Shown: piece by piece, positions 1-64,000 of the stretch
Layout of the letters: each line of letters begins with the position of its first letter
Position numbering within the stretch: the stretch's first letter is position 1
Virus record (IMG/VR): IMGVR_UViG_3300032322_001765
Coordinates: 124,001 to 188,000 of that record
Strand: one strand, 5' to 3'
DNA: 64,000 bases
The notes under the pieces: model-generated
Told to the model about the DNA's origin: nothing
Databases searched by the model: none
The model's input: the letters and a program-made list of their open reading frames with translations, nothing else
Made by a program: the position numbers and the translations under genes

Positions 1-2
1 GT

Positions 3-3000
3 ATAAACAATTCTAGTTTATTATTTGTTTGGGGCGTCAACGCTGCCTTCCAATTAGGTACAGGTAACACGGTTAGCAGATCAAGTCCTGTACAGATTGC
101 AACAGGAACTAGTTATTCAATAATTTCTGCAGGACCAACACATGCGGTTGCAATAGATACAACTAGTAAGCTATGGACATGGGGACAACAATCAAGCGTA
201 GGGATTGATGTTAATTCATGGACTCAGGTTAGTATAGGTAATCAGTTTGTTCTAGCTATAAGAAATGACGGAAGATTATTTGCTTGGGGAGTCAATTCGT
301 CTGGTCAATTAGGATTGGGTGATACGATACTAAGGTCTAGTCCTGTATTAGTGGGTAATAATAGTTGGTCGGCAATTTCAGCGGCTATTGGTGGAAATAA
401 TAGCGCAGGTATTGCAAGCGACGGTAAATTATTTACTTGGGGTAATAATAATACGGGACAATTAGGTGATGGCACAACAATAAACAAATCGAGTCCAGTA
501 CAGATTTCCTCAGGATCAAGCTTTAGTCTTGTTGCAGCAGGCCCAGGATTCCTGTTGGCTGCATCTACTAATTATGCATTATTTACTTCAGGAGGTAATA
601 GTGTTGGACAATTAGGTGATGGCACAACAATAAACAAATCTACTCCAGTACAAATAACTGATCCGTCAGTTCAAAGTTGGATTTTTATAAGTGCAGGAAC
701 TAGCTATAGTGGTGGCATAGATAATTTAGGAAAGTTATATACTTGGGGAACAAATTTCCTTGGTATTTTAGGTCATGGCGACACAATTAATCGTTCAAAA
801 CCAACTATAGTATCAGGATCGACTAGTTGGTCTAAAGTAAGTGCAGGTGGTGTTAACACATTAGGTATTACTAATTTAGGAGCACTATATGCATGGGGAC
901 AGAATAACGTAGGACAAATAGGTGATGGCACTACTATAAACAAATCTAGCCCAGTACAAATAGGTTCAAGTAGTTGGTCCGCAGTTGCAGCTAGTGATAG
1001 TGTATCTATGGCTATTAGGTCAGATAATACTCTATGGACTTGGGGGCATAATAGTGTAGGACAATTGGGTATAGGTCTTACTACAAATAGATCAAGTCCG
1101 GTGCAAGTTGTAGCTGGCGCACAATGGTCTTCAATAGCTAGTTCTGGTAATAATACTATGGTAGCTATCTCAATAGCTACTGGAACTAGTAATAAACTTT
1201 ACTTGTGGGGCTTCAATGCCTCAGGACAATTAGGTACAGGAGACACAGTAAATCGTAGTAGCCCCACATTACTAGCAGGAACTACAGGAACTGTTATACC
1301 AACTAAAATTTTAAATTATCAAAGCTTTAGCCAAGTAAGCACTGGTATATCTTACACTATAGCTAAAAGAGCTAATGACAATGTTTTAATGGGATGGGGT
1401 ATTAATACTTCTGGACAGTTAGGAGATAATACCGCAACACAAGCAAGAAGGAGTAATCCTACATTAATTGGATATAGAACTTTTGTAGACGCATCAGAAA
1501 ATAATATTACCTCAGTAACATTCACTGGCTCACCAAAAAATGTTGATTTTAGTCCTTTTGCAAATCAGCCATATAATACTGTCACTAGTGGTGGTAGCAC
1601 ACAATTTAGTGGATTAGGTGATGTCATTAACTGTGGCACAAACTCAGTATTTGCATTTGGTACAGGTCCGTTCTGTATTGAGTTTTGGTGCTATAATAAT
1701 ATATTGAAAGCTGTAGCAGCAGTAACAACCAATCCATCTGTCACAAGTGTTACAGATTCATTCATTGTGGGATGGGACGCCGCTGGTTCATATAACGTAG
1801 TGGTAGGAAATACTACATTTGCTTCTTCTCCGGGATTTATAAAGACTAATGTTTGGCAACATATTGTTTGTTGTCGTGATAGTTCCAATAATGTGGCTGT
1901 GTTTATTGATGGTGTGCGAGGATCTCCCGGCGTCGTTGCTAGCAACTTAGTCAGAACAACATTAGGAATAGGAGATTTCCCTACAACCCCATCTCAAAAT
2001 ATTGATGGGTATTTGTCAAATGTACGTCTAGTTAAAGGTAGTTCAGTATATGATCCTACATTGTCAACGTTAACTGTACCAACTTCTCCTTTAACTGCTA
2101 TAGCAAACACTGTTTTACTGACATGTCAAACGTTTGGAACCGCATACACAGGTAATATATCTGCTTTGGGATCAACAAGTGTATTTGGAAACTCAAATAG
2201 TCAGTTATATGTAACTGGTTTAGCAGCATCTGGTCAGTTAGGTGATAATACAACTATTAACAAATCTAGTTCAGTACAGTTAGGTACAGGATACGTAGGT
2301 TTAAACACTAATTACAATACACCTACATTAATTTCAAATCAATCATGGTCTTCAGTAAGTGCAGGCACTAGTTATAGTTTAGCACTGAGAAATGATAATA
2401 GTTTGTTTGCTTGGGGACTTAATAGTTCAGGACAGTTAGGTGTTTCAAATGCAGTTGCAAGAGGATTCCCAACTCAAATAACAAATAATAGCAGTACGTT
2501 TACAGATAACAGTACAAATAATTTTACGATTACACCTAACCTTTATGCACGAATGGTGAATTTTACACCATTTGCAACAGTGCCATATGATACAAGTGTA
2601 TATGGTGGATCAGGATCTTTTATATCAAATGATACATATGTAAGCATAGCTAGTAATGCAGCATTCGACTTGCCGGGCGATTTTACTATTGAACTTTGGT
2701 TTTACCTAAATTTCCCACCGGTTGCCAATAGTGTAATGTTATTAGATCGTTGGGTTACAGGAGTCGCAGGAAGTTACCAATTATATTACAGAGGCACTGG
2801 AAGATCAATCACATTCCTTGTGGATAGCGCAACAGTATTATTACAAGATCCTTCACCTGATACAATTTTACCAAACGTTTGGTATCATGTTGCAGTTGTT
2901 CGTAATGGGGTCGGATCAAATAATGTAACATTGTATATTAATGGTTTACCAAAAATTTCTGCTACTTATACAAGTTCTCTAACAACTAGTAATACATTAT

Positions 3001-6000
3001 ACTTAGGGACTCAAGGTTCAACTCTCACCGCTGATTTAGATGGGTATTTGTCTAATGTGAGAATAGTTAAAGGAGTTGCGGTATACACAAGTAGTTTTGT
3101 TGTGCCAACAAGTCCGTTGACCGCTATATCTGGTACTAGTTTGTTGACATGTCGTGATATAGGTTCAACAACAATATTCAATAAGTTTTCAGCAGGAGCA
3201 GCACACACTTTAATTAGAAATAGTGCTAGTACACAGGTATCTGCATTTGGGCTTACTACATCTGGACAACTTGGTTTAGGTGATACAATTAATAGATCAA
3301 GTCCTGTTATAGTAGGTAGTGGTACTCAAATCAATACTTACACAAATAGTCCTGTTCTAGTAACACCAGGTACTAGTGGATATACACAAGTATTTGCTGG
3401 ACAAAGCTTTAGTGTTGTAAAAAGAACTGACGAAGTTTATGTGTGGGGACTCAATAGTTCAGGTCAATTAGGTGACAATTCAATTATTAACAAATCAAGT
3501 CCTACGTTACTAAGTGCTGGCACAAACTTACAAATTGTGGATCAAAGTAATAGTGGCTTCTCAATTTTACGAAATGGTACTGGATACTCTACTACAGTAG
3601 TACCATTTGCAGGCGCGATATCTGGTTATTTTGGTGGTTCTCCTAACGGATTGCAGGTTGTAAACGCAAATCAATTAGATTTTGGAGTAGGTGATTTTTG
3701 TATGGAATGTTGGATATATCCAACATTATCATATTATCCTCTATCTGGTGTCTTCATGTCACATGGACAGTATAATGGATCAGGCTACTATATAGGTATG
3801 TCATGCTATCAAGGAAACATTAGAGTAGCTATAAGTAATCCCAATACAACACTTACTACTACTGTAGGTGTGACTCCGTTTACCGCTAATACGTGGTATC
3901 ATGTTGCAGTTATTAGAAACCAGTCTACTGTATTACCCTCAACAATGAATATGTATGTTAACGGTACAATTATTGGTTCTATAACCAATACAAATAATTA
4001 TGATTCAGTAGCAAATGAAGGAATAGGTTCTGCTTTTGCAGGAAGTGGGGCAAGGTCACCATACTATTATTTTACTGGATACATTAGCAATGTTCGTATT
4101 GTCAAAGGAAATTATGTTTATGGTGGTAATGGTGCCGTTGGTAATTTCACGCCTCCAACAAGCCCATTAGCAAAAACACAATCAGCAGGTACAAATATAA
4201 ATGCTATAACAGGTAACGAAACTTCCTTATTGATTTACAACACACCTAGTTCGGTAACAGAAGTAAGTGAAGGTTTCAATTTAATTAGTGCTGGTTATAC
4301 ACATGTTACTTCTGTATCAAGCAATAATAAATTATATGCATGGGGATTAAACTCTAGTGGACAATTTGGTACTGGTAATGCAGTAACGTATAGTTCTCCT
4401 GTGCTTGTCGGTAATAGTCAAATAATTAATACTGGTACATTAAGTCCGGTGCAAGTGAATTTTGGATTGCCGAATAGTTGGGCTAGTGTTGCAGCAGGAC
4501 AATCATTTAGTATGGTTCGTGCATTTGATGGTAGTGTTTATGTTTGGGGATTAAATTCCTCAGGACAATTAGGACAAAGTGATTCGATTAATAGATCGAA
4601 ACCAACGTTGGTTGGTGGTCAATTAAATGCTGTATTGGATGTTAGTTCAGCAGCAAATACAATTACTAAATATGGAACCACATATACTACAACAACTGTA
4701 CCAACTGCAGGAAGTGTTGCCGGATATTTTAATGGTGTTAGTGATTATCTAAGATGTGATGCTGCTTTATCTGGTCTGACAACTACTACTGCTCAATTTA
4801 CAATTGAAGGATACGGTAATCCATCAACTTACAGTGGTTTTGCAAACGGTAGATTTATGATTGGCATCAACTCAAAAAGTTCAGGAACTAATAATTTATT
4901 AATAGGCGTAGATAGAATCTATTATAATGGAACAGAAATATCAAGTCTTAGTTTGCCATTAAACACTTGGACACATTTTGCGGCTACTTTTGATGGGACG
5001 ACATTCAGATACTTTATAGGAGGTGTTGAATCGTATTCAGAAGTTGCTGCACCTCAAACAGCATTTAGTAATAATGTATTTTTAATAGGAACAGAGGCTG
5101 ATGCTGCCGACGGAGGAACGTTAGGTAATTATTTACAAGGATATTTGTCAAATATTAGAGTAACACCTCAAGCGTTGTATACAGGTACATTTACGCCTCC
5201 TACTGGTATTTTGACAACATCAAGCGTAGGGACTTCAGGTCCAAATGTTGCTGCAAGTTTATCAGGAACAGTTTCGTTCTTAACATATACGACAGCTGCC
5301 GCTACAATCGATGGGGCACAACCGTTTTATCAATCGTCTATAGCTGCAGGCGCAACTCATTCAACAACTGTAAATGATTTTAATATTCTTTATGCATGGG
5401 GAGCAGGAGGGTCTGGTCAACTTGGAACAAATGCGATTAATAATTTATCAAGTCCGGTAGTGGTTGGTGGACAAACGAATGCTGATTTTAGAAGTCCAAT
5501 ATTAGCGGCATCAGGTAGTTGGTCAAGTGCAAGTGCAGGTGCTAGCCATAGTTTAGCAATAAAGGTCGATAATACATTGTATGGTTGGGGACTTAATAAC
5601 GCGGGTCAACTTGGATTGAATAATACAATTGATAGATCAAGTGTTACACAAATTGATACAACAGATGCTTATGCTTCTGTGAGTGCGGGTAGCAGTACAT
5701 CAATGGTAATTAAGTTAAATAATTTGCTTTATGCAACAGGTTTGGGTACTTCAGGGGTATTGGGTACAAATACTGCAATTAATAGAAGTAGTTTTGTTCA
5801 AGTTGGGTCAAATAGTTGGACTTTAGTATCAACTGGACTTACGACTTCAATGGGTATTGATTCAAATAACCTCTTGTATAGTTGGGGAGCAACAACACTA
5901 GGTCAGTTAGGCTTAAGCACAACTACTCCTGCTAGAAGTAACCCAACATTAGTACAAGGTATTAATCATCAAACAAAATCACCAACTTTAGTTGCAGGAA

Positions 6001-7904
6001 GTTGGAATGCAATTAACGCAGGATTATCACATACTGCTGCATTAAGAAATGCACAACTTTATACATGGGGACTCGCAACTTCAGGCCAAATTGGAAATAA
6101 TTCTGTTACAAACAGATCAAGTCCAGTTTTAATAGGAGCCGGACTAGTAACAATTGTAGATATAAGTTCTTTTAGTAGAACCATATCTACTAGTGGTAGT
6201 CCATACTCACAAAACATTGTAATACCTTTTGCAAATACATCCTCAACTAGTTTTGATGGGAGTTCAGATAATGCATTCTTTGCTTTAACCTCCTCCTACT
6301 GGGATGCAGACTTCACTATTGAATTTTTTATAAAAACTACGGACACAAAGTCACCTGCAGTAATTTTTAGTAATTGGTTTGACTCTAGCTTTTTAGGTGG
6401 TTCTTTTTCTTTGAGTATCTTCTTAGGACAAGTTCGTGTTTCTCATTATCAAAGTAGTGGAACAAATCAAACACAATTTATATCCACAGCAACATCTGTT
6501 AACGACAATAATTGGCATCATGTTGCATTTACTCAAGTACAAGGTATTAGTACTAAAACTTTTCGTATTTTTATTGACGGAATATTAAGTGCGTACAATG
6601 TTCAAACTACTTGGACGCAAGGAAGTTCAAACCCTAACAGCTACATTGCGTCACAAAATCCAGGAACATTTGGTGTAGCAAGTAGATATTTTAATGGATA
6701 TCTTTCTAACTTTAGATTAGTAACTTCAGTAGTTTACTCTACTAGTAGTACGACTATTGGAGCAACAATATTTACGCCTCCATCAAATGCTTTAACCAAT
6801 ATATCAGGAACTCAAGTATTAATTATGGTTCAACCTGTTACTGGTTCGGGTGGCTACAGTTCTACATTTGCAGGTTCGGCAACTACTTATGCTATTCGTG
6901 ATGACGGTAACTTATATGCATGGGGTTTAGGAACTACAGGACAAATAAGTGGCTATGAACAAGCAATTAATAGATCCAATCCAAACCAAATAGGTAATAA
7001 TTATCTTAGTGTCAATCAAAGCAGTCCGGTTTTAATTGCTAGTGGTAGTTGGAGTAAAATAGGTGCTGGTGCTAGTGTAAGTGCAGCTATACGCAGTGAT
7101 GGGTTGCTATTTACTTGGGGTTTGAACACATCAGGCCAAATGGGTGATAATACAGTAATTGCTAAATCAAGTCCTGTACAAATTGGTAATAGTAGTTGGG
7201 CACAAGTAAGTGTAATTGATAACCATATGATAGCTTTGGATACTGCTAGTTCAGCATATACATGGGGATTAAATGCTAGTGGTCAATTAGGTGATGGTAC
7301 TACAATTAATAAAAGCAATCCTGTGTTATTGGGTAGTTTTACCACAATCGCCGCCGGTTCCTCATTTACAGGTGGTATTACTAATACAGGTGCTTTGTTC
7401 ATGTGGGGTGTAGGTGCACTCGGGGTTCTTGGCAATAGTGCAACAATTAATCGTTCAAGCCCAATACAAATAGGAACAAGTAGTTGGACAGCTATAGCAG
7501 CAGGAGCAAGCGTTGCTAGTGCAATCAGAAGTGACGGTAGCATATTTAATTGGGGAGCAGGCACTTTAGGTCAATTAGGTCAAGCATATTCTATTATATC
7601 ACGTTCAAGCCCAATACAATTAGGAAATGAGTATGCGGTTGCTAACGTGTACATACCAACAAAAATTGATGGTGAGTTGGGTACAACGTCTTGGTCTTCA
7701 GTGAGTGCAGGAAATTCATATTCAGCAGGAATTTCAAATAATAACTCTTTATTCTTGTGGGGATTAAATAACGCCGGCCAAATAGGACTGAATGATACTA
7801 TTAATAGATCAAGCCCAACTCAAGTAACCGGTACTTATTCGGAAGTTAGTGCTGGTAATTCGTTTACAGGCGCTAGAGCTATTATATATCCAACATCACA
7901 ATAA
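3..7904 (+). CDS. Giant RCC1/BLIP-II repeat protein with five inserted LamG (concanavalin A-like) domains; probable virion fibre/adhesin; 5'-truncated
   Basis: Frame is open from base 3 (INNSSLLFVWGVNAAFQLGTG...), so the TTG start at 315 is an artefact. Many LxxWGxNxxGQLGxGxxxNRSSPVQ repeats; five F(T/C)(I/M)E...W(Y/H/T/Q)H...GY(L/I)SN(V/I/F)R LamG modules. Confidence 0.9.
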   Translation: MNNSSLLFVWGVNAAFQLGTGNTVSRSSPVQIATGTSYSIISAGPTHAVAIDTTSKLWTWGQQSSVGIDVNSWTQVSIGNQFVLAIRNDGRLFAWGVNSSGQLGLGDTILRSSPVLVGNNSWSAISAAIGGNNSAGIASDGKLFTWGNNNTGQLGDGTTINKSSPVQISSGSSFSLVAAGPGFLLAASTNYALFTSGGNSVGQLGDGTTINKSTPVQITDPSVQSWIFISAGTSYSGGIDNLGKLYTWGTNFLGILGHGDTINRSKPTIVSGSTSWSKVSAGGVNTLGITNLGALYAWGQNNVGQIGDGTTINKSSPVQIGSSSWSAVAASDSVSMAIRSDNTLWTWGHNSVGQLGIGLTTNRSSPVQVVAGAQWSSIASSGNNTMVAISIATGTSNKLYLWGFNASGQLGTGDTVNRSSPTLLAGTTGTVIPTKILNYQSFSQVSTGISYTIAKRANDNVLMGWGINTSGQLGDNTATQARRSNPTLIGYRTFVDASENNITSVTFTGSPKNVDFSPFANQPYNTVTSGGSTQFSGLGDVINCGTNSVFAFGTGPFCIEFWCYNNILKAVAAVTTNPSVTSVTDSFIVGWDAAGSYNVVVGNTTFASSPGFIKTNVWQHIVCCRDSSNNVAVFIDGVRGSPGVVASNLVRTTLGIGDFPTTPSQNIDGYLSNVRLVKGSSVYDPTLSTLTVPTSPLTAIANTVLLTCQTFGTAYTGNISALGSTSVFGNSNSQLYVTGLAASGQLGDNTTINKSSSVQLGTGYVGLNTNYNTPTLISNQSWSSVSAGTSYSLALRNDNSLFAWGLNSSGQLGVSNAVARGFPTQITNNSSTFTDNSTNNFTITPNLYARMVNFTPFATVPYDTSVYGGSGSFISNDTYVSIASNAAFDLPGDFTIELWFYLNFPPVANSVMLLDRWVTGVAGSYQLYYRGTGRSITFLVDSATVLLQDPSPDTILPNVWYHVAVVRNGVGSNNVTLYINGLPKISATYTSSLTTSNTLYLGTQGSTLTADLDGYLSNVRIVKGVAVYTSSFVVPTSPLTAISGTSLLTCRDIGSTTIFNKFSAGAAHTLIRNSASTQVSAFGLTTSGQLGLGDTINRSSPVIVGSGTQINTYTNSPVLVTPGTSGYTQVFAGQSFSVVKRTDEVYVWGLNSSGQLGDNSIINKSSPTLLSAGTNLQIVDQSNSGFSILRNGTGYSTTVVPFAGAISGYFGGSPNGLQVVNANQLDFGVGDFCMECWIYPTLSYYPLSGVFMSHGQYNGSGYYIGMSCYQGNIRVAISNPNTTLTTTVGVTPFTANTWYHVAVIRNQSTVLPSTMNMYVNGTIIGSITNTNNYDSVANEGIGSAFAGSGARSPYYYFTGYISNVRIVKGNYVYGGNGAVGNFTPPTSPLAKTQSAGTNINAITGNETSLLIYNTPSSVTEVSEGFNLISAGYTHVTSVSSNNKLYAWGLNSSGQFGTGNAVTYSSPVLVGNSQIINTGTLSPVQVNFGLPNSWASVAAGQSFSMVRAFDGSVYVWGLNSSGQLGQSDSINRSKPTLVGGQLNAVLDVSSAANTITKYGTTYTTTTVPTAGSVAGYFNGVSDYLRCDAALSGLTTTTAQFTIEGYGNPSTYSGFANGRFMIGINSKSSGTNNLLIGVDRIYYNGTEISSLSLPLNTWTHFAATFDGTTFRYFIGGVESYSEVAAPQTAFSNNVFLIGTEADAADGGTLGNYLQGYLSNIRVTPQALYTGTFTPPTGILTTSSVGTSGPNVAASLSGTVSFLTYTTAAATIDGAQPFYQSSIAAGATHSTTVNDFNILYAWGAGGSGQLGTNAINNLSSPVVVGGQTNADFRSPILAASGSWSSASAGASHSLAIKVDNTLYGWGLNNAGQLGLNNTIDRSSVTQIDTTDAYASVSAGSSTSMVIKLNNLLYATGLGTSGVLGTNTAINRSSFVQVGSNSWTLVSTGLTTSMGIDSNNLLYSWGATTLGQLGLSTTTPARSNPTLVQGINHQTKSPTLVAGSWNAINAGLSHTAALRNAQLYTWGLATSGQIGNNSVTNRSSPVLIGAGLVTIVDISSFSRTISTSGSPYSQNIVIPFANTSSTSFDGSSDNAFFALTSSYWDADFTIEFFIKTTDTKSPAVIFSNWFDSSFLGGSFSLSIFLGQVRVSHYQSSGTNQTQFISTATSVNDNNWHHVAFTQVQGISTKTFRIFIDGILSAYNVQTTWTQGSSNPNSYIASQNPGTFGVASRYFNGYLSNFRLVTSVVYSTSSTTIGATIFTPPSNALTNISGTQVLIMVQPVTGSGGYSSTFAGSATTYAIRDDGNLYAWGLGTTGQISGYEQAINRSNPNQIGNNYLSVNQSSPVLIASGSWSKIGAGASVSAAIRSDGLLFTWGLNTSGQMGDNTVIAKSSPVQIGNSSWAQVSVIDNHMIALDTASSAYTWGLNASGQLGDGTTINKSNPVLLGSFTTIAAGSSFTGGITNTGALFMWGVGALGVLGNSATINRSSPIQIGTSSWTAIAAGASVASAIRSDGSIFNWGAGTLGQLGQAYSIISRSSPIQLGNEYAVANVYIPTKIDGELGTTSWSSVSAGNSYSAGISNNNSLFLWGLNNAGQIGLNDTINRSSPTQVTGTYSEVSAGNSFTGARAIIYPTSQ

Positions 7905-7930
7905 TTAATTTTGGCAAAGATATATCTCTC

Positions 7931-7938
7931 TATAAATA
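7931..7938 (+). promoter_or_regulatory. T4-like late promoter TATAAATA
   Basis: Exact TATAAATA in the intergenic gap upstream of the glycosylation cluster. Confidence 0.6.
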
Positions 7939-7964
7939 TCTAACGTTTATAGAGGGAAAATTTT

Positions 7965-9680
7965 ATGCATCCAATTGATCAACTATTGGCATATCAATTA
8001 GAAGGAAAACAAAAAGAAGCTTGGGAAATCTCTGAGAGAATGGAAAGTGAAGGCCCAGAAAATTGCAAAGATCCAACAGGTAAAGTAAATCCAGAAACAT
8101 GGATACGTCACAGTTTTAATCGTGGTTGGTTTTTATTACAACAAGGCGATTATCAAAAAGGTTGTCAACAATTAGAAAATGGAAGATTCATCAGTGTATA
8201 TGGAAGTGGTCCACTAAAAACTGATGCACCTATTTATAATCCACAAGAACATGACATTGTAGGCAAATCAATAATAATTTCATTAGAGGGTGGTTATGGT
8301 GACGAGATTATTCATGCACGTTTCGCAACAAGTTTCAAAAATAAAGGTGCTAGTAAAGTATATCTAGCAGCCGCGCCCGAATTAGTAAGTGTTTTTAAAA
8401 GAATTGAAGGTGTTGATGACGTTATATTACGCAATCAGGCACACACGGTTCAACACGATTATTGGGTTCCTGGCTTTAGTGCGGGTTGGGTAGTCGGACA
8501 TACTTTTGATGATTTTCCGGGTAAACCTTACATGAGCCCACTTCCTGCAAGTGTCGATATATGGAAAAATTTAATTAACAGTGAAAAAATAAAAGTTGGT
8601 ATACGTTGGGCAGGTAATCCTAAATTTGAACATCAGCAGTTTAGAAAGTTTCCCGAAGCTTTCATGACCAACCTTGCAAAATATAAAGAACTTCAAATTT
8701 ACAGTTTACAACGTGATCATAATATTATTCAATTACCAGAAGGTGTAACTGATTTACAACACTTCTTACTAAGTTGGGAAGATACGATGGCATGTATTGC
8801 TAACTTAGACATCGTTATTACTAGTTGTACAAGTATCGCACATATAGCCGCAGCTATGGGCAAAGAAACATGGGTGACACCTCCGATTCTACCATATCAT
8901 ACTTGGGCGTATGGAAGTCCTGAAAACACAACTAGTCCTTATTACGAATGTGTTAAGTTATTTAGACAAGAAGAATCAGGAAAATGGAATACAACATTTC
9001 AAAAATTATACAGTGCATTAGAAGAAAAATTCAATTTAGAACATGTAGAAATGCCAAATGAGGATAAAGTATTAAAACGTTTGAATTTAGGTTGCGGTAT
9101 TAATAAATTTGACGGGTATCTAAATGTTGATAACAGTGAATTAGTTAAGCCAGATCAAATAGTTGATTTAAATGTTACTCCTTGGCCATGGAAAGATAAT
9201 GAGTTTGGTCATATAGTAGCCAAAGATGTACTAGAACATTTAGGAGATACACCTAAAGACTTTATGAACATCTTAAAAGAGATGTATCGTATCAGTGATA
9301 ACGGAGCGGTATGGGAAGTACAAGTACCACATTGGCGCTGTGATATAGCAGTTGATGATCCTACACATAGACGAGTGATAACGTTAGGTACTTTTATGCT
9401 ATTAAATCAAAAGAAAAACTTTGAACGTATGAAAGAAAATCAAAGTGATTCATTATTAGCATTTGAACATGATATTGATTTAGAAGTATGTGATGTTAAT
9501 TTTGAATATTTACCACATTGGAGTGAAAGATTAAAAAGAGGTGAAATTTCTGAAGAAGAATTAAATTATGCTTTGAACACATTTAATAATGTTGCTTTAA
9601 GTATGAGATTACTAATTCAAGTAAATAAACCGGGTCGGGTGTCAATAGGCGAAATAGAATCTTTTATAGCCAATAAATAA
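7965..9680 (+). CDS. GT9-like glycosyltransferase fused to a class I SAM methyltransferase
   Basis: EGGYGDEIIHARF, VGIRWAGNP and LDIVITSCTSIAHIAAAMGK motifs of TPR/GT9-like proteins; C-terminal LNLGCG...DVLEHL. Confidence 0.7.
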   Translation: MHPIDQLLAYQLEGKQKEAWEISERMESEGPENCKDPTGKVNPETWIRHSFNRGWFLLQQGDYQKGCQQLENGRFISVYGSGPLKTDAPIYNPQEHDIVGKSIIISLEGGYGDEIIHARFATSFKNKGASKVYLAAAPELVSVFKRIEGVDDVILRNQAHTVQHDYWVPGFSAGWVVGHTFDDFPGKPYMSPLPASVDIWKNLINSEKIKVGIRWAGNPKFEHQQFRKFPEAFMTNLAKYKELQIYSLQRDHNIIQLPEGVTDLQHFLLSWEDTMACIANLDIVITSCTSIAHIAAAMGKETWVTPPILPYHTWAYGSPENTTSPYYECVKLFRQEESGKWNTTFQKLYSALEEKFNLEHVEMPNEDKVLKRLNLGCGINKFDGYLNVDNSELVKPDQIVDLNVTPWPWKDNEFGHIVAKDVLEHLGDTPKDFMNILKEMYRISDNGAVWEVQVPHWRCDIAVDDPTHRRVITLGTFMLLNQKKNFERMKENQSDSLLAFEHDIDLEVCDVNFEYLPHWSERLKRGEISEEELNYALNTFNNVALSMRLLIQVNKPGRVSIGEIESFIANK

Positions 9681-10363
9681 TGTTAAAATTAGACTATAGT
9701 TATAATCTATCAATCGAATCAGCCTACATCATCACTTTAAAAAATCATCCAATAAGTGAAAAAATGTCAGCGAGGTGTCAACAAAGCCTCGCTGCATTAA
9801 ATATGCCATATAAAGTATGGGATGCATTTGACGGTACTTCAGGCACAATTATTGAACCTAACCACAGCAAAGATGCAAGCTGGACTAGTTGGATTAAGTG
9901 GGTAGATAAAGAGTTAAGTATCACTGAGGTAAGTGTTGCATTAAGTCACATTAGCTTGTGGGCACGTTGCATTGAACTCGATCAACCTATTATAATACTT
10001 GAGCATGATGCAATTATGCTTAAAGAAATTAGAGATCATCCTGTAACAGGTGTCATTCATTATTTGGGTAGTTATGAACAGGCTAAGAAAGGTTGGCCTG
10101 TACTTATTACGCCTCCCCATGCGACCAATGGTAATAATTATCATTTTATATGCAGGGCACATGCGTACAGTATTGACCCATGGTCAGCAAAAAATGCACT
10201 ATCATATGTAATTAAATATGGCATTTGCGAATCCTTAGATATCATGTTGCGCAGTGATATTATACCTGCAATTCAATTGGGATTATATGCATATGATGAA
10301 AGCGATATTGCAAATACTACAATTGTTGGTCGTAAGAAAACGATGGATGGCAAGGAACGTTAA
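9680..10363 (+). CDS. Glycosyltransferase family 25-like protein
   Basis: AYIITL, DAFDG, SHISLW...IIILEHDA, AHAYSI motifs. Confidence 0.7.
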   Translation: MLKLDYSYNLSIESAYIITLKNHPISEKMSARCQQSLAALNMPYKVWDAFDGTSGTIIEPNHSKDASWTSWIKWVDKELSITEVSVALSHISLWARCIELDQPIIILEHDAIMLKEIRDHPVTGVIHYLGSYEQAKKGWPVLITPPHATNGNNYHFICRAHAYSIDPWSAKNALSYVIKYGICESLDIMLRSDIIPAIQLGLYAYDESDIANTTIVGRKKTMDGKER

Positions 10364-11661
10364 TGTATTCCATTGTAATACCACATTTAAGTGATAGCAA
10401 ATATATAGATACGTGTATAAAATATATTAAAGAAAATAGTAAGTATGATCCTGAGATCATACAAATCGTAGATGAAATAGACGTATATTATGCTTTTAAC
10501 AAAGGCGTCTATCAAGCTAGTAATGATATCGTAGTATTAATGAATGATGATATGATTGTTAGTGAAAATTGGGATGAGTTTATTCCGTTATTTTTGGCAG
10601 AAGATACTTTTCTAACATTTAACGTAGTAGAAGCTAATCCAGGAAAAATGGATGGTCCTGAGTGTATAAAATACGATTGCGGAGATAGTTTAGATAATTT
10701 TAACTATGAAAAGTTTGACCGTTTTGTAAAAGAAAATAAAGATCAAATGCCAATCATACAGTTTAATACGATTGGTTGGTATATGCCTTTTGTAGTAAAT
10801 CGTAAAAGTTTCGTGTCATATCCAAACATTGACAAATTCCCTTTATATGCCAATGATGTGACACTTTTTCATTCAGTTTTACCTAATTTGGGATATAAAG
10901 TTGCATTATTGAATAGTTTCGTGTATCATTTCAGTAGAAAGGGTACCCAACAGTTTTATAAAGAGAAGATTATGAAAAAACGAGCCATATTTACATATAG
11001 TAATCATCAAATAGATGAGAAGATTTCTTATTTACAAAAACAGATGATTAGTAGATACAACACAAACAAGTTGTGCAAGTATGAATATTTGCACTATAAA
11101 AAACCTGATGGAGAAATGACACCCGATCAAGTGATTGAATATGGACTCGATAAATTATTTTACGTAGATAATTATCATACTATCCTAATGTTAGATATAG
11201 ATTGTGTACCATTAAGTACTCATGCACTAGAATATACATTTGAACGTGCGGAACAGGGAGTTTTAATTGGTAATGTTCAACGAAGTAATCATATAGAAAA
11301 CAACAAACATATATATCCAGCTCCTAGTTGTATCGCATTAACAAAAGAAATGTATGAAAAATTAGGTAAACCAAGTTGGAAACCTACAAACAGGGGCGAT
11401 ATAGGAGAAGAACTTTGTTATATTGCAGAGGAAAAAGGCATAGAAATAGAAATGTTTATGCCCAGCAAGTACGAAGAAATACCATATTGGAATACAGATG
11501 AACGCAAGCCTTGGGACTTGCGTGATGGTGATCCGCAATTTGGTATAGGAACTACGTTCGTAGACAAAGATGGCAATGAAATGTTCTATCATTTATTTCA
11601 AAGTAGATTGAATGTGTTCAATCATTTGTTCTTCCTTAAATGTGCGAGTGTGATGCTATGA
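10363..11661 (+). CDS. Two-domain GT-A (GT2-like) glycosyltransferase
   Basis: SIVIP...FNKGV...LMNDDM...VYHF; second domain with LDIDCVP. Confidence 0.65.
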   Translation: MYSIVIPHLSDSKYIDTCIKYIKENSKYDPEIIQIVDEIDVYYAFNKGVYQASNDIVVLMNDDMIVSENWDEFIPLFLAEDTFLTFNVVEANPGKMDGPECIKYDCGDSLDNFNYEKFDRFVKENKDQMPIIQFNTIGWYMPFVVNRKSFVSYPNIDKFPLYANDVTLFHSVLPNLGYKVALLNSFVYHFSRKGTQQFYKEKIMKKRAIFTYSNHQIDEKISYLQKQMISRYNTNKLCKYEYLHYKKPDGEMTPDQVIEYGLDKLFYVDNYHTILMLDIDCVPLSTHALEYTFERAEQGVLIGNVQRSNHIENNKHIYPAPSCIALTKEMYEKLGKPSWKPTNRGDIGEELCYIAEEKGIEIEMFMPSKYEEIPYWNTDERKPWDLRDGDPQFGIGTTFVDKDGNEMFYHLFQSRLNVFNHLFFLKCASVML

Positions 11662-12341
11662 AAAGTACGAGGGATATATTTTGGAAGTTAAAACTAAAAT
11701 GTCACAAGTGGGAAAACTATTTTGACATTTATGATAAAATAATGCCCAAATATAAAAACACTCATCCTAAAATTTTAGAGGTTGGTGTAGCACACGGTGG
11801 CTCTTTAGAACTGTGGATTAACTATTTTGAAAATGATTTAGATTTGTACGCAGTTGATATAAACAAAGATTTTTTAGGATACAAATTTGATGAAGTAGAA
11901 GTTAATTATAGCTGTGTGGATCAAGGTAGTCAGGAACATTGGGATGCATATTTAAAAGACGATAAAACATTTGATATTATCATCGATGATGGAAGTCATA
12001 TGATGAATGATCAAATTGTAACATTATTGAACTTATTTCCTAAATTGAATAACGGTGGTATGTACATAATAGAAGATACTCATACTAGTTATTGGAGTGA
12101 CTGGGAGGGTGGTTTACATAAACAGGGAACATGTATAGAGTTTTGCAAACAACTAATTGATTTATTACACTCACCTCATATTTCACAGTCAGCACCTCCC
12201 GAACTTGCTAGAGTGTTTAAAGATTTAAAATCTGTAAACTTTTATAATAGTATGATTGTTTTAGAAAAAGAGCATGTAGAGCATCCTGCAAAACCTGCAC
12301 ACAATGAAGAAAGCTGGCACCCCGATTTTAAATGGGGCTAA
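11658..12341 (+). CDS. Class I SAM-dependent methyltransferase (sugar O-methyltransferase-like)
   Basis: HKWENYFDIY, ILEVGVAHGGSL, DIIIDDGSH, YIIEDTHTSY; ATG at 11658 overlaps the upstream stop. Confidence 0.8.
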   Translation: MKSTRDIFWKLKLKCHKWENYFDIYDKIMPKYKNTHPKILEVGVAHGGSLELWINYFENDLDLYAVDINKDFLGYKFDEVEVNYSCVDQGSQEHWDAYLKDDKTFDIIIDDGSHMMNDQIVTLLNLFPKLNNGGMYIIEDTHTSYWSDWEGGLHKQGTCIEFCKQLIDLLHSPHISQSAPPELARVFKDLKSVNFYNSMIVLEKEHVEHPAKPAHNEESWHPDFKWG

Positions 12342-12343
12342 AC

Positions 12344-13735
12344 ATGGTAAATTTATTAGTAGTATTACAAAGTCATAGTAAATCTAATAATCAAAAACAG
12401 ATTACTAGATATATGTCTAACGATAAAGCTGAAATCAGCTATCGTTGCATTAAATCTTTGATAAAATCATTAAATCATGTTTTAACAGAAAAGCCTAACG
12501 AAGTTAGAATTACACTTCAAATATTAGATGATCATAGTGACAGTAGTTTTTTAGATAAGCTTCAACAATTGATGAAGGACTGTAAGTTTGAGGTAAATCT
12601 AAAACATTTAGACACCTATGGAATAATGCCTAGTATTTTAGCGTGTTATGAGTATGGCAGAGACCATGGAAAAGATTTAGTTTATTTCGCACAGGATGAT
12701 TATCTTTACTATGAAACTTGTATTTTTGAAATGATTGATGCGTATTTTAGGTTTACAGAAAAATCAAAACTTCCTGTATGCATTTATCCTTTTGATGATC
12801 CTTATAGATATGGTATTCCAGTCGATAGACAACCAATGGTTACAGTACATTTAGGAATAAAACGACACTGGAGAACAGCGTTTGGTACAGCAAGTTGTTT
12901 TATGGTAGACCATGCTACACTAATAAAACATTTTGATTTATTTGACGCTATGGGAAATCACCCTGTTAATAATATAATGGAAGATTCAACTATTAACAGA
13001 TTGTTTAGTGAACGAGGATGTCTACTTTTTACTCCCATACCTAGTTTAGCCCTACACGCACAAGCTGACACAGAAAAAGATCCTTATATCGATTGGAAAG
13101 AATTATGGGATCAATTCGCCGAAGATACTAAACAAAATTATAAACATTTATTTCAAACTGATAAAAAAATTGTTTTAAATTTGGGAGCCGGCAGCACTTC
13201 GGTTCATAGACAAACACTATTGTTTAAAGATTACAAAGAATTAACAGTTGATGTTAAAATAGCTGAACCAGATATAGTTGATGATATTGTGACATTGAAC
13301 AATATTCCAGATGAGACTGTAGATGCTTTTTGGGCCTGCCATGTTGTGGAACATGTCTATTATCATAAATTACCAAAAATGTTTAATTCTATGGTAAGAG
13401 TATTAAAAAAAGATGGATTTGGTATTATTCGTGTACCTGACATAGGATCAATCGCACATATGATTGAAGATGATTTGTTTACACCTGTCTATGATAGCAG
13501 TGTCGGACCTATATGTCCGATAGATATTTTATATAGTTCACGTGTCTTAGTTGAAAAGTACGGAGAACCAATGGCACATAAAACAGGATTTACATTAAAA
13601 TCTATGAATAGTATCTTACAGGACTTAAATATAAAAGCTTTCACCAATAAAGTTAATGGTGAAATCGTAGCAATTTTGTTCAAGGATGTAAGTCCTGAAC
13701 ATTTATTTTCAAACCCTAATTTTAAATTTATATGA
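12344..13735 (+). CDS. GT2-like glycosyltransferase fused to a methyltransferase
   Basis: ILDDHSD, YFAQDDYL, TPIPSLALH; C-terminal LNLGAG...HVVEH...RVLKKDG...VPD. Confidence 0.65.
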   Translation: MVNLLVVLQSHSKSNNQKQITRYMSNDKAEISYRCIKSLIKSLNHVLTEKPNEVRITLQILDDHSDSSFLDKLQQLMKDCKFEVNLKHLDTYGIMPSILACYEYGRDHGKDLVYFAQDDYLYYETCIFEMIDAYFRFTEKSKLPVCIYPFDDPYRYGIPVDRQPMVTVHLGIKRHWRTAFGTASCFMVDHATLIKHFDLFDAMGNHPVNNIMEDSTINRLFSERGCLLFTPIPSLALHAQADTEKDPYIDWKELWDQFAEDTKQNYKHLFQTDKKIVLNLGAGSTSVHRQTLLFKDYKELTVDVKIAEPDIVDDIVTLNNIPDETVDAFWACHVVEHVYYHKLPKMFNSMVRVLKKDGFGIIRVPDIGSIAHMIEDDLFTPVYDSSVGPICPIDILYSSRVLVEKYGEPMAHKTGFTLKSMNSILQDLNIKAFTNKVNGEIVAILFKDVSPEHLFSNPNFKFI

Positions 13736-14127
13736 AAAAAATATTTATAAACGGCACATTCGACATTTTGCATAGAGGCCATTTAGAGTTATTGAACTAT
13801 GCTAGAAATTTAGGAGATGAATTAAGCGTAGCTATAGATAGTGATGCCCGAGTCAAAAAACTTAAAGGTAAAGACAGACCAATTAATAGTCAAGAAGAAA
13901 GAGCATTGATGTTAATAAATCTAAAAGCAGTAGATAAAGTGTATCTGTTTGATACTGACAAAGATTTAGTAAAATTAATTAGTGAACATGACGTTATGGT
14001 TAAGGGATCCGATTATAAAGATAAAAAAATAATTGGACAAGATGAATGCAAAGAATTAGTATTTTTTGAATATATAGATGGATACAGTACAACAGAAAAA
14101 ATTCAAGATATTACTACTAGGGGATAA
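13732..14127 (+). CDS. Cytidylyl/adenylyltransferase, RfaE domain II (HldC)/TagD-like
   Basis: NGTFDILHRGH, SDARVKKLKGKDRPIN, VKGSDY, GYSTT. Confidence 0.9.
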   Translation: MKKIFINGTFDILHRGHLELLNYARNLGDELSVAIDSDARVKKLKGKDRPINSQEERALMLINLKAVDKVYLFDTDKDLVKLISEHDVMVKGSDYKDKKIIGQDECKELVFFEYIDGYSTTEKIQDITTRG

Positions 14128-14830
14128 TGGTATTGATCAATATCAATATGGAACGGTGACGAGAATTAGTCCTGAAGCTCCTGTACCTGTATTGAATTAT
14201 ACACATACTGTAACCAAACCTGGCATGGCAGCTAATGTTAAGGACAATCTTGAAAAACTAAACTGCCAAGTTGAATTCATTCATGGGATAAAAACGTCTA
14301 TTAAAACTAGAGTTATAGATAGCAAAACCAAACATCATTTAATTAGGATAGATCAGGATTCTCCGAGTAAAGTGATTAAGATAGATTACAAAAGCCTATC
14401 ACAATATGATGCAATAATAATCAGTGACTATAATAAAGGATCAATTGAATATGAAACAATCGAAAAAGTTCGTGAAAACTATGATGGTCCTATTTTTGTT
14501 GACACAAAAAAAACAGATTTAGTTAGATGTGAGGGATGTTATGTCAAAATCAATCAATCAGAGTTTGAGGCAGCAAAAACATATCCCACAGATTTAATAG
14601 TTACGAACGGAGATAAAGGTGTTAAATATAAAAATCAAACATTTAAAATTCCTAAAATAGAAGCTTTTGATGTTTGTGGAGCCGGAGATACGTTTTTAGC
14701 ATCTCTTGCTTATAAGTATTGCGAAACTAAAGATATTATTGCTTCCATAAATTTTGCTATAAAAGCAGCAAATGTCACAATCCAGCATATAGGTGTTTAC
14801 AGTCCAACATTAGAAGAAATAGAAAAATAA
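14078..14830 (+). CDS. PfkB-family sugar kinase, RfaE domain I (HldA)-like
   Basis: RISPEAPVPV, GMAANV, ISDYNKG, DVCGAGDTF. Confidence 0.9.
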   Translation: MDTVQQKKFKILLLGDNGIDQYQYGTVTRISPEAPVPVLNYTHTVTKPGMAANVKDNLEKLNCQVEFIHGIKTSIKTRVIDSKTKHHLIRIDQDSPSKVIKIDYKSLSQYDAIIISDYNKGSIEYETIEKVRENYDGPIFVDTKKTDLVRCEGCYVKINQSEFEAAKTYPTDLIVTNGDKGVKYKNQTFKIPKIEAFDVCGAGDTFLASLAYKYCETKDIIASINFAIKAANVTIQHIGVYSPTLEEIEK

Positions 14831-14831
14831 T

Positions 14832-15209
14832 ATGACAAGACTAGAAGGTTATGTAGAAAAAGGTTGGGGCCATGAATTAATATGGGCTACCAACGATCAG
14901 TACTGTGGGAAGTTATTGAAATTTAACACAGGTGCAAAATTTAGTATGCATTTTCATGCTAAAAAAGATGAATCTTGGTATGTATTAGATGGGTCGTTTA
15001 TCGTTAAAGTTATTGACACTAACAATGCCAACATGCACGAATGTAAACTTGAGCAAGGTATGACATGGAGAAATCTACCATTAGTGCCTCATCAAATAGA
15101 GTGCATTGAAGCAGGAACTATTATTGAAGTTAGTACTCCAGATAGTGTAGAAGATAATTTTAGAGTAATGCCAGGAGACAGTCAAAAAAATGAATATATT
15201 CCAAACTGA
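14832..15209 (+). CDS. Cupin (sugar-phosphate isomerase-like)
   Basis: VEKGWGHELIWA, SMHFHAKKDESWYV, PHQ, EVSTPDSVEDNFRV. Confidence 0.75.
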   Translation: MTRLEGYVEKGWGHELIWATNDQYCGKLLKFNTGAKFSMHFHAKKDESWYVLDGSFIVKVIDTNNANMHECKLEQGMTWRNLPLVPHQIECIEAGTIIEVSTPDSVEDNFRVMPGDSQKNEYIPN

Positions 15210-15624
15210 CTACGACACAAGATTACAGGATTGGTATAATCTTAAACAATCGTCTAGGGAGTTAGATATACTTGAAAAGTGTGTAAAGATTGATAATTGG
15301 TGGCAAAAAGCACCTTTAGTAAACCGTTATTTACATACAATGGATACAGATTCTTGGCCTGATCCTTGGGAACTTTTGGTAGAAAATACCTACTGTGAAG
15401 TTGCAAGAGCGTTAGGAATGTGTTATACTTTATACATGACCGGCGTTAATGATATAGAAATGGTTGAAGCAACAGATAATTTAGGTAATGATGTGGTATT
15501 AGTCCTAATCGACAGTGCAAAATATATACTTAATTATTGGCCCGACACGGTAGTAAATAACTGTCTACAAGACTTTCGTATCAATCGAACAGTCAACATA
15601 CAAACACTCTTACAAAAATTATAA
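15190..15624 (+). CDS. Hypothetical phage protein
   Basis: 144-aa ORF coupled to neighbours; WPDPWELL..N.YC segment; no function recognised. Confidence 0.6.
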   Translation: MNIFQTDYDTRLQDWYNLKQSSRELDILEKCVKIDNWWQKAPLVNRYLHTMDTDSWPDPWELLVENTYCEVARALGMCYTLYMTGVNDIEMVEATDNLGNDVVLVLIDSAKYILNYWPDTVVNNCLQDFRINRTVNIQTLLQKL

Positions 15625-15634
15625 TAGGTAAAAT

Positions 15635-17968
15635 ATGAATAATATCACAGTCATCAAACGCAGCGGAGAAATAGTACCATTAGATATAAGCAAAATTCAA
15701 AGACAAGTGCAATATGGATGCAGAGGAATCGAACATGTTAGTCCTAGCATGATTGAAATTAAAGCGCAAATAGAATTGCATGACGGCATTAGCACAGAAA
15801 CAATTGATGAATTATTGCTTAAGGCAATGGTTGATTTGATTGATGAAACAGAAAATCCTGACATAAACCATGTCAATTATCAGTATGTAGCAGGAAGACA
15901 AAAAGTAAGTATGTTACGTAAAGAGGTTTATGGTATATATTCTCCACCGCCATTGTATGAGATTGTAAAGAAAAATATTGAATTAGGAATGTATACTCCT
16001 GAGTTGTTAGAATGGTATACAAAAGAAGAATGGGATATTATTGACTTATTCATTGACCACAGCAAGGACGAAAATTATACCTATGCGGCTATCGCACAAT
16101 TGGCAGAAAAGTACTTAGTTCAGAACCGTGCTACTGGTCAAATCTATGAAACACCGCAAGTAAGATATGCTATTGCCGCAGCAACAGCATTTCATAACGA
16201 ACCAAAGGAGAAACGATTAAAATATGTTAAAGAATATTACGAATGCGCTAGTGACGGGCATTTCACGTTGGCTACCCCTGTGTTGGCGGGTCTTGGCACA
16301 ACTACAAAACAGTTTAGTAGTTGTGTCCTTATTAGTAGTGATGATACTCTTGATTCAATTTTTGCAGCTGGTGAAATGATGGCAAAATATGCTAGCAAAC
16401 GTGCTGGCATAGGATTAGAGATTGGGCGTATTCGTCCAGTAGGTGCCCCTATTCGTAATGGTGAAATCAAACATACAGGCATGATTCCTTTCTTAAAGAA
16501 ATGGTTTGGTGACTTACGTAGTTGTAGTCAAGGTGGTGTGCGTAATGCAAGTTGCACAGTTACCTTTCCTGTATGGCATTATCAGTTTGAAGATTTAATT
16601 GTACTTAAAAATAATCAAGGAACAGAAGAAACACGTGTTCGTCAAATGGATTATAGTGTAGTAATTAATAAAATGTTTTGGAATCGTTTTAAAAACAATG
16701 AAAACATTACACTGTTCGATCCTCATGAGGTACCTGATTTATACGAAGCGTTTTATAGAGATTCAGAAGAATTTGAAAAACTCTATAAAATGTATGAGCA
16801 TAAGAAAAATATAAAGAAAAAAGTATTACCTGCAGTAGAGATTATCAAAAATGGTATACTGAAAGAAAGAACAGATACCGGTCGTATCTATATGGTTTTT
16901 ATTGATAACGTCATAAATCAAGGCCCATTCGATACTAAATTAGATCCTATCTATCAAAGTAATCTCTGCCAAGAAATATTGTTACCTACCCGACCATTTC
17001 AAAGAATTGAAGATGTGAACGGTAGAATAGCACTTTGCACACTTGGTAGTATTAATTGGGGAGCATTTAAAACTCCGCAAGAGATGCGCAAAGCATGTAG
17101 AGTCTTAGTCAGAAGTTTAAGTAATCTTTTAGGATATCAAGATTTCTTAAGTGTACAAAGCAAATTAGCAAATGAAGATTTTGAGCCACTAGGTGTGGGT
17201 ATTACAAATCTTGCTTATTGGCATGCAAAGCGTAACATGAAATATGGACAGGAAGATAGTTTAGCAGAAGTAAAACGTTGGATAGAACATCAGGCTTACT
17301 ACTTGACAGAAATGAGTGTTGAACTAGCACAAGAGCGCGGACCATGTAAATTGAGTGGTCAAACATATTATGGTAAAGGCATATTCCCTTGGGAAAGACG
17401 CAACAAAGGGGTCGATGAACTCACTAACTTTGCACCTAGTACAAACTTAGATTGGGAAGCATTAAGAACTAAACTGTTACAATATGGTATTAGAAATGCT
17501 ACACTAATGGCTATTGCACCTGTCGAGAGTTCCAGTGTTGTACTAAACAGCACGAATGGTATTGAATTACCAATGGAATTAATTAGTGTAAAAGAAAGCA
17601 AAGCAGGTAGCTTTGTACAAGTAGTTCCTGAATATAAGCGTTTAAAAAATCGGTATCAATTAATGTGGGAACAAAAAGATTGCGTAGACTATTTGAAAAC
17701 AAGTGCTGTCTTAGCTGCATACATAGACCAAAGCATTAGTACAAATACTTTTTACAATCCTGCATTTTACAATGGTAAAGTGCCAGGCACACTAATTGCT
17801 AAAAATTTGATGCTAGCATACAAGTGGGGAATAAAAACAATATATTATAGCCTCATTAATAAAGTTGGTGCTAAAGCAAATTTAAGTGAAGAACAAAATA
17901 ACGTAGTATATTTTCAAAGTCCTAAAGAAACAGAGGACGAAGAATATTGCGAGAGTTGCGTTCTATAA
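15635..17968 (+). CDS. nrdA: Class Ia ribonucleotide reductase alpha subunit with ATP-cone
   Basis: VIKRSG ATP-cone, TPV.AG, QFSSCVL, QSNLCQEI, AIAPVESSS, C-terminal CESC. Confidence 0.97.
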   Translation: MNNITVIKRSGEIVPLDISKIQRQVQYGCRGIEHVSPSMIEIKAQIELHDGISTETIDELLLKAMVDLIDETENPDINHVNYQYVAGRQKVSMLRKEVYGIYSPPPLYEIVKKNIELGMYTPELLEWYTKEEWDIIDLFIDHSKDENYTYAAIAQLAEKYLVQNRATGQIYETPQVRYAIAAATAFHNEPKEKRLKYVKEYYECASDGHFTLATPVLAGLGTTTKQFSSCVLISSDDTLDSIFAAGEMMAKYASKRAGIGLEIGRIRPVGAPIRNGEIKHTGMIPFLKKWFGDLRSCSQGGVRNASCTVTFPVWHYQFEDLIVLKNNQGTEETRVRQMDYSVVINKMFWNRFKNNENITLFDPHEVPDLYEAFYRDSEEFEKLYKMYEHKKNIKKKVLPAVEIIKNGILKERTDTGRIYMVFIDNVINQGPFDTKLDPIYQSNLCQEILLPTRPFQRIEDVNGRIALCTLGSINWGAFKTPQEMRKACRVLVRSLSNLLGYQDFLSVQSKLANEDFEPLGVGITNLAYWHAKRNMKYGQEDSLAEVKRWIEHQAYYLTEMSVELAQERGPCKLSGQTYYGKGIFPWERRNKGVDELTNFAPSTNLDWEALRTKLLQYGIRNATLMAIAPVESSSVVLNSTNGIELPMELISVKESKAGSFVQVVPEYKRLKNRYQLMWEQKDCVDYLKTSAVLAAYIDQSISTNTFYNPAFYNGKVPGTLIAKNLMLAYKWGIKTIYYSLINKVGAKANLSEEQNNVVYFQSPKETEDEEYCESCVL

Positions 17969-18615
17969 TGGCGCATTTAGTTGCTAACCTCCCACCAGTG
18001 CATTGTTATATTCGTAAAGAATTCCTTTATGATTTTACTAAAGGGTTCGGCGAATATGAACCATGTATTTGGATTACAATAAAAAGTATTCGTGGACAAG
18101 CGTTTCGTATTGAAGCCTATTTACCTAACTATGGAGCTTTGTATGACAAGTTGCCACTTAATGCGTTTGTAAGTAGAACAGATAATTTAGATGCCGATAA
18201 ATTCTTACCCTTAGACACATTACAAATATGGGATTGTTTTAGTTATGATTTTACTGTAATACAAAAGGCATTTTTAAAAAACTTAACAGCTAAATTTTAC
18301 GCTAAGGATAAACAATTTTATTCAGGTAATTACTTATTCACAGTTGATCATTGCAGCCCAGACACAAATATAATTGATACAAGTTACAGTGAATATCCTG
18401 AGGATCACAAAAGTTTTAATTTTATAGAATTAGACAATGGACAATATGCAGCACAACCAAATAACAGATGTATTTTCTTAGATGCAGCAAGTAATCCAAA
18501 TACATTGTTATTTCCTGATTTTATAGTATGCTCTAAAAAATATGTAGTAGAAACCAATCCTAAATGGAGTTTAGGAGACACAAACACAGTTATGTATGAA
18601 AAGGTAGAAAAATGA
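17968..18615 (+). CDS. Hypothetical protein between nrdA and nrdB
   Basis: TAATG overlap with nrdA; MAHLVANLPP...WDCFSY...EDHKS...GQYAAQPNNR; no nuclease motif seen. Confidence 0.7.
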   Translation: MAHLVANLPPVHCYIRKEFLYDFTKGFGEYEPCIWITIKSIRGQAFRIEAYLPNYGALYDKLPLNAFVSRTDNLDADKFLPLDTLQIWDCFSYDFTVIQKAFLKNLTAKFYAKDKQFYSGNYLFTVDHCSPDTNIIDTSYSEYPEDHKSFNFIELDNGQYAAQPNNRCIFLDAASNPNTLLFPDFIVCSKKYVVETNPKWSLGDTNTVMYEKVEK

Positions 18616-19712
18616 GTAAACAACAATATGATATAGGTAAAAAGGTAAATTATTTACAAAGAAATATGTTTTTGGATATAGAAGGGCCTGTCACAGTGCA
18701 GCGTTTTGAAGAAGTTAAATATCCAAAGATTGCAAAGTATGAAGAAACTGCACGTGGTTTCTTTTGGGTGCCAGAAGAAATTAGTTTGACTAAAGACAAG
18801 ATAGACCATAAAGAAGCAAGTGATACAGTAAAGCATATTTTCACAAGCAATTTATTACGTCAAACAGCACTCGACAGTATTCAAGGTCGTGCGCCTGCAC
18901 AAGTATTTGGTCCAGTAATTAGTGTACCGGAACTTGAAGCATTAGTGAATAACTGGAGTTTCTTTGAAACTAATATTCACAGTAAATCATATTCCCACAT
19001 TATTCGTAATGTATATGGAGTACCAAAAGAAGAATTCAATAAGATACACGACACAAAAGAAATTGTTGAAATGGCATCAAATGTAGGTGAGTATTATGAC
19101 AAACTACATCAACTTAACTGTAGCAAAGAAACAGGAGCTATGGTATCAGAAGATGATCACATTAAAGCTATTTGGTTAGCACTAAATGCAAGTTACGCAC
19201 TTGAGGCATTGCGCTTTATGGTTAGTTTTGCTACAAGTCTTGCGATGGTAGAAAATAAAATATTCATTGGTAATGGTAATATCATAAGTCTTATTTTACA
19301 AGACGAATTACTACATACCGAATGGACAGCATATTTAATTAATCAAGTAGTAAAAGATGATCACAGATTTGCAAAAGCAAAACTAGACTGTGAAAAAGAA
19401 GTTTATGAAATGTATCTTAGCGTCATTAAAGAAGAAAAACAATGGGCAGAATATTTGTTTAGTAAGGGCGTAGTAATTGGACTAAACAGCGATATTCTTA
19501 AGGACTTTGTTGACTTCACAGCTTTTAATCGGTTGAAAGACATAGGCATTAAATATTTAGAGAATCATCCAAAAAGCAGTCCTATTCCTTGGTTCAGTAA
19601 GCACGTGAACATAAACAAGAAACAGGTAGCTTTGCAAGAGAATGAATCTACTAACTACGTTATTGGAGTTATGTCTGACGAGGTTAGTTTAGAAGAACTA
19701 CCTGTACTATAA
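18612..19712 (+). CDS. nrdB: Class Ia ribonucleotide reductase beta subunit
   Basis: FFWVPEEI, LDSIQ, ETNIHSKSY (radical Tyr), EALRF, DELLH, QENESTNY. Confidence 0.97.
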   Translation: MSKQQYDIGKKVNYLQRNMFLDIEGPVTVQRFEEVKYPKIAKYEETARGFFWVPEEISLTKDKIDHKEASDTVKHIFTSNLLRQTALDSIQGRAPAQVFGPVISVPELEALVNNWSFFETNIHSKSYSHIIRNVYGVPKEEFNKIHDTKEIVEMASNVGEYYDKLHQLNCSKETGAMVSEDDHIKAIWLALNASYALEALRFMVSFATSLAMVENKIFIGNGNIISLILQDELLHTEWTAYLINQVVKDDHRFAKAKLDCEKEVYEMYLSVIKEEKQWAEYLFSKGVVIGLNSDILKDFVDFTAFNRLKDIGIKYLENHPKSSPIPWFSKHVNINKKQVALQENESTNYVIGVMSDEVSLEELPVL

Positions 19713-19733
19713 AAAATAATAAAGGGGAGAAGT

Positions 19734-19964
19734 ATGCAGGCAGTAGTATGGAGCAAGTACCACTGTCCTTTTTGTGACCAAGCAAAAGCATTATTAGAAG
19801 CAAAAGGGATAGAGTACGTAGAAAAGAAAATAGGAGATGGGTACACTAGAGAAGATTTACTAGAAGAAGTACCTACTGCAAGAACAGTACCACAAATTTT
19901 CGTAGATGGAAAACTCATAGGTGGGTTTACAGAACTAAAGAAAATGCTAATTGAAAGCAAATAA
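19734..19964 (+). CDS. Glutaredoxin
   Basis: CPFC active site, TVPQIF, IGGF; follows nrdB. Confidence 0.95.
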   Translation: MQAVVWSKYHCPFCDQAKALLEAKGIEYVEKKIGDGYTREDLLEEVPTARTVPQIFVDGKLIGGFTELKKMLIESK

Positions 19965-20257
19965 TGGAACTAAACAAAATTTACACATTTAAATTAAACT
20001 CAGGTGAAGAGATAATTGCTAAAATAGTAGGCGACGGTCCTAAGTTTATCGTAATACAAAACCCCGTTTCAGTAGCCCCAAACGGTAAGGGAATCGGATT
20101 AATTCCTAGCTTATTCACTGCTGATATTAACGGTGAGGCCAAGCTAAATATTAATAGTGTTAGTGTGTATGCAGAGACCGACGAAAGCATACAAACTAAG
20201 TACATTGAGATAACTACTGGAATAAGTATTCCAGATAAAAAGATTTTAGTAGGATAA
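19964..20257 (+). CDS. Hypothetical phage protein (possible Sm-like fold)
   Basis: FKLNSGEEIIAK N-terminus typical of a small T4-like phage family. Confidence 0.55.
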   Translation: MELNKIYTFKLNSGEEIIAKIVGDGPKFIVIQNPVSVAPNGKGIGLIPSLFTADINGEAKLNINSVSVYAETDESIQTKYIEITTGISIPDKKILVG

Positions 20258-20262
20258 ATTAA

Positions 20263-20544
20263 ATGCCAAAACTTAGTCGTGTAGGAGATACAGATCAGCC
20301 CGGAGGTGCGATAGTCCGTGGTGCTCAAACTGTTATCTGTAATGGAATTAAAGTAGGACTGCATGTCAGCCCCATTACACCTCACGCCCCTTGGGGAACC
20401 CCGCACCCTCCCCATCATAATGCAGTCACAACAAACGGTAGCCCAACTGTATTCGCAGAAGGCGCACCTGTACTCAGAGTAGGATCTGGAAACAGTTGTG
20501 GACACAGTATTGTGAAGGGGAGTCCAGATGTTTTCGTGCCATGA
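20263..20544 (+). CDS. PAAR-repeat spike tip protein
   Basis: SRVGD, GSPTVFAEGAPVLRVG..CGH.IVKGSPDVF. Confidence 0.9.
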   Translation: MPKLSRVGDTDQPGGAIVRGAQTVICNGIKVGLHVSPITPHAPWGTPHPPHHNAVTTNGSPTVFAEGAPVLRVGSGNSCGHSIVKGSPDVFVP

Positions 20545-22577
20545 GTTTAACACCGTTAAAAGTTAATACATTAGGAGCATTAGTACAGAATCAAGGATTA
20601 TACATAAATCCAGAATCTGTAGGGTACATGGGTTCGAGTACTGCTCTTAATAATTACACTAAAGGTTCTTTAATAAGTTTAAACAGTTTAGGTATTTTAA
20701 GTGATGCTATACGACTAGCATTTACTAAAATTGGCAGTGGCGTTACTTCAAGCACTTATAACAATCTTATTTCTATTGGCTCCGCAAGTATACCTATATT
20801 AGGGTTATCTAAGCCATCAACTTATACAAATACATATACAGGCGAGATAACTAGTTATGGTTGGCTTAGACTGTTTCCTTATCAAGCTCACAAAGAATTC
20901 TATATTAACAACGGAAGTTACAGTGATTTCTTAGCAACATTTAACAGTTCGTATGGCACTTTTGTTTTACAAAATGAAACTATAAATGCTCTGAATAAAT
21001 CTACAACATATTTAGATGGCATCTACAGTAATATGAATGATTTAATTACTGGTGATATTACTGGAGTAAGTTTAAGTACATTTTATTGGGGACAAGATTT
21101 AATTAGTTTAGGTAAAGCTTTAGACTTATTATACATTGATAAATTTGGAAATCCACAAAATTTATTAATGACATTATATAAAAATCAGGCACTAACTACA
21201 GCGGTAAATACCTGTCTTTTAAGTGCCGGCTTAACGTCAACTGATATCGCAAGTTTAAGCAATGGTGTTCCTGCTACAACGGAACAACTAAAATTATTGT
21301 ATGCTGCATTTTCTTTAATTATTGGAAATGATTTAAGTGATGTTTGTGTGCCATTGAATTGTCAAACACAAGGATTAGAAACTTTAGCTGATTTATTGGA
21401 TCCTAAAAAGTTATTTCCAAACAGTTATGCAACACTCACATACCCCAAATATAACAGTATACCATTACCAACAAATAGTAAAACATACTTTTTAATTTAT
21501 TCAGGAAATGAAGTTAACGTAGACAATAGTACAAACATTGGGCAACGACTTTTAAACATTATACCACCTGAAATTGCTTATGCCGCAGATGCATTTGCAA
21601 TAAGTATGATGCAAATTAAAAACATAAAAACAACTAGTATTGAAAAATTTAGTCAAGTAGTTACTAATTTAGAAAATGTAAGCGATTTACAAAATGTAAA
21701 TGGAACTAACATTCCTACTAATACCGGTTTCGCTAATGCAGCTATCACACAAATAGCAAAAGGTTCGGGAAAAAATAACCTTTACACAATGTGTGATTTT
21801 TTTGGTTCTATGACTAGTTTACATTACAATTGGAAATTATTAAATGATAGTTTATCGGGTTTAATTTCCGTTTCACTTGCATCAATATACACAAACATGT
21901 ATAGTTTACTTGCTGGACCCGGTCCATATACTAATTTGCAAAATTTTATTACACAAGCCAATAATGAAATTATAAATATTTTGGATGCGAATCTAAGTAA
22001 AGGTAGTGCAATAAATGCGATTTATAATGATTTTGGAACTAAGTTAACCAAAGAAGAAAATGCAAGAAGTTTGGCTTTAGGAAATTTAACGGAATTACAA
22101 AGTAGTGTTAATGACACTGTTTTGTTTATTGATAATCTGCAACAGTATGCAAATAATACTGAAATTGAAGGTGCTGCGCAGGTACTAGAAAATATAGCAG
22201 ATATAACAACAGAAGGAGGAAATAATTTAATTGCGGCCATGCGTGAGGCGAGAAACGCACAAAGGTTAGGTTTAGCTGGGTTAACTCAAGATAATCAAAT
22301 TCTTGTAGGAACAACTTTAGCTTTGCCTAGGGTATCAGGATCAACATTGAATGAATCCCCTATAGAAGGATACCCCAATAGCGACACTCTAAATGATATT
22401 CCTATCATTACGGGTGCTGCAACAGTTTTAGGAAGCCTAGCAGGCTCATCTGAAACTACGTTAGTACCAGACAATCTCAGTATATTAGTCCAACCATCGG
22501 ACAAGTCTGTACTAGCACCAGACATAGCAGTAGAAGAGGTAACTCTTTGTAACTGTGATTGCTGGGATCTTTTATGA
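20541..22577 (+). CDS. Large hypothetical, probably virion/baseplate-associated protein
   Basis: ATGA overlap with the PAAR gene; S/T/N-rich; ends CNCDCWDLL. Confidence 0.55.
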   Translation: MSLTPLKVNTLGALVQNQGLYINPESVGYMGSSTALNNYTKGSLISLNSLGILSDAIRLAFTKIGSGVTSSTYNNLISIGSASIPILGLSKPSTYTNTYTGEITSYGWLRLFPYQAHKEFYINNGSYSDFLATFNSSYGTFVLQNETINALNKSTTYLDGIYSNMNDLITGDITGVSLSTFYWGQDLISLGKALDLLYIDKFGNPQNLLMTLYKNQALTTAVNTCLLSAGLTSTDIASLSNGVPATTEQLKLLYAAFSLIIGNDLSDVCVPLNCQTQGLETLADLLDPKKLFPNSYATLTYPKYNSIPLPTNSKTYFLIYSGNEVNVDNSTNIGQRLLNIIPPEIAYAADAFAISMMQIKNIKTTSIEKFSQVVTNLENVSDLQNVNGTNIPTNTGFANAAITQIAKGSGKNNLYTMCDFFGSMTSLHYNWKLLNDSLSGLISVSLASIYTNMYSLLAGPGPYTNLQNFITQANNEIINILDANLSKGSAINAIYNDFGTKLTKEENARSLALGNLTELQSSVNDTVLFIDNLQQYANNTEIEGAAQVLENIADITTEGGNNLIAAMREARNAQRLGLAGLTQDNQILVGTTLALPRVSGSTLNESPIEGYPNSDTLNDIPIITGAATVLGSLAGSSETTLVPDNLSILVQPSDKSVLAPDIAVEEVTLCNCDCWDLL

Positions 22578-22655
22578 TAAGTTATTAATTTAACCGCTGT
22601 CATTGTGTAAACTAACAACTGTGGGTGTCCAACATCCATGGAAGAAAGGAGATAA

Positions 22656-23192
22656 ATGATGCACAATTTTTATAATAAGGTTAGGGCCCTTTTAATGCCC
22701 ACAATCGTAGTTTTGGGATTTACTACATGTATCCCATTAGCAGCAAGTATGGATAATGTTCGTCGGCACCATAAGAAAATGGTAAACGTAGAACAAGTGA
22801 AGTGTTTAGCAACTAATATTTTTTATGAGGCTCGAATGGAGCCATTAGCGGGTCAAGCCGCAGTTGCTAGAGTAGTAGTAAATCGAGTTAAACATGGATT
22901 TGCTTCTACCCCTTGCAAGGTAATTTATCAGTCAAATTACTTTAACAGGGGAAATGATATGAAAGTAAAAGTTTGTCAATTTTCATGGGTTTGTGAAAAG
23001 CTAGGAAAACCAAAAGAAAATGATCCTCGCTTTAAACAAGCTATGCAAATTGCATATGACGTATTGGCACATGACAAGTATAAAGAGGTTGTGCCAAAGT
23101 CAACACTTTTCTTCCATGCTACGCACGTGTCACCAGAATGGAAGTATAAAAAGGTTAAAAAAATAGGTAACCATATTTTTTACAGTAAGTAG
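22656..23192 (+). CDS. Cell wall hydrolase, SleB/CwlJ (Hydrolase_2) family
   Basis: CLATNIFYEAR, GQAAVARVVVNRV, CQFSW, FFHATHVSPEW, IGNHIFY; AGGAG RBS. Confidence 0.92.
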   Translation: MMHNFYNKVRALLMPTIVVLGFTTCIPLAASMDNVRRHHKKMVNVEQVKCLATNIFYEARMEPLAGQAAVARVVVNRVKHGFASTPCKVIYQSNYFNRGNDMKVKVCQFSWVCEKLGKPKENDPRFKQAMQIAYDVLAHDKYKEVVPKSTLFFHATHVSPEWKYKKVKKIGNHIFYSK

Positions 23193-23245
23193 TCGTTTAT
23201 ATGAATTCTGTAAAAATATAAATAAAGCATAATAGGAGAACTATC

Positions 23246-23362
23246 ATGCTTGAAACACTATTTTGGTTAGCTGTGGGAATGTTTATAGGATGGAACTTCC
23301 CACAGCCTGAATTCGCAAAAAATATACAATCTCGATTGTTAAACAGTTTTAGGAAAGACTAA
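23246..23362 (+). CDS. Small membrane protein, 38 aa (MLETLFWLAVGMFIGWNFPQPEFAKNIQSRLLNSFRKD)
   Basis: Not in ORF track; TATAAATA at 23216-23223 and AGGAG RBS upstream; hydrophobic N-terminus. Confidence 0.65.
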   Translation: MLETLFWLAVGMFIGWNFPQPEFAKNIQSRLLNSFRKD

Positions 23363-23363
23363 C

Positions 23364-23744
23364 ATGGCTTATTCGGAAAAGGTTCTAGATCATTATGAAA
23401 ATCCCAGAAACGTGGGTAGTTTTGATGCTAGCGATCTGTCCATTGGCACTGGTCTTGTTGGTGCACCTGCTTGCGGTGATGTTTTAAAACTTCAAATAAA
23501 AGTAGAAAATGATATTATCACAGACGCAAAATTCAAAACGTATGGCTGCGGGTCGGCGATTGCTAGTTCGTCGCTTGTTACGGAATGGCTTAAAGGAAAA
23601 ACGCTTCAGGAAGCTGATGAAATTAAGAACACGCAAATTGCGGAAGAGTTGGCTCTCCCGCCAGTCAAAATTCACTGTTCAATATTGGCGGAAGATGCTA
23701 TAAAATCTGCTATTAACGATTATAGGAAAAAGTGTTCGCTCTAA
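23364..23744 (+). CDS. iscU: Fe-S cluster scaffold IscU
   Basis: YSEKVLDHYENPRNVG, GAPACGDV, GCGSAIASSS, LPPVKIHCS. Confidence 0.97.
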   Translation: MAYSEKVLDHYENPRNVGSFDASDLSIGTGLVGAPACGDVLKLQIKVENDIITDAKFKTYGCGSAIASSSLVTEWLKGKTLQEADEIKNTQIAEELALPPVKIHCSILAEDAIKSAINDYRKKCSL

Positions 23745-23932
23745 TAGTCATTGCGATTTTAAATGGATCGCCAATTAATAAAAATGATGGTAGTTTAGTC
23801 ATGTATTTTAATACTAGGCAAGAGTGTTTAGATGCCAAAGATAAAATTATAAATTCATGGCAAATTACTAGATATCGTGTTTCTGCTTCCTGCATTTATA
23901 TTAAACCTTATAAAAATGATTACACTAACTGA
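23732..23932 (+). CDS. Small hypothetical protein with hydrophobic N-terminus
   Basis: GTG start; fills the gap between iscU and iscA; FNTRQEC...ASC. Confidence 0.45.
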   Translation: MFALIVIAILNGSPINKNDGSLVMYFNTRQECLDAKDKIINSWQITRYRVSASCIYIKPYKNDYTN

Positions 23933-24242
23933 AACTGCTGCAAATAGAATTAAACAGCAAATATCTAAACGGGGTAAGGGTGAGGGCATCTTATTGGGCG
24001 TTAGAACAACCGGATGCTCAGGTCTAGCTTATAAGTTAGAATATGTAGACCAACCACCTGTAACAAGAGACTACATGCAATACACAAGTAACGGAGTTAA
24101 TATTTGGATAAATGGTAGAGATTTACCATATATTGACGGATTAACAATGGAATATAAAAGAGAAGGCTTAAATGAGGGTTTTGATTTTATTAATCCAAAA
24201 GAAAAAGATCGTTGTGGTTGCGGAGAAAGTTTTAGAGTATAA
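23916..24242 (+). CDS. iscA: A-type Fe-S carrier IscA
   Basis: MITLTETAA start, TTGCSGLAY, EGLNEGFDFINP, CGCGESF. Confidence 0.95.
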   Translation: MITLTETAANRIKQQISKRGKGEGILLGVRTTGCSGLAYKLEYVDQPPVTRDYMQYTSNGVNIWINGRDLPYIDGLTMEYKREGLNEGFDFINPKEKDRCGCGESFRV

Positions 24243-24262
24243 AATTTAGTGATACATACTGT

Positions 24263-25135
24263 ATGACTAAACAAAAATCTAAATCTAAACAAAAGCAATT
24301 TGATGTAAATGAACATCTAGATACTCTTAAACCAATATTAGGAACCACAGATACTAAAGTTGGTGAAATGTTGGTTTACAAGAATGATAACATAATCAGT
24401 CTGTCATTAGCATTATATGGCGAGTATTGTCATGCAGAAGTTGACATTATGTCACGCTATTTGGATAATACTAGTATATATGTTGATGTTGGCACAAACA
24501 TCGGTTATCATGCCCTCGCAGTGTTTACACAAACAGGATGTCATGTAAGAGGATTCGAACCTCACCCTACTCATTTTTCTGTTGCTGCATATAATTGCAG
24601 AGATAAACCAATAAGAATTTATAATACGGCAGTGGGAAATAATAATGGTACTATCACTTTACAAGATTTTGATCCTGAGAGTTTTGGTAATTATGGCGAG
24701 ATAAAATTTGATAATAGTGGTACAATAAATGCAAGCATTATTAGACTTGATGATTTAGAAGAATTAACACATTGTGACTTAATAAAAATAGATGTAGAAG
24801 GTTTAGAGCTAGATGTATTGCATGGAGCTACACGACTTTTAAACTCAAGTAGACCTGTTATATTTTATGAAGCAATAGATAGAGAAAATTACGAACCTTG
24901 CCTAAGCTATTTACGTGATATGCAATATAAACAATATTGGGTTACATGTAGAAACAAACCATTGGCACCTACTTACAAACAAACAGATGAAAATCCTTTT
25001 GAGGCATATGGTGTAAGCAATATTTTAGCAGTACCAGCTGAAAAAGAACAACCAATCGATTTGGCTCCAGTTGTTGAAGGGGAAAGTTTTTTAGAAATGA
25101 TTACAAGGTACCAAAATTACAAACTATTGTTTTGA
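24263..25135 (+). CDS. FkbM-family methyltransferase
   Basis: SLALYGEY, DVGTNIGYH, FEP, LIKIDVEGLE, RPVIFYE. Confidence 0.9.
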   Translation: MTKQKSKSKQKQFDVNEHLDTLKPILGTTDTKVGEMLVYKNDNIISLSLALYGEYCHAEVDIMSRYLDNTSIYVDVGTNIGYHALAVFTQTGCHVRGFEPHPTHFSVAAYNCRDKPIRIYNTAVGNNNGTITLQDFDPESFGNYGEIKFDNSGTINASIIRLDDLEELTHCDLIKIDVEGLELDVLHGATRLLNSSRPVIFYEAIDRENYEPCLSYLRDMQYKQYWVTCRNKPLAPTYKQTDENPFEAYGVSNILAVPAEKEQPIDLAPVVEGESFLEMITRYQNYKLLF

Positions 25136-25740
25136 TCAGTTATATAGCTAAATTCAATCACAAAAACTATTCTAGGCTCATCACTTTTATGCTCTGATAC
25201 TGTATGCCACGCTTTAGTTTCGTGAAATAATAAATCACCCTCTTTAATATTTTGCCATATTAAATTTTCTGATTTTATTTCATGATTTCTAGCATGAGCC
25301 CACCCATCTTTTACGAATCCAAAGTCTGCACTATTATGCGGGGCTAACGGATAAAAAACTGCCATGGCATGGCTATCAGGATCGTGATCATGCACGTTTC
25401 CTGAACAGCCCTTCCAAATTTTATTTGTCCAAGCTCTAAAATATTTTATACCGGTTGCATTAGGATGTCCAAAATAATCACTAACACTTAATGCCTGTTT
25501 TTCAAACCACTTCTTAAATGGTTCTATTCCTTCAACATTTTTAAATAAGAAATAATTCTCTAATCTAAATGTACTAATACCTACACCGTTTTGATCTTCT
25601 AAACAAGGACATAATTTAGGATCAGAAAATAGCTTATCTAAACCTTCAGTAATAGTTGGTCCTTTATAAATTGCTTCATCATCGCAATGTGTTCTTGCTA
25701 CTTTATAATCAAATACGTTATATCTTTGCATTATTTCCAC
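25117..25740 (-). CDS. 2OG-Fe(II) oxygenase-like protein
   Basis: AWTN..., HDH, AVFYP, EGDLLFH...WHTV...RIV. Confidence 0.7.
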   Translation of the reverse strand: MEIMQRYNVFDYKVARTHCDDEAIYKGPTITEGLDKLFSDPKLCPCLEDQNGVGISTFRLENYFLFKNVEGIEPFKKWFEKQALSVSDYFGHPNATGIKYFRAWTNKIWKGCSGNVHDHDPDSHAMAVFYPLAPHNSADFGFVKDGWAHARNHEIKSENLIWQNIKEGDLLFHETKAWHTVSEHKSDEPRIVFVIEFSYITDQNNSL

Positions 25741-26297
25741 CTTGGATATTTATTTAAAACTTCGTAAAACTTATCGGGAAACAATTCCCAAACTGTCTGT
25801 TCGTGGCCTCTGTAAAAAACTGTTTTAACCCTTCTCATCATACCTTCTTTTTCCATCAATGGCGCAAATATATTGTGAACCTTACGTTGCGTTCCAATTT
25901 CTGATTCATTGCTTGTAATGTATAATTTAGAATTTTTTGGGGCCCATTCAATGCATTTGGGAATTAAAAATTGTGCTGTTGGATTTTGATTATCTGTAAT
26001 TACTTTTTTTGTGCGTAAAGCAGATCCGTAAGAACCATCTATTTTGTCTGTGAATACGCATGTCCTAGCAGCTATCCTATAGGAATTAGGGCCCATTACA
26101 TCATCAAAACTATGAGCAGCTACACTACCTATTGCATCATTTTTATAATACAATATCCAAATTTGTTTTTCTCTTTCATTGCTAAAGCAATCAACTAATT
26201 TTTCTTTGCTTATATTGTTGATAAATCCCCTACGTGAAGCTTCAGCGTAGAATTCAGATAAGTCTAAATTTTTATCCCATGCAATTAAATTAAACAT
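25731..26297 (-). CDS. Hypothetical protein (possible GNAT-like fold)
   Basis: WILYYKNDAIGSVAAH...RIAART; TAAATA box upstream. Confidence 0.45.
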   Translation of the reverse strand: MFNLIAWDKNLDLSEFYAEASRRGFINNISKEKLVDCFSNEREKQIWILYYKNDAIGSVAAHSFDDVMGPNSYRIAARTCVFTDKIDGSYGSALRTKKVITDNQNPTAQFLIPKCIEWAPKNSKLYITSNESEIGTQRKVHNIFAPLMEKEGMMRRVKTVFYRGHEQTVWELFPDKFYEVLNKYPRWK

Positions 26298-26337
26298 TTA
26301 AATATTTAACATAAAAAAGTAGCATATAAATATAGTT

Positions 26338-27240
26338 ATGCAAACGATCAATTCTGAACTCATTAATTCTAATCCTAATTATCAAAAATATTTTCCATTT
26401 CTGACTTCTGAAACTTATGTTCCCAAAATTGAACCAAAATTTCATTTAAATTGGGGAAAGGATTTTAACGTATTTTGTATTGGTAGTTGCTTTGCTAGAG
26501 AGATTGAACTAGAACTACAACATAAAAATTGTAATGTACAAACGTTAGTACCACTGGCCTCTTTTGAAAATAATGGATTAATGTCGTTGATGAATGAATA
26601 CAATGCAGGTTCTATAGCCCAACGAATTAAATGGGCGTTTGAATCGAATGATATTGGCGACAAAAGCATTTATTTAAAAAATGAAAAATATGTAGACCTA
26701 CTTTTAAATAGTGAAAAGTCACATGATATAGAATGGATTATTGAAAGAAGAAAAAGAATTAATGAAGTATATAAAACCCTTCCTGACGCAAATCTCGTAA
26801 TTATTACTTTAGGATTAACTGAAGTATGGTATGATAAAGAAACTAATTTTTATTTAAATAGAATACCACCTTTTAATGTTGATCCATCGAGGTACGAATT
26901 AAGAATTTTAGATGTAAAAAATTGTTTTGAGTTATTAAACACAGCACTTAAGAAAATTACAGATATTAATATTCCAATAGTCTTGACCATAAGCCCGGTA
27001 CCCTTAAAGGTTACATTTAGTGGTAAAGATCCTATAATAGCGAATGAAGAAAGTAAAAGCACCTTACGTTTAGTTGCATCAATGTTATCTGATTCTAATC
27101 CTTTAATTGATTATTTTCCTTCATTTGAGACAGTCAAAATAGGAGGATTAGAAAACTACTATGATGGCGGAATTCACGTTAAATTTGAATTGGTTGAAGA
27201 AATAGTAAATCATATGATTAACCTATATCAAGCCTCTTAA
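26338..27240 (+). CDS. GSCFA-family (SGNH-like) protein
   Basis: IGSCFAREI, ITLGLTEVW, LTISPVPL, SKSTLR, YFPSFE. Confidence 0.9.
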   Translation: MQTINSELINSNPNYQKYFPFLTSETYVPKIEPKFHLNWGKDFNVFCIGSCFAREIELELQHKNCNVQTLVPLASFENNGLMSLMNEYNAGSIAQRIKWAFESNDIGDKSIYLKNEKYVDLLLNSEKSHDIEWIIERRKRINEVYKTLPDANLVIITLGLTEVWYDKETNFYLNRIPPFNVDPSRYELRILDVKNCFELLNTALKKITDINIPIVLTISPVPLKVTFSGKDPIIANEESKSTLRLVASMLSDSNPLIDYFPSFETVKIGGLENYYDGGIHVKFELVEEIVNHMINLYQAS

Positions 27241-27901
27241 TAAAATCTTCAGGATAGTTGTTTCTAAAACTTTGCCAACAAAGTTTTTCTAGTAAAGAAA
27301 ATGGTTGAGGTTGATCCCAAACTATACCTAATTTTTCTGTGTTCTCTTTTAGTATATTTCGTCTTGTAGAATAAATGTGGCTTTCAACATCTTTAATACT
27401 AAACCATGGCTCAGATTCATGATAAGTAAAAAAATAGTTAATACTTTTTAGTTTACCATCCACTACAAAATAACTGCTGGGGTGCATACTATATTTGTAT
27501 AATCCTAAAGATTTATGAGCCCTAATAATGTTTAACATTTGATCTTGCCAATCAGGTAATACACTATCATAATTTTCTGTAACACAACCAGCTCGCTCCC
27601 AAAAATCAGGACCGTCTATTTCTAAATAAATCTTTTTATTGATTAAATCAATCTGTTTTATTTTAGGAACCAAATTAGGATATTCATTAGACATTAAATA
27701 GATGTATTGTAATTCTCTAGCCCATTTTTCTTCCATTTTTTCAGGGTCTACTACCTCATTTTGTCCCTTATGATATTCTGTGTCATTATAATACCACTGT
27801 ACAAACGTTTTTTTGTCCTCTGAAATAAGGCTTGTGTAAATTAAATTGTTTCTACATTGTCCAACATTAGGAACATTATTATAATAATAATTATAGTTCA
27901 T
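27218..27901 (-). CDS. Protein-kinase-like fold protein with degenerate catalytic loop
   Basis: WARE..., VPKIKQID..KKIYLE, YKYSMHPSSYFVVDGKLKSINYF align by eye with kinase subdomains III-VII. Confidence 0.5.
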   Translation of the reverse strand: MNYNYYYNNVPNVGQCRNNLIYTSLISEDKKTFVQWYYNDTEYHKGQNEVVDPEKMEEKWARELQYIYLMSNEYPNLVPKIKQIDLINKKIYLEIDGPDFWERAGCVTENYDSVLPDWQDQMLNIIRAHKSLGLYKYSMHPSSYFVVDGKLKSINYFFTYHESEPWFSIKDVESHIYSTRRNILKENTEKLGIVWDQPQPFSLLEKLCWQSFRNNYPEDFIKRLDIG

Positions 27902-28397
27902 CTAAAAATTCTGTAACTTGTAGTACATATCTTGTTGTGTAGCCAATGTTTGCAGACCCATGATAAGCATCTTGTTTTGCATAAGCAAAAACATCTCCTG
28001 CTTTATAGTTCGTAATTAACTCATCGTTAATTATAAAAACATGCCCTGATTCGTAATCAGTCCATGGCATCCAGTATCTCACTACATTTTTTTCTACGTC
28101 AGGATCTTGATGCATATTCATATATTGTGCAGGCATCATTTTAACCATCCACCAATAATAATTATTGGTAGTTATCCAAGGAGGAACAATATCAAATGGA
28201 ACATTAGTGTGTTTAAAATACCAAAAATGCACCGCCGTCATATCATAACCAGATTCTGCTGCACGTTTATAAACGTTAGTATGATATTGATCTATTGGAA
28301 TCGAAGGTGGACGCGGTTGTCCTTGAGTGTTTTTAAAGAACTCTATCCACTCAGGTTTCACCCAATCAATGTAGTTGCCGATATATCGTAATCCCAT
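27891..28397 (-). CDS. 2OG-Fe(II)/Asp-Asn beta-hydroxylase-like oxygenase
   Basis: MHQD, RYWMP, GHVF, YHGSANIG...R. Confidence 0.7.
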   Translation of the reverse strand: MGLRYIGNYIDWVKPEWIEFFKNTQGQPRPPSIPIDQYHTNVYKRAAESGYDMTAVHFWYFKHTNVPFDIVPPWITTNNYYWWMVKMMPAQYMNMHQDPDVEKNVVRYWMPWTDYESGHVFIINDELITNYKAGDVFAYAKQDAYHGSANIGYTTRYVLQVTEFLDEL

Positions 28398-28437
28398 TCA
28401 AATATTTATAGAATGATAATAGTCGATAAATATTTTA

Positions 28438-29238
28438 ATGATAAGAGGAATTAATAATAAACCATATTTTGATATGGAAGCATATATCGATATGGATACA
28501 TTTGATACACTACAGCCAGAAATTTATCGTGGTTTTGCAGAAGCAAGAGAATTCGCCAAAGAAGGCACATGGATGACGCCAGGCTTTACATTTGAAAATA
28601 TGAGTTATCAATTATCATGGAAGCCTATATATCAATCAATACAAGATTTTTTAGCATTACCCGATGATGATCCAATTAAACAAGGTGGTATTGATCTATA
28701 TCGTGACTTTGATAACTTTGAAATAAGAAATAAATTTACTAGGTATGTGAAGATGGCTATGGGAGGATACGATCCATACATCTATTATTTTTTATGGGAA
28801 CAAGGCTCATGGGATGATAGAACTGCTCCTAGAAAACTAACACCAGAGGCAAAGTATTTTCCTAACGTAGTAAATTGGGTAGAAAAAATGACAGGATCAA
28901 TATTTACTGATATAGGTCGTGTTATATTTTTTCACTGTGAAGCAGATGGAATCCCTTTTGAACACAGAGACCTAGATGCAAAAAATGGCATCAATGTTGT
29001 TAAACCTCATCGTAATGAATTTATTCACATTCGTCCTAACACAAAAAAAGCTTTTTATATTTGGGACCCTGAAAAGAAAAATAAAATTTACATTAATACT
29101 AGAGCTGCTTGGTGGAATGATACAGATTGGCACGGCGGAGAACGTATTATGGAACAAAGTTATGCTCTAAGAATTGATGGCACATTTACAGATGAATTTC
29201 GTAAAAAATTAGGTATAAGTAATTTAGAATATTATTAA
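28438..29238 (+). CDS. 2OG-Fe(II)-like oxygenase
   Basis: GRVIFF, EHRD, WNDTDWHGG, LRIDG. Confidence 0.55.
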   Translation: MIRGINNKPYFDMEAYIDMDTFDTLQPEIYRGFAEAREFAKEGTWMTPGFTFENMSYQLSWKPIYQSIQDFLALPDDDPIKQGGIDLYRDFDNFEIRNKFTRYVKMAMGGYDPYIYYFLWEQGSWDDRTAPRKLTPEAKYFPNVVNWVEKMTGSIFTDIGRVIFFHCEADGIPFEHRDLDAKNGINVVKPHRNEFIHIRPNTKKAFYIWDPEKKNKIYINTRAAWWNDTDWHGGERIMEQSYALRIDGTFTDEFRKKLGISNLEYY

Positions 29239-30359
29239 AATTTGTCAATAAGATCCGGAACCATATCAAACAAATCTAATTTTCTTTCTTCGGCTAGTCT
29301 TAAAGAATTTATTTGAAAAGCCTTCCATTTTTCATCTGACGATTCTTTTTTATAAAGATATTTTATACTATCATCAAACGGATTACTATTTTTAGCCCAA
29401 ATACCAGTAACAGAATCTCTCCAAATTTTTAATTTTTTCTCAAGACCCTTTTTATACTCATTTGGAATAATTGATATTTCTTGCCAATTTGGATTATTTA
29501 AAAAATCAAAATCAAATACTATATTTGGAAATTTATGCTTCATTTCAACAACAAAGTCTCCTAAGGTCCATATATTATAGCAATTTATAACAGTATGGCA
29601 CATCAAAATTATATTGGGAAAGTTCTCCCATCTTTCGTAGTATTTTCGAATATTGTTTTCTACTGTTTTATTATCTGTAGGCCATCTATACCACTCATTT
29701 ACTGATCCTAAACCATCAACGCTTAAAAAATAATGAACAGCTTTGCATTTTTCTAATAATGTTAATAATTTGTCATTTGGAAAAATAGTACAATTTGTTG
29801 TTAATGTAAAGGTTAAATTTTCTAATTTTGTTTTTTCTAATAAAGATATACACTTATCTTGTTCTAATAATGGTTCTCCTCCTACAATTTTTAACACACT
29901 CAATTTTTGTAAATCTAATTGTGCGTAATTAAAATTTGTTGATACTTTTTGAGGTTGTATCAATATTCTTTTGTGTTTAAAATCTTCAGCACCCCATTTA
30001 GATGAAAGTTGTGAATCACAATGCACACATGCAAGATTGCATGTATTACTGAATCCGATATCTAAAAATTCTAATTGGACATCTTTTGGTTCTTTAAACC
30101 ATTCAAGAAACATTTTTCTATTACTAGTAGATCCTAATTTTTCTGAGTTATAGCATTTTTGACAGCCCTCAATCGGCCGTCCCTCTAACATATTTTTTCT
30201 AATATTTTCCCAACTCTCACTATTTAAAAAATCTATTTTGACGGTTGATTCTTTTAAAAATTTTTCATTTGGAGAAAAACTACAACATGGTCGTACAGAA
30301 TCATCTGGAAAAACTGCTGCTGCCAACCACGGCGCTGTACAAATAGTAGAGTTAGTCAT
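29235..30359 (-). CDS. Radical SAM protein with N-terminal Cys-rich (twitch-like) domain
   Basis: CTAPW...PCC, CQKC, CNLACVHC, GGEP. Confidence 0.92.
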   Translation of the reverse strand: MTNSTICTAPWLAAAVFPDDSVRPCCSFSPNEKFLKESTVKIDFLNSESWENIRKNMLEGRPIEGCQKCYNSEKLGSTSNRKMFLEWFKEPKDVQLEFLDIGFSNTCNLACVHCDSQLSSKWGAEDFKHKRILIQPQKVSTNFNYAQLDLQKLSVLKIVGGEPLLEQDKCISLLEKTKLENLTFTLTTNCTIFPNDKLLTLLEKCKAVHYFLSVDGLGSVNEWYRWPTDNKTVENNIRKYYERWENFPNIILMCHTVINCYNIWTLGDFVVEMKHKFPNIVFDFDFLNNPNWQEISIIPNEYKKGLEKKLKIWRDSVTGIWAKNSNPFDDSIKYLYKKESSDEKWKAFQINSLRLAEERKLDLFDMVPDLIDKF

Positions 30360-30913
30360 GTAGTTTGATAAGATTTTTCAGCAAAGTTTTTTAACTCTAG
30401 GGTTTCTTTTAAAGTAAATTCAATCGAAAATATTTTTGGTATTTTTAACCACAAATCAATAACATCATTTATTTCACTAAAAGTGGTAATATATTTTGAA
30501 TCTACTTTAATTGGCAAGGTTGCATTTTCGCAAAAGGATAATTTTAGGTATAATATATTGCATACGTTTTTATCTGAATTCTTAGATAATTTTTTACACT
30601 GGTTTTCTAATTGTAACTTATTTTCATATTCAATATCTAATCGGGAATAATCAGCACTTACTGATCCTAATACTATCATATTACCTACCTGTGTATAAAG
30701 ACTATTTAACAAATTAAGCTGTCCATTTTTACTACAAGCACAGTTTACAAATATGTCACACTGATTAGCTTGGTCTATTATTTTATCGAAATCATTATTG
30801 ATATCATATCCATTTGATCTTGACATTCCTTTGACTTCAAATCCCTTAGAGATAAAATGATTGTATATTGATTTTCCTATTCCATTTGTATGCCCTGTAA
30901 CAATGCATTTCAT
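30356..30913 (-). CDS. Short-chain dehydrogenase/reductase
   Basis: VTGHTNGIGK, SRSNGYDI, FVNCA, YxxxK (YENKL/KLQLE region). Confidence 0.75.
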   Translation of the reverse strand: MKCIVTGHTNGIGKSIYNHFISKGFEVKGMSRSNGYDINNDFDKIIDQANQCDIFVNCACSKNGQLNLLNSLYTQVGNMIVLGSVSADYSRLDIEYENKLQLENQCKKLSKNSDKNVCNILYLKLSFCENATLPIKVDSKYITTFSEINDVIDLWLKIPKIFSIEFTLKETLELKNFAEKSYQTT

Positions 30914-30914
30914 A

Positions 30915-32102
30915 TTAAATATCCTTTAAGGAATTAAATACACGGTCTGATAATGTCTGAAAATATTCATCATCAGCAATAGTTGGAGCAACTAAACTTA
31001 TGTTTTTTGCTTCTAACGCCCATCCACCTAATCCGGTTATACCATTTTCTAAAAATTTATTAACATCAATTTTTTTAATAGTATTCGCATAAAAAATTAA
31101 ACCTTCACAATAAAATTTTTCTATCCAACCTTTTTTGACTAGAGAATTACCAAAATCTTTTAAGTTTGACTCTATTTCTATAATTTTATTTGTATCAAAT
31201 AAATCTAATACTCCTAACGCTGCCCCAACACCTGCCATATTTGGTTGCCAAGTATGGCTGTAATAATGACTATTTTTTATAACTTCGGCAATCTTTTGAT
31301 TTGTACATGCGCAACTAAGAGGACTAAATCCTCCTGTAAAGGCTTTACCTAATACTGTAATGTCAGGCTGTATATTAAATTTTTTGAAACTAAAGTATTC
31401 TCCTAATTTTCCTACCCCGCCCATTACATCGTCTAGTATTAAATTTATTTGATATTGATTACATATTTGTTTTAGAGTTATATGAAAATTCTGACTCCAT
31501 GGCATTATTCCATTTAACCATGGAATAGATTCATATATAATCGCACCAATATTAGGATTTAAAATAATCTGATCTACTACTTGCTTTAATAAATTACTTT
31601 CTTGTTCTTCTCTGCTTATTTCATTTTGCCAATTAGGTGCATCAAGAACAATAAATTTATCCATATATTCTTCTTTTCTCATTGCACGTTCAATGTAGGT
31701 AGTTCCATGCCAACCAGGGGAAAAACATATCACTTTATTTTTGTTTACACCTAAATTTCTCCAATAAGTATCATTCATAGCAATAGCACATTCAACTCCA
31801 TCGCTTCCGCTTACTGCCCAAGCAAGCGCAGAATAATCACCTTCAGTACATATCTTTTCAATTATTTCATTATTTTCTTTGCAATATTCATTTGGTTTAC
31901 AGTGAACGTAGGCAATTTTGTCTTGTAATTCTCTCATACGTTGCTTGATGTGAGTGTTATCAAATCCAAAAATAAATGCTGTGTTGCCCATGTGAGCATC
32001 TAGTAGTTTACCAATGCTGGTGTGAACATAATATTTTTCAGTTTTGTAAACTTCTATTTGTTGTTTTTCTGTAAGAGGAATGGTTAGTTCTTGAAAATTC
32101 AT
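30915..32102 (-). CDS. Class III PLP-dependent aminotransferase (BioA-like)
   Basis: SGSDGVECA, WHGTT, LILDDVMGGVGKLG, PDITVLGKAFTGGFSPLS, SHTW. Confidence 0.9.
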   Translation of the reverse strand: MNFQELTIPLTEKQQIEVYKTEKYYVHTSIGKLLDAHMGNTAFIFGFDNTHIKQRMRELQDKIAYVHCKPNEYCKENNEIIEKICTEGDYSALAWAVSGSDGVECAIAMNDTYWRNLGVNKNKVICFSPGWHGTTYIERAMRKEEYMDKFIVLDAPNWQNEISREEQESNLLKQVVDQIILNPNIGAIIYESIPWLNGIMPWSQNFHITLKQICNQYQINLILDDVMGGVGKLGEYFSFKKFNIQPDITVLGKAFTGGFSPLSCACTNQKIAEVIKNSHYYSHTWQPNMAGVGAALGVLDLFDTNKIIEIESNLKDFGNSLVKKGWIEKFYCEGLIFYANTIKKIDVNKFLENGITGLGGWALEAKNISLVAPTIADDEYFQTLSDRVFNSLKDI

Positions 32103-33568
32103 TTTTTCAGCTTTTCTATCTTGTAGTTTAAAATTAGTTTTTGTCGCTTTTCATTAAAAGCCTCAATAATTTCTTGATTGTAATTTCTTTCAATTACATC
32201 TTTTGCGCTCATTCCCGAAGCAACAAATTCCATAAATTCATATTTGCCAGAATTTCTATACTCTACCCAGTGAGTTTCTTTTCGTGCTTCTGCAACCTCA
32301 TTGTTTAGTTTACTAGCTAACTGCACAGCATCGGAAAAGTTCATTAGATCGTTTGTCCAAAATCCATAAATACTATTTGGTATTACTTGTAAGGTGTATC
32401 CATGTTTACTATACTCTCTGTCAAATTCGCTCATTCTTGTCATAACATTGGTTCTTATTATTAATGGAAAAAAGGTCCAACGGTTAAAATATTGATCATT
32501 TTGATTCAAAAACCATTCATGAGTTTTTTGTATATCTTCAGCAGTTTCATGTGGTAAACCAACAATTAATCCTGTATGAGTCCAAATATCTGCCTTCTCT
32601 TTTAATGTTTTTATGGCCTCTAGTTGTTTATTTAAGTCACCTGCTTTTCCTATAATTTTTCTTGTCTTATCTTTCAAACTTTCTATTCCAAAACTGGTTG
32701 AGATGAGACCAGTCTCAACAAGTATGTCAATCATCTCAGGATATCTTGCTAATAAGTCTGCTCGTAAAAATGCAGAATACTTAATTTTTACGTTACTTTT
32801 TTGAATTGCATTTGCTACTGACTCAAGTTTAACTATGTTATCATTAAAGGTATCATCTTGAAATGAATAGGTTGTAACGCCATACATTTCATAATTTCTT
32901 TTTAATTCATCGGCTAAATTTTCTTCATACCTAATGTAATCGTTTTTCTTTTTACCCAATAAAGGATATTGGCAATATTTACATTTAAAAATACATCCTC
33001 TGCTTATCTCAATAGGTAAAACACAAGCATCAACCAAATCAGATTTTTGCCATTCAATGGTTAAATCTGTATCATCGTTCTTGTAAGATTTTTCAGCATC
33101 TATTGCAACAGTGCCTTTATATTCTACCCAATTTAGATTATCTAAACGTTTTTTGGTTAGATAATCTAGGTAGTGTGATATAGCTTCTTCAGCGTATCCC
33201 CAAATTATTCTGTCAACATATTTGGTTTCTAAAAAATTATCATCACCCTGAGATAGGGTAGTTTCAGTACCGCCAATCACAGTTTTGACATGAGGGTATT
33301 TTTCTTTTATAGTTTTAAATAAAAAATTAACTTTGTTAAACTTATTAAAAAAAGTAATACTTACACCCACAAATAGTGTTTTGTCTCCGATGTATTTTTC
33401 GAGTAATTGCTCAATTTCATTTTCAGTAAACTTGCTAAAAAAATCTATAACTTCTACCTCATAGTTTTTTTTCTTTAACCAAGTACGTATTCTGAATGCT
33501 CCGGCTGGTCTCAATATTAAATCGTCATCAGCCATACCAGTAAATATTAGTCCGTGATATAGGCTCAT
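32099..33568 (-). CDS. B12-binding-domain radical SAM protein
   Basis: N-terminal GAFRI...VGVS...IGG Rossmann-like domain; EISRGCIFKCKYC; DDTFND; FGIES; IVGLPHET. Confidence 0.9.
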   Translation of the reverse strand: MSLYHGLIFTGMADDDLILRPAGAFRIRTWLKKKNYEVEVIDFFSKFTENEIEQLLEKYIGDKTLFVGVSITFFNKFNKVNFLFKTIKEKYPHVKTVIGGTETTLSQGDDNFLETKYVDRIIWGYAEEAISHYLDYLTKKRLDNLNWVEYKGTVAIDAEKSYKNDDTDLTIEWQKSDLVDACVLPIEISRGCIFKCKYCQYPLLGKKKNDYIRYEENLADELKRNYEMYGVTTYSFQDDTFNDNIVKLESVANAIQKSNVKIKYSAFLRADLLARYPEMIDILVETGLISTSFGIESLKDKTRKIIGKAGDLNKQLEAIKTLKEKADIWTHTGLIVGLPHETAEDIQKTHEWFLNQNDQYFNRWTFFPLIIRTNVMTRMSEFDREYSKHGYTLQVIPNSIYGFWTNDLMNFSDAVQLASKLNNEVAEARKETHWVEYRNSGKYEFMEFVASGMSAKDVIERNYNQEIIEAFNEKRQKLILNYKIEKLKK

Positions 33569-34659
33569 CGTTTAAAAAATATTCCCTGATTGTCACTAAC
33601 TAATTTTTGTCCTTGCCACCAACCTTTTTTCCAACCATCTCTTAATATTGCTTGTATTAAAAAAGTGCCACGGGTGTTTGGAATAAAAGATGCCCAAGGA
33701 CCCATGTACATGTAACTTGTATCAACCGAATTTACATCTGCCCAATGAATTACTTGTATAAGGCTTTTTTCTAAAACAGTGCCGATATGATAAGGGTTAC
33801 TACCATAATTAGGATGTCTGTGATAGCTTAAATTCTTTTCTTTAGCAATTTCTGAAATCCAATCATAAATTTCGCTTGCGAATATTTCTCTTTCTCTTTC
33901 AAATTCCACACCTATCATTGCCGGCGATCTAATACAGTAGTTAGTAGCTTGTATACCTTTTTCTTCTATCCAAAGAATCTTGTCAATTGCATGTCTTACT
34001 TGTTCTCTACTTTCTACTGTGAATGATACTTGTGCTAATGCTATGCCTTCTTCAATTACATTCGTGAGTGCAGATGACACGTTTTTCCAAACCTTTTCTG
34101 AATGATACTCTGGATGATGAATACTCATGCATACGCTTGAAAGTTTGACTTTTGCTAATTCTTTTACGTAATCTTTATTTTGTAATTTTACTCCATTGGT
34201 GTATACAGTAACAAGCTTGTGAGATTTACCGTAGGGAATACTTTGTATCTTTGCTATAAGTTCAGGTAAATCTTTTCTCATGGTTGGTTCTGCTCCTGCA
34301 AGACAAACAACCTGACCAGGTGCAGCCTTGGCAGTGGTTACTATCCACTCTAATGATTTATCTTGTAAAGTGTTATCAGGGTCGTGATAGCAATGTTTAC
34401 ACTGAACATTGCATTTATCGGTAACTTCTATAGTCGATACATTATTGTAAATATCCCAACATGGATTATCAGGATCTTTTTGCGTTATACTATCCCAAAA
34501 TTCATATGATTTTTCAACCATTGCCTCTTGATATCCATGCGAAGGGCAGGTTTTGGTAATATAGGCTGAACCGTCAGTTCTATATTCAATTTGAGCTGGT
34601 AGTTCTCTATAACATACTTTACACAATCCGGTAGTAAAGTAAGAATTTACTAATTCCAT
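33565..34659 (-). CDS. Radical SAM protein, MJ0619/Tes-like N-terminus
   Basis: CKVC...KTCPSHG N-terminal metal site; EVTDKCNVQCKHC; GAEPT. Confidence 0.85.
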   Translation of the reverse strand: MELVNSYFTTGLCKVCYRELPAQIEYRTDGSAYITKTCPSHGYQEAMVEKSYEFWDSITQKDPDNPCWDIYNNVSTIEVTDKCNVQCKHCYHDPDNTLQDKSLEWIVTTAKAAPGQVVCLAGAEPTMRKDLPELIAKIQSIPYGKSHKLVTVYTNGVKLQNKDYVKELAKVKLSSVCMSIHHPEYHSEKVWKNVSSALTNVIEEGIALAQVSFTVESREQVRHAIDKILWIEEKGIQATNYCIRSPAMIGVEFEREREIFASEIYDWISEIAKEKNLSYHRHPNYGSNPYHIGTVLEKSLIQVIHWADVNSVDTSYMYMGPWASFIPNTRGTFLIQAILRDGWKKGWWQGQKLVSDNQGIFFKR

Positions 34660-34672
34660 AATTTTTCCTAAA

Positions 34673-35302
34673 CTATTTTGTTCCGTAAAACCACAAGAAA
34701 GTCAAATCTTTTCCAGTATTTTTGACTTCAAATGTGATGTTTTTAAATCCAATTTCTTCAAATATTAATTTGTATTTTTCTACAGAAGTATGAAAAACTG
34801 GTAATGGATAACCAAGATATTCAAAATAATTTTCAAATTCTTCATGTCCTGTAAATTCCTTACATCCTAAAGTTACGTATACAGGCATGTTATGTTTTAC
34901 CATTTTATAAAACAATTTAAATGATATAATTTGTTTTTCCATAGGCAAATGCATGATTGAGTAAAAACAAGTTATTAAATCAAATGTGTTTTCAGGAAAG
35001 GATAATTCACAGGTATCACACAAAACAGTTTTGGCATTCGGAGCGTGTTTATTTACATATTGTAATGCTTCACCTGCAATATCAGATCCAGTGACTTCGT
35101 GCCCTAAATCATGAAAAAATTTAATTACAGGATATCCAGTCCCGCACCCCGCATCTAAGACTTTACTTGTTTTTGGTAATTTTGCAGCTAGCCCTTCTAA
35201 TTGCTCTGTGTTATTAAAGTAAGTGTCTCTTTCAATGTCATGAAAAGATGAAAATTTATTATATACACTTGATAGTTCATCGGTTATCTGAAGGTAATTC
35301 AT
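34673..35302 (-). CDS. Class I SAM methyltransferase
   Basis: VLDAGCGTG, GSDIA, FPENTFDLITCFYSIMHLP. Confidence 0.9.
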   Translation of the reverse strand: MNYLQITDELSSVYNKFSSFHDIERDTYFNNTEQLEGLAAKLPKTSKVLDAGCGTGYPVIKFFHDLGHEVTGSDIAGEALQYVNKHAPNAKTVLCDTCELSFPENTFDLITCFYSIMHLPMEKQIISFKLFYKMVKHNMPVYVTLGCKEFTGHEEFENYFEYLGYPLPVFHTSVEKYKLIFEEIGFKNITFEVKNTGKDLTFLWFYGTK

Positions 35303-35334
35303 CGTAATATTTATTTCTTAATTTTAATAGGTTT

Positions 35335-36225
35335 TTATTCTAATGTGTATTCAATTTTATAAAATTTTAATTCTTTCAAAAATCGAGTTGAATCTACATA
35401 ATCTCCCATTAAATACGATCCGGTTTTGGTCAAGTTTAAGTCTTGAAGTATTGCTGAAACAACTAAACAAGCAGAGTAATAATATCCTGAAAATGTTTTA
35501 ATTGTTAATTTTTGATTTTCTGATTGTATTATTATTTTAGAATATTCATCTCCTAAATTTATCTCATCCATTTGCATATAAAAACCTGCAGTGTTTATAT
35601 TTGAAAAATTTTCTTTTGCTACTTTAAGTTCATAATTTGGAATAGGATTTACATATCCGATATCAAATTTTTTTTGTTGGCTTGTACTAGTAGGAATCCA
35701 ATTACCATCTACTAAGGTACAATCTAGAATTTGGTTGCTTTCATGTATTGTTAAGTATTCATCTATGTTTTGCTGAGATAGGTTTCTATTACTCCAACAA
35801 GTTTTAAAATGAGCTAGAATACTTAATTCATTTTCTACTTTTAACATTTGAAGAAATGGTAAAAATGAAGTTGCCCCGCAATCAAAGACATAGGTATTTT
35901 TTGAAAATTTATATTTTTCAAGAAGATTATAATTTATTTGAGCAGGAGAGTGACAATCAAAAAAACTAGTGTCAGCTTTTTCTATTTTTTTTAATAAATT
36001 TTCTTGATAGTTAATATTATTAGTGCAATTAATTACTAAATTAAAATTACTGTAACCGTCAAAATTTTCAATCGTGTCACACACATACTCTACATTTTCT
36101 TTTGACTGCTGTTTAAGTAAATTTTCGTTTTTTCCTAATATGGTTACATTTAATCCTTTGTCACATAGTAGTTTTAATATTTCTTTACCTAAATTTCCGT
36201 AACTACCTAGCAACAATATTTTCAT
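35335..36225 (-). CDS. NAD(P)-binding protein, saccharopine dehydrogenase-like
   Basis: ILLLGSYGNLG Rossmann motif, LVINC, FFD, DCG, GYYYSA. Confidence 0.6.
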   Translation of the reverse strand: MKILLLGSYGNLGKEILKLLCDKGLNVTILGKNENLLKQQSKENVEYVCDTIENFDGYSNFNLVINCTNNINYQENLLKKIEKADTSFFDCHSPAQINYNLLEKYKFSKNTYVFDCGATSFLPFLQMLKVENELSILAHFKTCWSNRNLSQQNIDEYLTIHESNQILDCTLVDGNWIPTSTSQQKKFDIGYVNPIPNYELKVAKENFSNINTAGFYMQMDEINLGDEYSKIIIQSENQKLTIKTFSGYYYSACLVVSAILQDLNLTKTGSYLMGDYVDSTRFLKELKFYKIEYTLE

Positions 36226-37319
36226 ATGTTTTTTGAAAAACTTAAAGTGTTTACTTGTTTTGAGTCAGAAACAAGACGTTGCCCTTGCCACCAACCACGC
36301 TTCCAACCTTCTCTTAAAATAATTTGTAAATGCAAAGTAGCAAGTGTTACTGGAACAAAATCTGCCCAAGGACCCATATTCATCCAAGACAAATCAACAT
36401 TTTTTACACTCGCCCAATGAATTACTTGTAAGAATAAACCATCTAACAAATATGCAATATGATAAGGATTACTGCCACCATTTGGGTGTTTTTCAAAACT
36501 AAGATTTTTTTCTTTGGCAACTTGTTCTATCCATATTACAATGTCGCTAGCAAAAATTTCTTGATCGTCTATAGCAGTGCCTATCTCAGCAGGACTACGA
36601 ATACAAAAATTACCTGGTATTCTATTTTGAGATTTAAACCAAAGCATTTTGTCAATTGCATATCTAACTTCATCAATGTTTTCTACAGTAAATGATACTT
36701 GTCCTAATCCTATGTTAGTGTTATGTACTACTAATTCTACTCCGGTGGATATTTTTTCCCACAATTGCTCTTTATGGTATTCTGGATTATGAACGCTGAG
36801 ATTTATTGTTCCTAATCCTGCCGCTTCTAATTTTTCAACATAACCGGGTTCTGCAAGTTTTATTCCGTTAGAATAGAGCCCAATCATTTTATTAGATTTT
36901 TCTTTAGCTTCTGTTATTATTTCGAACAAATCTTCTCTCATTGTGGGTTCAGCTCCCATTAAACATACATTATTAAATGGAGCACTTATTATTTTGTTAA
37001 CTATAAAATCTTTTGGTTTATCTTTAATTTTATTATCTGGGTTATGATAACAATGTTTACACATAACATTGCACCTATCAGTAATGTCAATACACACAAG
37101 TTGATTATAACCCATAGTTGTGGGATTATTAGGATTAAATTGAGGGGCTGATTCCCAAAATTCATAAGATTTTTCTACTACGAATTCTTCATATCCATGA
37201 TTAGGGCATGTTTTAGTAATGTAGGCTGCGCCATCACTTCTATACTCAATCGTCGCAGGTAATTCTAAGTAACACGTACTACATAAGCCGCGAGTTGGAT
37301 ATGATTTTATTATTTCCAT
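36222..37319 (-). CDS. Radical SAM protein, MJ0619/Tes-like N-terminus (paralogue of 33565-34659)
   Basis: CSTC...KTCPNHG; DITDRCNVMCKHC; GAEPT. Confidence 0.85.
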   Translation of the reverse strand: MEIIKSYPTRGLCSTCYLELPATIEYRSDGAAYITKTCPNHGYEEFVVEKSYEFWESAPQFNPNNPTTMGYNQLVCIDITDRCNVMCKHCYHNPDNKIKDKPKDFIVNKIISAPFNNVCLMGAEPTMREDLFEIITEAKEKSNKMIGLYSNGIKLAEPGYVEKLEAAGLGTINLSVHNPEYHKEQLWEKISTGVELVVHNTNIGLGQVSFTVENIDEVRYAIDKMLWFKSQNRIPGNFCIRSPAEIGTAIDDQEIFASDIVIWIEQVAKEKNLSFEKHPNGGSNPYHIAYLLDGLFLQVIHWASVKNVDLSWMNMGPWADFVPVTLATLHLQIILREGWKRGWWQGQRLVSDSKQVNTLSFSKNI

Positions 37320-37876
37320 TATTGTTCCTTAATAATTCCAAAAAAATTGAATAGATATTTAGGTTTAAATCCGCAGTTTATGCCGCCATGCCAATTAGTT
37401 CTTGATGGCCACTTGTAAACTGCACCTTGGTCTTGAAAATACATACAATGATCTTCTATCATTACTGCATGTCCTACAGTAGGTTTTGATATATGACATG
37501 TAAATCTAGCTGTATTTAGTGTTTCATAATAAGCTTCATTATCATTGCAATCCCAATGCCATGGTGTCATGTAACCAGGATTAATTCTACTAATCCAACA
37601 ACTTAATGGATCTACATTTACGTAATCAGCAAATATAGTGACAATTTTTTCATCAAAGTGTACTTCGGGAAAAAACATATCCCAGCCTGCGTTACCGCCA
37701 TCTTTTATAAGCTTGAAACCAGCTTCTTCCCAAAGTTTCGCCATTTCTTTTATGCCTATAATTTCATCCGTACCTTTGTGTCTAGGTCCTATGTATCCTG
37801 GTTCTTTGTTATCTAAGACAGAAATTATAGAATCCCAGTCAATTAAGTGTGAAATATTTCCAATAAGTTCAGCCAT
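37319..37876 (-). CDS. 2OG-Fe(II)/Asp-Asn beta-hydroxylase-like oxygenase
   Basis: WISRINPG..TPWHWD, WHGGINCG. Confidence 0.7.
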   Translation of the reverse strand: MAELIGNISHLIDWDSIISVLDNKEPGYIGPRHKGTDEIIGIKEMAKLWEEAGFKLIKDGGNAGWDMFFPEVHFDEKIVTIFADYVNVDPLSCWISRINPGYMTPWHWDCNDNEAYYETLNTARFTCHISKPTVGHAVMIEDHCMYFQDQGAVYKWPSRTNWHGGINCGFKPKYLFNFFGIIKEQ

Positions 37877-39347
37877 TTTTTAATTTATCTATCAAGGGGG
37901 TAAAATAATCAGTTATTGGATTATCAATTGTTCCTAACTTATAATCTACGTTATCTTTTCTAGGACCTCTTGCAGTCCAAACTTTATGATTTAATTCTGT
38001 CGCTAACTCATGCGCCCGTGCATATGTTAAAATATCTGTCCCATCATTTTTAATCCAGTGTGTAGGTTTGTTTTTGTCAGGAATGGTATATCCAAATTTT
38101 TCTGGGTCTTTATCTATTTCACTTGGATGAATCGTAGATCCTTCATAATAAGGATGAATTATTAATCCTAAAAATGATGCACCGTAATTAACAGGACAAT
38201 CGTCTTTGGAAAACCAATCTGCTTGTTCTCTAACAAATGCTTCATCCTCTTCGGGAAGACCAACTATATAACCGCCATTGATTGATACTGTATCTCCCCA
38301 GTGTTCTTGCATTTCATATAAAGCCTGCTTTCTTCTAGATGGATTCATTCCTTTACCAGCAAATTTACCAGCAGCTGGATGAAATGATTCTATTCCTATA
38401 TAACAAGATGAAAGTCCTCCTTCTTTGAGTAAAGGTATTTGCTTTGGTTGTGTTGCGATAATGTCTGCACGAATGTAAGCTTTTGTTTGTAGATTAAAAG
38501 GCAATTTGTTTCTTACTCTCGCCATCATTTCTAATTTTTCAATTGAGTCGTTAAAGGTGTCATCTGCAATAAAATATTTCGTAGTTCCAAACTCATTATA
38601 ATTTCTAATTAGTTCGTTATATATCGTATCTTCTGTTTTTGTATATCCAGCTACATCCTTTTGTCCAATGAGAGGGAACGAACAAAAATTGCATTTAAAT
38701 TTACATCCTCTTGCTATCTCTAAATTTAAAATTTCATTAGCGTTTATTTGGTCATATTTTGTATAGATAGTTGAACAATAATTCCAACCCCAATCACGAG
38801 AATTTGAATTGATATCGTGTTGTATTATCTTAGGCCATAATCTTTTTTGGTCTTTTAATAAATCAATTGTTTGATTTTCTCCTAAACCATTTATAAAATA
38901 ATCAGCAGGAAAATCTCTGTAAAATTCAATTTTTGGTCCGCCTAAAATTATTTTAATTTTTTTATTTTTTTCTTTTACAACATTCGTCCAATCACTAACT
39001 TCTCCCATAACTGCACTATATGTTAAACTATCTTTGCTAATCGTAGGACTTTCACCTGATTCTGTAAACCAGGCAATATTACAAGAACTAAATCTACTAT
39101 TTTTTACGAAAGGGGTTCGATATGGCCACCAAGTTGTGGAAAAACCAACCATTTTAGTGTTATCGCCTATTGCCAAATTGCATATAGTTTTCCATGTGTC
39201 TAAAGTTAGAGCAGAAGAAAAATCAACTACTAAAGTTTTAAACCCGTTAGATCGTAAATGACTAGCAAGCCTGTGTGCTCCATATCCTCTAGACCAAGTA
39301 GGAAATGTCGCCGTATCAGTGACTAATATTACATCAAAGGTATTCAT
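37869..39347 (-). CDS. B12-binding-domain radical SAM protein
   Basis: GYGAHRLASHLR, VGFSTT, EIARGCKFKCNFC, DDTFND, GIESF, IVGLPEE. Confidence 0.9.
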   Translation of the reverse strand: MNTFDVILVTDTATFPTWSRGYGAHRLASHLRSNGFKTLVVDFSSALTLDTWKTICNLAIGDNTKMVGFSTTWWPYRTPFVKNSRFSSCNIAWFTESGESPTISKDSLTYSAVMGEVSDWTNVVKEKNKKIKIILGGPKIEFYRDFPADYFINGLGENQTIDLLKDQKRLWPKIIQHDINSNSRDWGWNYCSTIYTKYDQINANEILNLEIARGCKFKCNFCSFPLIGQKDVAGYTKTEDTIYNELIRNYNEFGTTKYFIADDTFNDSIEKLEMMARVRNKLPFNLQTKAYIRADIIATQPKQIPLLKEGGLSSCYIGIESFHPAAGKFAGKGMNPSRRKQALYEMQEHWGDTVSINGGYIVGLPEEDEAFVREQADWFSKDDCPVNYGASFLGLIIHPYYEGSTIHPSEIDKDPEKFGYTIPDKNKPTHWIKNDGTDILTYARAHELATELNHKVWTARGPRKDNVDYKLGTIDNPITDYFTPLIDKLKNG

Positions 39348-39862
39348 ACGTAGCCTAAAAAATGATACAAGTATTGTTTTTTAAAACCACAATTAGAAGC
39401 ACCGTGCCAATCTAAAAAGTTATTCCATTTAATTATAGTATTTTTTGATTGCATGTAGTAGGATTTATCTTCGATCATTAATAATTGACCATAAGCCGGA
39501 TCATGTATAAAACAAGTATATCTAACAAGTTTTCCTAATTTATTATATTCACTTAAATTGTCATCAACGTCTTGGTGCCATGGTGCATTTTTTCCCGGTC
39601 TTAGACAGCTTATCCAAGAACGGATAGGCTTACAATTTACAATTTGTGAAAATTTATTTTCAACCTCTTTATTGTAATGTAAATTTGGATAATAATTTAT
39701 CCACTCAACTTGCACCGATGTATATTTTGCAGATTCCCATAAAGTAGATATTTCATTAAATTCTCCCTTTTCGTTTTTATAAAAATCTAAACCAATCGTT
39801 CTTACCTCTCCTTGCATTTGAGATATTTCCAAAACTACATCGTCCCAAAAACTGTCATTCAT
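39344..39862 (-). CDS. 2OG-Fe(II)/Asp-Asn beta-hydroxylase-like oxygenase
   Basis: WISCLRPGKNAPWHQD, WHGASNCG. Confidence 0.7.
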   Translation of the reverse strand: MNDSFWDDVVLEISQMQGEVRTIGLDFYKNEKGEFNEISTLWESAKYTSVQVEWINYYPNLHYNKEVENKFSQIVNCKPIRSWISCLRPGKNAPWHQDVDDNLSEYNKLGKLVRYTCFIHDPAYGQLLMIEDKSYYMQSKNTIIKWNNFLDWHGASNCGFKKQYLYHFLGYV

Positions 39863-41858
39863 CTTTTTTTCCTGCTCTCGACATTTGAAACAATTTCATT
39901 TTAATTCTCTCATTTGTGTCTTTTCTAAATGTTGCAAAATTTCTATACATACTGGATTTGTTTTTCCATTCGACATCAATAGCTTTTGTAACTAAACTTA
40001 CGGTTTCTAATTTAGGTAATATTTTTTTGTTACCTTCTTCTTCCCATATGTCCCAACGATATTTGTTATCCCAAATGAGTTCTTCAGGCACTGCAAATGT
40101 ACTATTTTTACAGTAAAGTAAGCAATCCTCAAGTAAATCATCTATTATTTCAACAAACTCACATCTTAAAGATTCATATATTTCATCACGATTAGTACAC
40201 CACAGCCAAGCATAAGAAGCATAAACAGTCCAAGTTCCTTTAATCGGTCCTATTTCAAATTGCCTCCATGACTTATTCCAAAACTTACCTTCAGCTATAG
40301 GGGTAAGGTATTCATCATAAATTGGCTTATAAAAATTATCAACCTTAGATAGTGCGGTGAAGATTTTTTTGAAAACAACGTCTAACGGAACTTCTTTAAT
40401 ATGAAATAGTATGTCAATAAATGGAGTAAGCATTGCCATATTCATTAATACTAAGTTCATGTCATTCATAAAAAACATTTCTTTCCAATCTTCAACAGAG
40501 TAGGAATAACAACTGATTGGAATATGAAGTGTATTTTCTTTGGGAAAGTTTTTTGATCTATACAATTGTAAGGCGTTTGATTCATTGTCATTTAGTAAAG
40601 ACATTGATTCATCTATTGCGATTGGTGCTAATTTCATATCAAATTTAGCTAAGTAATCGGGATTACCTATAGGTGCATCAGGTAAAACATATAATGGGAC
40701 ATGATGAGTATGAGGTTTAATACTATTCATGAGTGAATATTCTATGGCTGTTTCTTGATAGAATGTTTCTACTTTCATACCAGGCAAACCTAAAATAAGT
40801 TCAACAATCACATCAATGTCATATTTTTCAATTAAATATTTTGCTAGGCTTACATTTTCTTCAGGTGTAACATCTGTTCTTTCGATATTTTCTAATATCT
40901 TTTCATCAATTGTTTGTAGACTTATTTGATATAATGTTACAAGACCTGATTGAATCAAAGGTTCTAATACTGCTTGCCTTTTGGCAGATTTAGTTTTCGC
41001 TAATCCGGTTATACCTACGAATTTCATATAATCATTTTGTTGAGCCAGTAAATTTGCAATATCGGGATCTCTTTTTAAGATACCAAAGTTTGCATCAGTA
41101 AGCCAAACAGTATGAACATTTAACTCTCTAAAGAAAGAAATATCATCAACAAGACTTTCCATTTCTTTTACAATAACTTTAGTGTTTGTGCCTCCTCCCC
41201 ATTCACAATAGGTACATTTATACATACAACCCCTATTTGTTTCGTACATAGCACCTAAAATTTTGTTTTTACTTTTAGCATATTCTGCAATTTTTCTAGC
41301 ATGATCAATGTTTGCTCTTATAATATCTGGTGGATATTTAAACTCTCTTTTGTCTCCTTCCGGACCGTAGCCTTTTCTTGAATAACTACCTCTTACCTTA
41401 AGCCAATTGATTTCGTTTTCTACTAACATATCTAACATGTCAGTTATAAAAAATTCACCGTATTCAACTGGTCTAGAAACAACATCAAAATAGGGATGAT
41501 TTTTAAACCATAAAAAAGGTTGAGTGTAGGTTGTGTGTTGGTGAGGACCGCCTAGCGATAAAATTGCATTTGGCTTACGTTCTTTAATTGCGTTAGCAAC
41601 TACCTTTACTATTTCCCAATTCCACATGTAACTACTAAATAAGTAAACATCAGCATCTTTACTTACGGCATCATCAACAATGTCATCTACCGAATATTGT
41701 TCATAGTCTGTAACAGGTGGTATCCATTCCCATTGTTCAACGTGTTTTCCATTTAATTCATAATATCTTTTAAATTCATACCACATGAGTGGCAAATACA
41801 CATGACTCATTTGCCATGTATTATAATGAAAAATAAATATTTTTTTCTTGTTATCCAT
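39855..41858 (-). CDS. B12-binding-domain radical SAM protein
   Basis: FSSYMWN, GGP, YGE, ETNRGCMYKCTYCEWG, DANFGILKRD, ELILGLPG. Confidence 0.92.
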   Translation of the reverse strand: MDNKKKIFIFHYNTWQMSHVYLPLMWYEFKRYYELNGKHVEQWEWIPPVTDYEQYSVDDIVDDAVSKDADVYLFSSYMWNWEIVKVVANAIKERKPNAILSLGGPHQHTTYTQPFLWFKNHPYFDVVSRPVEYGEFFITDMLDMLVENEINWLKVRGSYSRKGYGPEGDKREFKYPPDIIRANIDHARKIAEYAKSKNKILGAMYETNRGCMYKCTYCEWGGGTNTKVIVKEMESLVDDISFFRELNVHTVWLTDANFGILKRDPDIANLLAQQNDYMKFVGITGLAKTKSAKRQAVLEPLIQSGLVTLYQISLQTIDEKILENIERTDVTPEENVSLAKYLIEKYDIDVIVELILGLPGMKVETFYQETAIEYSLMNSIKPHTHHVPLYVLPDAPIGNPDYLAKFDMKLAPIAIDESMSLLNDNESNALQLYRSKNFPKENTLHIPISCYSYSVEDWKEMFFMNDMNLVLMNMAMLTPFIDILFHIKEVPLDVVFKKIFTALSKVDNFYKPIYDEYLTPIAEGKFWNKSWRQFEIGPIKGTWTVYASYAWLWCTNRDEIYESLRCEFVEIIDDLLEDCLLYCKNSTFAVPEELIWDNKYRWDIWEEEGNKKILPKLETVSLVTKAIDVEWKNKSSMYRNFATFRKDTNERIKMKLFQMSRAGKKDE

Positions 41859-42510
41859 ATATCTTTTTGTGTATGTCTGTTAAATTAATTGGCCATTTTC
41901 CAAAATGTGTCAATCCTGATTTAAACAATAACTCTACATTTACTTTACTTTCAATTGTCGCTTTGCTAAATCTGTCAGTATCAAATCCTATGATACTTTT
42001 TACATTTTCAAGTTCTACAAATGGGTTTTCTTTTTCAACGGTAGCATAAAAATCTATACAATGCATTTGACCATTAGTATCATAATAATGACTATGAGGA
42101 TAAATCGTTGCTTTTAAATATCCTAAATTTACTTGATCGTAAATTATTGTACTTATATCTTCGTACCAATTTTCGTTTAAATTTTTATGTTTAAAAATTA
42201 AATCATTGCAGGTATTACCATACCATTTTATGAAAATTTTATTATCTTTAATATCTAATACTTCGGGTGCATATGGTTTTGATTCAAAAATTTTTAAATA
42301 TTTACACTCACGTTCAAACATAAATTCAATATGATTTTTATCATAACACAATCTTACCTGTTTAGATTGATATTCATTTGGGTAAGAAAAATTCATGCAA
42401 AAAACATTGCCCTCAGGATTAATTCTGGGTTCATAACACATTTGAGTTGTTGTTAGCTCACCAGTGGACTCATGAGTTTTATAATATAAATTCCAGTTTT
42501 CTAAATCCAT
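41851..42510 (-). CDS. Protein-kinase-like fold protein with degenerate catalytic loop
   Basis: FERE, APEVLDI..NKIFIKWYG, LKATIYPHSHYY, CIDFY. Confidence 0.5.
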   Translation of the reverse strand: MDLENWNLYYKTHESTGELTTTQMCYEPRINPEGNVFCMNFSYPNEYQSKQVRLCYDKNHIEFMFERECKYLKIFESKPYAPEVLDIKDNKIFIKWYGNTCNDLIFKHKNLNENWYEDISTIIYDQVNLGYLKATIYPHSHYYDTNGQMHCIDFYATVEKENPFVELENVKSIIGFDTDRFSKATIESKVNVELLFKSGLTHFGKWPINLTDIHKKIYG

Positions 42511-42541
42511 CTGGTATTTATCGTGTAAATAGCTCTTAGAT

Positions 42542-43936
42542 ATGAAAGATAAAATTCAAAATTACATTAAACTAGTAGAAGAAAAAACAGGAACACCCAC
42601 ATTTTGCGCACTACCTTGGATACACTTAGCAACTAGGCCTAACGGCGACGCAAGACTTTGCTGTGTAACGAACGCAAGCGGAGCCACAACCGGTGACCAC
42701 ACGGTTGGGCTTGTGAAAAAAGAAAATGGCAAGCCGGCTAATTTTGGAAAAGATTCTTTATTAGACGCATTTAATAATGATTATATGCGTAGTGTTAGAA
42801 CAACTATGCTAGCAGGTAATATTCCAGCCAGTTGCACAAAATGCTTTGAAGAAGAAGAAAACGGCGTAGTAAGTAAAAGGTTATGGGAACTGTATGAATG
42901 GAATAGGGACGGGTTAGATTTCAATCAATTAATTAGAGATACGATGGAAGATGGCACTGTACCTCCAATTATAAGGTATATGGATTTACGTTTAGGGCAC
43001 ACATGCAATTTAAAATGTGTAATGTGTAGTCCACATGATTCTAGTCGTTGGCTTCAAGATTATGACAAAGTAATGAATCGTACTACAAGTCAAGTTGTTA
43101 AGTTTCAATTAAACTTTGATGCCGAATCATTTAACAATGTTTGGTACGAAAAGCCTACATTTTGGGATGAAGTGTTTGAACAGATACCAAACATAACACA
43201 ATTATATTTCGCAGGTGGCGAACCGCTGATGATTAAAGAACATCGTAAATTTTTAGATGAAATAGTTAAGCGTGGTTATGCAAAAAACATTAGTTTACGA
43301 TATAACAGTAACGGAATATTTGTTAATGAAGATATTATAAACGTTTGGAAAGAGTTTAAACAAGTTAGATATGCTTTTAGTTTAGATGCTATTTTTGATA
43401 GAAATCATTATATTCGATATCCGGCTAATTGGGACGAAATTGAAAGTAGTTTGCGTCTAATGGATAATACACCTGAACATATTCATTGTGCGATTGCATG
43501 TGCTGTACAAGCACTTAACATTAAACACATAGTAGAATTTGCTAAATGGAAAATAAGCCAAAATTTTAAAAAAATCAATAAATTTAAATTAGATGAATAT
43601 GAAACTGGTGGTGGAATAATTAACTTGCACTTATTGTACATCCCTACATTTTTGAGTGCTAGAATTTTACCAAAAGAGGATAAGTTAGAAATTAGAAAAC
43701 TTATTTTAGATTTTAAACAATGGCTATGGAAAAATTACACACAGGATGATAATTTTTGGCACATTAATCCATATGGTTGGAAAAGATGGGAAGCTATTTT
43801 AAAATTCGTTGAAGCAGAAGATCATTCTCATTTATTAGATGACTTTAAAGAATATATTAAAAATTTAGACGCTGTAAGAAATTTAAATTCTAGTCAAATT
43901 TTTCCTGAGCTTTCGCATTTATTTGATCAAGTATAA
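42542..43936 (+). CDS. Radical SAM protein with N-terminal twitch-like domain
   Basis: FCALPW...LCC, CTKC, CNLKCVMC, AGGEP. Confidence 0.93.
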   Translation: MKDKIQNYIKLVEEKTGTPTFCALPWIHLATRPNGDARLCCVTNASGATTGDHTVGLVKKENGKPANFGKDSLLDAFNNDYMRSVRTTMLAGNIPASCTKCFEEEENGVVSKRLWELYEWNRDGLDFNQLIRDTMEDGTVPPIIRYMDLRLGHTCNLKCVMCSPHDSSRWLQDYDKVMNRTTSQVVKFQLNFDAESFNNVWYEKPTFWDEVFEQIPNITQLYFAGGEPLMIKEHRKFLDEIVKRGYAKNISLRYNSNGIFVNEDIINVWKEFKQVRYAFSLDAIFDRNHYIRYPANWDEIESSLRLMDNTPEHIHCAIACAVQALNIKHIVEFAKWKISQNFKKINKFKLDEYETGGGIINLHLLYIPTFLSARILPKEDKLEIRKLILDFKQWLWKNYTQDDNFWHINPYGWKRWEAILKFVEAEDHSHLLDDFKEYIKNLDAVRNLNSSQIFPELSHLFDQV

Positions 43937-44666
43937 CCTTCGCAAATTTTCTATGCCAATTAGGACTAGGACTAGCACCGTCTCTAGCCGTGTCATTGCC
44001 AACAGTTTTCTCATCAGTTGAATCCATATACAAATTATACGGTACTGTATATAAGTCTACGTTATACACTTGACGGACTAACTCTACCATATGTGTATTT
44101 TTGTCTCTATTGTACTTGCAAGATGTTTTATCAATGCCAAAAAAATACCCATCATACGGTGGTTTTGAATATGCAGTAACTGCCTCATGATGGTGGTCTA
44201 AGAACACTTCTCTACGCACATCTTGTGGCCACATAATAATAACACTTAGTTTTTTACATTTTGGTAAAAAATATGGTACTGTGCAAGATACCATTCTAGC
44301 AATTGTATCTGGTGCAGCTTTAGCAATTGCTAAATTAAGTATTCTTATATTTGGCAAACTGCGTTCGATGACTCTAAGAAATATATCACGATCGGCTATT
44401 CCTGTTCCAGCTGTGGAACTATTCCCAAACCCCAAAAATAATTCATCATATTGATGATATGATTCTTCAAATTCTTTTTCTCTATAACCTAAAGAGTTTA
44501 CAGTGTAAACAATATCATCACTATCAAATCTTGCATTTTTAGGATTATCAGGGCTCTCAGGAAATAGATTGCTTGCCCATTTAAATGTAGTGCCCGCTAC
44601 TTTTTCCATAGGACTGGCTGCGATCCATGCGGGAGGAATATGAGGATAAAAATATTTATTAGCCAT
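43890..44666 (-). CDS. SGNH-like hypothetical protein
   Basis: YTVNSLGYR..EF, FGNSSTAGTG, NLA, ARDG..P...WH. Confidence 0.5.
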   Translation of the reverse strand: MANKYFYPHIPPAWIAASPMEKVAGTTFKWASNLFPESPDNPKNARFDSDDIVYTVNSLGYREKEFEESYHQYDELFLGFGNSSTAGTGIADRDIFLRVIERSLPNIRILNLAIAKAAPDTIARMVSCTVPYFLPKCKKLSVIIMWPQDVRREVFLDHHHEAVTAYSKPPYDGYFFGIDKTSCKYNRDKNTHMVELVRQVYNVDLYTVPYNLYMDSTDEKTVGNDTARDGASPSPNWHRKFAKVILDQINAKAQEKFD

Positions 44667-45567
44667 TTTTTACCTTTGTTAATGGAATGTCAGACGCACA
44701 AGTACAAAAATCCCTAGTGCAAATTATAGGGTCTATGGGTAATTTAAAATCATCTTTGTATATATTTCCTAAACTACCTCCAACTCTACACGTAGCACGA
44801 TGCACTTCACCGTCCCAGTTAATCATCAAACTTTCTAAACCTGCGTTACAGCTCCAACCCTTATATTTATTAAAGTGTTTTTTAATAATATCATTGGCGT
44901 GCATTTTAATATTGTCATCAATAATACTATTGGGTTCAACAGTAGCATCTTTACTTAATATCCAATCTAAATCATTTTGATCGTAGCGCATATCATCAAA
45001 TATATTATGATCATCATTTGTCCAACGAATTCTACGAATCGTGTACGGTACGTTGTAAACCTCTAACCTTTGAGTTGCGATTCTAACTTCTTTCATTTTA
45101 TCAGGATGAGCCATAATATTAATCATACAAGGTTTGCGCATGCCTGGCTCTACATCACTTGCTGCGTAACGTAATATTGTGTCTAATACTCTTTTCCAGT
45201 CTTTTTCAAAATGCAGACTAAACACAATATGATTTACTGGCAATCTAAAATAATAAATCGGACTTCTTGTTCCATTAGTTGTTACATTTATCCATTTAAT
45301 GTCTTTGTGAACGCAATATTGAACCAATTCTTCAAAATCAGGATGTACTGTAGGTTCTCCGCCTGTAAAACTAAGTCGTATAGGCTTACCCAATATTACT
45401 AGTTTGTCTACCGTTGCCTTTAGTACCTCTATGTCAGTGTGCGGGCTATTATTGTCATGTATACTACTAGGACAATAACTACAATCATAGTTACAACGTT
45501 TACCTAAGTTCCATTCAACCTTAATGCTGTCTTGATGATGCCAACGACTTGTTATTTTTTGCATCAT
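44659..45567 (-). CDS. Radical SAM protein with C-terminal SPASM/twitch-like domain
   Basis: CNYDCSYC, TGGEPT, GWSCNAG...C...ICTRDFCTC. Confidence 0.93.
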   Translation of the reverse strand: MMQKITSRWHHQDSIKVEWNLGKRCNYDCSYCPSSIHDNNSPHTDIEVLKATVDKLVILGKPIRLSFTGGEPTVHPDFEELVQYCVHKDIKWINVTTNGTRSPIYYFRLPVNHIVFSLHFEKDWKRVLDTILRYAASDVEPGMRKPCMINIMAHPDKMKEVRIATQRLEVYNVPYTIRRIRWTNDDHNIFDDMRYDQNDLDWILSKDATVEPNSIIDDNIKMHANDIIKKHFNKYKGWSCNAGLESLMINWDGEVHRATCRVGGSLGNIYKDDFKLPIDPIICTRDFCTCASDIPLTKVKNG

Positions 45568-46484
45568 AATATTGATCTTATTTGAGCATGGTCAATCGAC
45601 ATTTCGTGATATTTATTGTCATTATAAAACTTTAAATTTTTGACAGTTACATTATCACCTAAGATATCTTTATTCCACATCAATTTGCATAGATGATTTG
45701 GTATATACCAATCTCCAACATTATTGTGGTAATCTAAAAGAGTTTGATCAATTATTAATTTACCTAATACATATCTACCTAATGATAGTTTGTTTAAGTC
45801 ATGCAATGGGATATTAAATTTGCACTGTTTTGCCCACCGGTAAAAGAAAATTTCACTAGCCTTTGGAAAATTATATTCGGGTTTAAAAAATAACAAAGTT
45901 TCTGAACTAATTGTATTTTGGGCTGCTAACTCTGTATAATCATCATCGTCCGTAGACAAGTCTAACCAATCTTTGCCTAAAGTGCCGTAACCTAAAATTA
46001 AATCGCCCCACTTATTATTAGATTCTAGCCATATTTTATATTCTTCTTTTATGGGTATGTATTGTTCACTATTTGCAGAATAGAATACTATATTCGAATT
46101 GTATTCAGAATATTTACTGTTAATCTTATTTTCTAAAACATGTATTAATTTATTCAATGTAGATAATGTATCGTCATTGGATTCGTTAGTTAATTTGACT
46201 AGTAAACTATGCGTTTTATTTAAATCAGTTTTGGTAAAATTTTTAGGAATCTCTTTAATATTAATTGTTGTACAGATGTCATTTGCTAATCTTAATACCT
46301 TGTCAGTTGGCGTATTCATTTGAATACCTGTATTATATTCACTAGTTTCTAATTGTATCTGTTGCCATATATGCTGTACAGGATTATCAATGAGTTGATA
46401 ATTCAATTTTAGATCACCTACACGACAACTTATAGTTATTTCTAAGGTGTTGTAACCTTCTATATTTTGAAAAATCTCTTTCAT
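45564..46484 (-). CDS. Hypothetical protein
   Basis: 306-aa ORF translationally coupled within the radical SAM operon; WGDLILGYGTLGKDW segment. Confidence 0.55.
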   Translation of the reverse strand: MKEIFQNIEGYNTLEITISCRVGDLKLNYQLIDNPVQHIWQQIQLETSEYNTGIQMNTPTDKVLRLANDICTTINIKEIPKNFTKTDLNKTHSLLVKLTNESNDDTLSTLNKLIHVLENKINSKYSEYNSNIVFYSANSEQYIPIKEEYKIWLESNNKWGDLILGYGTLGKDWLDLSTDDDDYTELAAQNTISSETLLFFKPEYNFPKASEIFFYRWAKQCKFNIPLHDLNKLSLGRYVLGKLIIDQTLLDYHNNVGDWYIPNHLCKLMWNKDILGDNVTVKNLKFYNDNKYHEMSIDHAQIRSIL

Positions 46485-47743
46485 ATGTAATCCTTAAATT
46501 CCGGAGTCACCTCTAAAAAACTCTGTTTTCTAGTATTATCCAATCGCATATTGAAATTAATTGTATCTACCCAAAGATGGCTCTCATCTTTTGCTGTTAG
46601 AAAGTTCAAAACGCCATTTATTTGATTTAATGTCAACTCATATAACATCGGGTGTTTTTTAACCATTTTAAAATCTTGCAGTCTTTCAGATACAAGTTTA
46701 AGTTTAGAACTAGCAATGTTTTTTAATTGCTCAGGTAATACTTGTATACTTAAACAATTTGGATATCTAACCATATTAGTATAGAAAACAATTTCTAACT
46801 CATCTAAGAAATACTCAATCATTTCGTCTAATATTAATATGTTAGATATTTGAACAGCTACAGCTCCTACTATTCGATTAATATTAGTAATACTTTGAAC
46901 TTCTTTAATATTCTTAATTAATATATCCCACTCAGCATTACCTCGAATGTATTCATAAGAATCTTTCATGCCATCTATACTGACATTTAATGCAACGCTT
47001 TTAAAATAAGGCCAATATTCATATATATTACGATTTCCCTTACCTAACATTGTTAAATTTGTGGCGTATTTAATTTCAATTTGATGTCCATATGGTTTGA
47101 GCATATTTAATATGCGATAATGCTGCGGATCCATCAAAGGTTCACCTCCTGCAAACTCTACTCGCCTAAAGTATGGTAAATTTTTTTCTAAGCTAGACCA
47201 CCAATTGGGATTGTCTTCAAATTTATCTAATAGCGGCTTGTTTTCTAAATTATGATCTTCCACTAATTGATATATAACTTTACCGGATTCTTTATAAAAG
47301 TCTTTAATTTCTGCCCAGTCATTCCAGCTAGTGCTATCGCCGGGATGACACATCCTGCATTTTAAATTACATAGATTATTCAGCTTTAATTCCATAGTAG
47401 GAATTTTAAAAGGCATGGTCATTGTCGGATGAAGATCATCAAATGCATTTGGGTAAAGTTTTATACGGGCTTCTGGTATCTCACCCTTAATATGTCGTTG
47501 ACGTAAACTTTCTACACCTTGGTCTTCTAAGCTGAAGCAAGGTTCGCATTCTGGTGGACGTTCTCCGGACAAAACTTGAGAACGTATTCTTCTCATCGTA
47601 TGGTTATTCCATATTTCTTCTAAAGTATTATCCTGTATATTACCAATTGGATGACTGCGGCAACACACTTGTATGGCGCCATCTTCTCTTGTTGCTAATC
47701 CGGTAAAAGGATGCATACAAAATGTTTTACTATTACATTGCAT
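46481..47743 (-). CDS. Radical SAM protein with N-terminal twitch-like domain
   Basis: FCMHPF...VCC, CEPC, CNLKCRMC, AGGEP. Confidence 0.93.
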   Translation of the reverse strand: MQCNSKTFCMHPFTGLATREDGAIQVCCRSHPIGNIQDNTLEEIWNNHTMRRIRSQVLSGERPPECEPCFSLEDQGVESLRQRHIKGEIPEARIKLYPNAFDDLHPTMTMPFKIPTMELKLNNLCNLKCRMCHPGDSTSWNDWAEIKDFYKESGKVIYQLVEDHNLENKPLLDKFEDNPNWWSSLEKNLPYFRRVEFAGGEPLMDPQHYRILNMLKPYGHQIEIKYATNLTMLGKGNRNIYEYWPYFKSVALNVSIDGMKDSYEYIRGNAEWDILIKNIKEVQSITNINRIVGAVAVQISNILILDEMIEYFLDELEIVFYTNMVRYPNCLSIQVLPEQLKNIASSKLKLVSERLQDFKMVKKHPMLYELTLNQINGVLNFLTAKDESHLWVDTINFNMRLDNTRKQSFLEVTPEFKDYI

Positions 47744-48467
47744 TACTTATAGCCCAATTTCTTTCTTTACACCAAAAACATATATCACATGTAGGTACAT
47801 GTTGATTAGGTATGTATGTTTCATAAGTTATCCCTTCAAATTCACCCTCGCAACTTCTTGTTATAGAAAATAAGTCTAATAAGTTTCTTTTTCTATATTG
47901 TTGAATTACCCAATGTTTCTCAATAAATCTAAATGGGTGTATGGCATATACATTCATGTGCTTCATTAAACGCAGGTGTTGATTAAATTCAGTAGGATCA
48001 ATATCTCTTTCTTTCATCCCATCAAAGTTTTTATTTTTTGGATTTCTCGTAACACCATTATAGTAAGCACTAATTTTATTGTGATAACAAACATATTCAC
48101 TATACGCACGTATTTGAATATTATCTCCGCTTACTTTTTTACCATATTCGTCCATAAGCACAGGACCAGTTGCACCATATTCAATATCCGGTGCAATAAA
48201 ATTTACGTGTCTAGTCCATTCGAACGTTGGAAACTTCTTTGTTAAGTATTCATATACATTTTTTGAATCATATTCTTGCCATGGTCTAGTTTTCCACATA
48301 CGAATATGACTTATGATATGAATTTTCAGATTAGGGTTTTCATTTACTGCAAGTGAACATAATAGATATGCTAATAGCGCCGAATCGGCACCACCACTTA
48401 AACTGACAGCGATACTAGGCCATTCTTTATCATAGGGTATGTTAACGCCGTCTATGTTATATTCCAT
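47733..48467 (-). CDS. PP-loop ATPase, QueC-like
   Basis: SLSGGADS PP-loop; TRSCE...CDICFWCKER Zn-like C-terminus. Confidence 0.7.
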   Translation of the reverse strand: MEYNIDGVNIPYDKEWPSIAVSLSGGADSALLAYLLCSLAVNENPNLKIHIISHIRMWKTRPWQEYDSKNVYEYLTKKFPTFEWTRHVNFIAPDIEYGATGPVLMDEYGKKVSGDNIQIRAYSEYVCYHNKISAYYNGVTRNPKNKNFDGMKERDIDPTEFNQHLRLMKHMNVYAIHPFRFIEKHWVIQQYRKRNLLDLFSITRSCEGEFEGITYETYIPNQHVPTCDICFWCKERNWAISNAM

Positions 48468-49311
48468 TTTCTTCTAAATAACGAATTAAAGGTGAAACAC
48501 CGACTGGCATGCCATTTTTTAATGCTAAATAAATGCTTTTTGTTTCAGTTAAATTAAAGTCCTTGCAAATTGTCTTATATCTATGTTCATGAGTATTCCA
48601 AAGGTAATCAGGTACTAGCTCATCTAAAAAATATGAACCAATCATTACTAATGCCTTATTATTCATATGGAAATCGTTCATTATTGTAATACTATCGCTA
48701 TCTTCATTTGACCATCGTAAACCTATTCTGTTCCAACCTAACCCTAATCCTTTACTTAAACTAATACCCACCGATTTAATATTTGGGTGATTAAAATCAA
48801 ATTCTATGTCAGTACATGTTGTAACCCATGCTCCGTCGATATGTACATCAATTTTTTTCTCTGCACACTCACTGAGTATATCCTGCATATTATTATGTAT
48901 AGATCCTATTTGTGGAAATGGCATAGCGATAATTAAAGGCACACCATGTATTAAATTTTTTGGGGTAACAAGGTATGATAAGTTTAATCTACTGTGGTAT
49001 CTGTAGTCATCAACTAGTGTTTGTACCCGATGGTGCATATAAATGTTATCGATAAATTGAGTGCATCCGTTAATAATATCTATACGGTTAAATTTTTTCA
49101 ATCCATATAACGAATTACGTTTAGATTCTGATAACCAATTTACAAATCGAAACTTAAATCTATTATAAACCTCATTACTAATGTCTTTGTCCAAACATCC
49201 ATGCAACACTTGTTGTATTAGAGTGTCAATTTTTTTATCTGTAAGTGGTTGTGGTCTTTCTATTTCTAAATACTTACTATCATAATCGGGTGCAATTTTA
49301 ATTCTATCCAC
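48457..49311 (-). CDS. Fold-type I PLP-dependent enzyme-like protein
   Basis: VHIDGAW, SLSKGLGLGWNRIG; GTG start. Confidence 0.65.
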   Translation of the reverse strand: MDRIKIAPDYDSKYLEIERPQPLTDKKIDTLIQQVLHGCLDKDISNEVYNRFKFRFVNWLSESKRNSLYGLKKFNRIDIINGCTQFIDNIYMHHRVQTLVDDYRYHSRLNLSYLVTPKNLIHGVPLIIAMPFPQIGSIHNNMQDILSECAEKKIDVHIDGAWVTTCTDIEFDFNHPNIKSVGISLSKGLGLGWNRIGLRWSNEDSDSITIMNDFHMNNKALVMIGSYFLDELVPDYLWNTHEHRYKTICKDFNLTETKSIYLALKNGMPVGVSPLIRYLEENGI

Positions 49312-49334
49312 TGACTATTTACTATAAATATTTC

Positions 49335-50003
49335 ATGCTTTCAAAATTGACTCTTTCTGTAGACGTAGATAGTTTAGTAAAACAAGTTAGTGAACTTAAT
49401 TTTGGTAAAAGTTTATCCATTAATTATACCACAGGAAAATTACTTAATGGTCCTTATCTAACGAAACCCGAATTTCTAAATACTCCTTTAGGAAATATTT
49501 TACAATCTATTGAAAATGTAGGTGAAGCTAGATTATTAAAACTAGAAAGTGGAGAATCTTATACTGCACATTCTGACCCAGATGATAGAATACATGTTCC
49601 TATCATAACCAATCTATATTCTTATATTATGGATTTGGACAACAATAAAATGTATCATTTGCCTGCTGATGGATCAGTGTGGTATATGGACACAAGTGTT
49701 ACACATGTGGCAGCAAACTTTGGAGGTAGAACTAGAATACATTTAAACATTCGAGTGCTACTTCCTAAATTTAAATCCCCTGGCTACAAATTAACTGTTA
49801 CAGGAGGCGATTATGATTGGAAACAGGAAGCATATTTTACCTTAATGACTTTTTTTAATAAATCTATTAAAGAAAGAATTATTACAGGATTTGAAAAGGT
49901 AAACGAAAGAGAAGTTTTATTAAATTGTGATCCAATCGTGCTTAATCCTTACATAAAAAAATTAGAAGATAAAGGGTTTAGTATATCTTTAAGCGCCACA
50001 TAA
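49335..50003 (+). CDS. Asp/Asn beta-hydroxylase-like oxygenase
   Basis: EARLLKL...YTAHSD...RIHVPI, HVAANFG..RIHL. Confidence 0.75.
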   Translation: MLSKLTLSVDVDSLVKQVSELNFGKSLSINYTTGKLLNGPYLTKPEFLNTPLGNILQSIENVGEARLLKLESGESYTAHSDPDDRIHVPIITNLYSYIMDLDNNKMYHLPADGSVWYMDTSVTHVAANFGGRTRIHLNIRVLLPKFKSPGYKLTVTGGDYDWKQEAYFTLMTFFNKSIKERIITGFEKVNEREVLLNCDPIVLNPYIKKLEDKGFSISLSAT

Positions 50004-51053
50004 ATGACTTTCTACAATTCTGATTTAAAAATTTTAGATATTGAGCCATCTTCTTTTTGTAATGCAAAATGTCCTCAATGCATGAGAGAATCACAAAATG
50101 GTTCCTATGATTTTTTTAATCAAGTGAATTTAACTGATACTTTTTTTGAGATTTTTTTTCCTAAACAAGTAGTAATAAATTTAGAAATAGTTTCATTTAG
50201 TGGAAATGTGGGGGAACCTACAATGAATAAACATTTGATTGATATTATCAGGTGGTTTAGAAAACAAAACCCTAAAATTTATGTAGAAGTATACACGAAC
50301 GGCAGCGTACAGAAACCAAAGTTTTGGAGCGAATTAGGAGAAGTTATTGGACATAATGGTAATGTGATATTTGCCATCGATGGACTAGAGGATACTAATC
50401 ATATATACCGTATTGGAGTTAAATGGAACCTGCTAATGCAAAATGCAAAAGCATATATAGAATCTGGAGCGAAGGCAACATGGCAGTTTATACCTTTTCT
50501 ACACAACGAGCATCAAGTTGAGTTAGCTAAACAATTAAGTGCAGAAATGGGATTCGATAAATTTAAAATTAAAATATCACATAGAGATTTATTAAATCAA
50601 CAGCAAAATGAAAAAACTAGAGTCTATCCACCAAAAAATCCTATGTATACACATAGCGGAAATAAACTAGATTTTACTAATCTTGATGTTACTGAAAACT
50701 ATTTAAATAGTCTAGATATTAAATGTTATGCCATAGAAAATAGTAACTTATATATTTCTGCTGAAGGTTTAGTGTTCCCTTGTTGTCACACGGCTAGCAT
50801 TATACTTTTAGATGATAATATGGTACCTGAACCGTATAGTTGGATTAGGAAAACAAAAAGTCAATTTAATCTTAATGAAATTAATTTACATAACAATACT
50901 CTAGAACAAATTTTAAAATCAGTTACCTTTAATGAAATTAAAGAGTCATGGAACAAAGACATTAGCGTAGGAAAAAATGCAATATGTGCAGCGATTTGCG
51001 GCAAATGTAAAAATAACAAAAGTCTTATAGAAAATCTATTGCACCATGAATAA
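50004..51053 (+). CDS. Radical SAM protein with C-terminal SPASM/twitch-like domain
   Basis: CNAKCPQC, GNVGEP, FAIDGL, C...PCC...CAAIC. Confidence 0.92.
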   Translation: MTFYNSDLKILDIEPSSFCNAKCPQCMRESQNGSYDFFNQVNLTDTFFEIFFPKQVVINLEIVSFSGNVGEPTMNKHLIDIIRWFRKQNPKIYVEVYTNGSVQKPKFWSELGEVIGHNGNVIFAIDGLEDTNHIYRIGVKWNLLMQNAKAYIESGAKATWQFIPFLHNEHQVELAKQLSAEMGFDKFKIKISHRDLLNQQQNEKTRVYPPKNPMYTHSGNKLDFTNLDVTENYLNSLDIKCYAIENSNLYISAEGLVFPCCHTASIILLDDNMVPEPYSWIRKTKSQFNLNEINLHNNTLEQILKSVTFNEIKESWNKDISVGKNAICAAICGKCKNNKSLIENLLHHE

Positions 51054-51984
51054 ACTAATAAAAATAGAAATAGCTAATCCTAATGCATTGCGTATTAATT
51101 TTGTAATGACACGTAGTTGCACCTACGAATGTAGATATTGTCCGGATGATCTACATTACGGTACACATAGAGATATAAACTTAAATGATTTAAAACTGTT
51201 TCTTAGTAGATTTACGGATAGAAATACGGCCGTTCAATTGACAGGTGGTGAATGCACTACTCATCCACAATTTGAGGAAGTTATAAAATTAATTAAAGAC
51301 TTTAATTATAATGTACTAGTGGATTCTAACAGTGTTAGGACATTGCGCTTCTACGATGAAGTAAAACATTTAGTAGATAATTGGTGCATAACATTACATC
51401 CTAGTCAACATAAATTAGATTTAGAAAAATTAAAATTATTATCACAACATTCTTTTCTAGTGATTTATGTTATGATGGATCCTAATTATTGGGAGATATC
51501 ATTAGACTGGTTTGATCAAATATCAAAATTAAAAGATTTAAAAGTAACACCAATCCGAGTTATGAACAATTGGGGAGGTGCAAATTTTCACGCTAATTAC
51601 AGTGACGAACAATTAGAGTATTTGTCAAAGGCAGAATCTAAATGGCTTTTTACTGTTGAACGAGAAACAGAATTAAGAAAAACTCACATGTGGTTAGCGG
51701 ATACAGAATCTATAGCAACAGACACTACTGGAAACAGGGTTACACTAGATCCATTTAAAATGATACGCACAGGCACAAACAATTTTTATGGTTGGCAGTG
51801 TAAAGCCGGTAATGAATCAATATGCATATTTGATGACGGCAAAGCCATATGGGCAAATTGTGGGATTAAAAAATTTAACCATTACTTAGAGTTGACTCCT
51901 GAAATAATGGCTGAACCACTGAAATGTAATTTTTTAGCTTGTTCATGTGCTACTGATATTCGAGCCTCTAAGTCAAAGAATTAG
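51046..51984 (+). CDS. Radical SAM protein with C-terminal SPASM/twitch-like domain
   Basis: CTYECRYC, TGGE, GWQCKAG...C...CNFLACSC. Confidence 0.92.
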   Translation: MNKLIKIEIANPNALRINFVMTRSCTYECRYCPDDLHYGTHRDINLNDLKLFLSRFTDRNTAVQLTGGECTTHPQFEEVIKLIKDFNYNVLVDSNSVRTLRFYDEVKHLVDNWCITLHPSQHKLDLEKLKLLSQHSFLVIYVMMDPNYWEISLDWFDQISKLKDLKVTPIRVMNNWGGANFHANYSDEQLEYLSKAESKWLFTVERETELRKTHMWLADTESIATDTTGNRVTLDPFKMIRTGTNNFYGWQCKAGNESICIFDDGKAIWANCGIKKFNHYLELTPEIMAEPLKCNFLACSCATDIRASKSKN

Positions 51985-53053
51985 TTTCTATCCACTGATC
52001 ATTGGGTTGACTTATATCTACATTTTTAAATTCACCGCATACTCTGGCACAGGTAATTAATTTTTCTTCATTCCATTTTTTGTGCCAAATATTTTGCCAA
52101 ATTTCAGAATCAATCACATTTTTTATTCCGTTTAGTGCATTAAGTTTTTCTACACCACCAAAATCTTCAATTAGTTTAGTGTATTGATTTTTTATATCTT
52201 CGCTTACATTATGATTGATATATTCAGGATCATAGTATGTATAGGGTATGGAACTTACCCAACAACAAGGAAGTATGGTTTTGTATGCGTCAATGTAGAT
52301 TTCTTTAAGATTTAAAACATGGCAGTTAATTTTTGCCTCAGCTATAAGTTGTTTATAAGAATTAATTACCTCTTTTGGCATAAACTTAATAGTAGTTTCA
52401 GTTGGGGGTTCAATTGTATGTGTATAGTTTCCTTCTTTATCTACAACATCGTATTTTGGTTCTACTAAAAAGCGTGAACTATTTTTTACAACAAATTTTG
52501 AGAAACCTAAACTTTTGGCTACTACCCTACATTCTTCTGTTTGATGCTCATTGTGTTTAAATTTTATAAATGTCCATTCGGCGATTCCCCCTGCATCAAT
52601 AAAAGCTTTTGCATTTTTTATTACAGTATTGTAATTAGTGCCTATCCTATATAATGAATGCGTATCAACTAATCCGTCAAGTGCGAAATGAACACAGTGA
52701 TCTACAGGAAGTGCCTTAGCTAAATCTATCCACCATGACGGCTTTCTAGCTCCGCCATTGGTGTGTATGGCAATTCGTACATTTGGATTCACATGTTTGA
52801 TGTACACACACATTTCTATTAGGTCATCATGCAGCATAGGATCACCAAAATTGCCGCAAAAATATATACATCGGACTAAGTTTAAAATTTCAGGAGAGAT
52901 GATCTTTTTAAACTCAATTAGTGTCCACTGAGTTAATTTTAAATATGGATTAGGCAACCCACCGTGATGATTTCTGGCACACATGGGGCACCTTGCCTGA
53001 CAATTATTAGTTAGCTCTATGTGAATAGATTTTAATTCATTAAATTTAAACAT
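51968..53053 (-). CDS. Radical SAM protein with C-terminal SPASM/twitch-like domain
   Basis: CQARCPMC, GNFGDP, HTNG, PCC, CARVC. Confidence 0.92.
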   Translation of the reverse strand: MFKFNELKSIHIELTNNCQARCPMCARNHHGGLPNPYLKLTQWTLIEFKKIISPEILNLVRCIYFCGNFGDPMLHDDLIEMCVYIKHVNPNVRIAIHTNGGARKPSWWIDLAKALPVDHCVHFALDGLVDTHSLYRIGTNYNTVIKNAKAFIDAGGIAEWTFIKFKHNEHQTEECRVVAKSLGFSKFVVKNSSRFLVEPKYDVVDKEGNYTHTIEPPTETTIKFMPKEVINSYKQLIAEAKINCHVLNLKEIYIDAYKTILPCCWVSSIPYTYYDPEYINHNVSEDIKNQYTKLIEDFGGVEKLNALNGIKNVIDSEIWQNIWHKKWNEEKLITCARVCGEFKNVDISQPNDQWIETNSLT

Positions 53054-53672
53054 TCGCCTTTCCTATAATCATGTATCTGTCATACAATGGCAATTCAAGT
53101 TTTTTTGCATTATAAACATGTAGTTTGCATTGATCTATAAAATGAGTTAAACTATTGGCAATTCGTATGTGTTCATCAATTTTGTAATTATTACTTTGTA
53201 CTACAATCAAACTATTGTGCGGTAAACAAGTTAACCATGTATCATATTGTTCTTGTGTAATGTGTTCACAACTAGTGTTGATAATAATATCTGCATTACT
53301 GTGAATTGCACACATATCCGATGTAATTGCTGTAAATCTTCCTTGCATTTCTTCTTTTTTATTCATAGTTCTAGCTATTTCTTCACAACTAGGATCTATA
53401 TCGATGGTACGAATATACTTAATAGAAATTTTACTTTGAAAAAGAAAACTAGCAAGAGTGCCGACCCACCCGCCGTGTATGTCAATACTGACAGGAAAAT
53501 TTAAACTTTTATCTTGTTCTGAACTGATAAAACTTTCTAAAGTTTCAATTAACCACTCTTTGCTTTGTATCTGTCCTCGCCAAAAGGCGTCTAGTGTACG
53601 TTTGGGGTCTTTGCTCTCACGAATGGCACACATCCAATAATGCAAGTGTTCAGTGTCTATATTCATGTTCAA
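53046..53672 (-). CDS. SAM-dependent methyltransferase-like protein
   Basis: GQIQSKEWL, HGGWVG, IDIDP, INTSCEH, QSNN. Confidence 0.65.
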   Translation of the reverse strand: MNMNIDTEHLHYWMCAIRESKDPKRTLDAFWRGQIQSKEWLIETLESFISSEQDKSLNFPVSIDIHGGWVGTLASFLFQSKISIKYIRTIDIDPSCEEIARTMNKKEEMQGRFTAITSDMCAIHSNADIIINTSCEHITQEQYDTWLTCLPHNSLIVVQSNNYKIDEHIRIANSLTHFIDQCKLHVYNAKKLELPLYDRYMIIGKANV

Positions 53673-54659
53673 CTATTCTGTTAACTTGCATTTTGGTATT
53701 TTGCTATCTGCCGAACTCACACAGCTAGGGGTTATACACTTTTTTGGCGAGCCAAATAATTTAAAACCATCAGTTAATGTTCCTAATGGTTGGTCGTGGC
53801 AACTATAACTTCTTTTAATTTCATCTCCCCGTATTATAACACTTTGATACCCTGAATTGCAATACCAACCTTTAAAATTATTAAAACCAAAAGAATTAAA
53901 TCTTTCTGCTTGGTCAAACAAGTACTCATTGTTGTCTTGGTCATACAAGCTTATTTGATATATTTCTTGCTCCTTTGCCTTTTGGGGGAACCCATTTTGC
54001 ATTATTGCAATCATTTCGTTTGTGTATCCATCTACAATTGCACTGGCGGTGTCGTTACTCTGTGGCTTTAGTGTGACATTGATTCCTTTATCATGAAATC
54101 TATTACACCTATCATACAACTCATAAAATTGATCTGGTACCATAACTTGATTAATGGTTACGTGAACATTTTCTCCCATTAAGAATAAACATTTTTCTGC
54201 AAATTCATTTTCATTCGCAAACTCACTATGATAACTTGCAGTAATTGATTTGCGTTGAAATAGTTCAGTAGACATGCACCAATTTCCCCACCATTTTTTG
54301 CTTGGACTTAAATTAGTAGTCATGTGTATACTTTGGTATGGGGTGATACCATCTTCAAGGTATTTTAATAAAGATAATAAATGTTTATAAGCAGTTGGTT
54401 CTCCGCCACTAAAGGACCAATGAAATTTATTAAATCTATTTTGCCTTGCTTGAGTTTTTATTGAATCTATTGTTTGAATGTATTTTTGAAAATCCGAATA
54501 GTCAGGCGTTTGGCTATTAGCATAAGGCCAACAATAGCTGCACTTATAATTACAGAACCTACCAAGAATCCAACTAATATTAAAGACATCATCTTTTATT
54601 AAAGTTTGTTGACCAAATTTTACTATTTTCTCAAATGGAATTTTTGTAAAATCGATCAT
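53673..54659 (-). CDS. Radical SAM protein with C-terminal SPASM/twitch-like domain
   Basis: CNYKCSYC, SGGEPT, GWYCNSG...SC...CITPSC; start taken at MIDFTK. Confidence 0.92.
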   Translation of the reverse strand: MIDFTKIPFEKIVKFGQQTLIKDDVFNISWILGRFCNYKCSYCWPYANSQTPDYSDFQKYIQTIDSIKTQARQNRFNKFHWSFSGGEPTAYKHLLSLLKYLEDGITPYQSIHMTTNLSPSKKWWGNWCMSTELFQRKSITASYHSEFANENEFAEKCLFLMGENVHVTINQVMVPDQFYELYDRCNRFHDKGINVTLKPQSNDTASAIVDGYTNEMIAIMQNGFPQKAKEQEIYQISLYDQDNNEYLFDQAERFNSFGFNNFKGWYCNSGYQSVIIRGDEIKRSYSCHDQPLGTLTDGFKLFGSPKKCITPSCVSSADSKIPKCKLTE

Positions 54660-56232
54660 ACTGTTCTTTGAGCCAGTCGTAGTCATTTATCCTTTTTAAT
54701 ACTTCTGTATCATTCTTGTTAGCCATCGCAAATTCTTTGCCTGCAATAGCTCCGTCAATTGCAAATTCGCCGTACTTCTTATCTTTGCCTACTGTACACC
54801 AAACGTTTAATCTGTCGTTAGTTTCAATTGAGTTTTGTCTATCAATTATTTGACTTGCTAACTTTACGCATTCTCTAAATGCACTTCGCCATGTATTGAA
54901 TGGATCCGTATTAAAATTAGTATAATTACTTAGTTTAATTACAGGTTCGTATAAATTACTTATACTTGTAGTCATATCAGGTTTATTAGTTTGCATATGT
55001 AACGTGTAGAATCTGGGTAATAGCTTTACACCACCGTACCCATATATTAACCCATTAATTGGATTAACGCTGCGCCAAACTCTAACTTTGGCTTGTTCAT
55101 AAAAAGGTACACTAAAATCAAAAGAAAAATCATCAACTAATGATGCATCGGCATCTACTACCCAAAAATAATCTGTTTTTGCAATCTTAGCAGCAGCAAT
55201 GTGTGCTTGATGTATCCCTGCTATGCCGTCAATTCTTTTTGCTTTTGGATATTTTTTAAGTACTAGTTCAAAATTTTTTTCAGCGTTTGGTTCACCGTAG
55301 CTTATGAATATTACGTCAAATTCACCTGGGTATTTGTATTTTATAAATGTTTCAGGACTTCTTCTGCTTACAGGAATTTCTTCTTTGTATTCTTTGCTAG
55401 CATTTGGTTGAAATACATCTACAATTCTTCCATCATTTGTTATAGAACTTAACGATCTACCTAATCGATTACATTCAAACAATATATCATCTTTATATAA
55501 TTCATACTGAGCTTCAAATAGGTTATCTAAATGTTCAAAATCTTTGATATCCCCTATATTAAAATTTTGTTTTGACAATGCGATATATGCTGCCTGCCTG
55601 GCGCCCAATATAGCCCAAACTCCATTTTCAACGTCTGTGCCTAAATGCATCCATCTCCAAAGTCTTTCATAATTTCTCCAGTTGATTTCTGAAATTTCTT
55701 TTACGAATATATCATTTTCCATACATAGTTTGATGCCTTCCCTAAACCCACTTCTCCAAGCTTGCTTTGGACTTGAATTTATGTTTACATCACTTAAACT
55801 ACGATTTAATTGTAGATAATTTTTAAAATCAAAATCAACACTATTAGGATTGGAGCTGTTTTCATGGGTACGCATAGTTTTCAGTTTTTCTACTGGCCAA
55901 ACTTTGATACCACCGTTACCATACGTATTTCCATTAATGTTGTTTTTACCACTAAAGCTTATTACACTGTCGGATACGTTTACGGTATCGACTAGATTCA
56001 GTTCAATTTGCAATAAATTATCGTGTACGTAGTTATCACCATCAACAATAATAACGTGACTATGATTTTCAACAAGATTTGCAACAGCTTTGTGTGCAGT
56101 GTCGCTTCCCTTTATATTGTCAACACGCAGTGCATTTGGACAAATTTCTAGTAAGCGTAAGTAATTGGCTTCTTTGTTTTCCTCTTGATAACTTAGAAAA
56201 ACGACTGGATAATTTTGAATTTTGAATAGCAT
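54631..56232 (-). CDS. Internally duplicated GT-A-like protein
   Basis: Two copies of V(V/I)F(L/I)SY.E.N...G...AH...VD(G/A)D...N..NG..YG.GG(I/V)K...WRS.FRE..KL. Confidence 0.6.
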   Translation of the reverse strand: MLFKIQNYPVVFLSYQEENKEANYLRLLEICPNALRVDNIKGSDTAHKAVANLVENHSHVIIVDGDNYVHDNLLQIELNLVDTVNVSDSVISFSGKNNINGNTYGNGGIKVWPVEKLKTMRTHENSSNPNSVDFDFKNYLQLNRSLSDVNINSSPKQAWRSGFREGIKLCMENDIFVKEISEINWRNYERLWRWMHLGTDVENGVWAILGARQAAYIALSKQNFNIGDIKDFEHLDNLFEAQYELYKDDILFECNRLGRSLSSITNDGRIVDVFQPNASKEYKEEIPVSRRSPETFIKYKYPGEFDVIFISYGEPNAEKNFELVLKKYPKAKRIDGIAGIHQAHIAAAKIAKTDYFWVVDADASLVDDFSFDFSVPFYEQAKVRVWRSVNPINGLIYGYGGVKLLPRFYTLHMQTNKPDMTTSISNLYEPVIKLSNYTNFNTDPFNTWRSAFRECVKLASQIIDRQNSIETNDRLNVWCTVGKDKKYGEFAIDGAIAGKEFAMANKNDTEVLKRINDYDWLKEQYDRFYKNSI

Positions 56233-56268
56233 GACAATATTTATTAGAAAAAACGGGCAAATAAGTAT

Positions 56269-56297
56269 TTGACTATATAGATATCTTATTGTACAAT
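56269..56297 (+). promoter_or_regulatory. sigma70-type promoter upstream of the leader ORF and tRNA array
   Basis: TTGACT-17 nt-TACAAT. Confidence 0.65.
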
Positions 56298-56369
56298 GTG
56301 TACATTGAAAATGCGTAAAAAAGCTAGATAATTTAAGCTTTTATTATGCCAGGACTAAATAACTTTACT

Positions 56370-56510
56370 ATGATGAACTTTACTTGTAAAAATACGATGC
56401 TGCATGAAGGGCTATGGTCAGTTTTAGCCATAGAGTCTTTTGCGCCTGTATATCCAACAAGTATCCGTGGCACAAATGATAATCAAAGCGGCTACCGGGG
56501 AACGGAATAA
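56370..56510 (+). CDS. Putative leader peptide, 46 aa (MMNFTCKNTMLHEGLWSVLAIESFAPVYPTSIRGTNDNQSGYRGTE)
   Basis: Not in ORF track; TAAATA at 56356-56361; alternative in-frame ATG at 56346; terminator follows. Confidence 0.5.
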   Translation: MMNFTCKNTMLHEGLWSVLAIESFAPVYPTSIRGTNDNQSGYRGTE

Positions 56511-56537
56511 ACAAGTAACATTATAAAAGTTTATACG

Positions 56538-56570
56538 AACCCTGGAAATTTAAAATCTCCAGGGTTTTTT
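56538..56570 (+). terminator. Intrinsic terminator (candidate attenuator)
   Basis: AACCCTGGA...TCCAGGGTT stem followed by a T-run. Confidence 0.8.
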
Positions 56571-56589
56571 GTTGCAGGAATACAACACT

Positions 56590-56748
56590 ATGATTGACAA
56601 AATAACAGAAAATGATATAAAATTCGGTTCGCTTGATAACAAAAAGTGGTATGAAGAACATGTGTTATCAAAAGAACAACTAGATTTGTTAATAAAAAAC
56701 AAATTTGATAGGTATAAAAATTATCAAATAGACAAGGTTGATTGCTAA
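56590..56748 (+). CDS. Small hypothetical protein, 52 aa (MIDKITENDIKFGSLDNKKWYEEH...)
   Basis: AGGA upstream, open frame to TAA at 56748; not in ORF track. Confidence 0.4.
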   Translation: MIDKITENDIKFGSLDNKKWYEEHVLSKEQLDLLIKNKFDRYKNYQIDKVDC

Positions 56749-56901
56749 TTTTTATACAAGTGTTTAGAGAGAACGAGGCTCTTAGGTTCACTATAAAAAA
56801 TCTTTAACGGGCGGACAGTATACATGAAGTATATGGCGAAAACATATATAGTAAGACTACTGGTTGGAACGTCGATTCTAACATAATGCGAGATAACTCG
56901 C

Positions 56902-57005
56902 ATTATTCTAAAGCATACTCAGTGATATAGGGTACAGTCGGGATGCCGTAATGGATCCTTTTAGATGAGCGGTTCAACTCCGTTAATAGTATGTTTCAGA
57001 ATAAT
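56902..57005 (+). ncRNA. Conserved-stem hairpin element, copy 1, containing a tRNA T-arm
   Basis: ATTATTCTAAAGCATACT / AGTATGTTTCAGAATAAT arms; AGCGG-TTCAACT-CCGTT at 56968-56984. Confidence 0.5.
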
Positions 57006-57014
57006 AATTACAAT

Positions 57015-57090
57015 TGGGGATTCGCCAAGTTGGTAAGGCACCGGATTTTGATTCCGGCATTCGGTGGTTCGAGTCCATCATCCCCAGCCA
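57015..57090 (+). tRNA. tRNA-Gln(TTG)
   Basis: Cloverleaf; CCGGA-TTTTGAT-TCCGG; CCA. Confidence 0.95.
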
Positions 57091-57092
57091 TT

Positions 57093-57169
57093 GCCCCAAT
57101 AACTCAGTGGACTAGAGTACTGTGCTACGAACGCAGGAGTCGGAGGTTCGAATCCTTCTTGGGGTACCA
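57093..57169 (+). tRNA. tRNA-Arg(ACG)
   Basis: CTGTG-CTACGAA-CGCAG; CCA. Confidence 0.95.
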
Positions 57170-57229
57170 TTCTTGTTGACTAAATACGTTTGCTTGTTTA
57201 ATATGAGCGTTCTTATACAGGAGGTAAAC

Positions 57230-57301
57230 ATGTGGACTAAACCTACAGCACAGGATATGCGTTTTGGTTTTGAAATCACTATGTATATTGCAAATCGCTA
57301 A
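57230..57301 (+). CDS. pqqA: PQQ precursor peptide PqqA (MWTKPTAQDMRFGFEITMYIANR)
   Basis: 23 aa; W.KP...D.RFGFE.TMY..NR with the ExxxY motif; AGGAGG RBS; hairpin after the stop. Confidence 0.93.
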   Translation: MWTKPTAQDMRFGFEITMYIANR

Positions 57302-57319
57302 TATACAACATTGATGGGC

Positions 57320-57346
57320 AAAAAGGTAGCTATGCTACCTTTTTTT
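57320..57346 (+). terminator. Intrinsic terminator after pqqA (possibly bidirectional)
   Basis: AAAAAGGTAGC-TAT-GCTACCTTTTTTT. Confidence 0.85.
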
Positions 57347-57348
57347 AC

Positions 57349-57424
57349 GGTAGAGTAGCATAGCGGCTAATGCGCCACCTTCATACGGTGTTTATCGTCA
57401 GTTCGAGTCTGACCTCTACTACCA
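57349..57424 (+). tRNA. tRNA with CAT anticodon (elongator Met or Ile2)
   Basis: CACC-TTCATAC-GGTG; paired 1:72; CCA. Confidence 0.85.
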
Positions 57425-57438
57425 ATAAAGGAAATATT

Positions 57439-57591
57439 ATGCCAATGTATGAAACTACTGTTAGAACGCCGAGCGGCGAAGAAAAGAAAAGAATTTATGC
57501 GGATACACCGCAAGAGGCTAAAAAACTTTTTGAACAATTGTATGGTGGGCCTAGAGCAGTTCCATATATACCAAAAATAGTACCAAGTTAG
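57439..57591 (+). CDS. Small hypothetical protein, 50 aa (MPMYETTVRTPSG...)
   Basis: AAGGA RBS; true start lies after the tRNA. Confidence 0.65.
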   Translation: MPMYETTVRTPSGEEKKRIYADTPQEAKKLFEQLYGGPRAVPYIPKIVPS

Positions 57592-57664
57592 GGGGATTAG
57601 TTAAATGGGATAACAACGGCTTTGCAAGCCGTGATTAACAGTTCGATTCTGTTATCCTCCACCA
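57591..57664 (+). tRNA. tRNA-Ala(TGC)
   Basis: G3:U70 pair; ACGGC-TTTGCAA-GCCGT; CCA. Confidence 0.95.
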
Positions 57665-57675
57665 AAACATTCAAT

Positions 57676-57752
57676 GGTGATGGTAGCTCAGTTGGTAGAG
57701 TCCCGGATTGTGATTCCGGTCGTCGTGGGTTCGAGCCCCATCCTTCACCCCA
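57676..57752 (+). tRNA. tRNA-His(GTG)
   Basis: G-1 and C73; CCGGA-TTGTGAT-TCCGG. Confidence 0.95.
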
Positions 57753-57755
57753 AAT

Positions 57756-57833
57756 ACCCTGATGGCGAAATTGGTAGACGCACCAGTTTAAGGTACTGGA
57801 TTGTTGAGAGTTCGAGTCTCTCTCAGGGCACCA
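57756..57833 (+). tRNA. tRNA-Leu(AAG), atypical
   Basis: Leu-type D-arm (GGCGAAATTGGTAGACGC); CCAGT-TTAAGGT-ACTGG; short variable region; A1-C72 mismatch. Confidence 0.75.
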
Positions 57834-57835
57834 AT

Positions 57836-57911
57836 GCCGTTCAAGCTAACCAAGTGGAAGCGTCTGTCTGAAGAACAGAATGGCCTGGAGCGTTACCAGG
57901 GGTCGGCACCA
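57836..57911 (+). tRNA. tRNA-Phe(GAA), atypical T-loop
   Basis: TCTGT-CTGAAGA-ACAGA; T-arm CCTGG-AGCGTTA-CCAGG; CCA. Confidence 0.8.
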
Positions 57912-57915
57912 ATTT

Positions 57916-57944
57916 TTGACAAATATTAAATTATTTGTTATACT
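57916..57944 (+). promoter_or_regulatory. sigma70-type promoter
   Basis: TTGACA-17 nt-TATACT. Confidence 0.75.
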
Positions 57945-57948
57945 TGAT

Positions 57949-58023
57949 GAGTCCTTAGTCTAATGGATAAGATACTGCATTCCGATTGCATTGATGCAGG
58001 TTCGATTCCTGCAGGACTTACCA
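57949..58023 (+). tRNA. tRNA-Arg(CCG)
   Basis: TGCA-TTCCGAT-TGCA; A20 in D-loop; CCA. Confidence 0.88.
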
Positions 58024-58055
58024 AAAGTAAATACTATTTTATATAGGAGATTAAA

Positions 58056-58616
58056 ATGTCTGTCTTAGCTTTGGATATCACAGGAATCCCTAGACAATGG
58101 GTTTCAAACGATATTGCAATCACTTACCATGCAAAAGAGATGGTAGCATGGAGTATTGGTGAAATTGTTGCACGTTATCGTGGTGGCATTCAAAATAATG
58201 GCAAAATGAGTTATCTTGAAACTCCTAGTATTATTGCCATTAAAGGACATGGTTTTGATCCTAGCAAACATGGCAAAGTTGCACTTACTAATAAAACATT
58301 GTTTGGGCGTGACCGTCATGTATGTGCATACTGCGGCGGACATTTTTCGAATTCAAACAACTTAAGTCGTGACCATATTTTACCTAAAAGCAGAGGTGGT
58401 GCAAACAATTGGATGAATGTGGTTACTGCATGTACTCCATGCAATAACAAGAAAGACAACAAAACATTGAAAGAGGCACGAATGGAATTGCTTTATGTTC
58501 CCTATGAGCCAAATTTCTTTGAAGCAATGATTTTGCAAAATAGAAATATTCTCGCTGATCAAATGGAATACTTAATGACAGGTGTACCAAAACATAGCAG
58601 AATTTTGTTATCATAA
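58056..58616 (+). CDS. HNH endonuclease (McrA-like)
   Basis: RDRHVCAYCG, SRDHILPKSRGG, WMNVVTACTPCNNKK; AGGAG RBS. Confidence 0.92.
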   Translation: MSVLALDITGIPRQWVSNDIAITYHAKEMVAWSIGEIVARYRGGIQNNGKMSYLETPSIIAIKGHGFDPSKHGKVALTNKTLFGRDRHVCAYCGGHFSNSNNLSRDHILPKSRGGANNWMNVVTACTPCNNKKDNKTLKEARMELLYVPYEPNFFEAMILQNRNILADQMEYLMTGVPKHSRILLS

Positions 58617-58624
58617 TAAAAACA

Positions 58625-58653
58625 TTGACATAAAATGTTTTGTGTGATATGAT
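58625..58653 (+). promoter_or_regulatory. sigma70-type promoter
   Basis: TTGACA-17 nt-TATGAT. Confidence 0.7.
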
Positions 58654-58672
58654 TGCGTTTAAATAGTTTTAT

Positions 58673-58747
58673 GCTGGCGTGGCTCAACGGTAGAGCAACG
58701 GATTTGTAATCCGTAGGTTGAGGGTTCGATTCCTTTCGCCAGCACCA
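58673..58747 (+). tRNA. tRNA-Thr(TGT)
   Basis: ACGGA-TTTGTAA-TCCGT; CCA. Confidence 0.95.
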
Positions 58748-58753
58748 TTTTAT

Positions 58754-58829
58754 TGTCTAGTAGCTCAGTCGGTAGAGCAGGTGACTGTTAATCACCCTGT
58801 CGTAGGTTCGATCCCTACCTAGACAGCCA
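58754..58829 (+). tRNA. tRNA-Asn(GTT)
   Basis: GGTGA-CTGTTAA-TCACC; G73; CCA. Confidence 0.95.
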
Positions 58830-58853
58830 AACTTCTTGTATTATAGGTATATT

Positions 58854-59048
58854 ATGTTAGTTACTGAAGCACAAGGTTACAAACTTTTCTGTGAAACACA
58901 AAAAATTGATTTCCCGCCGGACACCTATTATGTTCGTATTTTTACCAAATATGAATTTGCTAAGAACTCTGATGCGGAGCAAACTAAGATTGAACTTTTT
59001 CTAACTAAAAGTGAATTAGACAATCTTAGACAAATGCTTACTGTCTAA
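58854..59048 (+). CDS. Small hypothetical protein (MLVTEAQGYKLFC...)
   Basis: AGGT RBS, ATG at 58854; fills the inter-tRNA gap. Confidence 0.55.
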   Translation: MLVTEAQGYKLFCETQKIDFPPDTYYVRIFTKYEFAKNSDAEQTKIELFLTKSELDNLRQMLTV

Positions 59049-59055
59049 TTAATTT

Positions 59056-59130
59056 CTGGCGTTCGTATAAGGGATAATACTACAGACTTCTAATCTGTAA
59101 ATCCAGGTTCGAGTCCTGGACGCCGGACCA
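59056..59130 (+). tRNA. tRNA-Arg(TCT)
   Basis: ACAGA-CTTCTAA-TCTGT; CCA. Confidence 0.95.
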
Positions 59131-59159
59131 AATTATCAAACTAGCAACAAAAATAATTG

Positions 59160-59188
59160 TTGACGATAAATCCTATTTGATGTATAAT
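59160..59188 (+). promoter_or_regulatory. sigma70-type promoter
   Basis: TTGACG-17 nt-TATAAT. Confidence 0.75.
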
Positions 59189-59233
59189 TCTTTTTATCGT
59201 AGTTAATATCTTTAACAATTTAATAACATTTAG

Positions 59234-59309
59234 GCACCCATCGTCTAGAGGCCTAGGACATTGCCCTTTCAAGGCAGTAACACGGGTTCGAATCCCGTTG
59301 GGTGTACCA
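59234..59309 (+). tRNA. tRNA-Glu(TTC)
   Basis: TTGCC-CTTTCAA-GGCAG; CCA. Confidence 0.95.
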
Positions 59310-59369
59310 GTTAATGGTATAACTAACTGTGATACAAGCACAATATGCTTGGTAGATTATACCATACTT

Positions 59370-59446
59370 GCCCACTTAGCTCATTCGGTTAGAGCATCGT
59401 CTTGATAAGGCGGGGGTGCTTGGTTCGATTCCAAGAGTGGGCACCA
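59370..59446 (+). tRNA. tRNA-Ile(GAT)
   Basis: TCGTC-TTGATAA-GGCGG; CCA. Confidence 0.93.
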
Positions 59447-59527
59447 TATTGAAGCACATTATTAGTGACGCTGGGAAGGACAAGATTCAGCGGTAAATAA
59501 ATCCTTCATTAGTGTGTTTCAATATGG
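59444..59527 (+). ncRNA. Conserved-stem hairpin element, copy 2
   Basis: CCATATTGAAGCACATT / AGTGTGTTTCAATATGG, 17 bp with two G-U pairs; begins at the CCA of tRNA-Ile. Confidence 0.55.
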
Positions 59528-59556
59528 TTGACAATAAATCAGTTTGCTGTTAAACT
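59528..59556 (+). promoter_or_regulatory. sigma70-type promoter upstream of the putative ncRNA
   Basis: TTGACA-17 nt-TAAACT. Confidence 0.65.
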
Positions 59557-59569
59557 AGCGGCAAATAAA

Positions 59570-59763
59570 GATTCCGGTTACTACTTTCCTGAAAGTAGCG
59601 TGTGGCGACGATAATTGACCCGGTGGCAGCAAACCGTTAGCGAGGTAACTCCTCAGGCACTGCTAGGCAGAATCCCAACTGCACACAGACACGAGAATAA
59701 ACGGGATGGACAGGGTAACAACTCTGCTAAGGGGCGATGCCTGGAAAACACGTAGCCTTAGCA
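59570..59763 (+). ncRNA. Unrecognised structured ncRNA, copy A
   Basis: GC-rich, non-coding; shares GATGGACAGGGTAACAACTC and the flanking hairpin layout with 60644-60843. Confidence 0.6.
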
Positions 59764-59889
59764 ATATTAGTTTTGCAGTTTGTAAGCACAGAAGCCGGCG
59801 CGAGGCATTATGTAACCAAAGCAATAAACAGTAATCACGTGTAAAGCTGTTGAGCGAGGCATATAGTATAAACTGCAAAACTAATATTG
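59762..59889 (+). repeat. Perfect 20-bp inverted repeat enclosing an 88-nt insert
   Basis: CAATATTAGTTTTGCAGTTT (59762-59781) / AAACTGCAAAACTAATATTG (59870-59889). Confidence 0.85.
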
Positions 59890-59965
59890 GCTTCATAGTT
59901 CAGTTGGTTAGAACGCCGCCCTGTCACGGCGGAGGTCAGGGGTTCGAGTCCCCTTGAGGTCGCCA
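59889..59965 (+). tRNA. tRNA-Asp(GTC)
   Basis: CCGCC-CTGTCAC-GGCGG; G73; CCA. Confidence 0.95.
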
Positions 59966-60047
59966 AACATAGGGTAAACTTCTACTTGCACTTAATTTGA
60001 ACTTAAAGTAAAATATAGGTTCTTTAGTTAAGTCATTGGAGAACAGA

Positions 60048-60251
60048 ATGAATTTGAAATTGAAAGCAGCATTGTATACCTTTCTATATGCATTAACAGG
60101 ATTAGGTGTAGGATTTGTAGTATCACAACTGCCTACTTGGACAGTAGTAACACTTGTGTGTATTTTTGGAATTTGTCTAGCATATATTCTTATACATACA
60201 GGACTAAAATACGATGAAGCAGTAAAAGAAATAAGTAAGAAGTACGAATAA
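60048..60251 (+). CDS. Small two-TM membrane protein
   Basis: GGAG RBS, ATG at 60048; two hydrophobic stretches. Confidence 0.6.
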   Translation: MNLKLKAALYTFLYALTGLGVGFVVSQLPTWTVVTLVCIFGICLAYILIHTGLKYDEAVKEISKKYE

Positions 60252-60259
60252 TGTAGTTA

Positions 60260-60350
60260 GGAGCGTTGGCCGAGTGGTCGAAGGCAGTGGTTTGCTAAAC
60301 CATCGTACATCAAAAATGTACCATTAGTTCGAATCTAATACGCTCCGCCA
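60260..60350 (+). tRNA. tRNA-Ser(GCT)
   Basis: GTGGT-TTGCTAA-ACCAT; long variable arm; G73. Confidence 0.95.
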
Positions 60351-60377
60351 GTTTTCATATTTTATTTAGGAAAGAAA

Positions 60378-60557
60378 ATGAAATATCTTAATTTTGTATT
60401 ACCCGTTATAATCACACTACTTTCAATAATTGGAATTATTGCTAGTTATGGTGCAGGTAACGATTCTGCACTTAGTGCATATGTTGTAGCATTATCAGGT
60501 TGGATGGTAATCGCAACGGATGAAGTTATTAAATTTATTGATAGTCGAAGAAAATAA
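60378..60557 (+). CDS. Small two-TM membrane protein, 59 aa (MKYLNFVLPVIITLLSIIGIIASYG...)
   Basis: AGGA RBS; just under the ORF-track cutoff. Confidence 0.6.
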   Translation: MKYLNFVLPVIITLLSIIGIIASYGAGNDSALSAYVVALSGWMVIATDEVIKFIDSRRK

Positions 60558-60563
60558 ATTTAT

Positions 60564-60641
60564 GCAACGGTGGCAGAGAGGCCCAATGCAAGAGTCTGCA
60601 AAACTCTAAAGCCGTCAGTTCGAATCTGACCCGTTGCTCCA
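60564..60641 (+). tRNA. tRNA-Cys(GCA)
   Basis: AGAGT-CTGCAAA-ACTCT; U73; CCA. Confidence 0.95.
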
Positions 60642-60643
60642 AG

Positions 60644-60843
60644 TATCCCGCAGGCCCTTCTGCGCTATGAAAGGGGGTATATTGGCTTCACCATAACGCC
60701 AGGGCTCTTACGTTGATAGCCTCAAAGCCCGCTTGACATGGGTGATAGAAAAAACGTAGGTGGGTATCACACCTTGCCAGAAGTAAATGTGATGGACAGG
60801 GTAACAACTCAGTAAGGGGCTTATGGGAATAAGTAGCCTTACA
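60644..60843 (+). ncRNA. Unrecognised structured ncRNA, copy B
   Basis: GATGGACAGGGTAACAACTC at 60791-60810, followed by a GTAAGG...CCTTAC hairpin. Confidence 0.6.
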
Positions 60844-60867
60844 CTTTATACTATAGGAGATCCTGTT

Positions 60868-60906
60868 ATGGATAGTGACAAGAGTGACAAGATAATGCGG
60901 GCATAG
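60868..60906 (+). CDS. Putative 12-aa mini-ORF (MDSDKSDKIMRA) overlapping the 5' end of tRNA-Lys
   Basis: AGGAG at normal spacing before the ATG; stop codon falls inside the tRNA. Confidence 0.35.
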   Translation: MDSDKSDKIMRA

Positions 60907-60972
60907 CTCAGTCGGTAGAGCAGTAGACTTTTAATCTATTGGTCGTGGGTTCGAATCCCCCTGCCCGTACCA
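60897..60972 (+). tRNA. tRNA-Lys(TTT)
   Basis: GTAGA-CTTTTAA-TCTAT; CCA. Confidence 0.95.
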
Positions 60973-61050
60973 TATAAAAACACATTCGCTTATATTTTAA
61001 CGGCTTGCAAGGCACGGGCGTATAAGAGTATTGAGTGTGTTTCTATATGG
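60970..61050 (+). ncRNA. Conserved-stem hairpin element, copy 3
   Basis: CCATATAAAAACACATTC / GAGTGTGTTTCTATATGG; begins at the CCA of tRNA-Lys. Confidence 0.55.
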
Positions 61051-61056
61051 TTTATT

Positions 61057-61141
61057 GGGGATGCGGCTAAGTTAGAGAGTGGCGGCGGACTGTAAATCCG
61101 TTCTTTCGGGTGAGTAGGTGCGAATCCTTCCATCCCCACCA
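61057..61141 (+). tRNA. tRNA-Tyr(GTA), atypical D/T loops
   Basis: GCGGA-CTGTAAA-TCCGT; variable arm; T-loop TGCGAAT; CCA. Confidence 0.85.
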
Positions 61142-61147
61142 ATTAAT

Positions 61148-61221
61148 TCCGGTGTAGTATAATGGCAGTGCGACGGTCTCCAAAACCGTTAGTGGGAGTT
61201 CGATTCTCTCCACCGGAGCCA
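61148..61221 (+). tRNA. tRNA-Trp(CCA)
   Basis: ACGGT-CTCCAAA-ACCGT; G73. Confidence 0.95.
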
Positions 61222-61222
61222 G

Positions 61223-61444
61223 TTATTTAGTGAATCGTCTAATATGTGTAGATATAGGAGTATTATATTGTTCTGTACCGCGATCACCGCCTACTGTTAA
61301 ACGTAAGTTTACATCAACGGTTTTTGCGTAATAGTTTACATAATTGGCAATTTTACTACTTGTTGTTCTAATTAGACAAATACCGGCATTATTACAAACT
61401 ATGTAGGTAGTTATTCCGAATTCGTCTTTGTCTATGAATAGCAT
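61223..61444 (-). CDS. Small hypothetical protein antisense to the tRNA array (MLFIDKDEFG...)
   Basis: Fills the gap between tRNA-Trp and the next promoter; start uncertain (61444 or 61513). Confidence 0.45.
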   Translation of the reverse strand: MLFIDKDEFGITTYIVCNNAGICLIRTTSSKIANYVNYYAKTVDVNLRLTVGGDRGTEQYNTPISTHIRRFTK

Positions 61445-61524
61445 AACATATTTATTAATATTTGGGCAACTAATAGTTGCATTATTAATTTGTTTGATGT
61501 ATAATCTATACATAAGTTAGAAAT

Positions 61525-61601
61525 GCCTCTGTAGCTCAATCGGTCAGAGCAGCGGACTCATAATCCGTTGGTTAGGGGTTCGAGTCCCTTCGGAGGCACC
61601 A
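61525..61601 (+). tRNA. tRNA with CAT anticodon (Ile2 or elongator Met)
   Basis: GCGGA-CTCATAA-TCCGT; G1-C72; CCA. Confidence 0.9.
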
Positions 61602-61609
61602 GGTATTAT

Positions 61610-61683
61610 GCGGGATTAGTTTAATGGTAAAACGAAAGCCTTCCAAGCTCTAGTTATCAGTTCGATTCTGATATCCCGCTCCA
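61610..61683 (+). tRNA. tRNA-Gly(TCC)
   Basis: GCGGGAT/ATCCCGC acceptor; CTTCCAA loop; U73. Confidence 0.93.
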
Positions 61684-61692
61684 AGTTAGAAT

Positions 61693-61776
61693 GCCCGGGT
61701 GGTGAAATGGTAGACACAAAGGACTTAAAATCCTTCGCCGCAAGGCGTGCCGGTTCGAGTCCGGCTTCGGGTACCA
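61693..61776 (+). tRNA. tRNA-Leu(TAA)
   Basis: AAGGA-CTTAAAA-TCCTT; variable arm CGCC-GCAA-GGCG. Confidence 0.95.
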
Positions 61777-61784
61777 AGTAACAT

Positions 61785-61867
61785 GCGCATATGGCGAAAT
61801 TGGTAGACGCGCCAGATTTAGGTTCTGGTCTCAACGGGTGGGGGTTCGAGTCCCTCTATGCGCACCA
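61785..61867 (+). tRNA. tRNA-Leu(TAG)
   Basis: CCAGA-TTTAGGT-TCTGG; variable arm; CCA. Confidence 0.95.
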
Positions 61868-61900
61868 CTGTTCTCTTTTATAAAGATAAATAATTGTACT

Positions 61901-62074
61901 ATGGCACAATTAAAAATCTTCATTAACGACAAACTATACAAAACAGTACCATTAGATACTGAAAAATATGAGCCTTCTTGGTATTGGCCTCAAATTAAGG
62001 CTGATAAAGAAGCCGGTTTACTAAATTCTTTTAACATTGAAGAATCAATGAAAGTAGAATTTAGAAAAATATAA
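61901..62074 (+). CDS. Small hypothetical protein (MAQLKIFINDKLYK...)
   Basis: TAAATA at 61887-61892, ATG at 61901. Confidence 0.6.
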   Translation: MAQLKIFINDKLYKTVPLDTEKYEPSWYWPQIKADKEAGLLNSFNIEESMKVEFRKI

Positions 62075-62152
62075 ACCATAATAGTTTGTATACTTTCAAT
62101 ATTGCAATGATATGCTCACGCATATCAAAAAAGCAAGCCTATTTTTTTAGCT

Positions 62153-62160
62153 TATAAATA
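62153..62160 (+). promoter_or_regulatory. T4-like late promoter TATAAATA upstream of the initiator-like tRNA
   Basis: Exact motif 4 nt before the 5' extension stem. Confidence 0.6.
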
Positions 62161-62178
62161 AGTCGTAGGACATTAAGA

Positions 62179-62251
62179 CGCGGGTTAGGGAAGAGGTCAT
62201 CCCGTTAGGCTCATAACCTGAAGATCGTTGGTTCAAATCCAGCACCCGCAT
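62179..62251 (+). tRNA. Initiator-like tRNA-fMet(CAT), no encoded CCA
   Basis: C1-A72 mismatch, purine11:pyrimidine24, TTAGG-CTCATAA-CCTGA, TTCAAAT T-loop. Confidence 0.8.
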
Positions 62252-62269
62252 CTTAGTGTCTTACAATAA

Positions 62270-62348
62270 CCGGGTGTAGCTTAGTCTGGCTTAAAGCGCC
62301 TGCTTTGGGAGCAGGAGATCGTGAGTTCGAATCCCACTTCCCGGACCA
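62270..62348 (+). tRNA. tRNA-Pro(TGG)
   Basis: CCTGC-TTTGGGA-GCAGG; C1-G72, A73; CCA. Confidence 0.92.
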
Positions 62349-62367
62349 ATTCTTTTTAAGGTGATAT

Positions 62368-62505
62368 ATGGCTAAGCAAGTTGGAGTAAAAGAACGTAAG
62401 AAGGTAGTCAAATTAACTTGTCAGGGAGGAAGTAAACCCAAAACAAGTACTATGAATAAGGATTTAAAAAGAAGTTACAAGAAGTATAGAGGACAAGGTA
62501 AATAG
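62368..62505 (+). CDS. Small very basic protein, 45 aa, ending KRSYKKYRGQGK
   Basis: AAGGTG RBS; MAKQVGVKERKKVVKLTCQGGSKPKTSTMNKDLKRSYKKYRGQGK; not in ORF track. Confidence 0.7.
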   Translation: MAKQVGVKERKKVVKLTCQGGSKPKTSTMNKDLKRSYKKYRGQGK

Positions 62506-62579
62506 CATCGTTAGTTCAGCGGTAGAATCCCTGCCTTACAAGCAGGTTGTCGTTGGTTCGAATCCAGCACGATGCACCA
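62505..62579 (+). tRNA. tRNA-Val(TAC)
   Basis: CCTGC-CTTACAA-GCAGG; CCA. Confidence 0.95.
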
Positions 62580-62585
62580 AGTATT

Positions 62586-62660
62586 GCGGGTGTAATTCAG
62601 GGGTAGAATGTTTGCTTGCCAAGCAAAATGTCAGGAGTTCGAATCTCCTCACCCGCTCCA
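62586..62660 (+). tRNA. tRNA-Gly(GCC)
   Basis: TTTGC-TTGCCAA-GCAAA; U73; CCA. Confidence 0.95.
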
Positions 62661-62676
62661 ATTTTATATAATTTTT

Positions 62677-63917
62677 ATGGCACATCAACAACAATTTGAT
62701 TTTGTACAAAGAGTAAAGAATCGCTATCCAATAAATTTTTTTCAGAAAAAAGTTTTAGAAATTGGTAGCTTAAACATTAATGGCACAATAAGAGATTTTT
62801 TCAACTATTGTGATTATTTGGGAGTTGATGTAGGACAAGGTCCATGCGTCGATATAGTTTGTGAAGGTCAAAATGTAGATCATCCCGACAACACTTATGA
62901 CACAGTTGCAAGTTGTGAATGTTTTGAACACAACCCTCATTGGGTAGAAACTTTTCAAAATATGTATCGTATGACTAAGCCGGGTGGTTTAGTTTTTATG
63001 AGTTGTGCAACTACAGGTAGACCTGAACATGGTACAACACGTACTAGTCCTAGTGATAGTCCGTTAACAATTGGTATAGGTTGGGATTACTATAAAAATT
63101 TAACTGAACAAGATTTTAGAGATAACTTTAACATTGATGAAATGTTCAGTGAATATAAATTTGAAGTTGGTACATCACATCCTGATTTATATTTTTATGG
63201 TGTTAAAAAAACAAGTGATGTAATTGATTTTAGAAAATACTTTACTGAAAAGTATTACGACAGTAATTGGTTAAAAACTGCAAAAGAAACTTATGACAAT
63301 AACGATCCTTACCCGCATCTTGTCATAGATGATTTTTTACCAGTTGACGTAATGGAAAAAGTTTTAAATTCTTTCCCTCAACCCGGCGACTTAGATTGGT
63401 GGGAATTCAAGAATGATAACGAAATAAAATTAGGCAGTAGAAAAGAAATTCAATTACCGCAAGTAACAAGAAATGTATGTGCAGAATTAAATTCTGGCTA
63501 TGTGTTAGATTGGTTAGAGTATTTAACCAGTGTACCTGGGCTTATTGCTGATACAAGATTGTTTGGTGGTGGGTTGCATCAAATTGTGCGTGGTGGAAAA
63601 TTAAACATCCATGTAGATTTTAATATTGAACCACATACAAAATTACGTAGGCGACTTAATGTTCTAATCTATCTTAACAAAGATTGGAAAGAAGAATACG
63701 AAGGTTATTTAGAATTGTGGGACAAAACAAAAACACAATGTGTAAAAAAGATAGCGCCCGTTTTTAATCGTTGTGTAATTTTTAATACTAATGATACTTC
63801 ATGGCATGGGCATCCTACTCCATTAAATACGCCCGAACATATTACAAGAAAAAGTTTAGCCATGTATTATTACTCTGTCGATACAGAGAACGTAAAAGTT
63901 CATTCAACCATTTATTA

Positions 63918-63918
<1 letters not shown>
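62677..63918 (+). CDS. Class I methyltransferase fused to a 2OG-Fe(II) oxygenase
   Basis: True start MAHQQQ at 62677; VLEIGSLNING, ECFEH; PYPHLVIDDFL, GGLH, LNIHVDFN, RRLN..IYLN, SWHG..RKS. Confidence 0.88.

Positions 63919-64000
<82 letters not shown>

What the first reader, a model, noticed from the sequence alone, without database searches (positions are those of the whole stretch)
56269..56570. Candidate all-amino-acid sensing attenuator at the head of the tRNA array
Seen: promoter(s), then a 46-codon ORF (56370-56510) that contains all 20 amino acids and 37 different sense codons, including GC-rich ones (CGG, GCG, GCC, GGG, ACG, CTG) unusual in this AT-rich DNA, then a strong terminator 27 nt after the stop. 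CCGGGG in the last codons (56495-56500) can pair with the terminator 5' arm CCCTGG (56540-56545). The downstream array has tRNAs for all 20 amino acids. Known: classic attenuators couple ribosome stalling to antitermination, but for one amino acid. Inference: a ribosome that finishes the ORF masks the antiterminator, while loss of any tRNA (for example by a host anticodon nuclease) stalls it and allows read-through into the phage tRNAs. Caveats: the alternative helix is only 6 bp, and internal promoters exist further down the array.
Basis: partly seen in the sequence, partly recalled or inferred. Interest (0 to 1): 0.8.

Follow-up and report, generated by a model that had tools for sequence, protein, structure and literature searches.

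The report
Complete-alphabet leader peptide before phage tRNAs
A 46-codon gene in front of a large phage's tRNA genes recurs in over a hundred related uncultured phages, almost always contains all 20 amino acids, and is wired to a transcription stop signal, so it probably lets the phage sense whether protein synthesis is working.

Summary
The sequence features are real. The ORF at 56370-56510 has 46 codons, 37 distinct codons and all 20 amino acids. A terminator starts 27 nt after the stop. Only the claim that the array has tRNAs for all 20 amino acids fails: no tRNA-Phe was found.

The unit of promoter, ORF and terminator recurs in 35 fetched loci, always upstream of a tRNA array wherever at least 600 nt of downstream sequence was held. 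It is translated, because invariant residues change only at third codon positions.

Of 116 distinct family peptides (42-51 aa), 98 contain all 20 amino acids. Tree-aware simulation expects about 31, and random sampling about 2%. Rare residues relocate rather than disappear, and are almost never in the last six codons.

The antiterminator is not 6 bp. It is a 14-21 bp hairpin that includes the stop codon. A second, 23-29 bp long-range helix pairs the ribosome-binding region with the same terminator arm.

Best reading: a ribosome-mediated attenuator that terminates only when translation starts and finishes on time. This is mechanistically like the mycobacterial whiB7 leader, but selected for a complete amino-acid set.

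Complications are a conserved promoter just after the terminator, an unexplained invariant peptide core, and no experimental data.

The parts
56269..56297 (+). Promoter P1 (sigma-70 type, TTGACT-17-TACAAT)
   Evidence: Found by the scan. TTGAC and the -10 element align across homologous loci, with consensus GTTGACA-17-TATACT.
56313..56349 (+). 5'UTR hairpin
   Evidence: Present in the minimum-free-energy folds. A hairpin at the same place occurs in most homologues with different sequences, for example GUGCAAA/UUUGCAC against GUACAAA/UUUGUAC.
56349..56362 (+). Near-invariant motif CCAGGACTAAATAA: a Shine-Dalgarno-like AGGA 13 nt before the ATG, and the 5' strand of the long-range antiterminator
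   Evidence: Near-invariant in 28 sequences and retained in four divergent loci. It is unpaired in every 5'UTR fold. It pairs with the terminator 5' arm in 17 of 32 truncated-leader folds. C-G changes to U-A together in L036/L037.
56348..56388 (+). 5' strand of the long-range 'panhandle' (ribosome-binding motif, ATG and first six codons)
   Evidence: Complementary over 26 bp to 56510-56546 (dG -22.9, z -5.9). The same pairing has 23-29 bp in 30 of 32 sequences (z below -3), with lineage-specific sequences.
56370..56510 (+). Leader ORF1: 46 codons, all 20 amino acids, 37 distinct codons
   Evidence: Translation is inferred from third-position-only change at invariant residues and a preserved frame. 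Of 116 distinct relatives, 98 have all 20 amino acids.
56412..56433 (+). Internal hairpin (CTATGGT...GCCATAG), a possible RNA polymerase pause hairpin
   Evidence: A hairpin forms here in all 28 sequences (-6.6 to -11.4 kcal/mol), with U-A/A-U exchange. The Trp TGG and Ala GCC codons in it never vary. The pausing role is inference.
56436..56480 (+). Codons for the conserved peptide core (S-F-A-P-V-Y-P-T-S-I-R-G-T-N-D)
   Evidence: In columns with an invariant residue, all 9 extra nucleotide states are at third codon positions. AlphaFold2 gives no confident fold. Function is unexplained.
56495..56512 (+). Antiterminator 5' strand (seg1): CCGGGG, the last codons and the stop codon
   Evidence: It pairs with seg2 in all 27 distinct sequences, and the stop codon is fully paired in 27 of 27. 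The CCGGGG nucleotides are kept although the reading frame across them differs between lineages.
56529..56545 (+). Antiterminator 3' strand (seg2): GTTTAT..CG..CCCTGG, overlapping the terminator 5' arm
   Evidence: The TTTAT(C) box just upstream of the terminator is conserved non-coding sequence that pairs with the stop-codon region.
56510..56546 (+). 3' strand of the long-range panhandle (from the stop codon to the terminator 5' arm)
56538..56570 (+). Intrinsic terminator (9-bp stem, 11-nt loop, T6 tract)
   Evidence: The consensus fold has 10 pairs, with G-C/A-U exchanges. Mean dG is -16.7 kcal/mol over 27 sequences.
56594..56623 (+). Promoter P2 (TTGACA-18-TAAAAT)
   Evidence: TTGACA-17/18-TA(G/C)AAT lies 15-25 nt after the terminator in 25 of 28 loci scanned, whatever the frame of ORF2.
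56590..56748 (+). ORF2: conserved 48-58 aa helical protein whose ATG lies 25-43 nt upstream of the predicted P2 start site
   Evidence: The substitution pattern is coding-like. AlphaFold2 gives pLDDT 76 and a long helix. No Pfam or PHROGs family matches.
56762..57014 (+). Conserved structured RNA ('element X') between ORF2 and the first tRNA
   Evidence: 19 of 30 predicted pairs show compensatory changes in 8 sequences. No Rfam match. It directly follows the ORF1 terminator in L036, L075 and L078.
57015..64000 (+). tRNA array: 26 complete tRNAs for 19 amino acids, plus tRNA-Ser(UGA) cut by the window end

Best explanation
The element is a ribosome-mediated transcription attenuator that reports whether a complete round of translation succeeds.

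Proposed mechanism:
1. Promoter P1 makes a leader RNA carrying a 46-codon ORF.
2. The 5' arm of the terminator has three mutually exclusive partners:
   a. the terminator's own 3' arm;
   b. the last codons and stop codon of the ORF, forming a short-range antiterminator of 14-21 bp;
   c. the ribosome-binding motif, start codon and first codons, forming a long-range antiterminator of 23-29 bp.
3. A ribosome at the start site blocks partner (c). A ribosome reaching the last codons or the stop blocks partner (b).
4. The terminator therefore forms only if translation has both started and reached the end by the time RNA polymerase transcribes the terminator.
5. A delay at any codon leaves partner (b) free, and transcription reads through. 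Because the ORF holds every amino acid at least once, placed upstream of the last six codons, shortage of any charged tRNA would cause such a delay.
6. Read-through RNA is the only RNA predicted to encode the small protein ORF2. In lineages without promoter P2 at the usual place, it also runs on towards the structured RNA and the first tRNAs.

Shown here (by computation only): conservation, translation, selection for the complete amino-acid set, and the three competing pairings and their geometry.

Inferred: ribosome stalling, the direction of the switch, the physiological trigger (starvation, or host enzymes that destroy tRNAs), and the benefit of read-through.
For: Conservation and position:
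- The unit P1-ORF-terminator was found in 35 loci. Every locus with at least 600 nt of downstream sequence has same-strand tRNAs 260-1540 nt downstream.
- This holds in L078, where the upstream genes differ.

Translation:
- The frame and the stop are preserved, and indels come in threes.
- At invariant residues all 9 nucleotide variants are at third positions.

Complete amino-acid set:
- 23 of 26 peptides, and then 98 of 116, have all 20 amino acids.
- Expectations are 1.5-1.8% for random sampling with family composition, 33 of 116 for column shuffles (maximum 47 in 2000), and 31 ± 12 for tree-aware simulation (maximum 72 in 200).
- Residues lost from their usual column reappear elsewhere: Cys P = 5e-4, His 1e-7, Asp 4e-9, Gln 2e-6.

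Codon diversity:
- It exceeds expectation in all 32 loci (mean z +2.2).

Geometry:
- About 3 of 700 single-copy residues lie in the last six codons.
- The set is complete with a median of 7 codons left, against 4.0 after shuffling.
- The completing codon lies 8-9 nt before the antiterminator strand in 17 of 32 loci and at least 7 nt before it in 28 of 32. This matches a ribosome's leading edge.

Structures:
- The short antiterminator is the minimum-energy fold in 27 of 27 sequences. Its dG is -14.4 to -22.3, against a terminator mean of -16.7; z is -2.8 to -6.4; the stop codon is always paired.
- CCGGGG is kept across a frame difference.
- The long-range helix occurs in 30 of 32 sequences.
- In truncated leaders the terminator arm is always paired, to the ORF end in 15 and to the 5'UTR motif in 17.
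- With a ribosome modelled at the stop codon, the terminator forms in 32 of 32.

Precedent:
- In the whiB7 leader a single codon suffices to sense one amino acid, and loss of the start codon raises read-through (PMC10274678).
- ORF2's ATG lies upstream of the predicted P2 start site.
Against: - There is no experimental or transcript evidence.
- A consensus promoter (P2) sits 15-25 nt after the terminator in 25 of 28 loci scanned, and more promoters lie inside the array. The tRNAs therefore do not depend on read-through in most lineages.
- The invariant peptide core is not needed by a pure codon-sampling sensor.
- Covariation in the short antiterminator is modest, with 1 of 8 consensus pairs showing double changes. 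The evidence there is conservation plus per-sequence energetics.
- In full-length minimum-energy folds the terminator wins even with a ribosome modelled at codon 20 (29 of 32). The switch must therefore be kinetic, which folding energies cannot show.
- Part of the codon diversity is forced by the RNA structures, for example the G+C-rich codons in seg1 and the hairpin.
- 18 of 116 members lack one to three amino acids.
- In L071, L075 and L078 the completing codon is only 4-5 nt from seg1.
Confidence: 0.6

Rival explanations
1. A nascent-peptide (arrest-type) leader. In this view the invariant core F-x-P-x-Y-P-T-S-I-R-G acts inside the ribosome exit tunnel, alone or with a small molecule. It pauses the ribosome about 8-10 codons before the stop, which frees the antiterminator. 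The complete amino-acid set is secondary or serves another purpose.
For: - The core is under strict amino-acid-level selection and has no predicted fold.
- It ends just where a ribosome would still leave seg1 unpaired.
- Known leaders of this type (SecM, TnaC, SpeFL) combine a conserved peptide with RNA rearrangement. This comparison rests on established knowledge. The resemblance to the SecM motif is recalled from memory, not tested.
Against: - It does not explain why all 20 amino acids are kept, why rare residues relocate, or why codon diversity is raised.
- No arrest motif could be tested.
- The two readings are compatible, so this may be an added layer rather than a rival.
Confidence: 0.15
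2. An ordinary stand-alone small gene. P1, ORF1 and the terminator form a self-contained unit making a 46-residue peptide with its own, unknown function. The terminator simply insulates it from P2. The complementarities serve mRNA stability or silence the finished transcript.
For: - A strong promoter and a strong terminator flank the ORF, and a second consensus promoter follows.
- The peptide core is highly conserved.
- In full-length folds the terminator and a start-region/post-stop helix coexist.
Against: - The complete amino-acid set, its positional bias and the residue relocations have no explanation under this view.
- Two separate conserved helices specifically sequester the terminator's 5' arm.
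- CCGGGG is conserved as RNA, independent of reading frame.
- In five loci the usual post-terminator promoter is missing. In four of them (L036, L037, L075, L078) none was seen before the first tRNA.
- ORF2's ATG is upstream of the predicted P2 start site.
- AlphaFold2 finds no fold.
Confidence: 0.12
3. A non-coding structured RNA in which the open frame is incidental.
For: - Nucleotide conservation extends outside the ORF.
- Several helices are conserved.
- The region folds better than shuffles (z -3.05).
Against: - The frame is open in every homologue, with start and stop conserved and indels in threes.
- Variation at invariant residues is only at third positions.
- No Rfam family matches. 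The best hit is His_leader at 22 bits against a threshold of 49.
Confidence: 0.02

Closest known systems
whiB7 5' leader uORF attenuator of mycobacteria (PMC10274678)
   Same: A short translated upstream ORF is followed by an antiterminator/terminator choice. Stalling at a codon whose amino acid is scarce gives read-through. Which amino acids are sensed is set by the ORF's composition, and a single codon is enough. Loss of the start codon raises read-through. The M. smegmatis uORF encodes 19 of 20 amino acids.
   Different: The whiB7 uORF varies in length and sequence and is enriched in Ala. A complete set is not reported as conserved: the M. tuberculosis uORF lacks several amino acids. It controls a transcription factor in a bacterium. 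Here the set of 20 is itself maintained by selection in a 42-51 codon ORF, a peptide core is invariant, there are two antiterminators, the carrier is a phage, and the downstream genes are a small ORF, a structured RNA and tRNAs. No sequence relationship was found or expected.
Leader-peptide attenuators of amino-acid operons (trpL, hisL, pheL, leuL, thrL, and the multivalent ilv leaders)
   Same: They share a promoter-proximal short ORF, an intrinsic terminator, and an antiterminator whose 5' strand lies at the end of the ORF so that ribosome position decides the outcome. The stop codon lies inside or next to that strand. The ilv leaders sense three amino acids.
   Different: Those leaders use runs of codons for the cognate amino acid and control its biosynthesis. 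Here there are no runs, every amino acid appears at least once, and no biosynthetic genes follow. The Rfam leader models do not match (His_leader 22 bits against a threshold of 49).
Nascent-peptide arrest leaders (SecM, TnaC, SpeFL, ErmCL)
   Same: A short ORF with a peptide segment conserved at the amino-acid level, placed so that a paused ribosome would remodel the downstream RNA.
   Different: No known arrest motif was identified and arrest is untested. Those peptides are not selected to contain all amino acids.
T-box riboswitches
   Same: They couple the tRNA charging state to read-through of a terminator upstream of translation-related genes.
   Different: T-boxes bind uncharged tRNA directly and have no ORF. 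No T-box match was found here.

Membership tests
Leader-peptide transcription attenuators (trp/his/phe/leu/thr/ilv class) | Short translated ORF in the 5' leader of the transcript | tested here: met
   The 46-codon ORF lies about 66 nt downstream of the predicted P1 transcription start. Its frame is conserved and its substitutions are coding-type.
Leader-peptide transcription attenuators (trp/his/phe/leu/thr/ilv class) | Intrinsic terminator between the leader ORF and the downstream genes | tested here: met
   A 9-11 bp G+C-rich stem plus a T tract, conserved and with compensatory changes.
Leader-peptide transcription attenuators (trp/his/phe/leu/thr/ilv class) | An antiterminator that excludes the terminator and is masked by a ribosome at the end of the ORF | tested here: met
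   Shown by prediction only. A hairpin including the last codons and the stop occurs in 27 of 27 sequences. With a ribosome modelled at the stop, the terminator forms in 32 of 32.
Leader-peptide transcription attenuators (trp/his/phe/leu/thr/ilv class) | A run or enrichment of codons for the cognate amino acid(s) | tested here: not met
   There are no runs. All 20 amino acids are present, with about 7 of them in single copy.
Leader-peptide transcription attenuators (trp/his/phe/leu/thr/ilv class) | Downstream genes make the sensed amino acid | tested here: not met
   Downstream lie ORF2, a structured RNA and tRNAs.
Leader-peptide transcription attenuators (trp/his/phe/leu/thr/ilv class) | Match to a curated leader RNA model (Rfam) | tested here: not met
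   The best match is His_leader at 22 bits, E = 0.37, against a threshold of 49.
uORF-stalling translation-stress attenuators (whiB7-leader type) | uORF followed by an antiterminator/terminator choice, with sensing set by the uORF's composition | tested here: met
   The architecture is met. The composition covers all 20 amino acids in 98 of 116 members. The response itself was not tested.
uORF-stalling translation-stress attenuators (whiB7-leader type) | Read-through rises when uORF translation is slowed or abolished | not testable with these tools
   Predicted from the two antiterminators. Reporter assays are needed.
uORF-stalling translation-stress attenuators (whiB7-leader type) | Controls a stress-response regulator | tested here: inconclusive
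   ORF2 is a conserved small helical protein of unknown function.
Nascent-peptide arrest leaders (SecM/TnaC/SpeFL) | Peptide motif conserved at the amino-acid level | tested here: met
   The core S-F-x-P-x-Y-P-T-S-I-R-G is invariant, with synonymous changes only.
Nascent-peptide arrest leaders (SecM/TnaC/SpeFL) | Ribosome arrest at a defined codon | not testable with these tools
   No ribosome or toeprint data are available. The geometry is compatible.
T-box riboswitch | Specifier loop and T-box sequence recognised by the Rfam model | tested here: not met
   No T-box hit at E up to 10 in 56255-57020.

The most novel reading that the evidence does not exclude
A phage-encoded sensor of the whole translation cycle. 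The leader checks initiation, the supply of all 20 charged tRNAs, and arrival at the stop codon. When the host's translation apparatus is failing, for example after tRNA cleavage by a defence nuclease or during starvation, the leader switches on a rescue programme made up of ORF2, the structured RNA and extra tRNA transcription. Selection for a complete amino-acid 'alphabet' in a leader peptide would be a new design principle for attenuators.
Probability: 0.4. Interest if true: 0.92.

Novelty: new variant of a known kind. Interest (0 to 1): 0.85.

Why it matters
Why phages carry tRNA arrays, and how they deploy them, is a long-standing question. Recent work links phage tRNAs to escape from host defences that destroy tRNAs (PMC10264068, PMC11555353). 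Regulation of the arrays is essentially unknown.

This element gives a concrete, testable regulatory device at the head of the array in a large group of uncultured big phages. The group comprises 103 protein clusters at 90% identity, on contigs of up to about 350 kb.

It also shows something not described before, as far as the searches here could tell. This is a short ORF in which the presence of every amino acid is itself the conserved character. Such an ORF would make a leader peptide a general gauge of translation rather than a gauge of one amino acid.

The element is small (about 300 nt) and uses sigma-70-type promoters and an intrinsic terminator, so it should be testable in a laboratory strain.

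Tried and rejected
- Known RNA families: Rfam found nothing at gathering or relaxed thresholds. The only weak hit was His_leader at 22 bits.
- Known protein families: Pfam and PHROGs gave nothing for ORF1 or ORF2. ESM Atlas gave no lead, with scores of 0.74 or below.
- Cultured relatives: none in the phage record collection by DNA or by tblastn.
- Bacterial genomes: no copy in the species-representative genomes, so it is not a prophage feature.
- Non-coding RNA reading: rejected on codon-position and frame evidence.
- T-box reading: rejected.
- Alignment-wide covariation for the short antiterminator: weak because both strands are nearly invariant. I relied instead on per-sequence folding, divergent members and the frame-independent motif.
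- Full-length thermodynamic folding with a modelled stalled ribosome: it did not flip to the antiterminator. Equilibrium folding cannot settle a kinetic switch.
- Structure prediction: ORF1 is unfolded and low-confidence. ORF2 is a plain helix, too simple for a meaningful fold search.
- Literature: six searches found no description of this element.
- The motif ATAAATATT is not over-represented overall (9 matches against 5.7 expected).
Full report
**What is at the site**

The window is an AT-rich (34% G+C) stretch of a large uncultured phage. It is identical to the IMG/VR contig of 220,867 bp. There is no close relative among deposited phage genomes.

On the + strand, in order:
- Promoter P1 (TTGACT-17-TACAAT) at 56269-56297.
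- A 5'UTR hairpin at 56313-56349.
- The motif CCAGGACTAAATAA at 56349-56362.
- An ORF at 56370-56510.
- A terminator at 56538-56570.

The ORF has 46 sense codons, 37 different codons and all 20 amino acids. In this phage's own genes only 2.1-2.4% of 46-residue windows hold all 20 amino acids. None of 14,066 windows reaches 37 distinct codons (mean 26.9, maximum 35).

The claim that the array encodes tRNAs for all 20 amino acids does not hold. The 26 complete tRNAs in the window cover 19 amino acids. The tRNA cut by the window end is tRNA-Ser(UGA), and the next 5.7 kb add only a tmRNA. No tRNA-Phe was found.

**The unit is conserved and sits at the head of tRNA arrays**

- Back-translated searches found the ORF in 8 further IMG/VR contigs and 23 metagenome contigs.
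- A profile search of the protein collection found 103 clusters, all unnamed.
- Four divergent members were fetched with their flanks.
- Every locus with at least 600 nt of downstream sequence has same-strand tRNAs 260-1540 nt after the stop. This includes L078, whose upstream genes differ.
- P1, the motif, the ORF and the terminator all align.
- The family is absent from species-representative bacterial genomes.

**The ORF is translated**

- The frame is open in every copy, with ATG and stop aligned and indels in multiples of three.
- In the columns whose residue never changes (S, F, P, Y, P, T, S, I, R, G), all nine extra nucleotide states are at third positions.
- This rules out a purely non-coding RNA.
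- AlphaFold2 finds no fold (pLDDT 57.7, pTM 0.18).

**The complete amino-acid set is itself selected**

- Among the 26 distinct peptides from fetched loci, 23 have all 20 amino acids and three lack exactly one.
- With the protein hits added there are 116 distinct full-length peptides of 42-51 residues. Of these, 98 (84%) are complete and 14 lack one.

Expected values against the 98 observed:

| Model | Expected complete |
|---|---|
| Random draws with the family's composition | 1.5-1.8% |
| Shuffling within alignment columns | 33 of 116 (maximum 47 in 2000) |
| Simulation along the family tree, with site-specific rates and residue pools | 31 ± 12 (maximum 72 in 200) |

The smaller set, started from a complete ancestor, gave P of 0.003 or less.

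Low-copy residues relocate rather than vanish. When Cys, His, Asp, Gln, Phe or Lys is missing from its usual column, it is found elsewhere far more often than when it is present there (Cys 5 of 12 against 4 of 104; His 16 of 19 against 19 of 97). These counts are not phylogenetically independent, and small alignment shifts may inflate the Asp and Gln figures.

Codon diversity also exceeds what the peptide and the phage's codon usage predict, in all 32 loci (mean z +2.2). Part of that excess is forced by the RNA structures.

*Short antiterminator.* The strand CC(C)GGGG plus the last codons and the stop codon (56495-56512) pairs with TTTAT..CCCTGG (56529-56545). The second strand overlaps the terminator's 5' arm.
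- In all 27 distinct sequences this hairpin is the minimum-energy fold of the RNA lacking the terminator's 3' arm.
- Its dG is -14.4 to -22.3 kcal/mol (mean -19.9), against a terminator mean of -16.7. The z score is -2.8 to -6.4. All three stop-codon bases are paired.
- The CCGGGG nucleotides are kept although the frame across them differs. The window and L039 read C-CGG-GGA (Arg-Gly), while most others read CCG-GGG (Pro-Gly). The constraint is therefore on the RNA.
- Divergent members keep the principle with other sequences: 17 pairs in L036, a perfect 10-bp helix displaced 15 nt in L075, and TGATAA with TTATCA in L077.
- Alignment-wide covariation is modest because both strands are nearly invariant.

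*Long-range antiterminator.* The whole initiation region (56348-56388: motif, ATG and first six codons) is complementary to the whole stretch from the stop codon to the terminator's 5' arm (56510-56546).
- It has 23-29 bp in 30 of 32 sequences, with z of -3.2 to -8.1 and lineage-specific sequences.

*Combined behaviour.*
- In minimum-energy folds of the leader truncated before the terminator's 3' arm, the 5' arm is never free. It pairs with the ORF end in 15 sequences and with CCAGGACU in 17.
- With a ribosome modelled on the stop codon, neither alternative forms and the terminator forms in 32 of 32.
- An internal hairpin at 56412-56433 is present in all copies. It could be a polymerase pause site, which is inference.

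**The geometry fits ribosome masking**

- Single-copy residues are almost absent from the last six codons (about 3 of 700).
- The set of 20 is complete with a median of seven codons to spare, against 4.0 when residue order is shuffled.
- The first base of the completing codon lies 8-9 nt upstream of the antiterminator strand in 17 of 32 loci, and at least 7 nt upstream in 28 of 32.
- That is about where the leading edge of a ribosome stalled with that codon in its A site would end. This figure comes from established footprint geometry and was not measured here.
- The exceptions are L071, L075 and L078 (4-5 nt).

**What read-through reaches**

- In 25 of 28 loci scanned, a consensus promoter P2 (window 56594-56623) follows the terminator by 15-25 nt.
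- A conserved ORF2 of 48-58 residues (window 56590-56748) starts 25-43 nt upstream of P2's predicted start site. The start codon is placed differently relative to the -35 box in different lineages.
- ORF2 evolves like a coding sequence and is predicted helical.
- P2 transcripts should therefore lack ORF2's start codon, and only read-through RNA from P1 could encode it.
- After ORF2 comes a conserved structured RNA, with 19 of 30 pairs showing compensatory changes and no Rfam family. The tRNAs follow.
- L036, L037, L075, L078 and L059 lack P2 and ORF2 at the usual place. In the first four the terminator is followed directly by the structured RNA and the tRNAs, with no promoter seen. L059 has a consensus promoter about 500 nt further on. 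In L059 and L078 the T tract is shortened.

**Interpretation**

The best-supported reading is a ribosome-mediated attenuator that terminates only when translation both starts and reaches the end on time. It reads through when any step fails.

The closest known system is the whiB7 leader of mycobacteria. There the uORF's composition decides which amino-acid shortages are sensed, one codon suffices, and loss of the start codon raises read-through. The M. smegmatis uORF happens to encode 19 of the 20 amino acids (PMC10274678).

What is new here:
- The complete set is maintained by selection.
- There are two ribosome-masked antiterminators.
- A peptide core is invariant.
- The element sits at a phage tRNA array.

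The link to host tRNA-cleaving defences (PMC10264068, PMC11555353) is plausible context, not evidence.

**Limits**

All of this is computational. The direction and size of the switch, the trigger, the role of the peptide core, and the functions of ORF2 and the structured RNA are unknown.

Noticed in passing
window 56762-57014 (also L036:6215-6400, L075:3235-3457, L078:3195-3490): A conserved structured RNA lies just upstream of the first tRNA, with core AACGGGCGGACAGTA..GGATGAA. In only 8 sequences, 19 of 30 predicted pairs show compensatory changes. No Rfam family matches. In loci without ORF2 and P2 it directly follows the ORF1 terminator.
   Followed up: partly
window 56590-56748 and 56594-56623: A conserved small helical protein (ORF2, motif W-x3-H-V-L-T-K-E-Q-L-A-Q-L-I-x-N-K-I-D-R-A-K) has its start codon embedded in a consensus promoter. 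Transcripts from that promoter should therefore lack the start codon.
   Followed up: partly
L100:8323-8716 (same contig, about 1.9 kb beyond the window end): The phage encodes a permuted tmRNA with tag peptide ANAANDEVYALAA just after the tRNA array. No tRNA-Phe was found in the array.
   Followed up: no
window 28401-28409(-), 28426-28434(+), 35306-35314(-), 49324-49332(+), 56236-56244(-): The motif ATAAATATT sits 1-5 nt before the start codons of genes that head operons. It resembles a T4-type late promoter (TATAAATA) and would give nearly leaderless mRNAs. In addition, 33 of 46 genes have no Shine-Dalgarno-like motif. The motif is not over-represented overall (9 matches against 5.7 expected).
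   Followed up: partly
window 56955-56990: A T-arm-like sequence (GCGGTTCAACTCCGT) lies inside the structured RNA, shortly before tRNA-Gln, and is shared with L035. It may be a degenerate or tRNA-like module that ARAGORN does not call.
   Followed up: no
window 29235-56232 (- strand mostly): A long cluster of radical-SAM, methyltransferase and glycosyltransferase-like genes ends at the 533-residue gene that diverges from P1. The same gene and the radical-SAM neighbours precede ORF1 in L075-L077.
   Followed up: partly
window 58056-58616 and 62608-63918: Two protein genes lie inside the tRNA array: an HNH endonuclease gene and a fused methyltransferase/2OG-Fe(II) oxygenase gene.
   Followed up: no
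window 63965-64000; L079-L121: The last 36 nt of the window (the 3' half of tRNA-Ser(UGA)) occur identically in 43 IMG/VR contigs. This points to a large group of related tRNA-rich phages.
   Followed up: no
L059:2690-2710, L078:3190-3205: In two loci that lack the post-terminator promoter at its usual place, the terminator's T tract is shortened to TTT(T)CCAG. This would make termination leakier.
   Followed up: no
L076:5576-5659, L075:3621-3694: Weak tRNA-Sec-like Rfam hits (41 and 30 bits, threshold 47) occur inside related arrays.
   Followed up: no

What the first reader, a model, noticed from the sequence alone, without database searches (positions are those of the whole stretch)
56902..61050. 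Dispersed family of conserved-stem, variable-insert hairpins attached to tRNAs
Seen: three 17-18 bp stems (56902-57005, 59444-59527, 60970-61050) sharing AA(G/A)CA(C/T)A(C/T)T on the left and AGT(G/A)TGTTTC on the right, with unrelated 68, 50 and 45 nt inserts. Deviations are mostly G-U, which favours a plus-strand RNA structure. Two begin at the CCA of the preceding tRNA and would sequester it; copy 1 holds a canonical T-arm. Inference: a processing or protein-binding stem that releases variable small RNAs (antisense guides, decoys or decayed tRNAs), or that controls tRNA 3' maturation.
Basis: partly seen in the sequence, partly recalled or inferred. Interest (0 to 1): 0.65.

Follow-up and report, generated by a model that had tools for sequence, protein, structure and literature searches.

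The report
Phage tRNA-array hairpin RNA cassettes
An apparently undescribed family of RNA hairpins, with a nearly invariant 18-bp stem and freely swapped inner sequences, sits between the tRNA genes (mostly right after tRNA-Lys) of giant T4-like lake phages, probably as processing handles that release small RNAs.

Summary
The window holds three hairpins (56902-57005, 59443-59528, 60969-61051) with a shared stem and unrelated inserts. A probable fourth, diverged copy encloses a whole CCA-less tRNA-Met (62165-62264).

The hairpins belong to a large family. I found about 260 copies (220 unique) in 135 IMG/VR phage loci that carry 1,949 tRNAs. The consensus is ACCAUAUW-R-AAACACAUU [11-184 nt insert] AGUGUGUUUC-WAUAUGGU.

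- **Structure:** 12 of 18 stem pairs covary. The tRNA-sense strand scores 13-21 bits better than the antisense strand.
- **Placement:** copies lie only inside tRNA arrays. 44% start exactly at an upstream tRNA's CCA, and 67% of tRNA-Lys(UUU) genes are followed by one.
- **Inserts:** they fall into 169 unrelated types and swap between near-identical flanks. About 18% carry a T-loop motif.
- **Distribution:** absent from Rfam, from 50,697 cultured phage records, from T4, and from real bacterial chromosomes.

Best reading: these are sense-strand RNA cassettes in polycistronic tRNA transcripts. The two-turn stem would be a processing handle (host RNase III type plus RNase P) that frees the flanking tRNA ends and releases a variable small RNA. 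No cleavage or RNA data exist, so the mechanism is inferred.

The parts
56902..57005 (+). Hairpin copy 1. It belongs to the subfamily with outer stem UAUUCU/AGAAUA. The insert is 68 nt and has a T-arm next to the right arm. It is the first element of the tRNA array, 10 nt before tRNA-Gln.
   Evidence: 40.2 bits, E 3e-9. The same outer-stem variant is seen in L038, L065 and L073.
59443..59528 (+). Hairpin copy 2. Its left arm starts at A73-CCA of tRNA-Ile. All 18 pairs form, two of them G.U. The 48-nt insert is the same insert type as L016:10615-10698, which there follows tRNA-Glu.
   Evidence: 58.2 bits, E 9.6e-15
60969..61051 (+). Hairpin copy 3. Its left arm starts at A73-CCA of tRNA-Lys(UUU), and the right arm ends 6 nt before tRNA-Tyr. 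It carries the family's typical A.C site and U.G pair.
   Evidence: 58.7 bits, E 7e-15
62165..62264 (+). Probable diverged copy. A 14-bp stem with the family core (two compensatory double changes) encloses tRNA-Met 62179-62252. That tRNA has a C1.A72 end and no encoded CCA.
   Evidence: and reading of the sequence. It is not found by model R1, so membership is tentative. A parallel case is L022:1163-1268, which encloses a tRNA-like RNA.
59370..59446 (+). tRNA-Ile(GAU), whose CCA forms the first pairs of copy 2.
60897..60972 (+). tRNA-Lys(UUU), whose CCA forms the first pairs of copy 3. This is the tRNA most often followed by the element across the family.
61057..61141 (+). tRNA-Tyr downstream of copy 3. 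RNase P cleavage at its 5' end would free the 3' side of the hairpin (inferred).
   Evidence: inference
59528..59556 (+). Sigma-70-like promoter (TTGACA-17-TAAACT) that starts inside the last bases of copy 2. Such a promoter is present next to only about 3% of copies, so it is not part of the element.
   Evidence: reading

Best explanation
The hairpins are modules of the polycistronic tRNA-array transcript, acting as RNA on the tRNA-sense strand. Each consists of a nearly invariant two-turn closing stem of about 18-20 bp. The stem has a tolerated A.C/G-C site in the middle and a conserved U.G pair next to the insert. It presents a variable inner RNA, the cargo. The outermost pairs are borrowed from the neighbours: the CCA of the upstream tRNA pairs with U-G-G, whose GG is often the first two bases of the next tRNA. 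I infer that the stem is a processing handle. A double-strand-specific cut (host RNase III type) in the stem, together with RNase P at the downstream tRNA and 3' trimming to CCA, would separate the flanking tRNAs and release the capped cargo as a small stable RNA. Shown: the existence of the family, strand, covariation, placement, cassette exchange and phage-only distribution. Inferred: transcription, cleavage, the nuclease, and any function of the cargo. Cargos turn over by recombination within the conserved arms between co-infecting phages.
For: - **Stem covariation:** 92% of cells are paired versus 85% when shuffled. 12 of 18 pairs change on both sides (0 of 500 shuffles reach this). Slid controls give 30-58%; one search repeats this on 135 sequences.
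- **Strand:** model scores are 13-21 bits higher on the tRNA strand. G.U outnumbers A.C 118 to 29 outside the two conserved odd sites. At the position not constrained by my search pattern the counts are CG 134, UG 21, UA 16, CA 0. Orientation matches the tRNAs in 285 cases against 63.
- **Placement:** 116 of 262 copies start at a tRNA's CCA, and 42 end in the GG that begins the next tRNA. Filled versus empty sites show that CCA and UGG belong to the tRNAs. One copy is the intervening segment of a permuted tmRNA. Four copies stand in tandem between tRNA-Lys and tRNA-Tyr.
- **Helix length:** median 19 bp, and 42% are 20 bp or longer, which is RNase III substrate size by established knowledge.
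- **Location in genomes:** copies are confined to the tRNA array in five whole records.
- **Cargo:** GC is 47% versus 40% in the loci, and T-loop words are enriched 4- to 20-fold. In cargo stems, 29 changes preserve pairing and 9 break it.
- **Precedent (my knowledge):** the T4 tRNA precursor is opened by host RNase III, and T4 encodes stable RNAs in its tRNA cluster.
Against: - No RNA reads exist for this phage, so neither transcription of the hairpins nor any cut is shown.
- RNase III needs little sequence, so it does not explain why 17 stem positions are 85-100% identical across diverse phages, or why an A.C mismatch is kept in about half the copies.
- No RNase III gene is found in the window's record or in five large relatives, one of them complete, so only a host enzyme could act.
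- Cargos folded alone are barely more stable than shuffles (mean z -0.6).
- A mini-version with a 9-nt loop exists, so the cargo may be dispensable.
- The strong preference for tRNA-Lys(UUU) is not explained by a generic processing role.
Confidence: 0.45

Rival explanations
1. The stem is a sequence-specific handle for an unidentified, probably phage-encoded, RNA-binding protein or nuclease. The family would then be a platform that displays hypervariable small RNAs, including tRNA mimics. These could act as decoys or sponges against host tRNA-targeting defences.
For: - The stem sequence is near-invariant and keeps its A.C and U.G sites.
- The family is phage-only: absent from 185,579 species' genomes except three short tRNA-rich MAG contigs.
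- There are 169 cargo types, with cassette exchange between near-identical flanks.
- Some cargos are tRNA-like.
- The element is tied to tRNA-Lys(UUU), Glu(UUC) and Gln(UUG). By my knowledge these are the s2U34 tRNAs attacked by anticodon nucleases such as PrrC and the PARIS effector.
Against: - No candidate partner protein was found. The gene families most often co-located (an unknown PHROG, a metallophosphoesterase, dCMP deaminase, HNH) occur in at most 33 of 135 loci, and the commonest is absent from this record.
- No anticodon-loop mimic word is enriched in the cargos.
- Mini-hairpins without cargo exist.
Confidence: 0.2
2. The hairpin is only an inert, self-folding spacer. It keeps neighbouring tRNAs from misfolding or stabilises transcript ends. 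The inserts are junk, such as decayed tRNAs and filler, and nothing functional is released.
For: - Cargos alone are not markedly structured.
- Cargos are unrelated at orthologous sites.
- Some are tRNA remnants.
- A 9-nt-loop version exists.
- The element also serves as the linker in a permuted tmRNA.
Against: - A spacer needs no conserved sequence, yet the stem is near-invariant across very different phages.
- Cargo GC is raised, and compensatory changes occur in several cargo types.
- Tandem arrays of four hairpins are hard to explain as spacers.
- A blunt, stable hairpin would block 3' trimming of the upstream tRNA unless something cuts it.
Confidence: 0.15
3. The element works at the DNA level. 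The inverted repeats would be ends of a miniature mobile element or recombination sites (MITE-like, attC-like or PeSL-like) that shuffle cassettes in tRNA arrays.
For: - The same flanks carry different inserts in 10 of 29 contexts.
- The same insert sits in different contexts for 36 of 51 insert types.
- HNH endonuclease genes are common in these arrays.
- Similarity of related contigs breaks at the arm boundaries (weak evidence).
Against: - Orientation is fixed to the tRNA strand.
- The G.U excess is on the sense strand only.
- There are no target-site duplications at filled versus empty sites.
- No two copies in one genome share a cargo.
- There are 1-5 copies per genome, all inside the tRNA array.
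- No GTTRRRY core is present.
- A promoter is adjacent in only about 3% of copies.
- Exchange is explained well enough by homologous recombination in the arms.
Confidence: 0.1
4. The element is a regulatory lock on tRNA 3' ends. Pairing of CCA delays maturation or aminoacylation of particular tRNAs, above all tRNA-Lys(UUU), until the hairpin is removed.
For: 44% of copies begin exactly at CCA. 67% of tRNA-Lys(UUU) genes are followed by one, and 26 of 38 independent Lys lineages.
Against: - 56% of copies do not follow a tRNA. Some are first in a transcript or stand in tandem.
- Only three of about 18 pairs involve CCA.
- Variable cargos are unnecessary for a lock.
Confidence: 0.1

Closest known systems
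RNase III processing stalks (stems flanking bacterial 16S/23S rRNA, T7 early-RNA sites, the RNase III site that opens the T4 tRNA precursor)
   Same: A two-turn helix is formed by sequences that flank a structured RNA inside a polycistronic stable-RNA transcript, next to tRNAs. The helix contains an internal non-Watson-Crick site, as many phage RNase III sites do.
   Different: Here one stem sequence is reused in hundreds of copies with different contents and is conserved at the sequence level. Cleavage is untested. No RNase III gene is found in the phage records searched.
T4 rnaC and rnaD (species 1 and 2 stable RNAs in the T4 tRNA cluster)
   Same: Small non-tRNA RNAs encoded inside a T4-type tRNA cluster, of unknown function. 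rnaC has a T-arm next to the 3' strand of its closing stem, as about 18% of the cargos do.
   Different: There is no sequence or structure match to model R1 in the T4 region (best 8.8 bits, E 1.1). T4 has single genes, not a family with a shared stem.
Y RNAs / bacterial YrlA
   Same: The architecture is a conserved terminal stem plus a variable module that can mimic tRNA. YrlA-like RNAs are also known from phages (my knowledge).
   Different: Rfam YrlA does not match the hairpins. The only hit is 25 bits over two ordinary tRNAs, against a gathering score of 69. The stem sequence is unlike the Ro-binding helix. No Ro-like gene was recognised next to the array.
PeSLs, the mobile promoter-stem-loop cassettes of T4-type phages (PMC2839356, PMC4122927)
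   Same: Conserved short motifs in T4-type genomes at which modules are exchanged by recombination.
   Different: PeSLs are a short stem-loop plus an early promoter. They act as direct repeats around ORFs in hyperplastic regions. Here the conserved parts are the two arms of one long hairpin around a non-coding insert, only in tRNA arrays, and a promoter is adjacent in only about 3%.
Integron attC sites
   Same: Imperfect inverted repeats with conserved arms, conserved unpaired bases and a variable central part of tens of bases, associated with cassette exchange.
   Different: attC acts as folded single-stranded DNA with R boxes (GTTRRRY) and an integrase. Neither the R box nor strand-neutral evolution is seen here.
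Intervening segments of permuted (two-piece) tmRNA genes
   Same: One family member is exactly such a segment, linking the CCA end of the acceptor piece to the 5' end of the coding piece (L003:14023-14116).
   Different: Known intervening segments have no shared motif with tRNA spacers (my knowledge).

Membership tests
Any Rfam 15 family | Covariance-model match at or near the gathering score | tested here: not met
   nothing over the hairpins except miRNA-precursor-like hits of 14-26 bits, far below gathering scores.
YrlA / Y RNA | Match to RF02553 including the Ro-binding helix | tested here: not met
   the only hit (25.3 bits against 69) lies on tRNA-Thr and tRNA-Asn, not on a hairpin.
YrlA / Y RNA | Ro60/Rsr gene in the same genome or next to the RNA | tested here: inconclusive
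   The adjacent 533-aa ORF (54631-56232, - strand) has no PHROG, NCBIfam or PDB match. The rest of the genome was not scanned for a TROVE domain.
RNase III processing stem | Helix of about two turns (about 20 bp) formed by flanks of a structured RNA | tested here: met
   median 19 bp, 79% are 18 bp or longer, 42% are 20 bp or longer. Stems enclose the cargo or a whole tRNA.
RNase III processing stem | Staggered double-strand cleavage by RNase III | not testable with these tools
   No RNA runs were found. An enzyme assay is needed.
PeSL mobile regulatory cassette | Early promoter joined to a short stem-loop | tested here: not met
   a promoter-like site lies next to 9 of 256 copies downstream and 7 of 256 upstream (background 1.3%).
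PeSL mobile regulatory cassette | Many copies dispersed in hyperplastic regions around ORFs | tested here: not met
   1-5 copies per record, all within a few kb of the tRNA array.
MITE / transposon with terminal inverted repeats | Target-site duplication, both orientations, near-identical copies in one genome | tested here: not met
   no duplication at filled versus empty sites; orientation tied to the tRNAs; 169 insert types, none repeated within a genome.
Integron attC | R''/R' boxes RYYYAAC ... GTTRRRY | tested here: not met
   The consensus arms read ...WRAAAC... / ...GTTTCWA..., which do not fit the boxes.
T4 rnaC/rnaD-type stable RNA | Encoded within a T4-type tRNA cluster on the tRNA strand | tested here: met
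   (T4-like baseplate, portal and gp46-like genes).
T4 rnaC/rnaD-type stable RNA | Sequence or structure homology to rnaC or rnaD | tested here: not met
   best R1 score in the T4 region is 8.8 bits (E 1.1).
T4 rnaC/rnaD-type stable RNA | Accumulates as a discrete stable RNA | not testable with these tools
   No RNA data.

The most novel reading that the evidence does not exclude
The conserved stem is the docking handle of an unknown phage factor, and the family is a modular, horizontally exchanged library of small RNAs. The library includes tRNA mimics and is expressed from tRNA arrays. It would serve as decoys or sponges against host defences that attack tRNA-Lys(UUU), Glu(UUC) and Gln(UUG). 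This would be an RNA-based counter-defence system with integron-like cassette turnover.
Probability: 0.13. Interest if true: 0.88.

Novelty: new variant of a known kind. Interest (0 to 1): 0.68.

Why it matters
Large tRNA arrays are a hallmark of jumbo phages, but how their long transcripts are cut up, and what the non-tRNA stretches in them do, is largely unknown. The two stable RNAs in the T4 tRNA cluster are still unexplained after 50 years.

This family gives a sharply defined, widespread motif. It comprises hundreds of copies, strong covariation, one fixed stem, and a marked preference for tRNA-Lys(UUU). That makes the question directly testable with one transcript and a few purified RNases.

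If the stem proves to be a specific handle, it would define a new RNA-protein pair and a natural scaffold for expressing arbitrary small RNAs. If the cargos matter, it would be a new kind of rapidly exchanged phage RNA arsenal.

Tried and rejected
- **Rfam** at permissive thresholds: no family matches.
- **YrlA:** rejected; its only hit lies on ordinary tRNAs.
- **Antisense-guide idea:** the three cargos have no match longer than 12 nt (E at least 0.37) anywhere in the 221-kb record.
- **Phage-encoded RNase III:** none in this record or in five large relatives, one of them complete at 355 kb.
- **Neighbouring 533-aa ORF as a Ro-like partner:** no family or PDB match.
- **Co-located gene families:** none is common enough to be a partner. 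phrog_11311 is absent from this record.
- **Cultured phages:** no hairpin in 50,697 records and none in the T4 tRNA region.
- **Bacterial and archaeal genomes:** 73 pattern hits, about the chance number. Only three short, tRNA-rich MAG contigs carry the full stem.
- **Promoter, terminator or PeSL reading:** a promoter is adjacent in about 3% of copies, and no U-tract follows the stem.
- **MITE or attC reading:** no target duplication, fixed orientation, no R boxes.
- **CRISPR-repeat mimicry:** AUUGAAAC/GUUUCAAU occurs in the arms of only a minority of copies. It was judged coincidental and not pursued.
- **Codon mimicry:** position 0 (RAA) does not track the upstream tRNA's identity (seen).
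- **Reads:** only DNA contigs were available. They were dominated by cross-matching tRNAs and gave no useful joints beyond similarity breaks at 59510 and 61051.
- **Late-promoter resemblance** (TATAAAAA versus TATAAATA): inexact and present in only half the copies.

Full report
**What is in the window**

The window lies at 124,001-188,000 of a 220,867-bp IMG/VR virus record that CheckV rates 61% complete. The record has T4-type baseplate, portal and gp46-like genes and giant ORFs of up to 5,694 aa. A complete relative is 355 kb. From 57,015 to the window's end, 26 or more tRNA genes lie on the + strand.

They fold better than shuffles on the + strand, with z of -2.5, -5.2 and -5.6. They are the only exact matches to the right-arm consensus in 64 kb.

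Copies 2 and 3 start at the discriminator-CCA of tRNA-Ile and tRNA-Lys. Copy 1 precedes the first tRNA and holds a T-arm.

I found a probable fourth relative at 62165-62264. A 14-bp stem with the same core, two compensatory double changes and the same two G.U positions encloses tRNA-Met 62179-62252. That tRNA has a C1.A72 end and no CCA.

**The family**

- An invariant 20-mer from a neighbouring RNA fetched 18 related loci.
- In these 135 loci (1.2 Mb, 1,949 tRNAs) I located 262 copies, 220 of them unique.
- The consensus is ACCAUAUW-R-AAACACAUU, an insert of 11-184 nt (median 49), then AGUGUGUUUC-WAUAUGGU.
- The outer CCAUAU/AUAUGG part was not in any search pattern, yet it is 75-95% conserved.

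On an alignment of 48 copies with unrelated inserts, 92.1% of cells pair, against 85.0% when shuffled. Twelve of 18 pairs change on both sides (0 of 500 shuffles reach this), and slid controls give 30-58%. An alignment of 135 distinct sequences gives the same picture.

A covariance model (R1) finds 354 matches at E of 1e-3 or better in 100 loci, counting both strands.

A second outer-stem type, UAUUCU/AGAAUA, is related to the main type by compensatory changes. Window copy 1 belongs to it.

**RNA or DNA, and which strand**

- R1 scores are 13-21 bits higher on the tRNA strand at essentially every site.
- Outside two conserved odd sites, the sense strand has 118 G.U against 29 A.C. At the one position left free by my pattern the counts are CG 134, UG 21, UA 16, CA 0.
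- The two odd sites are a mid-stem position that is A.C (72), G-C (58) or A-U (17), and a U.G pair (133, otherwise C-G 32) next to the insert.
- Whole-record scans find copies only inside the tRNA array: 3 in this record, and 1, 2, 4 and 5 in four large relatives.

Together with the fixed orientation (285 same, 63 opposite, the latter mostly near-palindromic double calls), this argues for a transcript-level element. It argues against a dispersed DNA repeat.

**Relation to tRNAs**

- 116 copies begin exactly at a tRNA's CCA.
- 18 more follow a T-loop-bearing RNA that ARAGORN does not call.
- 8 follow another hairpin, and 114 have other contexts, a few directly after a promoter.
- In 42 copies the last GG of the right arm is the first GG of the next tRNA.

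Comparing filled and empty sites in close relatives is informative. One pair reads ...ACCA-GUUUA-UGG-tRNA (empty) against ...ACCA-[hairpin]-UGG-tRNA (filled). The comparison shows that the CCA and UGG pairs are supplied by the flanking tRNAs. The element proper replaces a 4-5-nt spacer, without target duplication.

One copy is the intervening segment of a permuted tmRNA, joining its CCA end to the 5' end of the coding piece (L003:14023-14116). Elsewhere, four copies stand head to tail with 3-nt gaps between tRNA-Lys and tRNA-Tyr (L020:289-701).

The element is selective about its upstream tRNA:

| tRNA | Genes followed by a hairpin | Lineages (92% identity or more) with a hairpin |
|---|---|---|
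| Lys(UUU) | 61 of 91 (67%) | 26 of 38 |
| Glu(UUC) | 16 of 100 | 9 of 49 |
| Gln(UUG) | 12 of 74 | 7 of 47 |
| Asp | 0 of 85 | 0 of 38 |
| Pro | 0 of 79 | 0 of 42 |

Every other tRNA species is at 7% or less.

**The inserts**

- The 265 inserts fall into 169 unrelated clusters.
- 10 of 29 contexts with the same flanks on both sides hold more than one insert type.
- 36 of 51 multi-member insert types occur in more than one context.
- In L011 and L016, whose flanks are more than 95% identical, the hairpin after tRNA-Glu has a different inner stem and insert. After tRNA-Lys, L011 has only a 15-bp mini-hairpin with a 9-nt loop where L016 has a 51-nt insert.
- The insert of window copy 2 recurs in L016 after a different tRNA.
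- Inserts are GC-richer than their surroundings (47% against 40%).
- GGTTC occurs in 31 of 169 types (7.4 expected) and GGTTCGA in 13 (0.6 expected), often 13-17 nt before the right arm, which is where a tRNA T-arm would sit.
- 16 types match tRNA segments, and two stems enclose complete tRNA-like RNAs.
- Among close variants, 29 predicted insert pairs change while keeping the pair and 9 break it.
- Inserts folded alone are only slightly more stable than shuffles (mean z -0.6).
- The window's inserts have no antisense match above chance in the phage record.

**Distribution**

- No Rfam family matches.
- No hairpin occurs in 50,697 cultured-phage records or in the T4 tRNA region.
- In 596 Gb of prokaryote genomes the core pattern occurs 73 times, about the chance number. 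Only three short MAG contigs, carrying 5-21 tRNAs each and evidently phage fragments, have the full stem.
- Sequencing runs that hold this stretch are lake or freshwater DNA metagenomes. No RNA run was found.
- Three searches of about 8 million papers found no description of the motif, including one for the stem sequences.

**Mechanism**

Shown: a phage-specific, sense-strand hairpin family with a fixed two-turn stem (median 19 bp). It sits in tRNA operons, bridges tRNA ends, and undergoes cassette exchange.

Inferred: after RNase P cuts the downstream tRNA, the hairpin's 3' end is base-paired. It would therefore block the exonucleases that normally trim a tRNA back to CCA, so an endonuclease must act on or beside the stem. 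Host RNase III is the simplest candidate, given the helix length and the T4 precedent. I hold this at 0.45 for four reasons:

- RNase III does not explain the sequence invariance, the kept A.C site or the tRNA-Lys preference.
- No phage RNase III gene exists in the records searched.
- A mini-hairpin without cargo exists.
- No RNA data exist.

The rivals are a specific protein handle displaying variable RNAs (0.2), an inert spacer with junk inserts (0.15), a DNA-level recombination element (0.1) and a CCA lock on tRNA-Lys (0.1). These partly overlap with the best reading.

**Comparison with known systems**

The element works most like rRNA and phage RNase III processing stalks, and like the T4 stable RNAs rnaC and rnaD. 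It shares the stem-plus-module plan of Y RNAs and the cassette behaviour of PeSLs and attC sites. It fails the membership tests for each of these that could be run. I therefore rate it a new variant of a known kind (structured non-tRNA modules of phage tRNA operons), not a member of any described family.

**Limits**

- Most loci were ascertained with one exact core pattern, so core conservation is overstated. The outer stem, the strand bias at free positions, placement and cargo diversity are not affected.
- Orthology and lineage independence were handled only by clustering.
- The host is unknown.
- All functional steps are inference.

Noticed in passing
window 59575-59760 and 60642-60860; L003-L020: A second, unrelated structured RNA of about 200 nt occurs twice in the window. 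Both copies contain the invariant 20-mer GATGGACAGGGTAACAACTC, which is also found in 18 IMG/VR contigs. In an alignment of 13 sequences, 10 of 29 predicted pairs keep pairing through changes on both sides. No Rfam match. It often directly follows a family hairpin.
   Followed up: partly
window 57230-57301 (+): A 23-codon ORF with a GGAGG ribosome-binding site sits between tRNA genes and encodes a PqqA-type precursor peptide (MWTKP...EITMY...). It matches TIGR02107 at 39.5 bits against a cut-off of 20. A cluster of at least six radical-SAM/SPASM genes lies just upstream of the tRNA array (42.5-54.7 kb).
   Followed up: partly
window 59762-59889 (+): Another long hairpin with 23-nt arms (96% complementary) and an 82-nt insert ends exactly at the first base of tRNA-Asp. 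Its stem sequence is unrelated to the family.
   Followed up: no
window 60868-60906 (+); L011:3154-3192, L016: A Shine-Dalgarno-like site is followed by a 12-codon mini-ORF (MDSDKSDKIMRA) whose stop codon lies inside the 5' end of tRNA-Lys. It is conserved almost base for base in L011 and L016, so it may be an RNA element and not a peptide gene.
   Followed up: no
L003:13937-14332: A phage-encoded permuted (two-piece) tmRNA gene with tag ATAANDEIFALAA. Its intervening segment is a member of the hairpin family.
   Followed up: partly
window 58056-58616 (+); 19-20 related loci each for two clusters: Free-standing HNH endonuclease genes sit inside the tRNA arrays, recalling the homing endonucleases in the tRNA regions of T4 and T5.
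   Followed up: no
L082:4166-4393 and 16 other loci: A 76-aa ORF in the tRNA arrays scores above the NCBIfam cut-off for RNA polymerase subunit omega (TIGR00690, 28.6 bits against 23.6).
   Followed up: no
window 62179-62252 (+): This tRNA-Met(CAU) has a C1.A72 mismatch like bacterial initiator tRNA, but it lacks an encoded CCA. By contrast, 1,890 of 1,946 tRNAs in the related arrays encode CCA.
   Followed up: no
G000:C1:26932-44013, 118327-131901 and others: The record has giant ORFs of 5,694, 4,525, 2,642, 1,981 and 1,830 aa. The window's first ORF (3-7904) is the end of the 4,525-aa one.
   Followed up: no
L042:7524-8108 and 28 other loci, including this record's tRNA region: A metallophosphoesterase of about 195 aa (phrog_547, weakly PdeM-like) is the most frequent annotated protein gene beside these tRNA arrays. 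It may be an RNA-end healing enzyme.
   Followed up: no

Follow-up and report, generated by a model that had tools for sequence, protein, structure and literature searches.

A previously undescribed structured RNA in phage tRNA arrays

Two stretches of about 200 nt in the 64,000-nt window analysed here (positions 124,001 to 188,000 of IMG/VR record IMGVR_UViG_3300032322_001765) are diverged paralogues of a large, undescribed family of pseudoknotted non-coding RNAs, which uncultured freshwater giant phages carry inside their tRNA gene arrays, usually in two copies per genome. The RNA is present in environmental RNA libraries, although what it does is unknown.

The two copies and their family

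A covariance model built from relatives finds both copies on the + strand over model positions 1-203, copy A (the type A paralogue) at 59570-59764 with 38.9 bits (E 1e-8) and copy B (type B) at 60644-60844 with 177 bits (E 5e-47). The initial annotation had described two diverged copies of an unrecognised structured RNA, and this observation is confirmed, since its boundaries lie within 1 nt of those of the model and every sequence feature it listed is present where it had been placed. The 5' end is ATTCCG in copy A and ATCCCG in copy B, the hairpins CTACTTT/AAAGTAG and CCCTT/AAGGG are found in copies A and B respectively, and the terminal hairpin has an outer stem (C)TAAGG/CCTTA(G) around GGC...GTAGC. 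Moreover the shared 20-mer, GATGGACAGGGTAACAACTC, occurs exactly at 59705 and 60791 and nowhere else in the 220,867-nt genome record, even when 3 mismatches are allowed. Copy B does follow tRNA-Cys, as had been stated, but the separate promoter claimed for copy A is only plausible and has not been shown. A sigma-70-like candidate (TTGACA-17-TAAACT with a TG, 10 of 12 matches) lies at 59528-59556 (+), although the scan found no more promoter-like sites than in shuffled sequence. Nevertheless two relatives, loci L004 and L054, carry TTGACA-16-TACAAT at the equivalent place.

The family has at least 160 distinct full-length members of 183-240 nt (median 201) in IMG/VR phage contigs. The covariance model was not run over all of IMG/VR and the metagenomes. 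A match to a described Rfam family had been named in advance as the result that would remove the novelty, and none was obtained: among the 4,227 models of Rfam 15 no match overlaps either copy at gathering score or at E<=10, and none overlaps the elements of six other loci (L004, L028, L034, L047, L109 and L120) at E<=0.5. A blastn search of both copies against 50,697 GenBank phage records gave no real hit, even at E<=10, and a pattern scan of the representative genomes of 185,579 prokaryote species returned 4 hits, all of which are chance matches of the 17-nt module described below and of nothing else in the element. Full-text literature searches for a 15-mer and for related descriptions found no paper on this RNA, and the UG27 ncRNA arrays of a 2026 preprint are a different, reverse-transcriptase-linked element. 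The family is abundant and yet absent from Rfam and from every cultured phage record searched.

Covariation and the fold

Absence of covariation or of expression had likewise been set out beforehand as grounds for dropping the ncRNA claim, and both were found. On a raw MAFFT alignment 75% of cells are paired against 37-50% in slid controls, with a covariation score of 0.345 against at most 0.152. On the covariance-model alignment of 89 distinct sequences 78.8% are paired against about 40%, with 872 double-change cells against 125-270, and 0 of 500 shuffles reach the observed value. An alignment of type A members only is 85.6% paired against 37-43% in slid controls. R-scape was not applied. In contrast, the minimum free energies of the single sequences were no better than those of shuffles (z 0.18 and -0.39), which is uninformative because the fold is pseudoknotted. 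The interpretation given in the initial annotation, a novel phage ncRNA under selection for structure, is therefore supported, with one refinement. The middle region, which had been read as a variable domain on a constant scaffold, is not free or guide-like but homologous between the two copies, and it keeps the same hairpins and pseudoknots through compensatory changes. What stays constant in sequence is only the 3' module of about 50 nt, made of a 17-nt hairpin and the internal loop of the terminal hairpin. Guide-type RNAs (omega, re or tracr-like) are not matched either, as the variable part is base-paired and covaries, the neighbours are tRNAs and small ORFs with no conserved effector gene, and there is no HEARO or other guide-RNA Rfam hit. 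That the region is no RNA gene at all, but protein-coding, a DNA-level repeat or site, or a chance similarity, is extremely unlikely. Short ORFs of up to 46 aa do exist on the + strand, but the two copies share none, the compensatory changes preserve Watson-Crick and G.U pairs on one strand only, there are 160 distinct homologues and RNA-library contigs cover the elements.

The 5' leader of copy B (UCC of AUCCC, 60646-60648) pairs with the loop of the 3' hairpin at 60826-60828 (PK4), the equivalent in copy A being 59572-59575 with 59743-59746. These pairs were not part of the covariance model, yet 89% of cells are paired, with UA 44, CG 16 and AU 8 at the first pair, and on the raw MAFFT alignment 94% are paired. 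As covariation does not distinguish pairing within a molecule from pairing between identical molecules, and as PK4 uses a terminal loop and a free 5' end, which suits kissing-type contacts, the RNA might form head-to-tail homo-oligomers such as rings or cages near the phage tRNAs, like the dimers and cages reported for raiA, ROOL and GOLLD. This we consider unlikely, since at about 200 nt the RNA is far smaller than ROOL or GOLLD and has no similarity to their Rfam models, although its oligomeric state was not examined. Heteroduplexes of A and B received no support, the RNAduplex energies of cognate pairs (-79.8) equalling those of non-cognate pairs (-79.5), although full-length duplexes are not meaningful.

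The leader is followed by an H-type pseudoknot, PK1 (60649-60675 in copy B), in which S1 is 60649-60653 with 60660-60664 (CGCAG/CUGCG) and S2 is 60655-60659 with 60671-60675 (CCCUU/AAGGG). In copy A, S2 is 59581-59587 with 59592-59598, whereas S1 is reduced to 59576-59577 with 59588-59589. Both stems change compensatorily across relatives, for example CAGAG/CUCUG, CCUG/CAGG, CCUAC/GUAGG and CGACUGU/ACAGUCG. Hairpin Pa (60683-60686 with 60698-60701) has 86.5% of cells paired, with GC 45 against AU 31 at one pair, and is weak in copy A (59604-59607 with 59617-59620). Hairpin Pb (60703-60706 with 60718-60721; copy A 59621-59624 with 59633-59636) is 84% paired with a basal GG/CC that is at least 94% conserved, and encloses a loop that pairs downstream as PK2 (60709-60713 with 60754-60758, UACGU/ACGUA; copy A 59626-59629 with 59660-59663), hairpin Pc lying in between (60727-60730 with 60740-60743; copy A 59642-59645 with 59651-59654). 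The partners of PK2 change together, as in UACGAU/AUCGUA, UAGGAU/AUCCUA, GCUAUG/CAUAGC and CUAGG/CCUAG, with 62% of cells paired in the covariance-model alignment. The loop of hairpin Pd (60759-60762 with 60770-60773; copy A 59667-59670 with 59679-59682) pairs with the 6 nt just 5' of the 17-mer as PK3 (60766-60771 with 60788-60793, AUCACA/UGUGAU; copy A 59672-59676 with 59703-59707, AUCCC/GGGAU). In the type A alignment PK3 is 74% paired and all 5 pairs show changes on both sides, for example AUCUC/GAGAU and UCAUUAU/AUAAUGA.

The near-invariant 17-nt module GGACAGGGUAACAACUC (60794-60810; copy A 59708-59724) is a local hairpin in which every position is at least 97% conserved in 89 distinct sequences. 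About half of the family nevertheless carries 1-3 changes in it, so that it is less rigid than a first scan suggested, and the natural variants GGACAGAGUAACAGCUC, GGACAGAGUAACUGCUC and GGACGGAGUAACAGCCC create C4-G14, A5-U13 and G2-C16 pairs. The possibility that the 17-mer guides the RNA against an invariant host RNA was put aside, as the changes instead create internal base pairs. The register of this hairpin is not settled, the common variants favouring 1-17, 2-16, 4-14, 5-13 and 6-12 while the rare GGACGGAGUAACAGCCC also fits 5-16, 6-15 and 7-14. The 3'-terminal hairpin (60812-60842; copy A 59726-59762) has a covarying outer stem, an invariant internal loop (G bulge; G.U closing pair; R-G) and an inner stem whose G-rich loop takes part in PK4. 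The outer and inner-base helix is 98% paired with up to 5 pair types per position, and the G.U pair is present in 88 of 88 sequences, such invariant G.U pairs showing that the structure is read on the + strand. Only the Pb base pairs and the 3' module are at least 90% conserved.

Genomic context and RNA-library coverage

Of 160 members 152 have tRNA genes within 3 kb, and all 1,644 of these tRNA genes lie on the strand of the element. In 67 of 159 cases the element starts 0-3 nt after a tRNA end, 44 of 155 are followed by a tRNA within 15 nt, and 26 have both. Copy B starts after a 2-nt gap from tRNA-Cys, which ends at 60641, and is followed by tRNA-Lys. Two copies are found in the record of the window and in each of three CheckV-complete phage genomes of 355-365 kb, and the two paralogues can lie 165 kb apart in one genome. 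No protein gene is consistently adjacent, and no phylogenetic-profile search for protein families that co-occur with the RNA was made. An ORF of 190-196 aa ends 2 nt before the element in one subgroup, but it has no Pfam family, only faint PHROG hits and no homologue in the genome record of the window.

These positions could be explained by a new class of self-cleaving or tRNA-trailer-processing ribozyme, which would cut the transcript at its own 5' boundary and so free the 3' end of the upstream tRNA or mRNA, as HDV-like theta ribozymes are reported to do next to phage tRNAs. The conserved leader, with A at position 2 and then YCC, is held by a covarying pairing to the 3' loop, which together with the invariant 3' module would form the active site, and the fold complexity and invariant core are typical of ribozymes such as glmS. 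However, this reading is doubtful, as more than half of the members have no tRNA directly upstream, copy A may start at a promoter, the order of helices does not fit the HDV, twister, hatchet, pistol, hammerhead or glmS folds, none of whose Rfam models match, and no cleavage data are available.

In the window a long spacer hairpin with 23-nt arms (59762-59889, +) runs from the 3' end of copy A to the first base of tRNA-Asp, and a similar hairpin at 59443-59528 runs from the CCA of tRNA-Ile towards copy A. Both were found as inverted repeats, and reading them as processing stems is inference. Together with the tight placement between tRNAs they could indicate a purely cis-acting punctuation or insulator element, whose fold would only organise processing or protect the flanking tRNAs and whose excised piece would have no function of its own. 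This is improbable, since a 17-nt core and an internal loop kept at 97% or more across very diverged scaffolds is far more than punctuation needs, two maintained paralogues can lie far apart in one genome, and some copies stand behind promoters or ORFs rather than tRNAs. In addition, the RNA accumulates in RNA libraries while the spacers do not. Contigs from five freshwater metatranscriptome runs cover 59568-59724 and 60660-60832, as well as the tRNAs, but not the neighbouring ORFs. Depth reaches 348 over 60700-60899, whereas it is about 0 over the ORFs at 55300-56899 and 0-2.3 over the spacers and small ORFs at 60100-60499. The contigs come from relatives at 90% identity or more and not demonstrably from this phage, and as the runs are kept as assembled contigs no RNA ends were mapped.

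Possible role and comparison with known systems

The data show that both copies are genes for one family of compact, multiply pseudoknotted RNAs, encoded on the tRNA strand within the tRNA arrays of uncultured freshwater phages, typically as two diverged paralogues per genome, and present in environmental RNA libraries. From the anatomy we infer that the RNA is transcribed with the array, or perhaps in the case of copy A from its own promoter, and is released by the enzymes that mature the flanking tRNAs. RNase P cutting at the 5' end of the next tRNA would set its 3' end and 3'-trailer processing of the preceding tRNA would set its 5' end, although such processing is unproven. Four long-range pairings would lock the variable 5' part of about 140 nt into a scaffold and tie the leader to the loop of the 3' hairpin, which would fix the geometry of the 3' module, that is the 17-nt hairpin, with a GGUAA loop over an A/C-rich internal loop, and the G / G.U / R-G internal loop next to it. 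The least certain inference is that this module is the working surface and binds a partner conserved across the hosts or phages, most probably a component of the translation or tRNA-processing machinery, so that the RNA would act in trans during infection alongside the phage tRNAs. We give this reading, a stable trans-acting RNA cut out of the array transcript, a probability of about 0.5. No partner has been identified, and paralogues within one genome can carry different 17-mer variants, which is awkward for a single common partner. It is also possible, though less likely, that the family is a new natural ribozyme or RNA-only machine of giant freshwater phages, which would either cut the array transcript at its own 5' end to finish tRNA 3' ends or assemble through its leader-loop contact into a multimer acting on the phage's tRNAs or the host's translation apparatus, with the 17-nt hairpin and the neighbouring internal loop as the catalytic or docking core. 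Complex, pseudoknot-rich folds with an invariant core are rare, and in the past they have turned out to be ribozymes, riboswitches or parts of central machines.

Theta ribozymes are structured, pseudoknotted RNAs placed immediately 3' of phage tRNA genes, but they are about 60-100 nt long with the nested P1-P2-P3-P1'-P4-P2' topology. The order of strands derived here is different and no HDV-type Rfam model matches, but self-cleavage was not assayed, and on these observations membership is left undecided. tmRNA and RNase P RNA are also pseudoknot-rich RNAs tied to tRNA biology, and phages of this group do carry tmRNA, a permuted beta-type tmRNA being found in L109 and L120. However, ARAGORN reports only tRNAs in the window, no tmRNA family hit falls on the elements and no RNase P family matches them at E<=10, there is no tRNA-like end or tag ORF, and no P4, CR-I or CR-V motif was seen by eye.

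The T4 RNAs rnaC and rnaD (species 1 and 2) are two small stable RNAs of unknown function (139 and 119 nt), encoded on the tRNA strand directly after the last tRNA of the T4 tRNA cluster, 1 and 6 nt from their neighbours. Homology to them is rejected, as the covariance model run with filters off on NC_000866 69000-75000 gives a best score of 2.5 bits (E 1.1), and rnaC ends in a tRNA-like T-arm, which this family lacks. GOLLD and ROOL are likewise phage- or prophage-encoded, often next to tRNA islands, with elaborate pseudoknotted folds and no known protein partner or function; they form nanocages, and GOLLD was first seen partly in lake metagenomes (PMC12286853). They share with the present family its context, which is not evidence of homology, but they are 580-830+ nt long, and their helices and conserved motifs differ. 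The present RNA is small enough for chemical probing, cleavage assays and structure determination, so that the question of its role can be tested directly. It adds a third, much smaller class to the unexplained ornate RNAs that phages keep beside their tRNAs (GOLLD, ROOL and T4 rnaC/rnaD), and this recurrence points to a still unknown RNA-based function linked to phage tRNA sets.

Extent of the RNA family

The window is part of a 220,867-nt IMG/VR virus record, which was rated 61% complete by CheckV, and positions 57015-64000 form an array of 26 or more tRNA genes, all on the + strand. The two stretches of about 200 nt singled out in the initial annotation do share the features listed there, and the observation is real. 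These features include the exact 20-mer GATGGACAGGGTAACAACTC at 59705 and 60791, which occurs nowhere else in the record even when 3 mismatches are allowed. No ORF is shared by the two copies.

A search with the 20-mer, which had been proposed as a way of checking the observation, found it in 18 IMG/VR contigs, while the inner 15-mer was found in more than 115 contigs. About 85 of the latter continue with TC and the same terminal hairpin, whereas the rest are chance matches inside ORFs. A covariance model of the 3' domain (R1) separated these two groups cleanly, at 31-83 bits against less than 30 bits, and also found extra copies that lack the exact 15-mer. A full-length model of 203 positions (R2), built from 30 B-like sequences, gave full-length matches in 99 places. 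Copy B scored 177 bits at 60644-60844 and copy A scored 38.9 bits at 59570-59764 (E 1e-8), so that A and B are diverged paralogues of one family. Moreover, a scan for a variant core (GGACRGAGTAACWRCYC plus the hairpin start) returned at least 120 loci, and all 100 loci tested hold a full-length match. In all, 160 distinct full-length members were collected, with lengths of 183-240 nt and a median of 201.

Covarying structure and sequence conservation

Read from 5' to 3' in copy B coordinates, the RNA begins with the leader AUCCC, which is followed by an H-type pseudoknot (PK1) with stem S1 at 60649-60653/60660-60664 and stem S2 at 60655-60659/60671-60675. Next come the hairpin Pa, the hairpin Pb, whose loop pairs with a strand 40 nt downstream (PK2), the variable hairpin Pc, and the hairpin Pd, whose loop pairs with the 5-6 nt just before a 17-mer (PK3). 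The 17-nt module lies at 60794-60810 and the 3' hairpin at 60812-60842, and the G-rich loop of this hairpin pairs with the leader (PK4).

Covariation, the absence of which had been set out in advance as a reason to withdraw the non-coding RNA claim, was found in three alignments. In a raw MAFFT alignment, not fitted to any structure, 75.3% of cells are paired against 37-50% in slid controls, with a covariation score of 0.345 against at most 0.152, and 0 of 500 shuffles reach it. In the covariance model alignment of 89 distinct sequences 78.8% are paired against about 40% in slid controls, with 872 double-change cells against 125-270. In a type-A-only alignment of 28 sequences 85.6% are paired against 37-43%, and compensations are seen in S1, S2, Pa, Pb, Pc and PK3. 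PK4 and S1 were not part of the covariance model, so their counts are not biased by the alignment; they are 89% and 69% paired, respectively, and PK4 shows UA 44, CG 16 and AU 8 at one pair. Single-sequence MFE folding was uninformative, as expected for a pseudoknotted RNA. A G.U pair that is invariant in 88 of 88 sequences, together with many G.U/U.G alternatives, shows that the fold belongs to the + strand RNA, which is the strand of the tRNAs.

Covariation cannot tell pairing in cis from pairing between identical molecules, and a homo-oligomeric RNA assembly with PK4 formed in trans is therefore possible, although it is considered unlikely as there is no direct evidence for it. The B loop tracks the leader of B itself, so the partner is not the other paralogue, and a test for A:B heteroduplex co-variation was also negative.

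Only the basal GG/CC of Pb, the 17-mer, the G / G.U / R-G internal loop of the 3' hairpin and one A after it are at least 90% conserved. The other ~140 nt keep their pairing but not their sequence. The 17-mer is less rigid than the first scan implied, since among distinct sequences the form GGACAGGGUAACAACUC was found in 82, GGACAGAGUAACAGCUC in 41, GGACAGAGUAACUGCUC in 36 and GGACGGAGUAACAGCCC in 2. These changes turn C4.A14 into C4-G14, A5.A13 into A5-U13 and G2.U16 into G2-C16. The module is therefore itself a hairpin (G1-C17, G2.U16, G6-C12, loop GGUAA) with an A/C-rich internal loop, in which position 7 changes together with position 14, although an alternative register (5-16, 6-15, 7-14) is not excluded. 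Because the variants build internal pairs, the 17-mer is unlikely to be a guide against an invariant target. Paralogues within one genome can carry different variants.

Genomic context and expression

Of the 160 distinct members, 152 have tRNA genes within 3 kb, and all 1644 such tRNAs are on the strand of the element. In 67 of 159 cases the element starts 0-3 nt after a tRNA end, in 44 of 155 it is followed by a tRNA within 15 nt, and in 26 both are true. Copy B starts 2 nt after tRNA-Cys. Copy A lies behind a promoter-like site at 59528-59556, which is not above chance by itself, although two relatives, L004 and L054, have a near-consensus extended -10 promoter at the same relative position. 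The start of elements flush with tRNA ends and ORF stops could point to a new ribozyme that cleaves itself at its 5' end. Nevertheless many members sit behind promoters or far from tRNAs, and this reading is held to be improbable. In one subgroup of relatives (L107 at 8880-9452 and L045 at 1384-1974; also L034, L074, L081, L089 and L115) a conserved ORF of 190-196 aa ends 2 nt before the element. This ORF has no Pfam family, only faint PHROG hits and no homologue in the genome record of the window. In the relative L090 (3552-3751) the 5' third of the element is replaced by the 3' end of this ORF.

The record of the window has two copies. So do three CheckV-complete genomes of 355-365 kb, in one of which the copies lie 165 kb apart. 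Each genome has one high-scoring B-like copy and one diverged, A-like copy.

Long inverted repeats with arms of 19-23 nt are present in the window at 59443-59528, 59762-59889 and about 60970-61050, starting at the CCA end of one RNA gene and ending at, or just before, the start of the next. The first of these (I3) bridges tRNA-Ile to the copy A region, and the second (I1) runs from the last bases of copy A to the first base of tRNA-Asp. They look like double-stranded processing stems (RNase III-type) inside the tRNA array, and a spurious Rfam mir-19 hit on both strands at 59759-59892 is the I1 hairpin. The motif GTGTTTCAATATGG, or a near variant, lies 0-5 nt upstream of many type-A and some type-B elements, as seen at 59514-59527 in the window, where it is the 3' arm of I3, and just 5' of the elements of the relatives L009, L014, L044, L061, L003, L001, L071 and L031. 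It is not enriched elsewhere in the window (13 hits with up to 3 mismatches against 11 expected), and it could be a processing stem or a phage promoter.

The array also contains an HNH endonuclease ORF at 58056-58616 (186 aa, PHROG E 3e-23), which recalls the homing endonuclease segB in the T4 tRNA cluster. Two small ORFs of 71 and 59 aa with hydrophobic, membrane-like sequences sit between tRNA genes at 60036-60251 and 60378-60557, and are not covered by metatranscriptome contigs. A 436-aa ORF at 62608-63918 combines a SAM-dependent methyltransferase domain with an endonuclease V-like domain; its called start at 62608 lies inside tRNA-Gly (62586-62660), so the true start is probably later. 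A giant ORF of 2633 aa or more (3-7904) runs off the start of the window. Most large ORFs tested have no PHROG family.

The DNA runs that hold the locus are freshwater and lake metagenomes. Expression, which had likewise been put forward as a point on which the non-coding RNA claim would stand or fall, is supported by contigs from five metatranscriptome runs, at 90% identity or more, that lie on the tRNAs and on the two elements, for example at 59574-59724, 59598-59724, 60682-60832 and 60660-60820. The mean word depth was 132 and 348 in two runs over 60700-60899 (copy B) and 11-98 over 59500-59699 (copy A), whereas it was about 0 over the ORFs at 55300-56899 and 0-2.3 over the small ORFs and spacers at 60100-60499. 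RNA ends were not mapped, as these runs consist of contigs, and the molecules come from close relatives rather than provably from this phage. Loose ends show other family variants in the same samples. Since the family has no cellular homologue, this coverage is phage RNA. A purely cis-acting punctuation role, which the tight fit between tRNAs might suggest, is unlikely because the core is too conserved and the element accumulates as RNA. That the element is not an RNA gene at all is very unlikely, as only short ORFs speak for it and both covariation and expression speak against it.

Interpretation and comparison with known RNAs

What the analysis establishes is a real, expressed and structurally constrained RNA gene family that is co-oriented with phage tRNAs and often butted against them. 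Beyond this it is inferred that flanking tRNA maturation excises the RNA, that the scaffold positions the invariant 3' module, and that this module engages a conserved partner in trans, a reading to which we assign a probability of about 0.5. The main inference of the initial annotation, that of an unrecognised structured phage RNA, is supported. However, it requires one correction, as the proposed variable domain is a conserved multi-pseudoknot scaffold and not a free variable segment.

An Rfam match, which had been named as the outcome that would remove the novelty, was not obtained, since no family matches even weakly. No tmRNA was found in either copy or in the window, although two relatives, L109 (2168-2532, - strand) and L120 (6993-7468, + strand), carry a permuted (two-piece) tmRNA of the betaproteobacterial type in the same tRNA region (Rfam, 126 and 84 bits), which hints at betaproteobacterial hosts. 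There was no similarity in 50,697 GenBank phage records, and the only four pattern hits in representative genomes of 185,579 prokaryote species are chance matches of the 17-mer alone. No paper in the literature searched contains the core sequence or describes such an RNA. By sequence and fold the RNA belongs to no described family.

The closest analogues by position are rnaC and rnaD of phage T4, two stable RNAs at the end of the T4 tRNA cluster, but these do not match the model. GOLLD and ROOL share the tRNA-island context and the unknown function (PMC12286853), although they are 3-4 times larger and unrelated by model. By context the RNA joins GOLLD, ROOL and T4 rnaC/rnaD as an unexplained structured RNA kept beside phage tRNAs.
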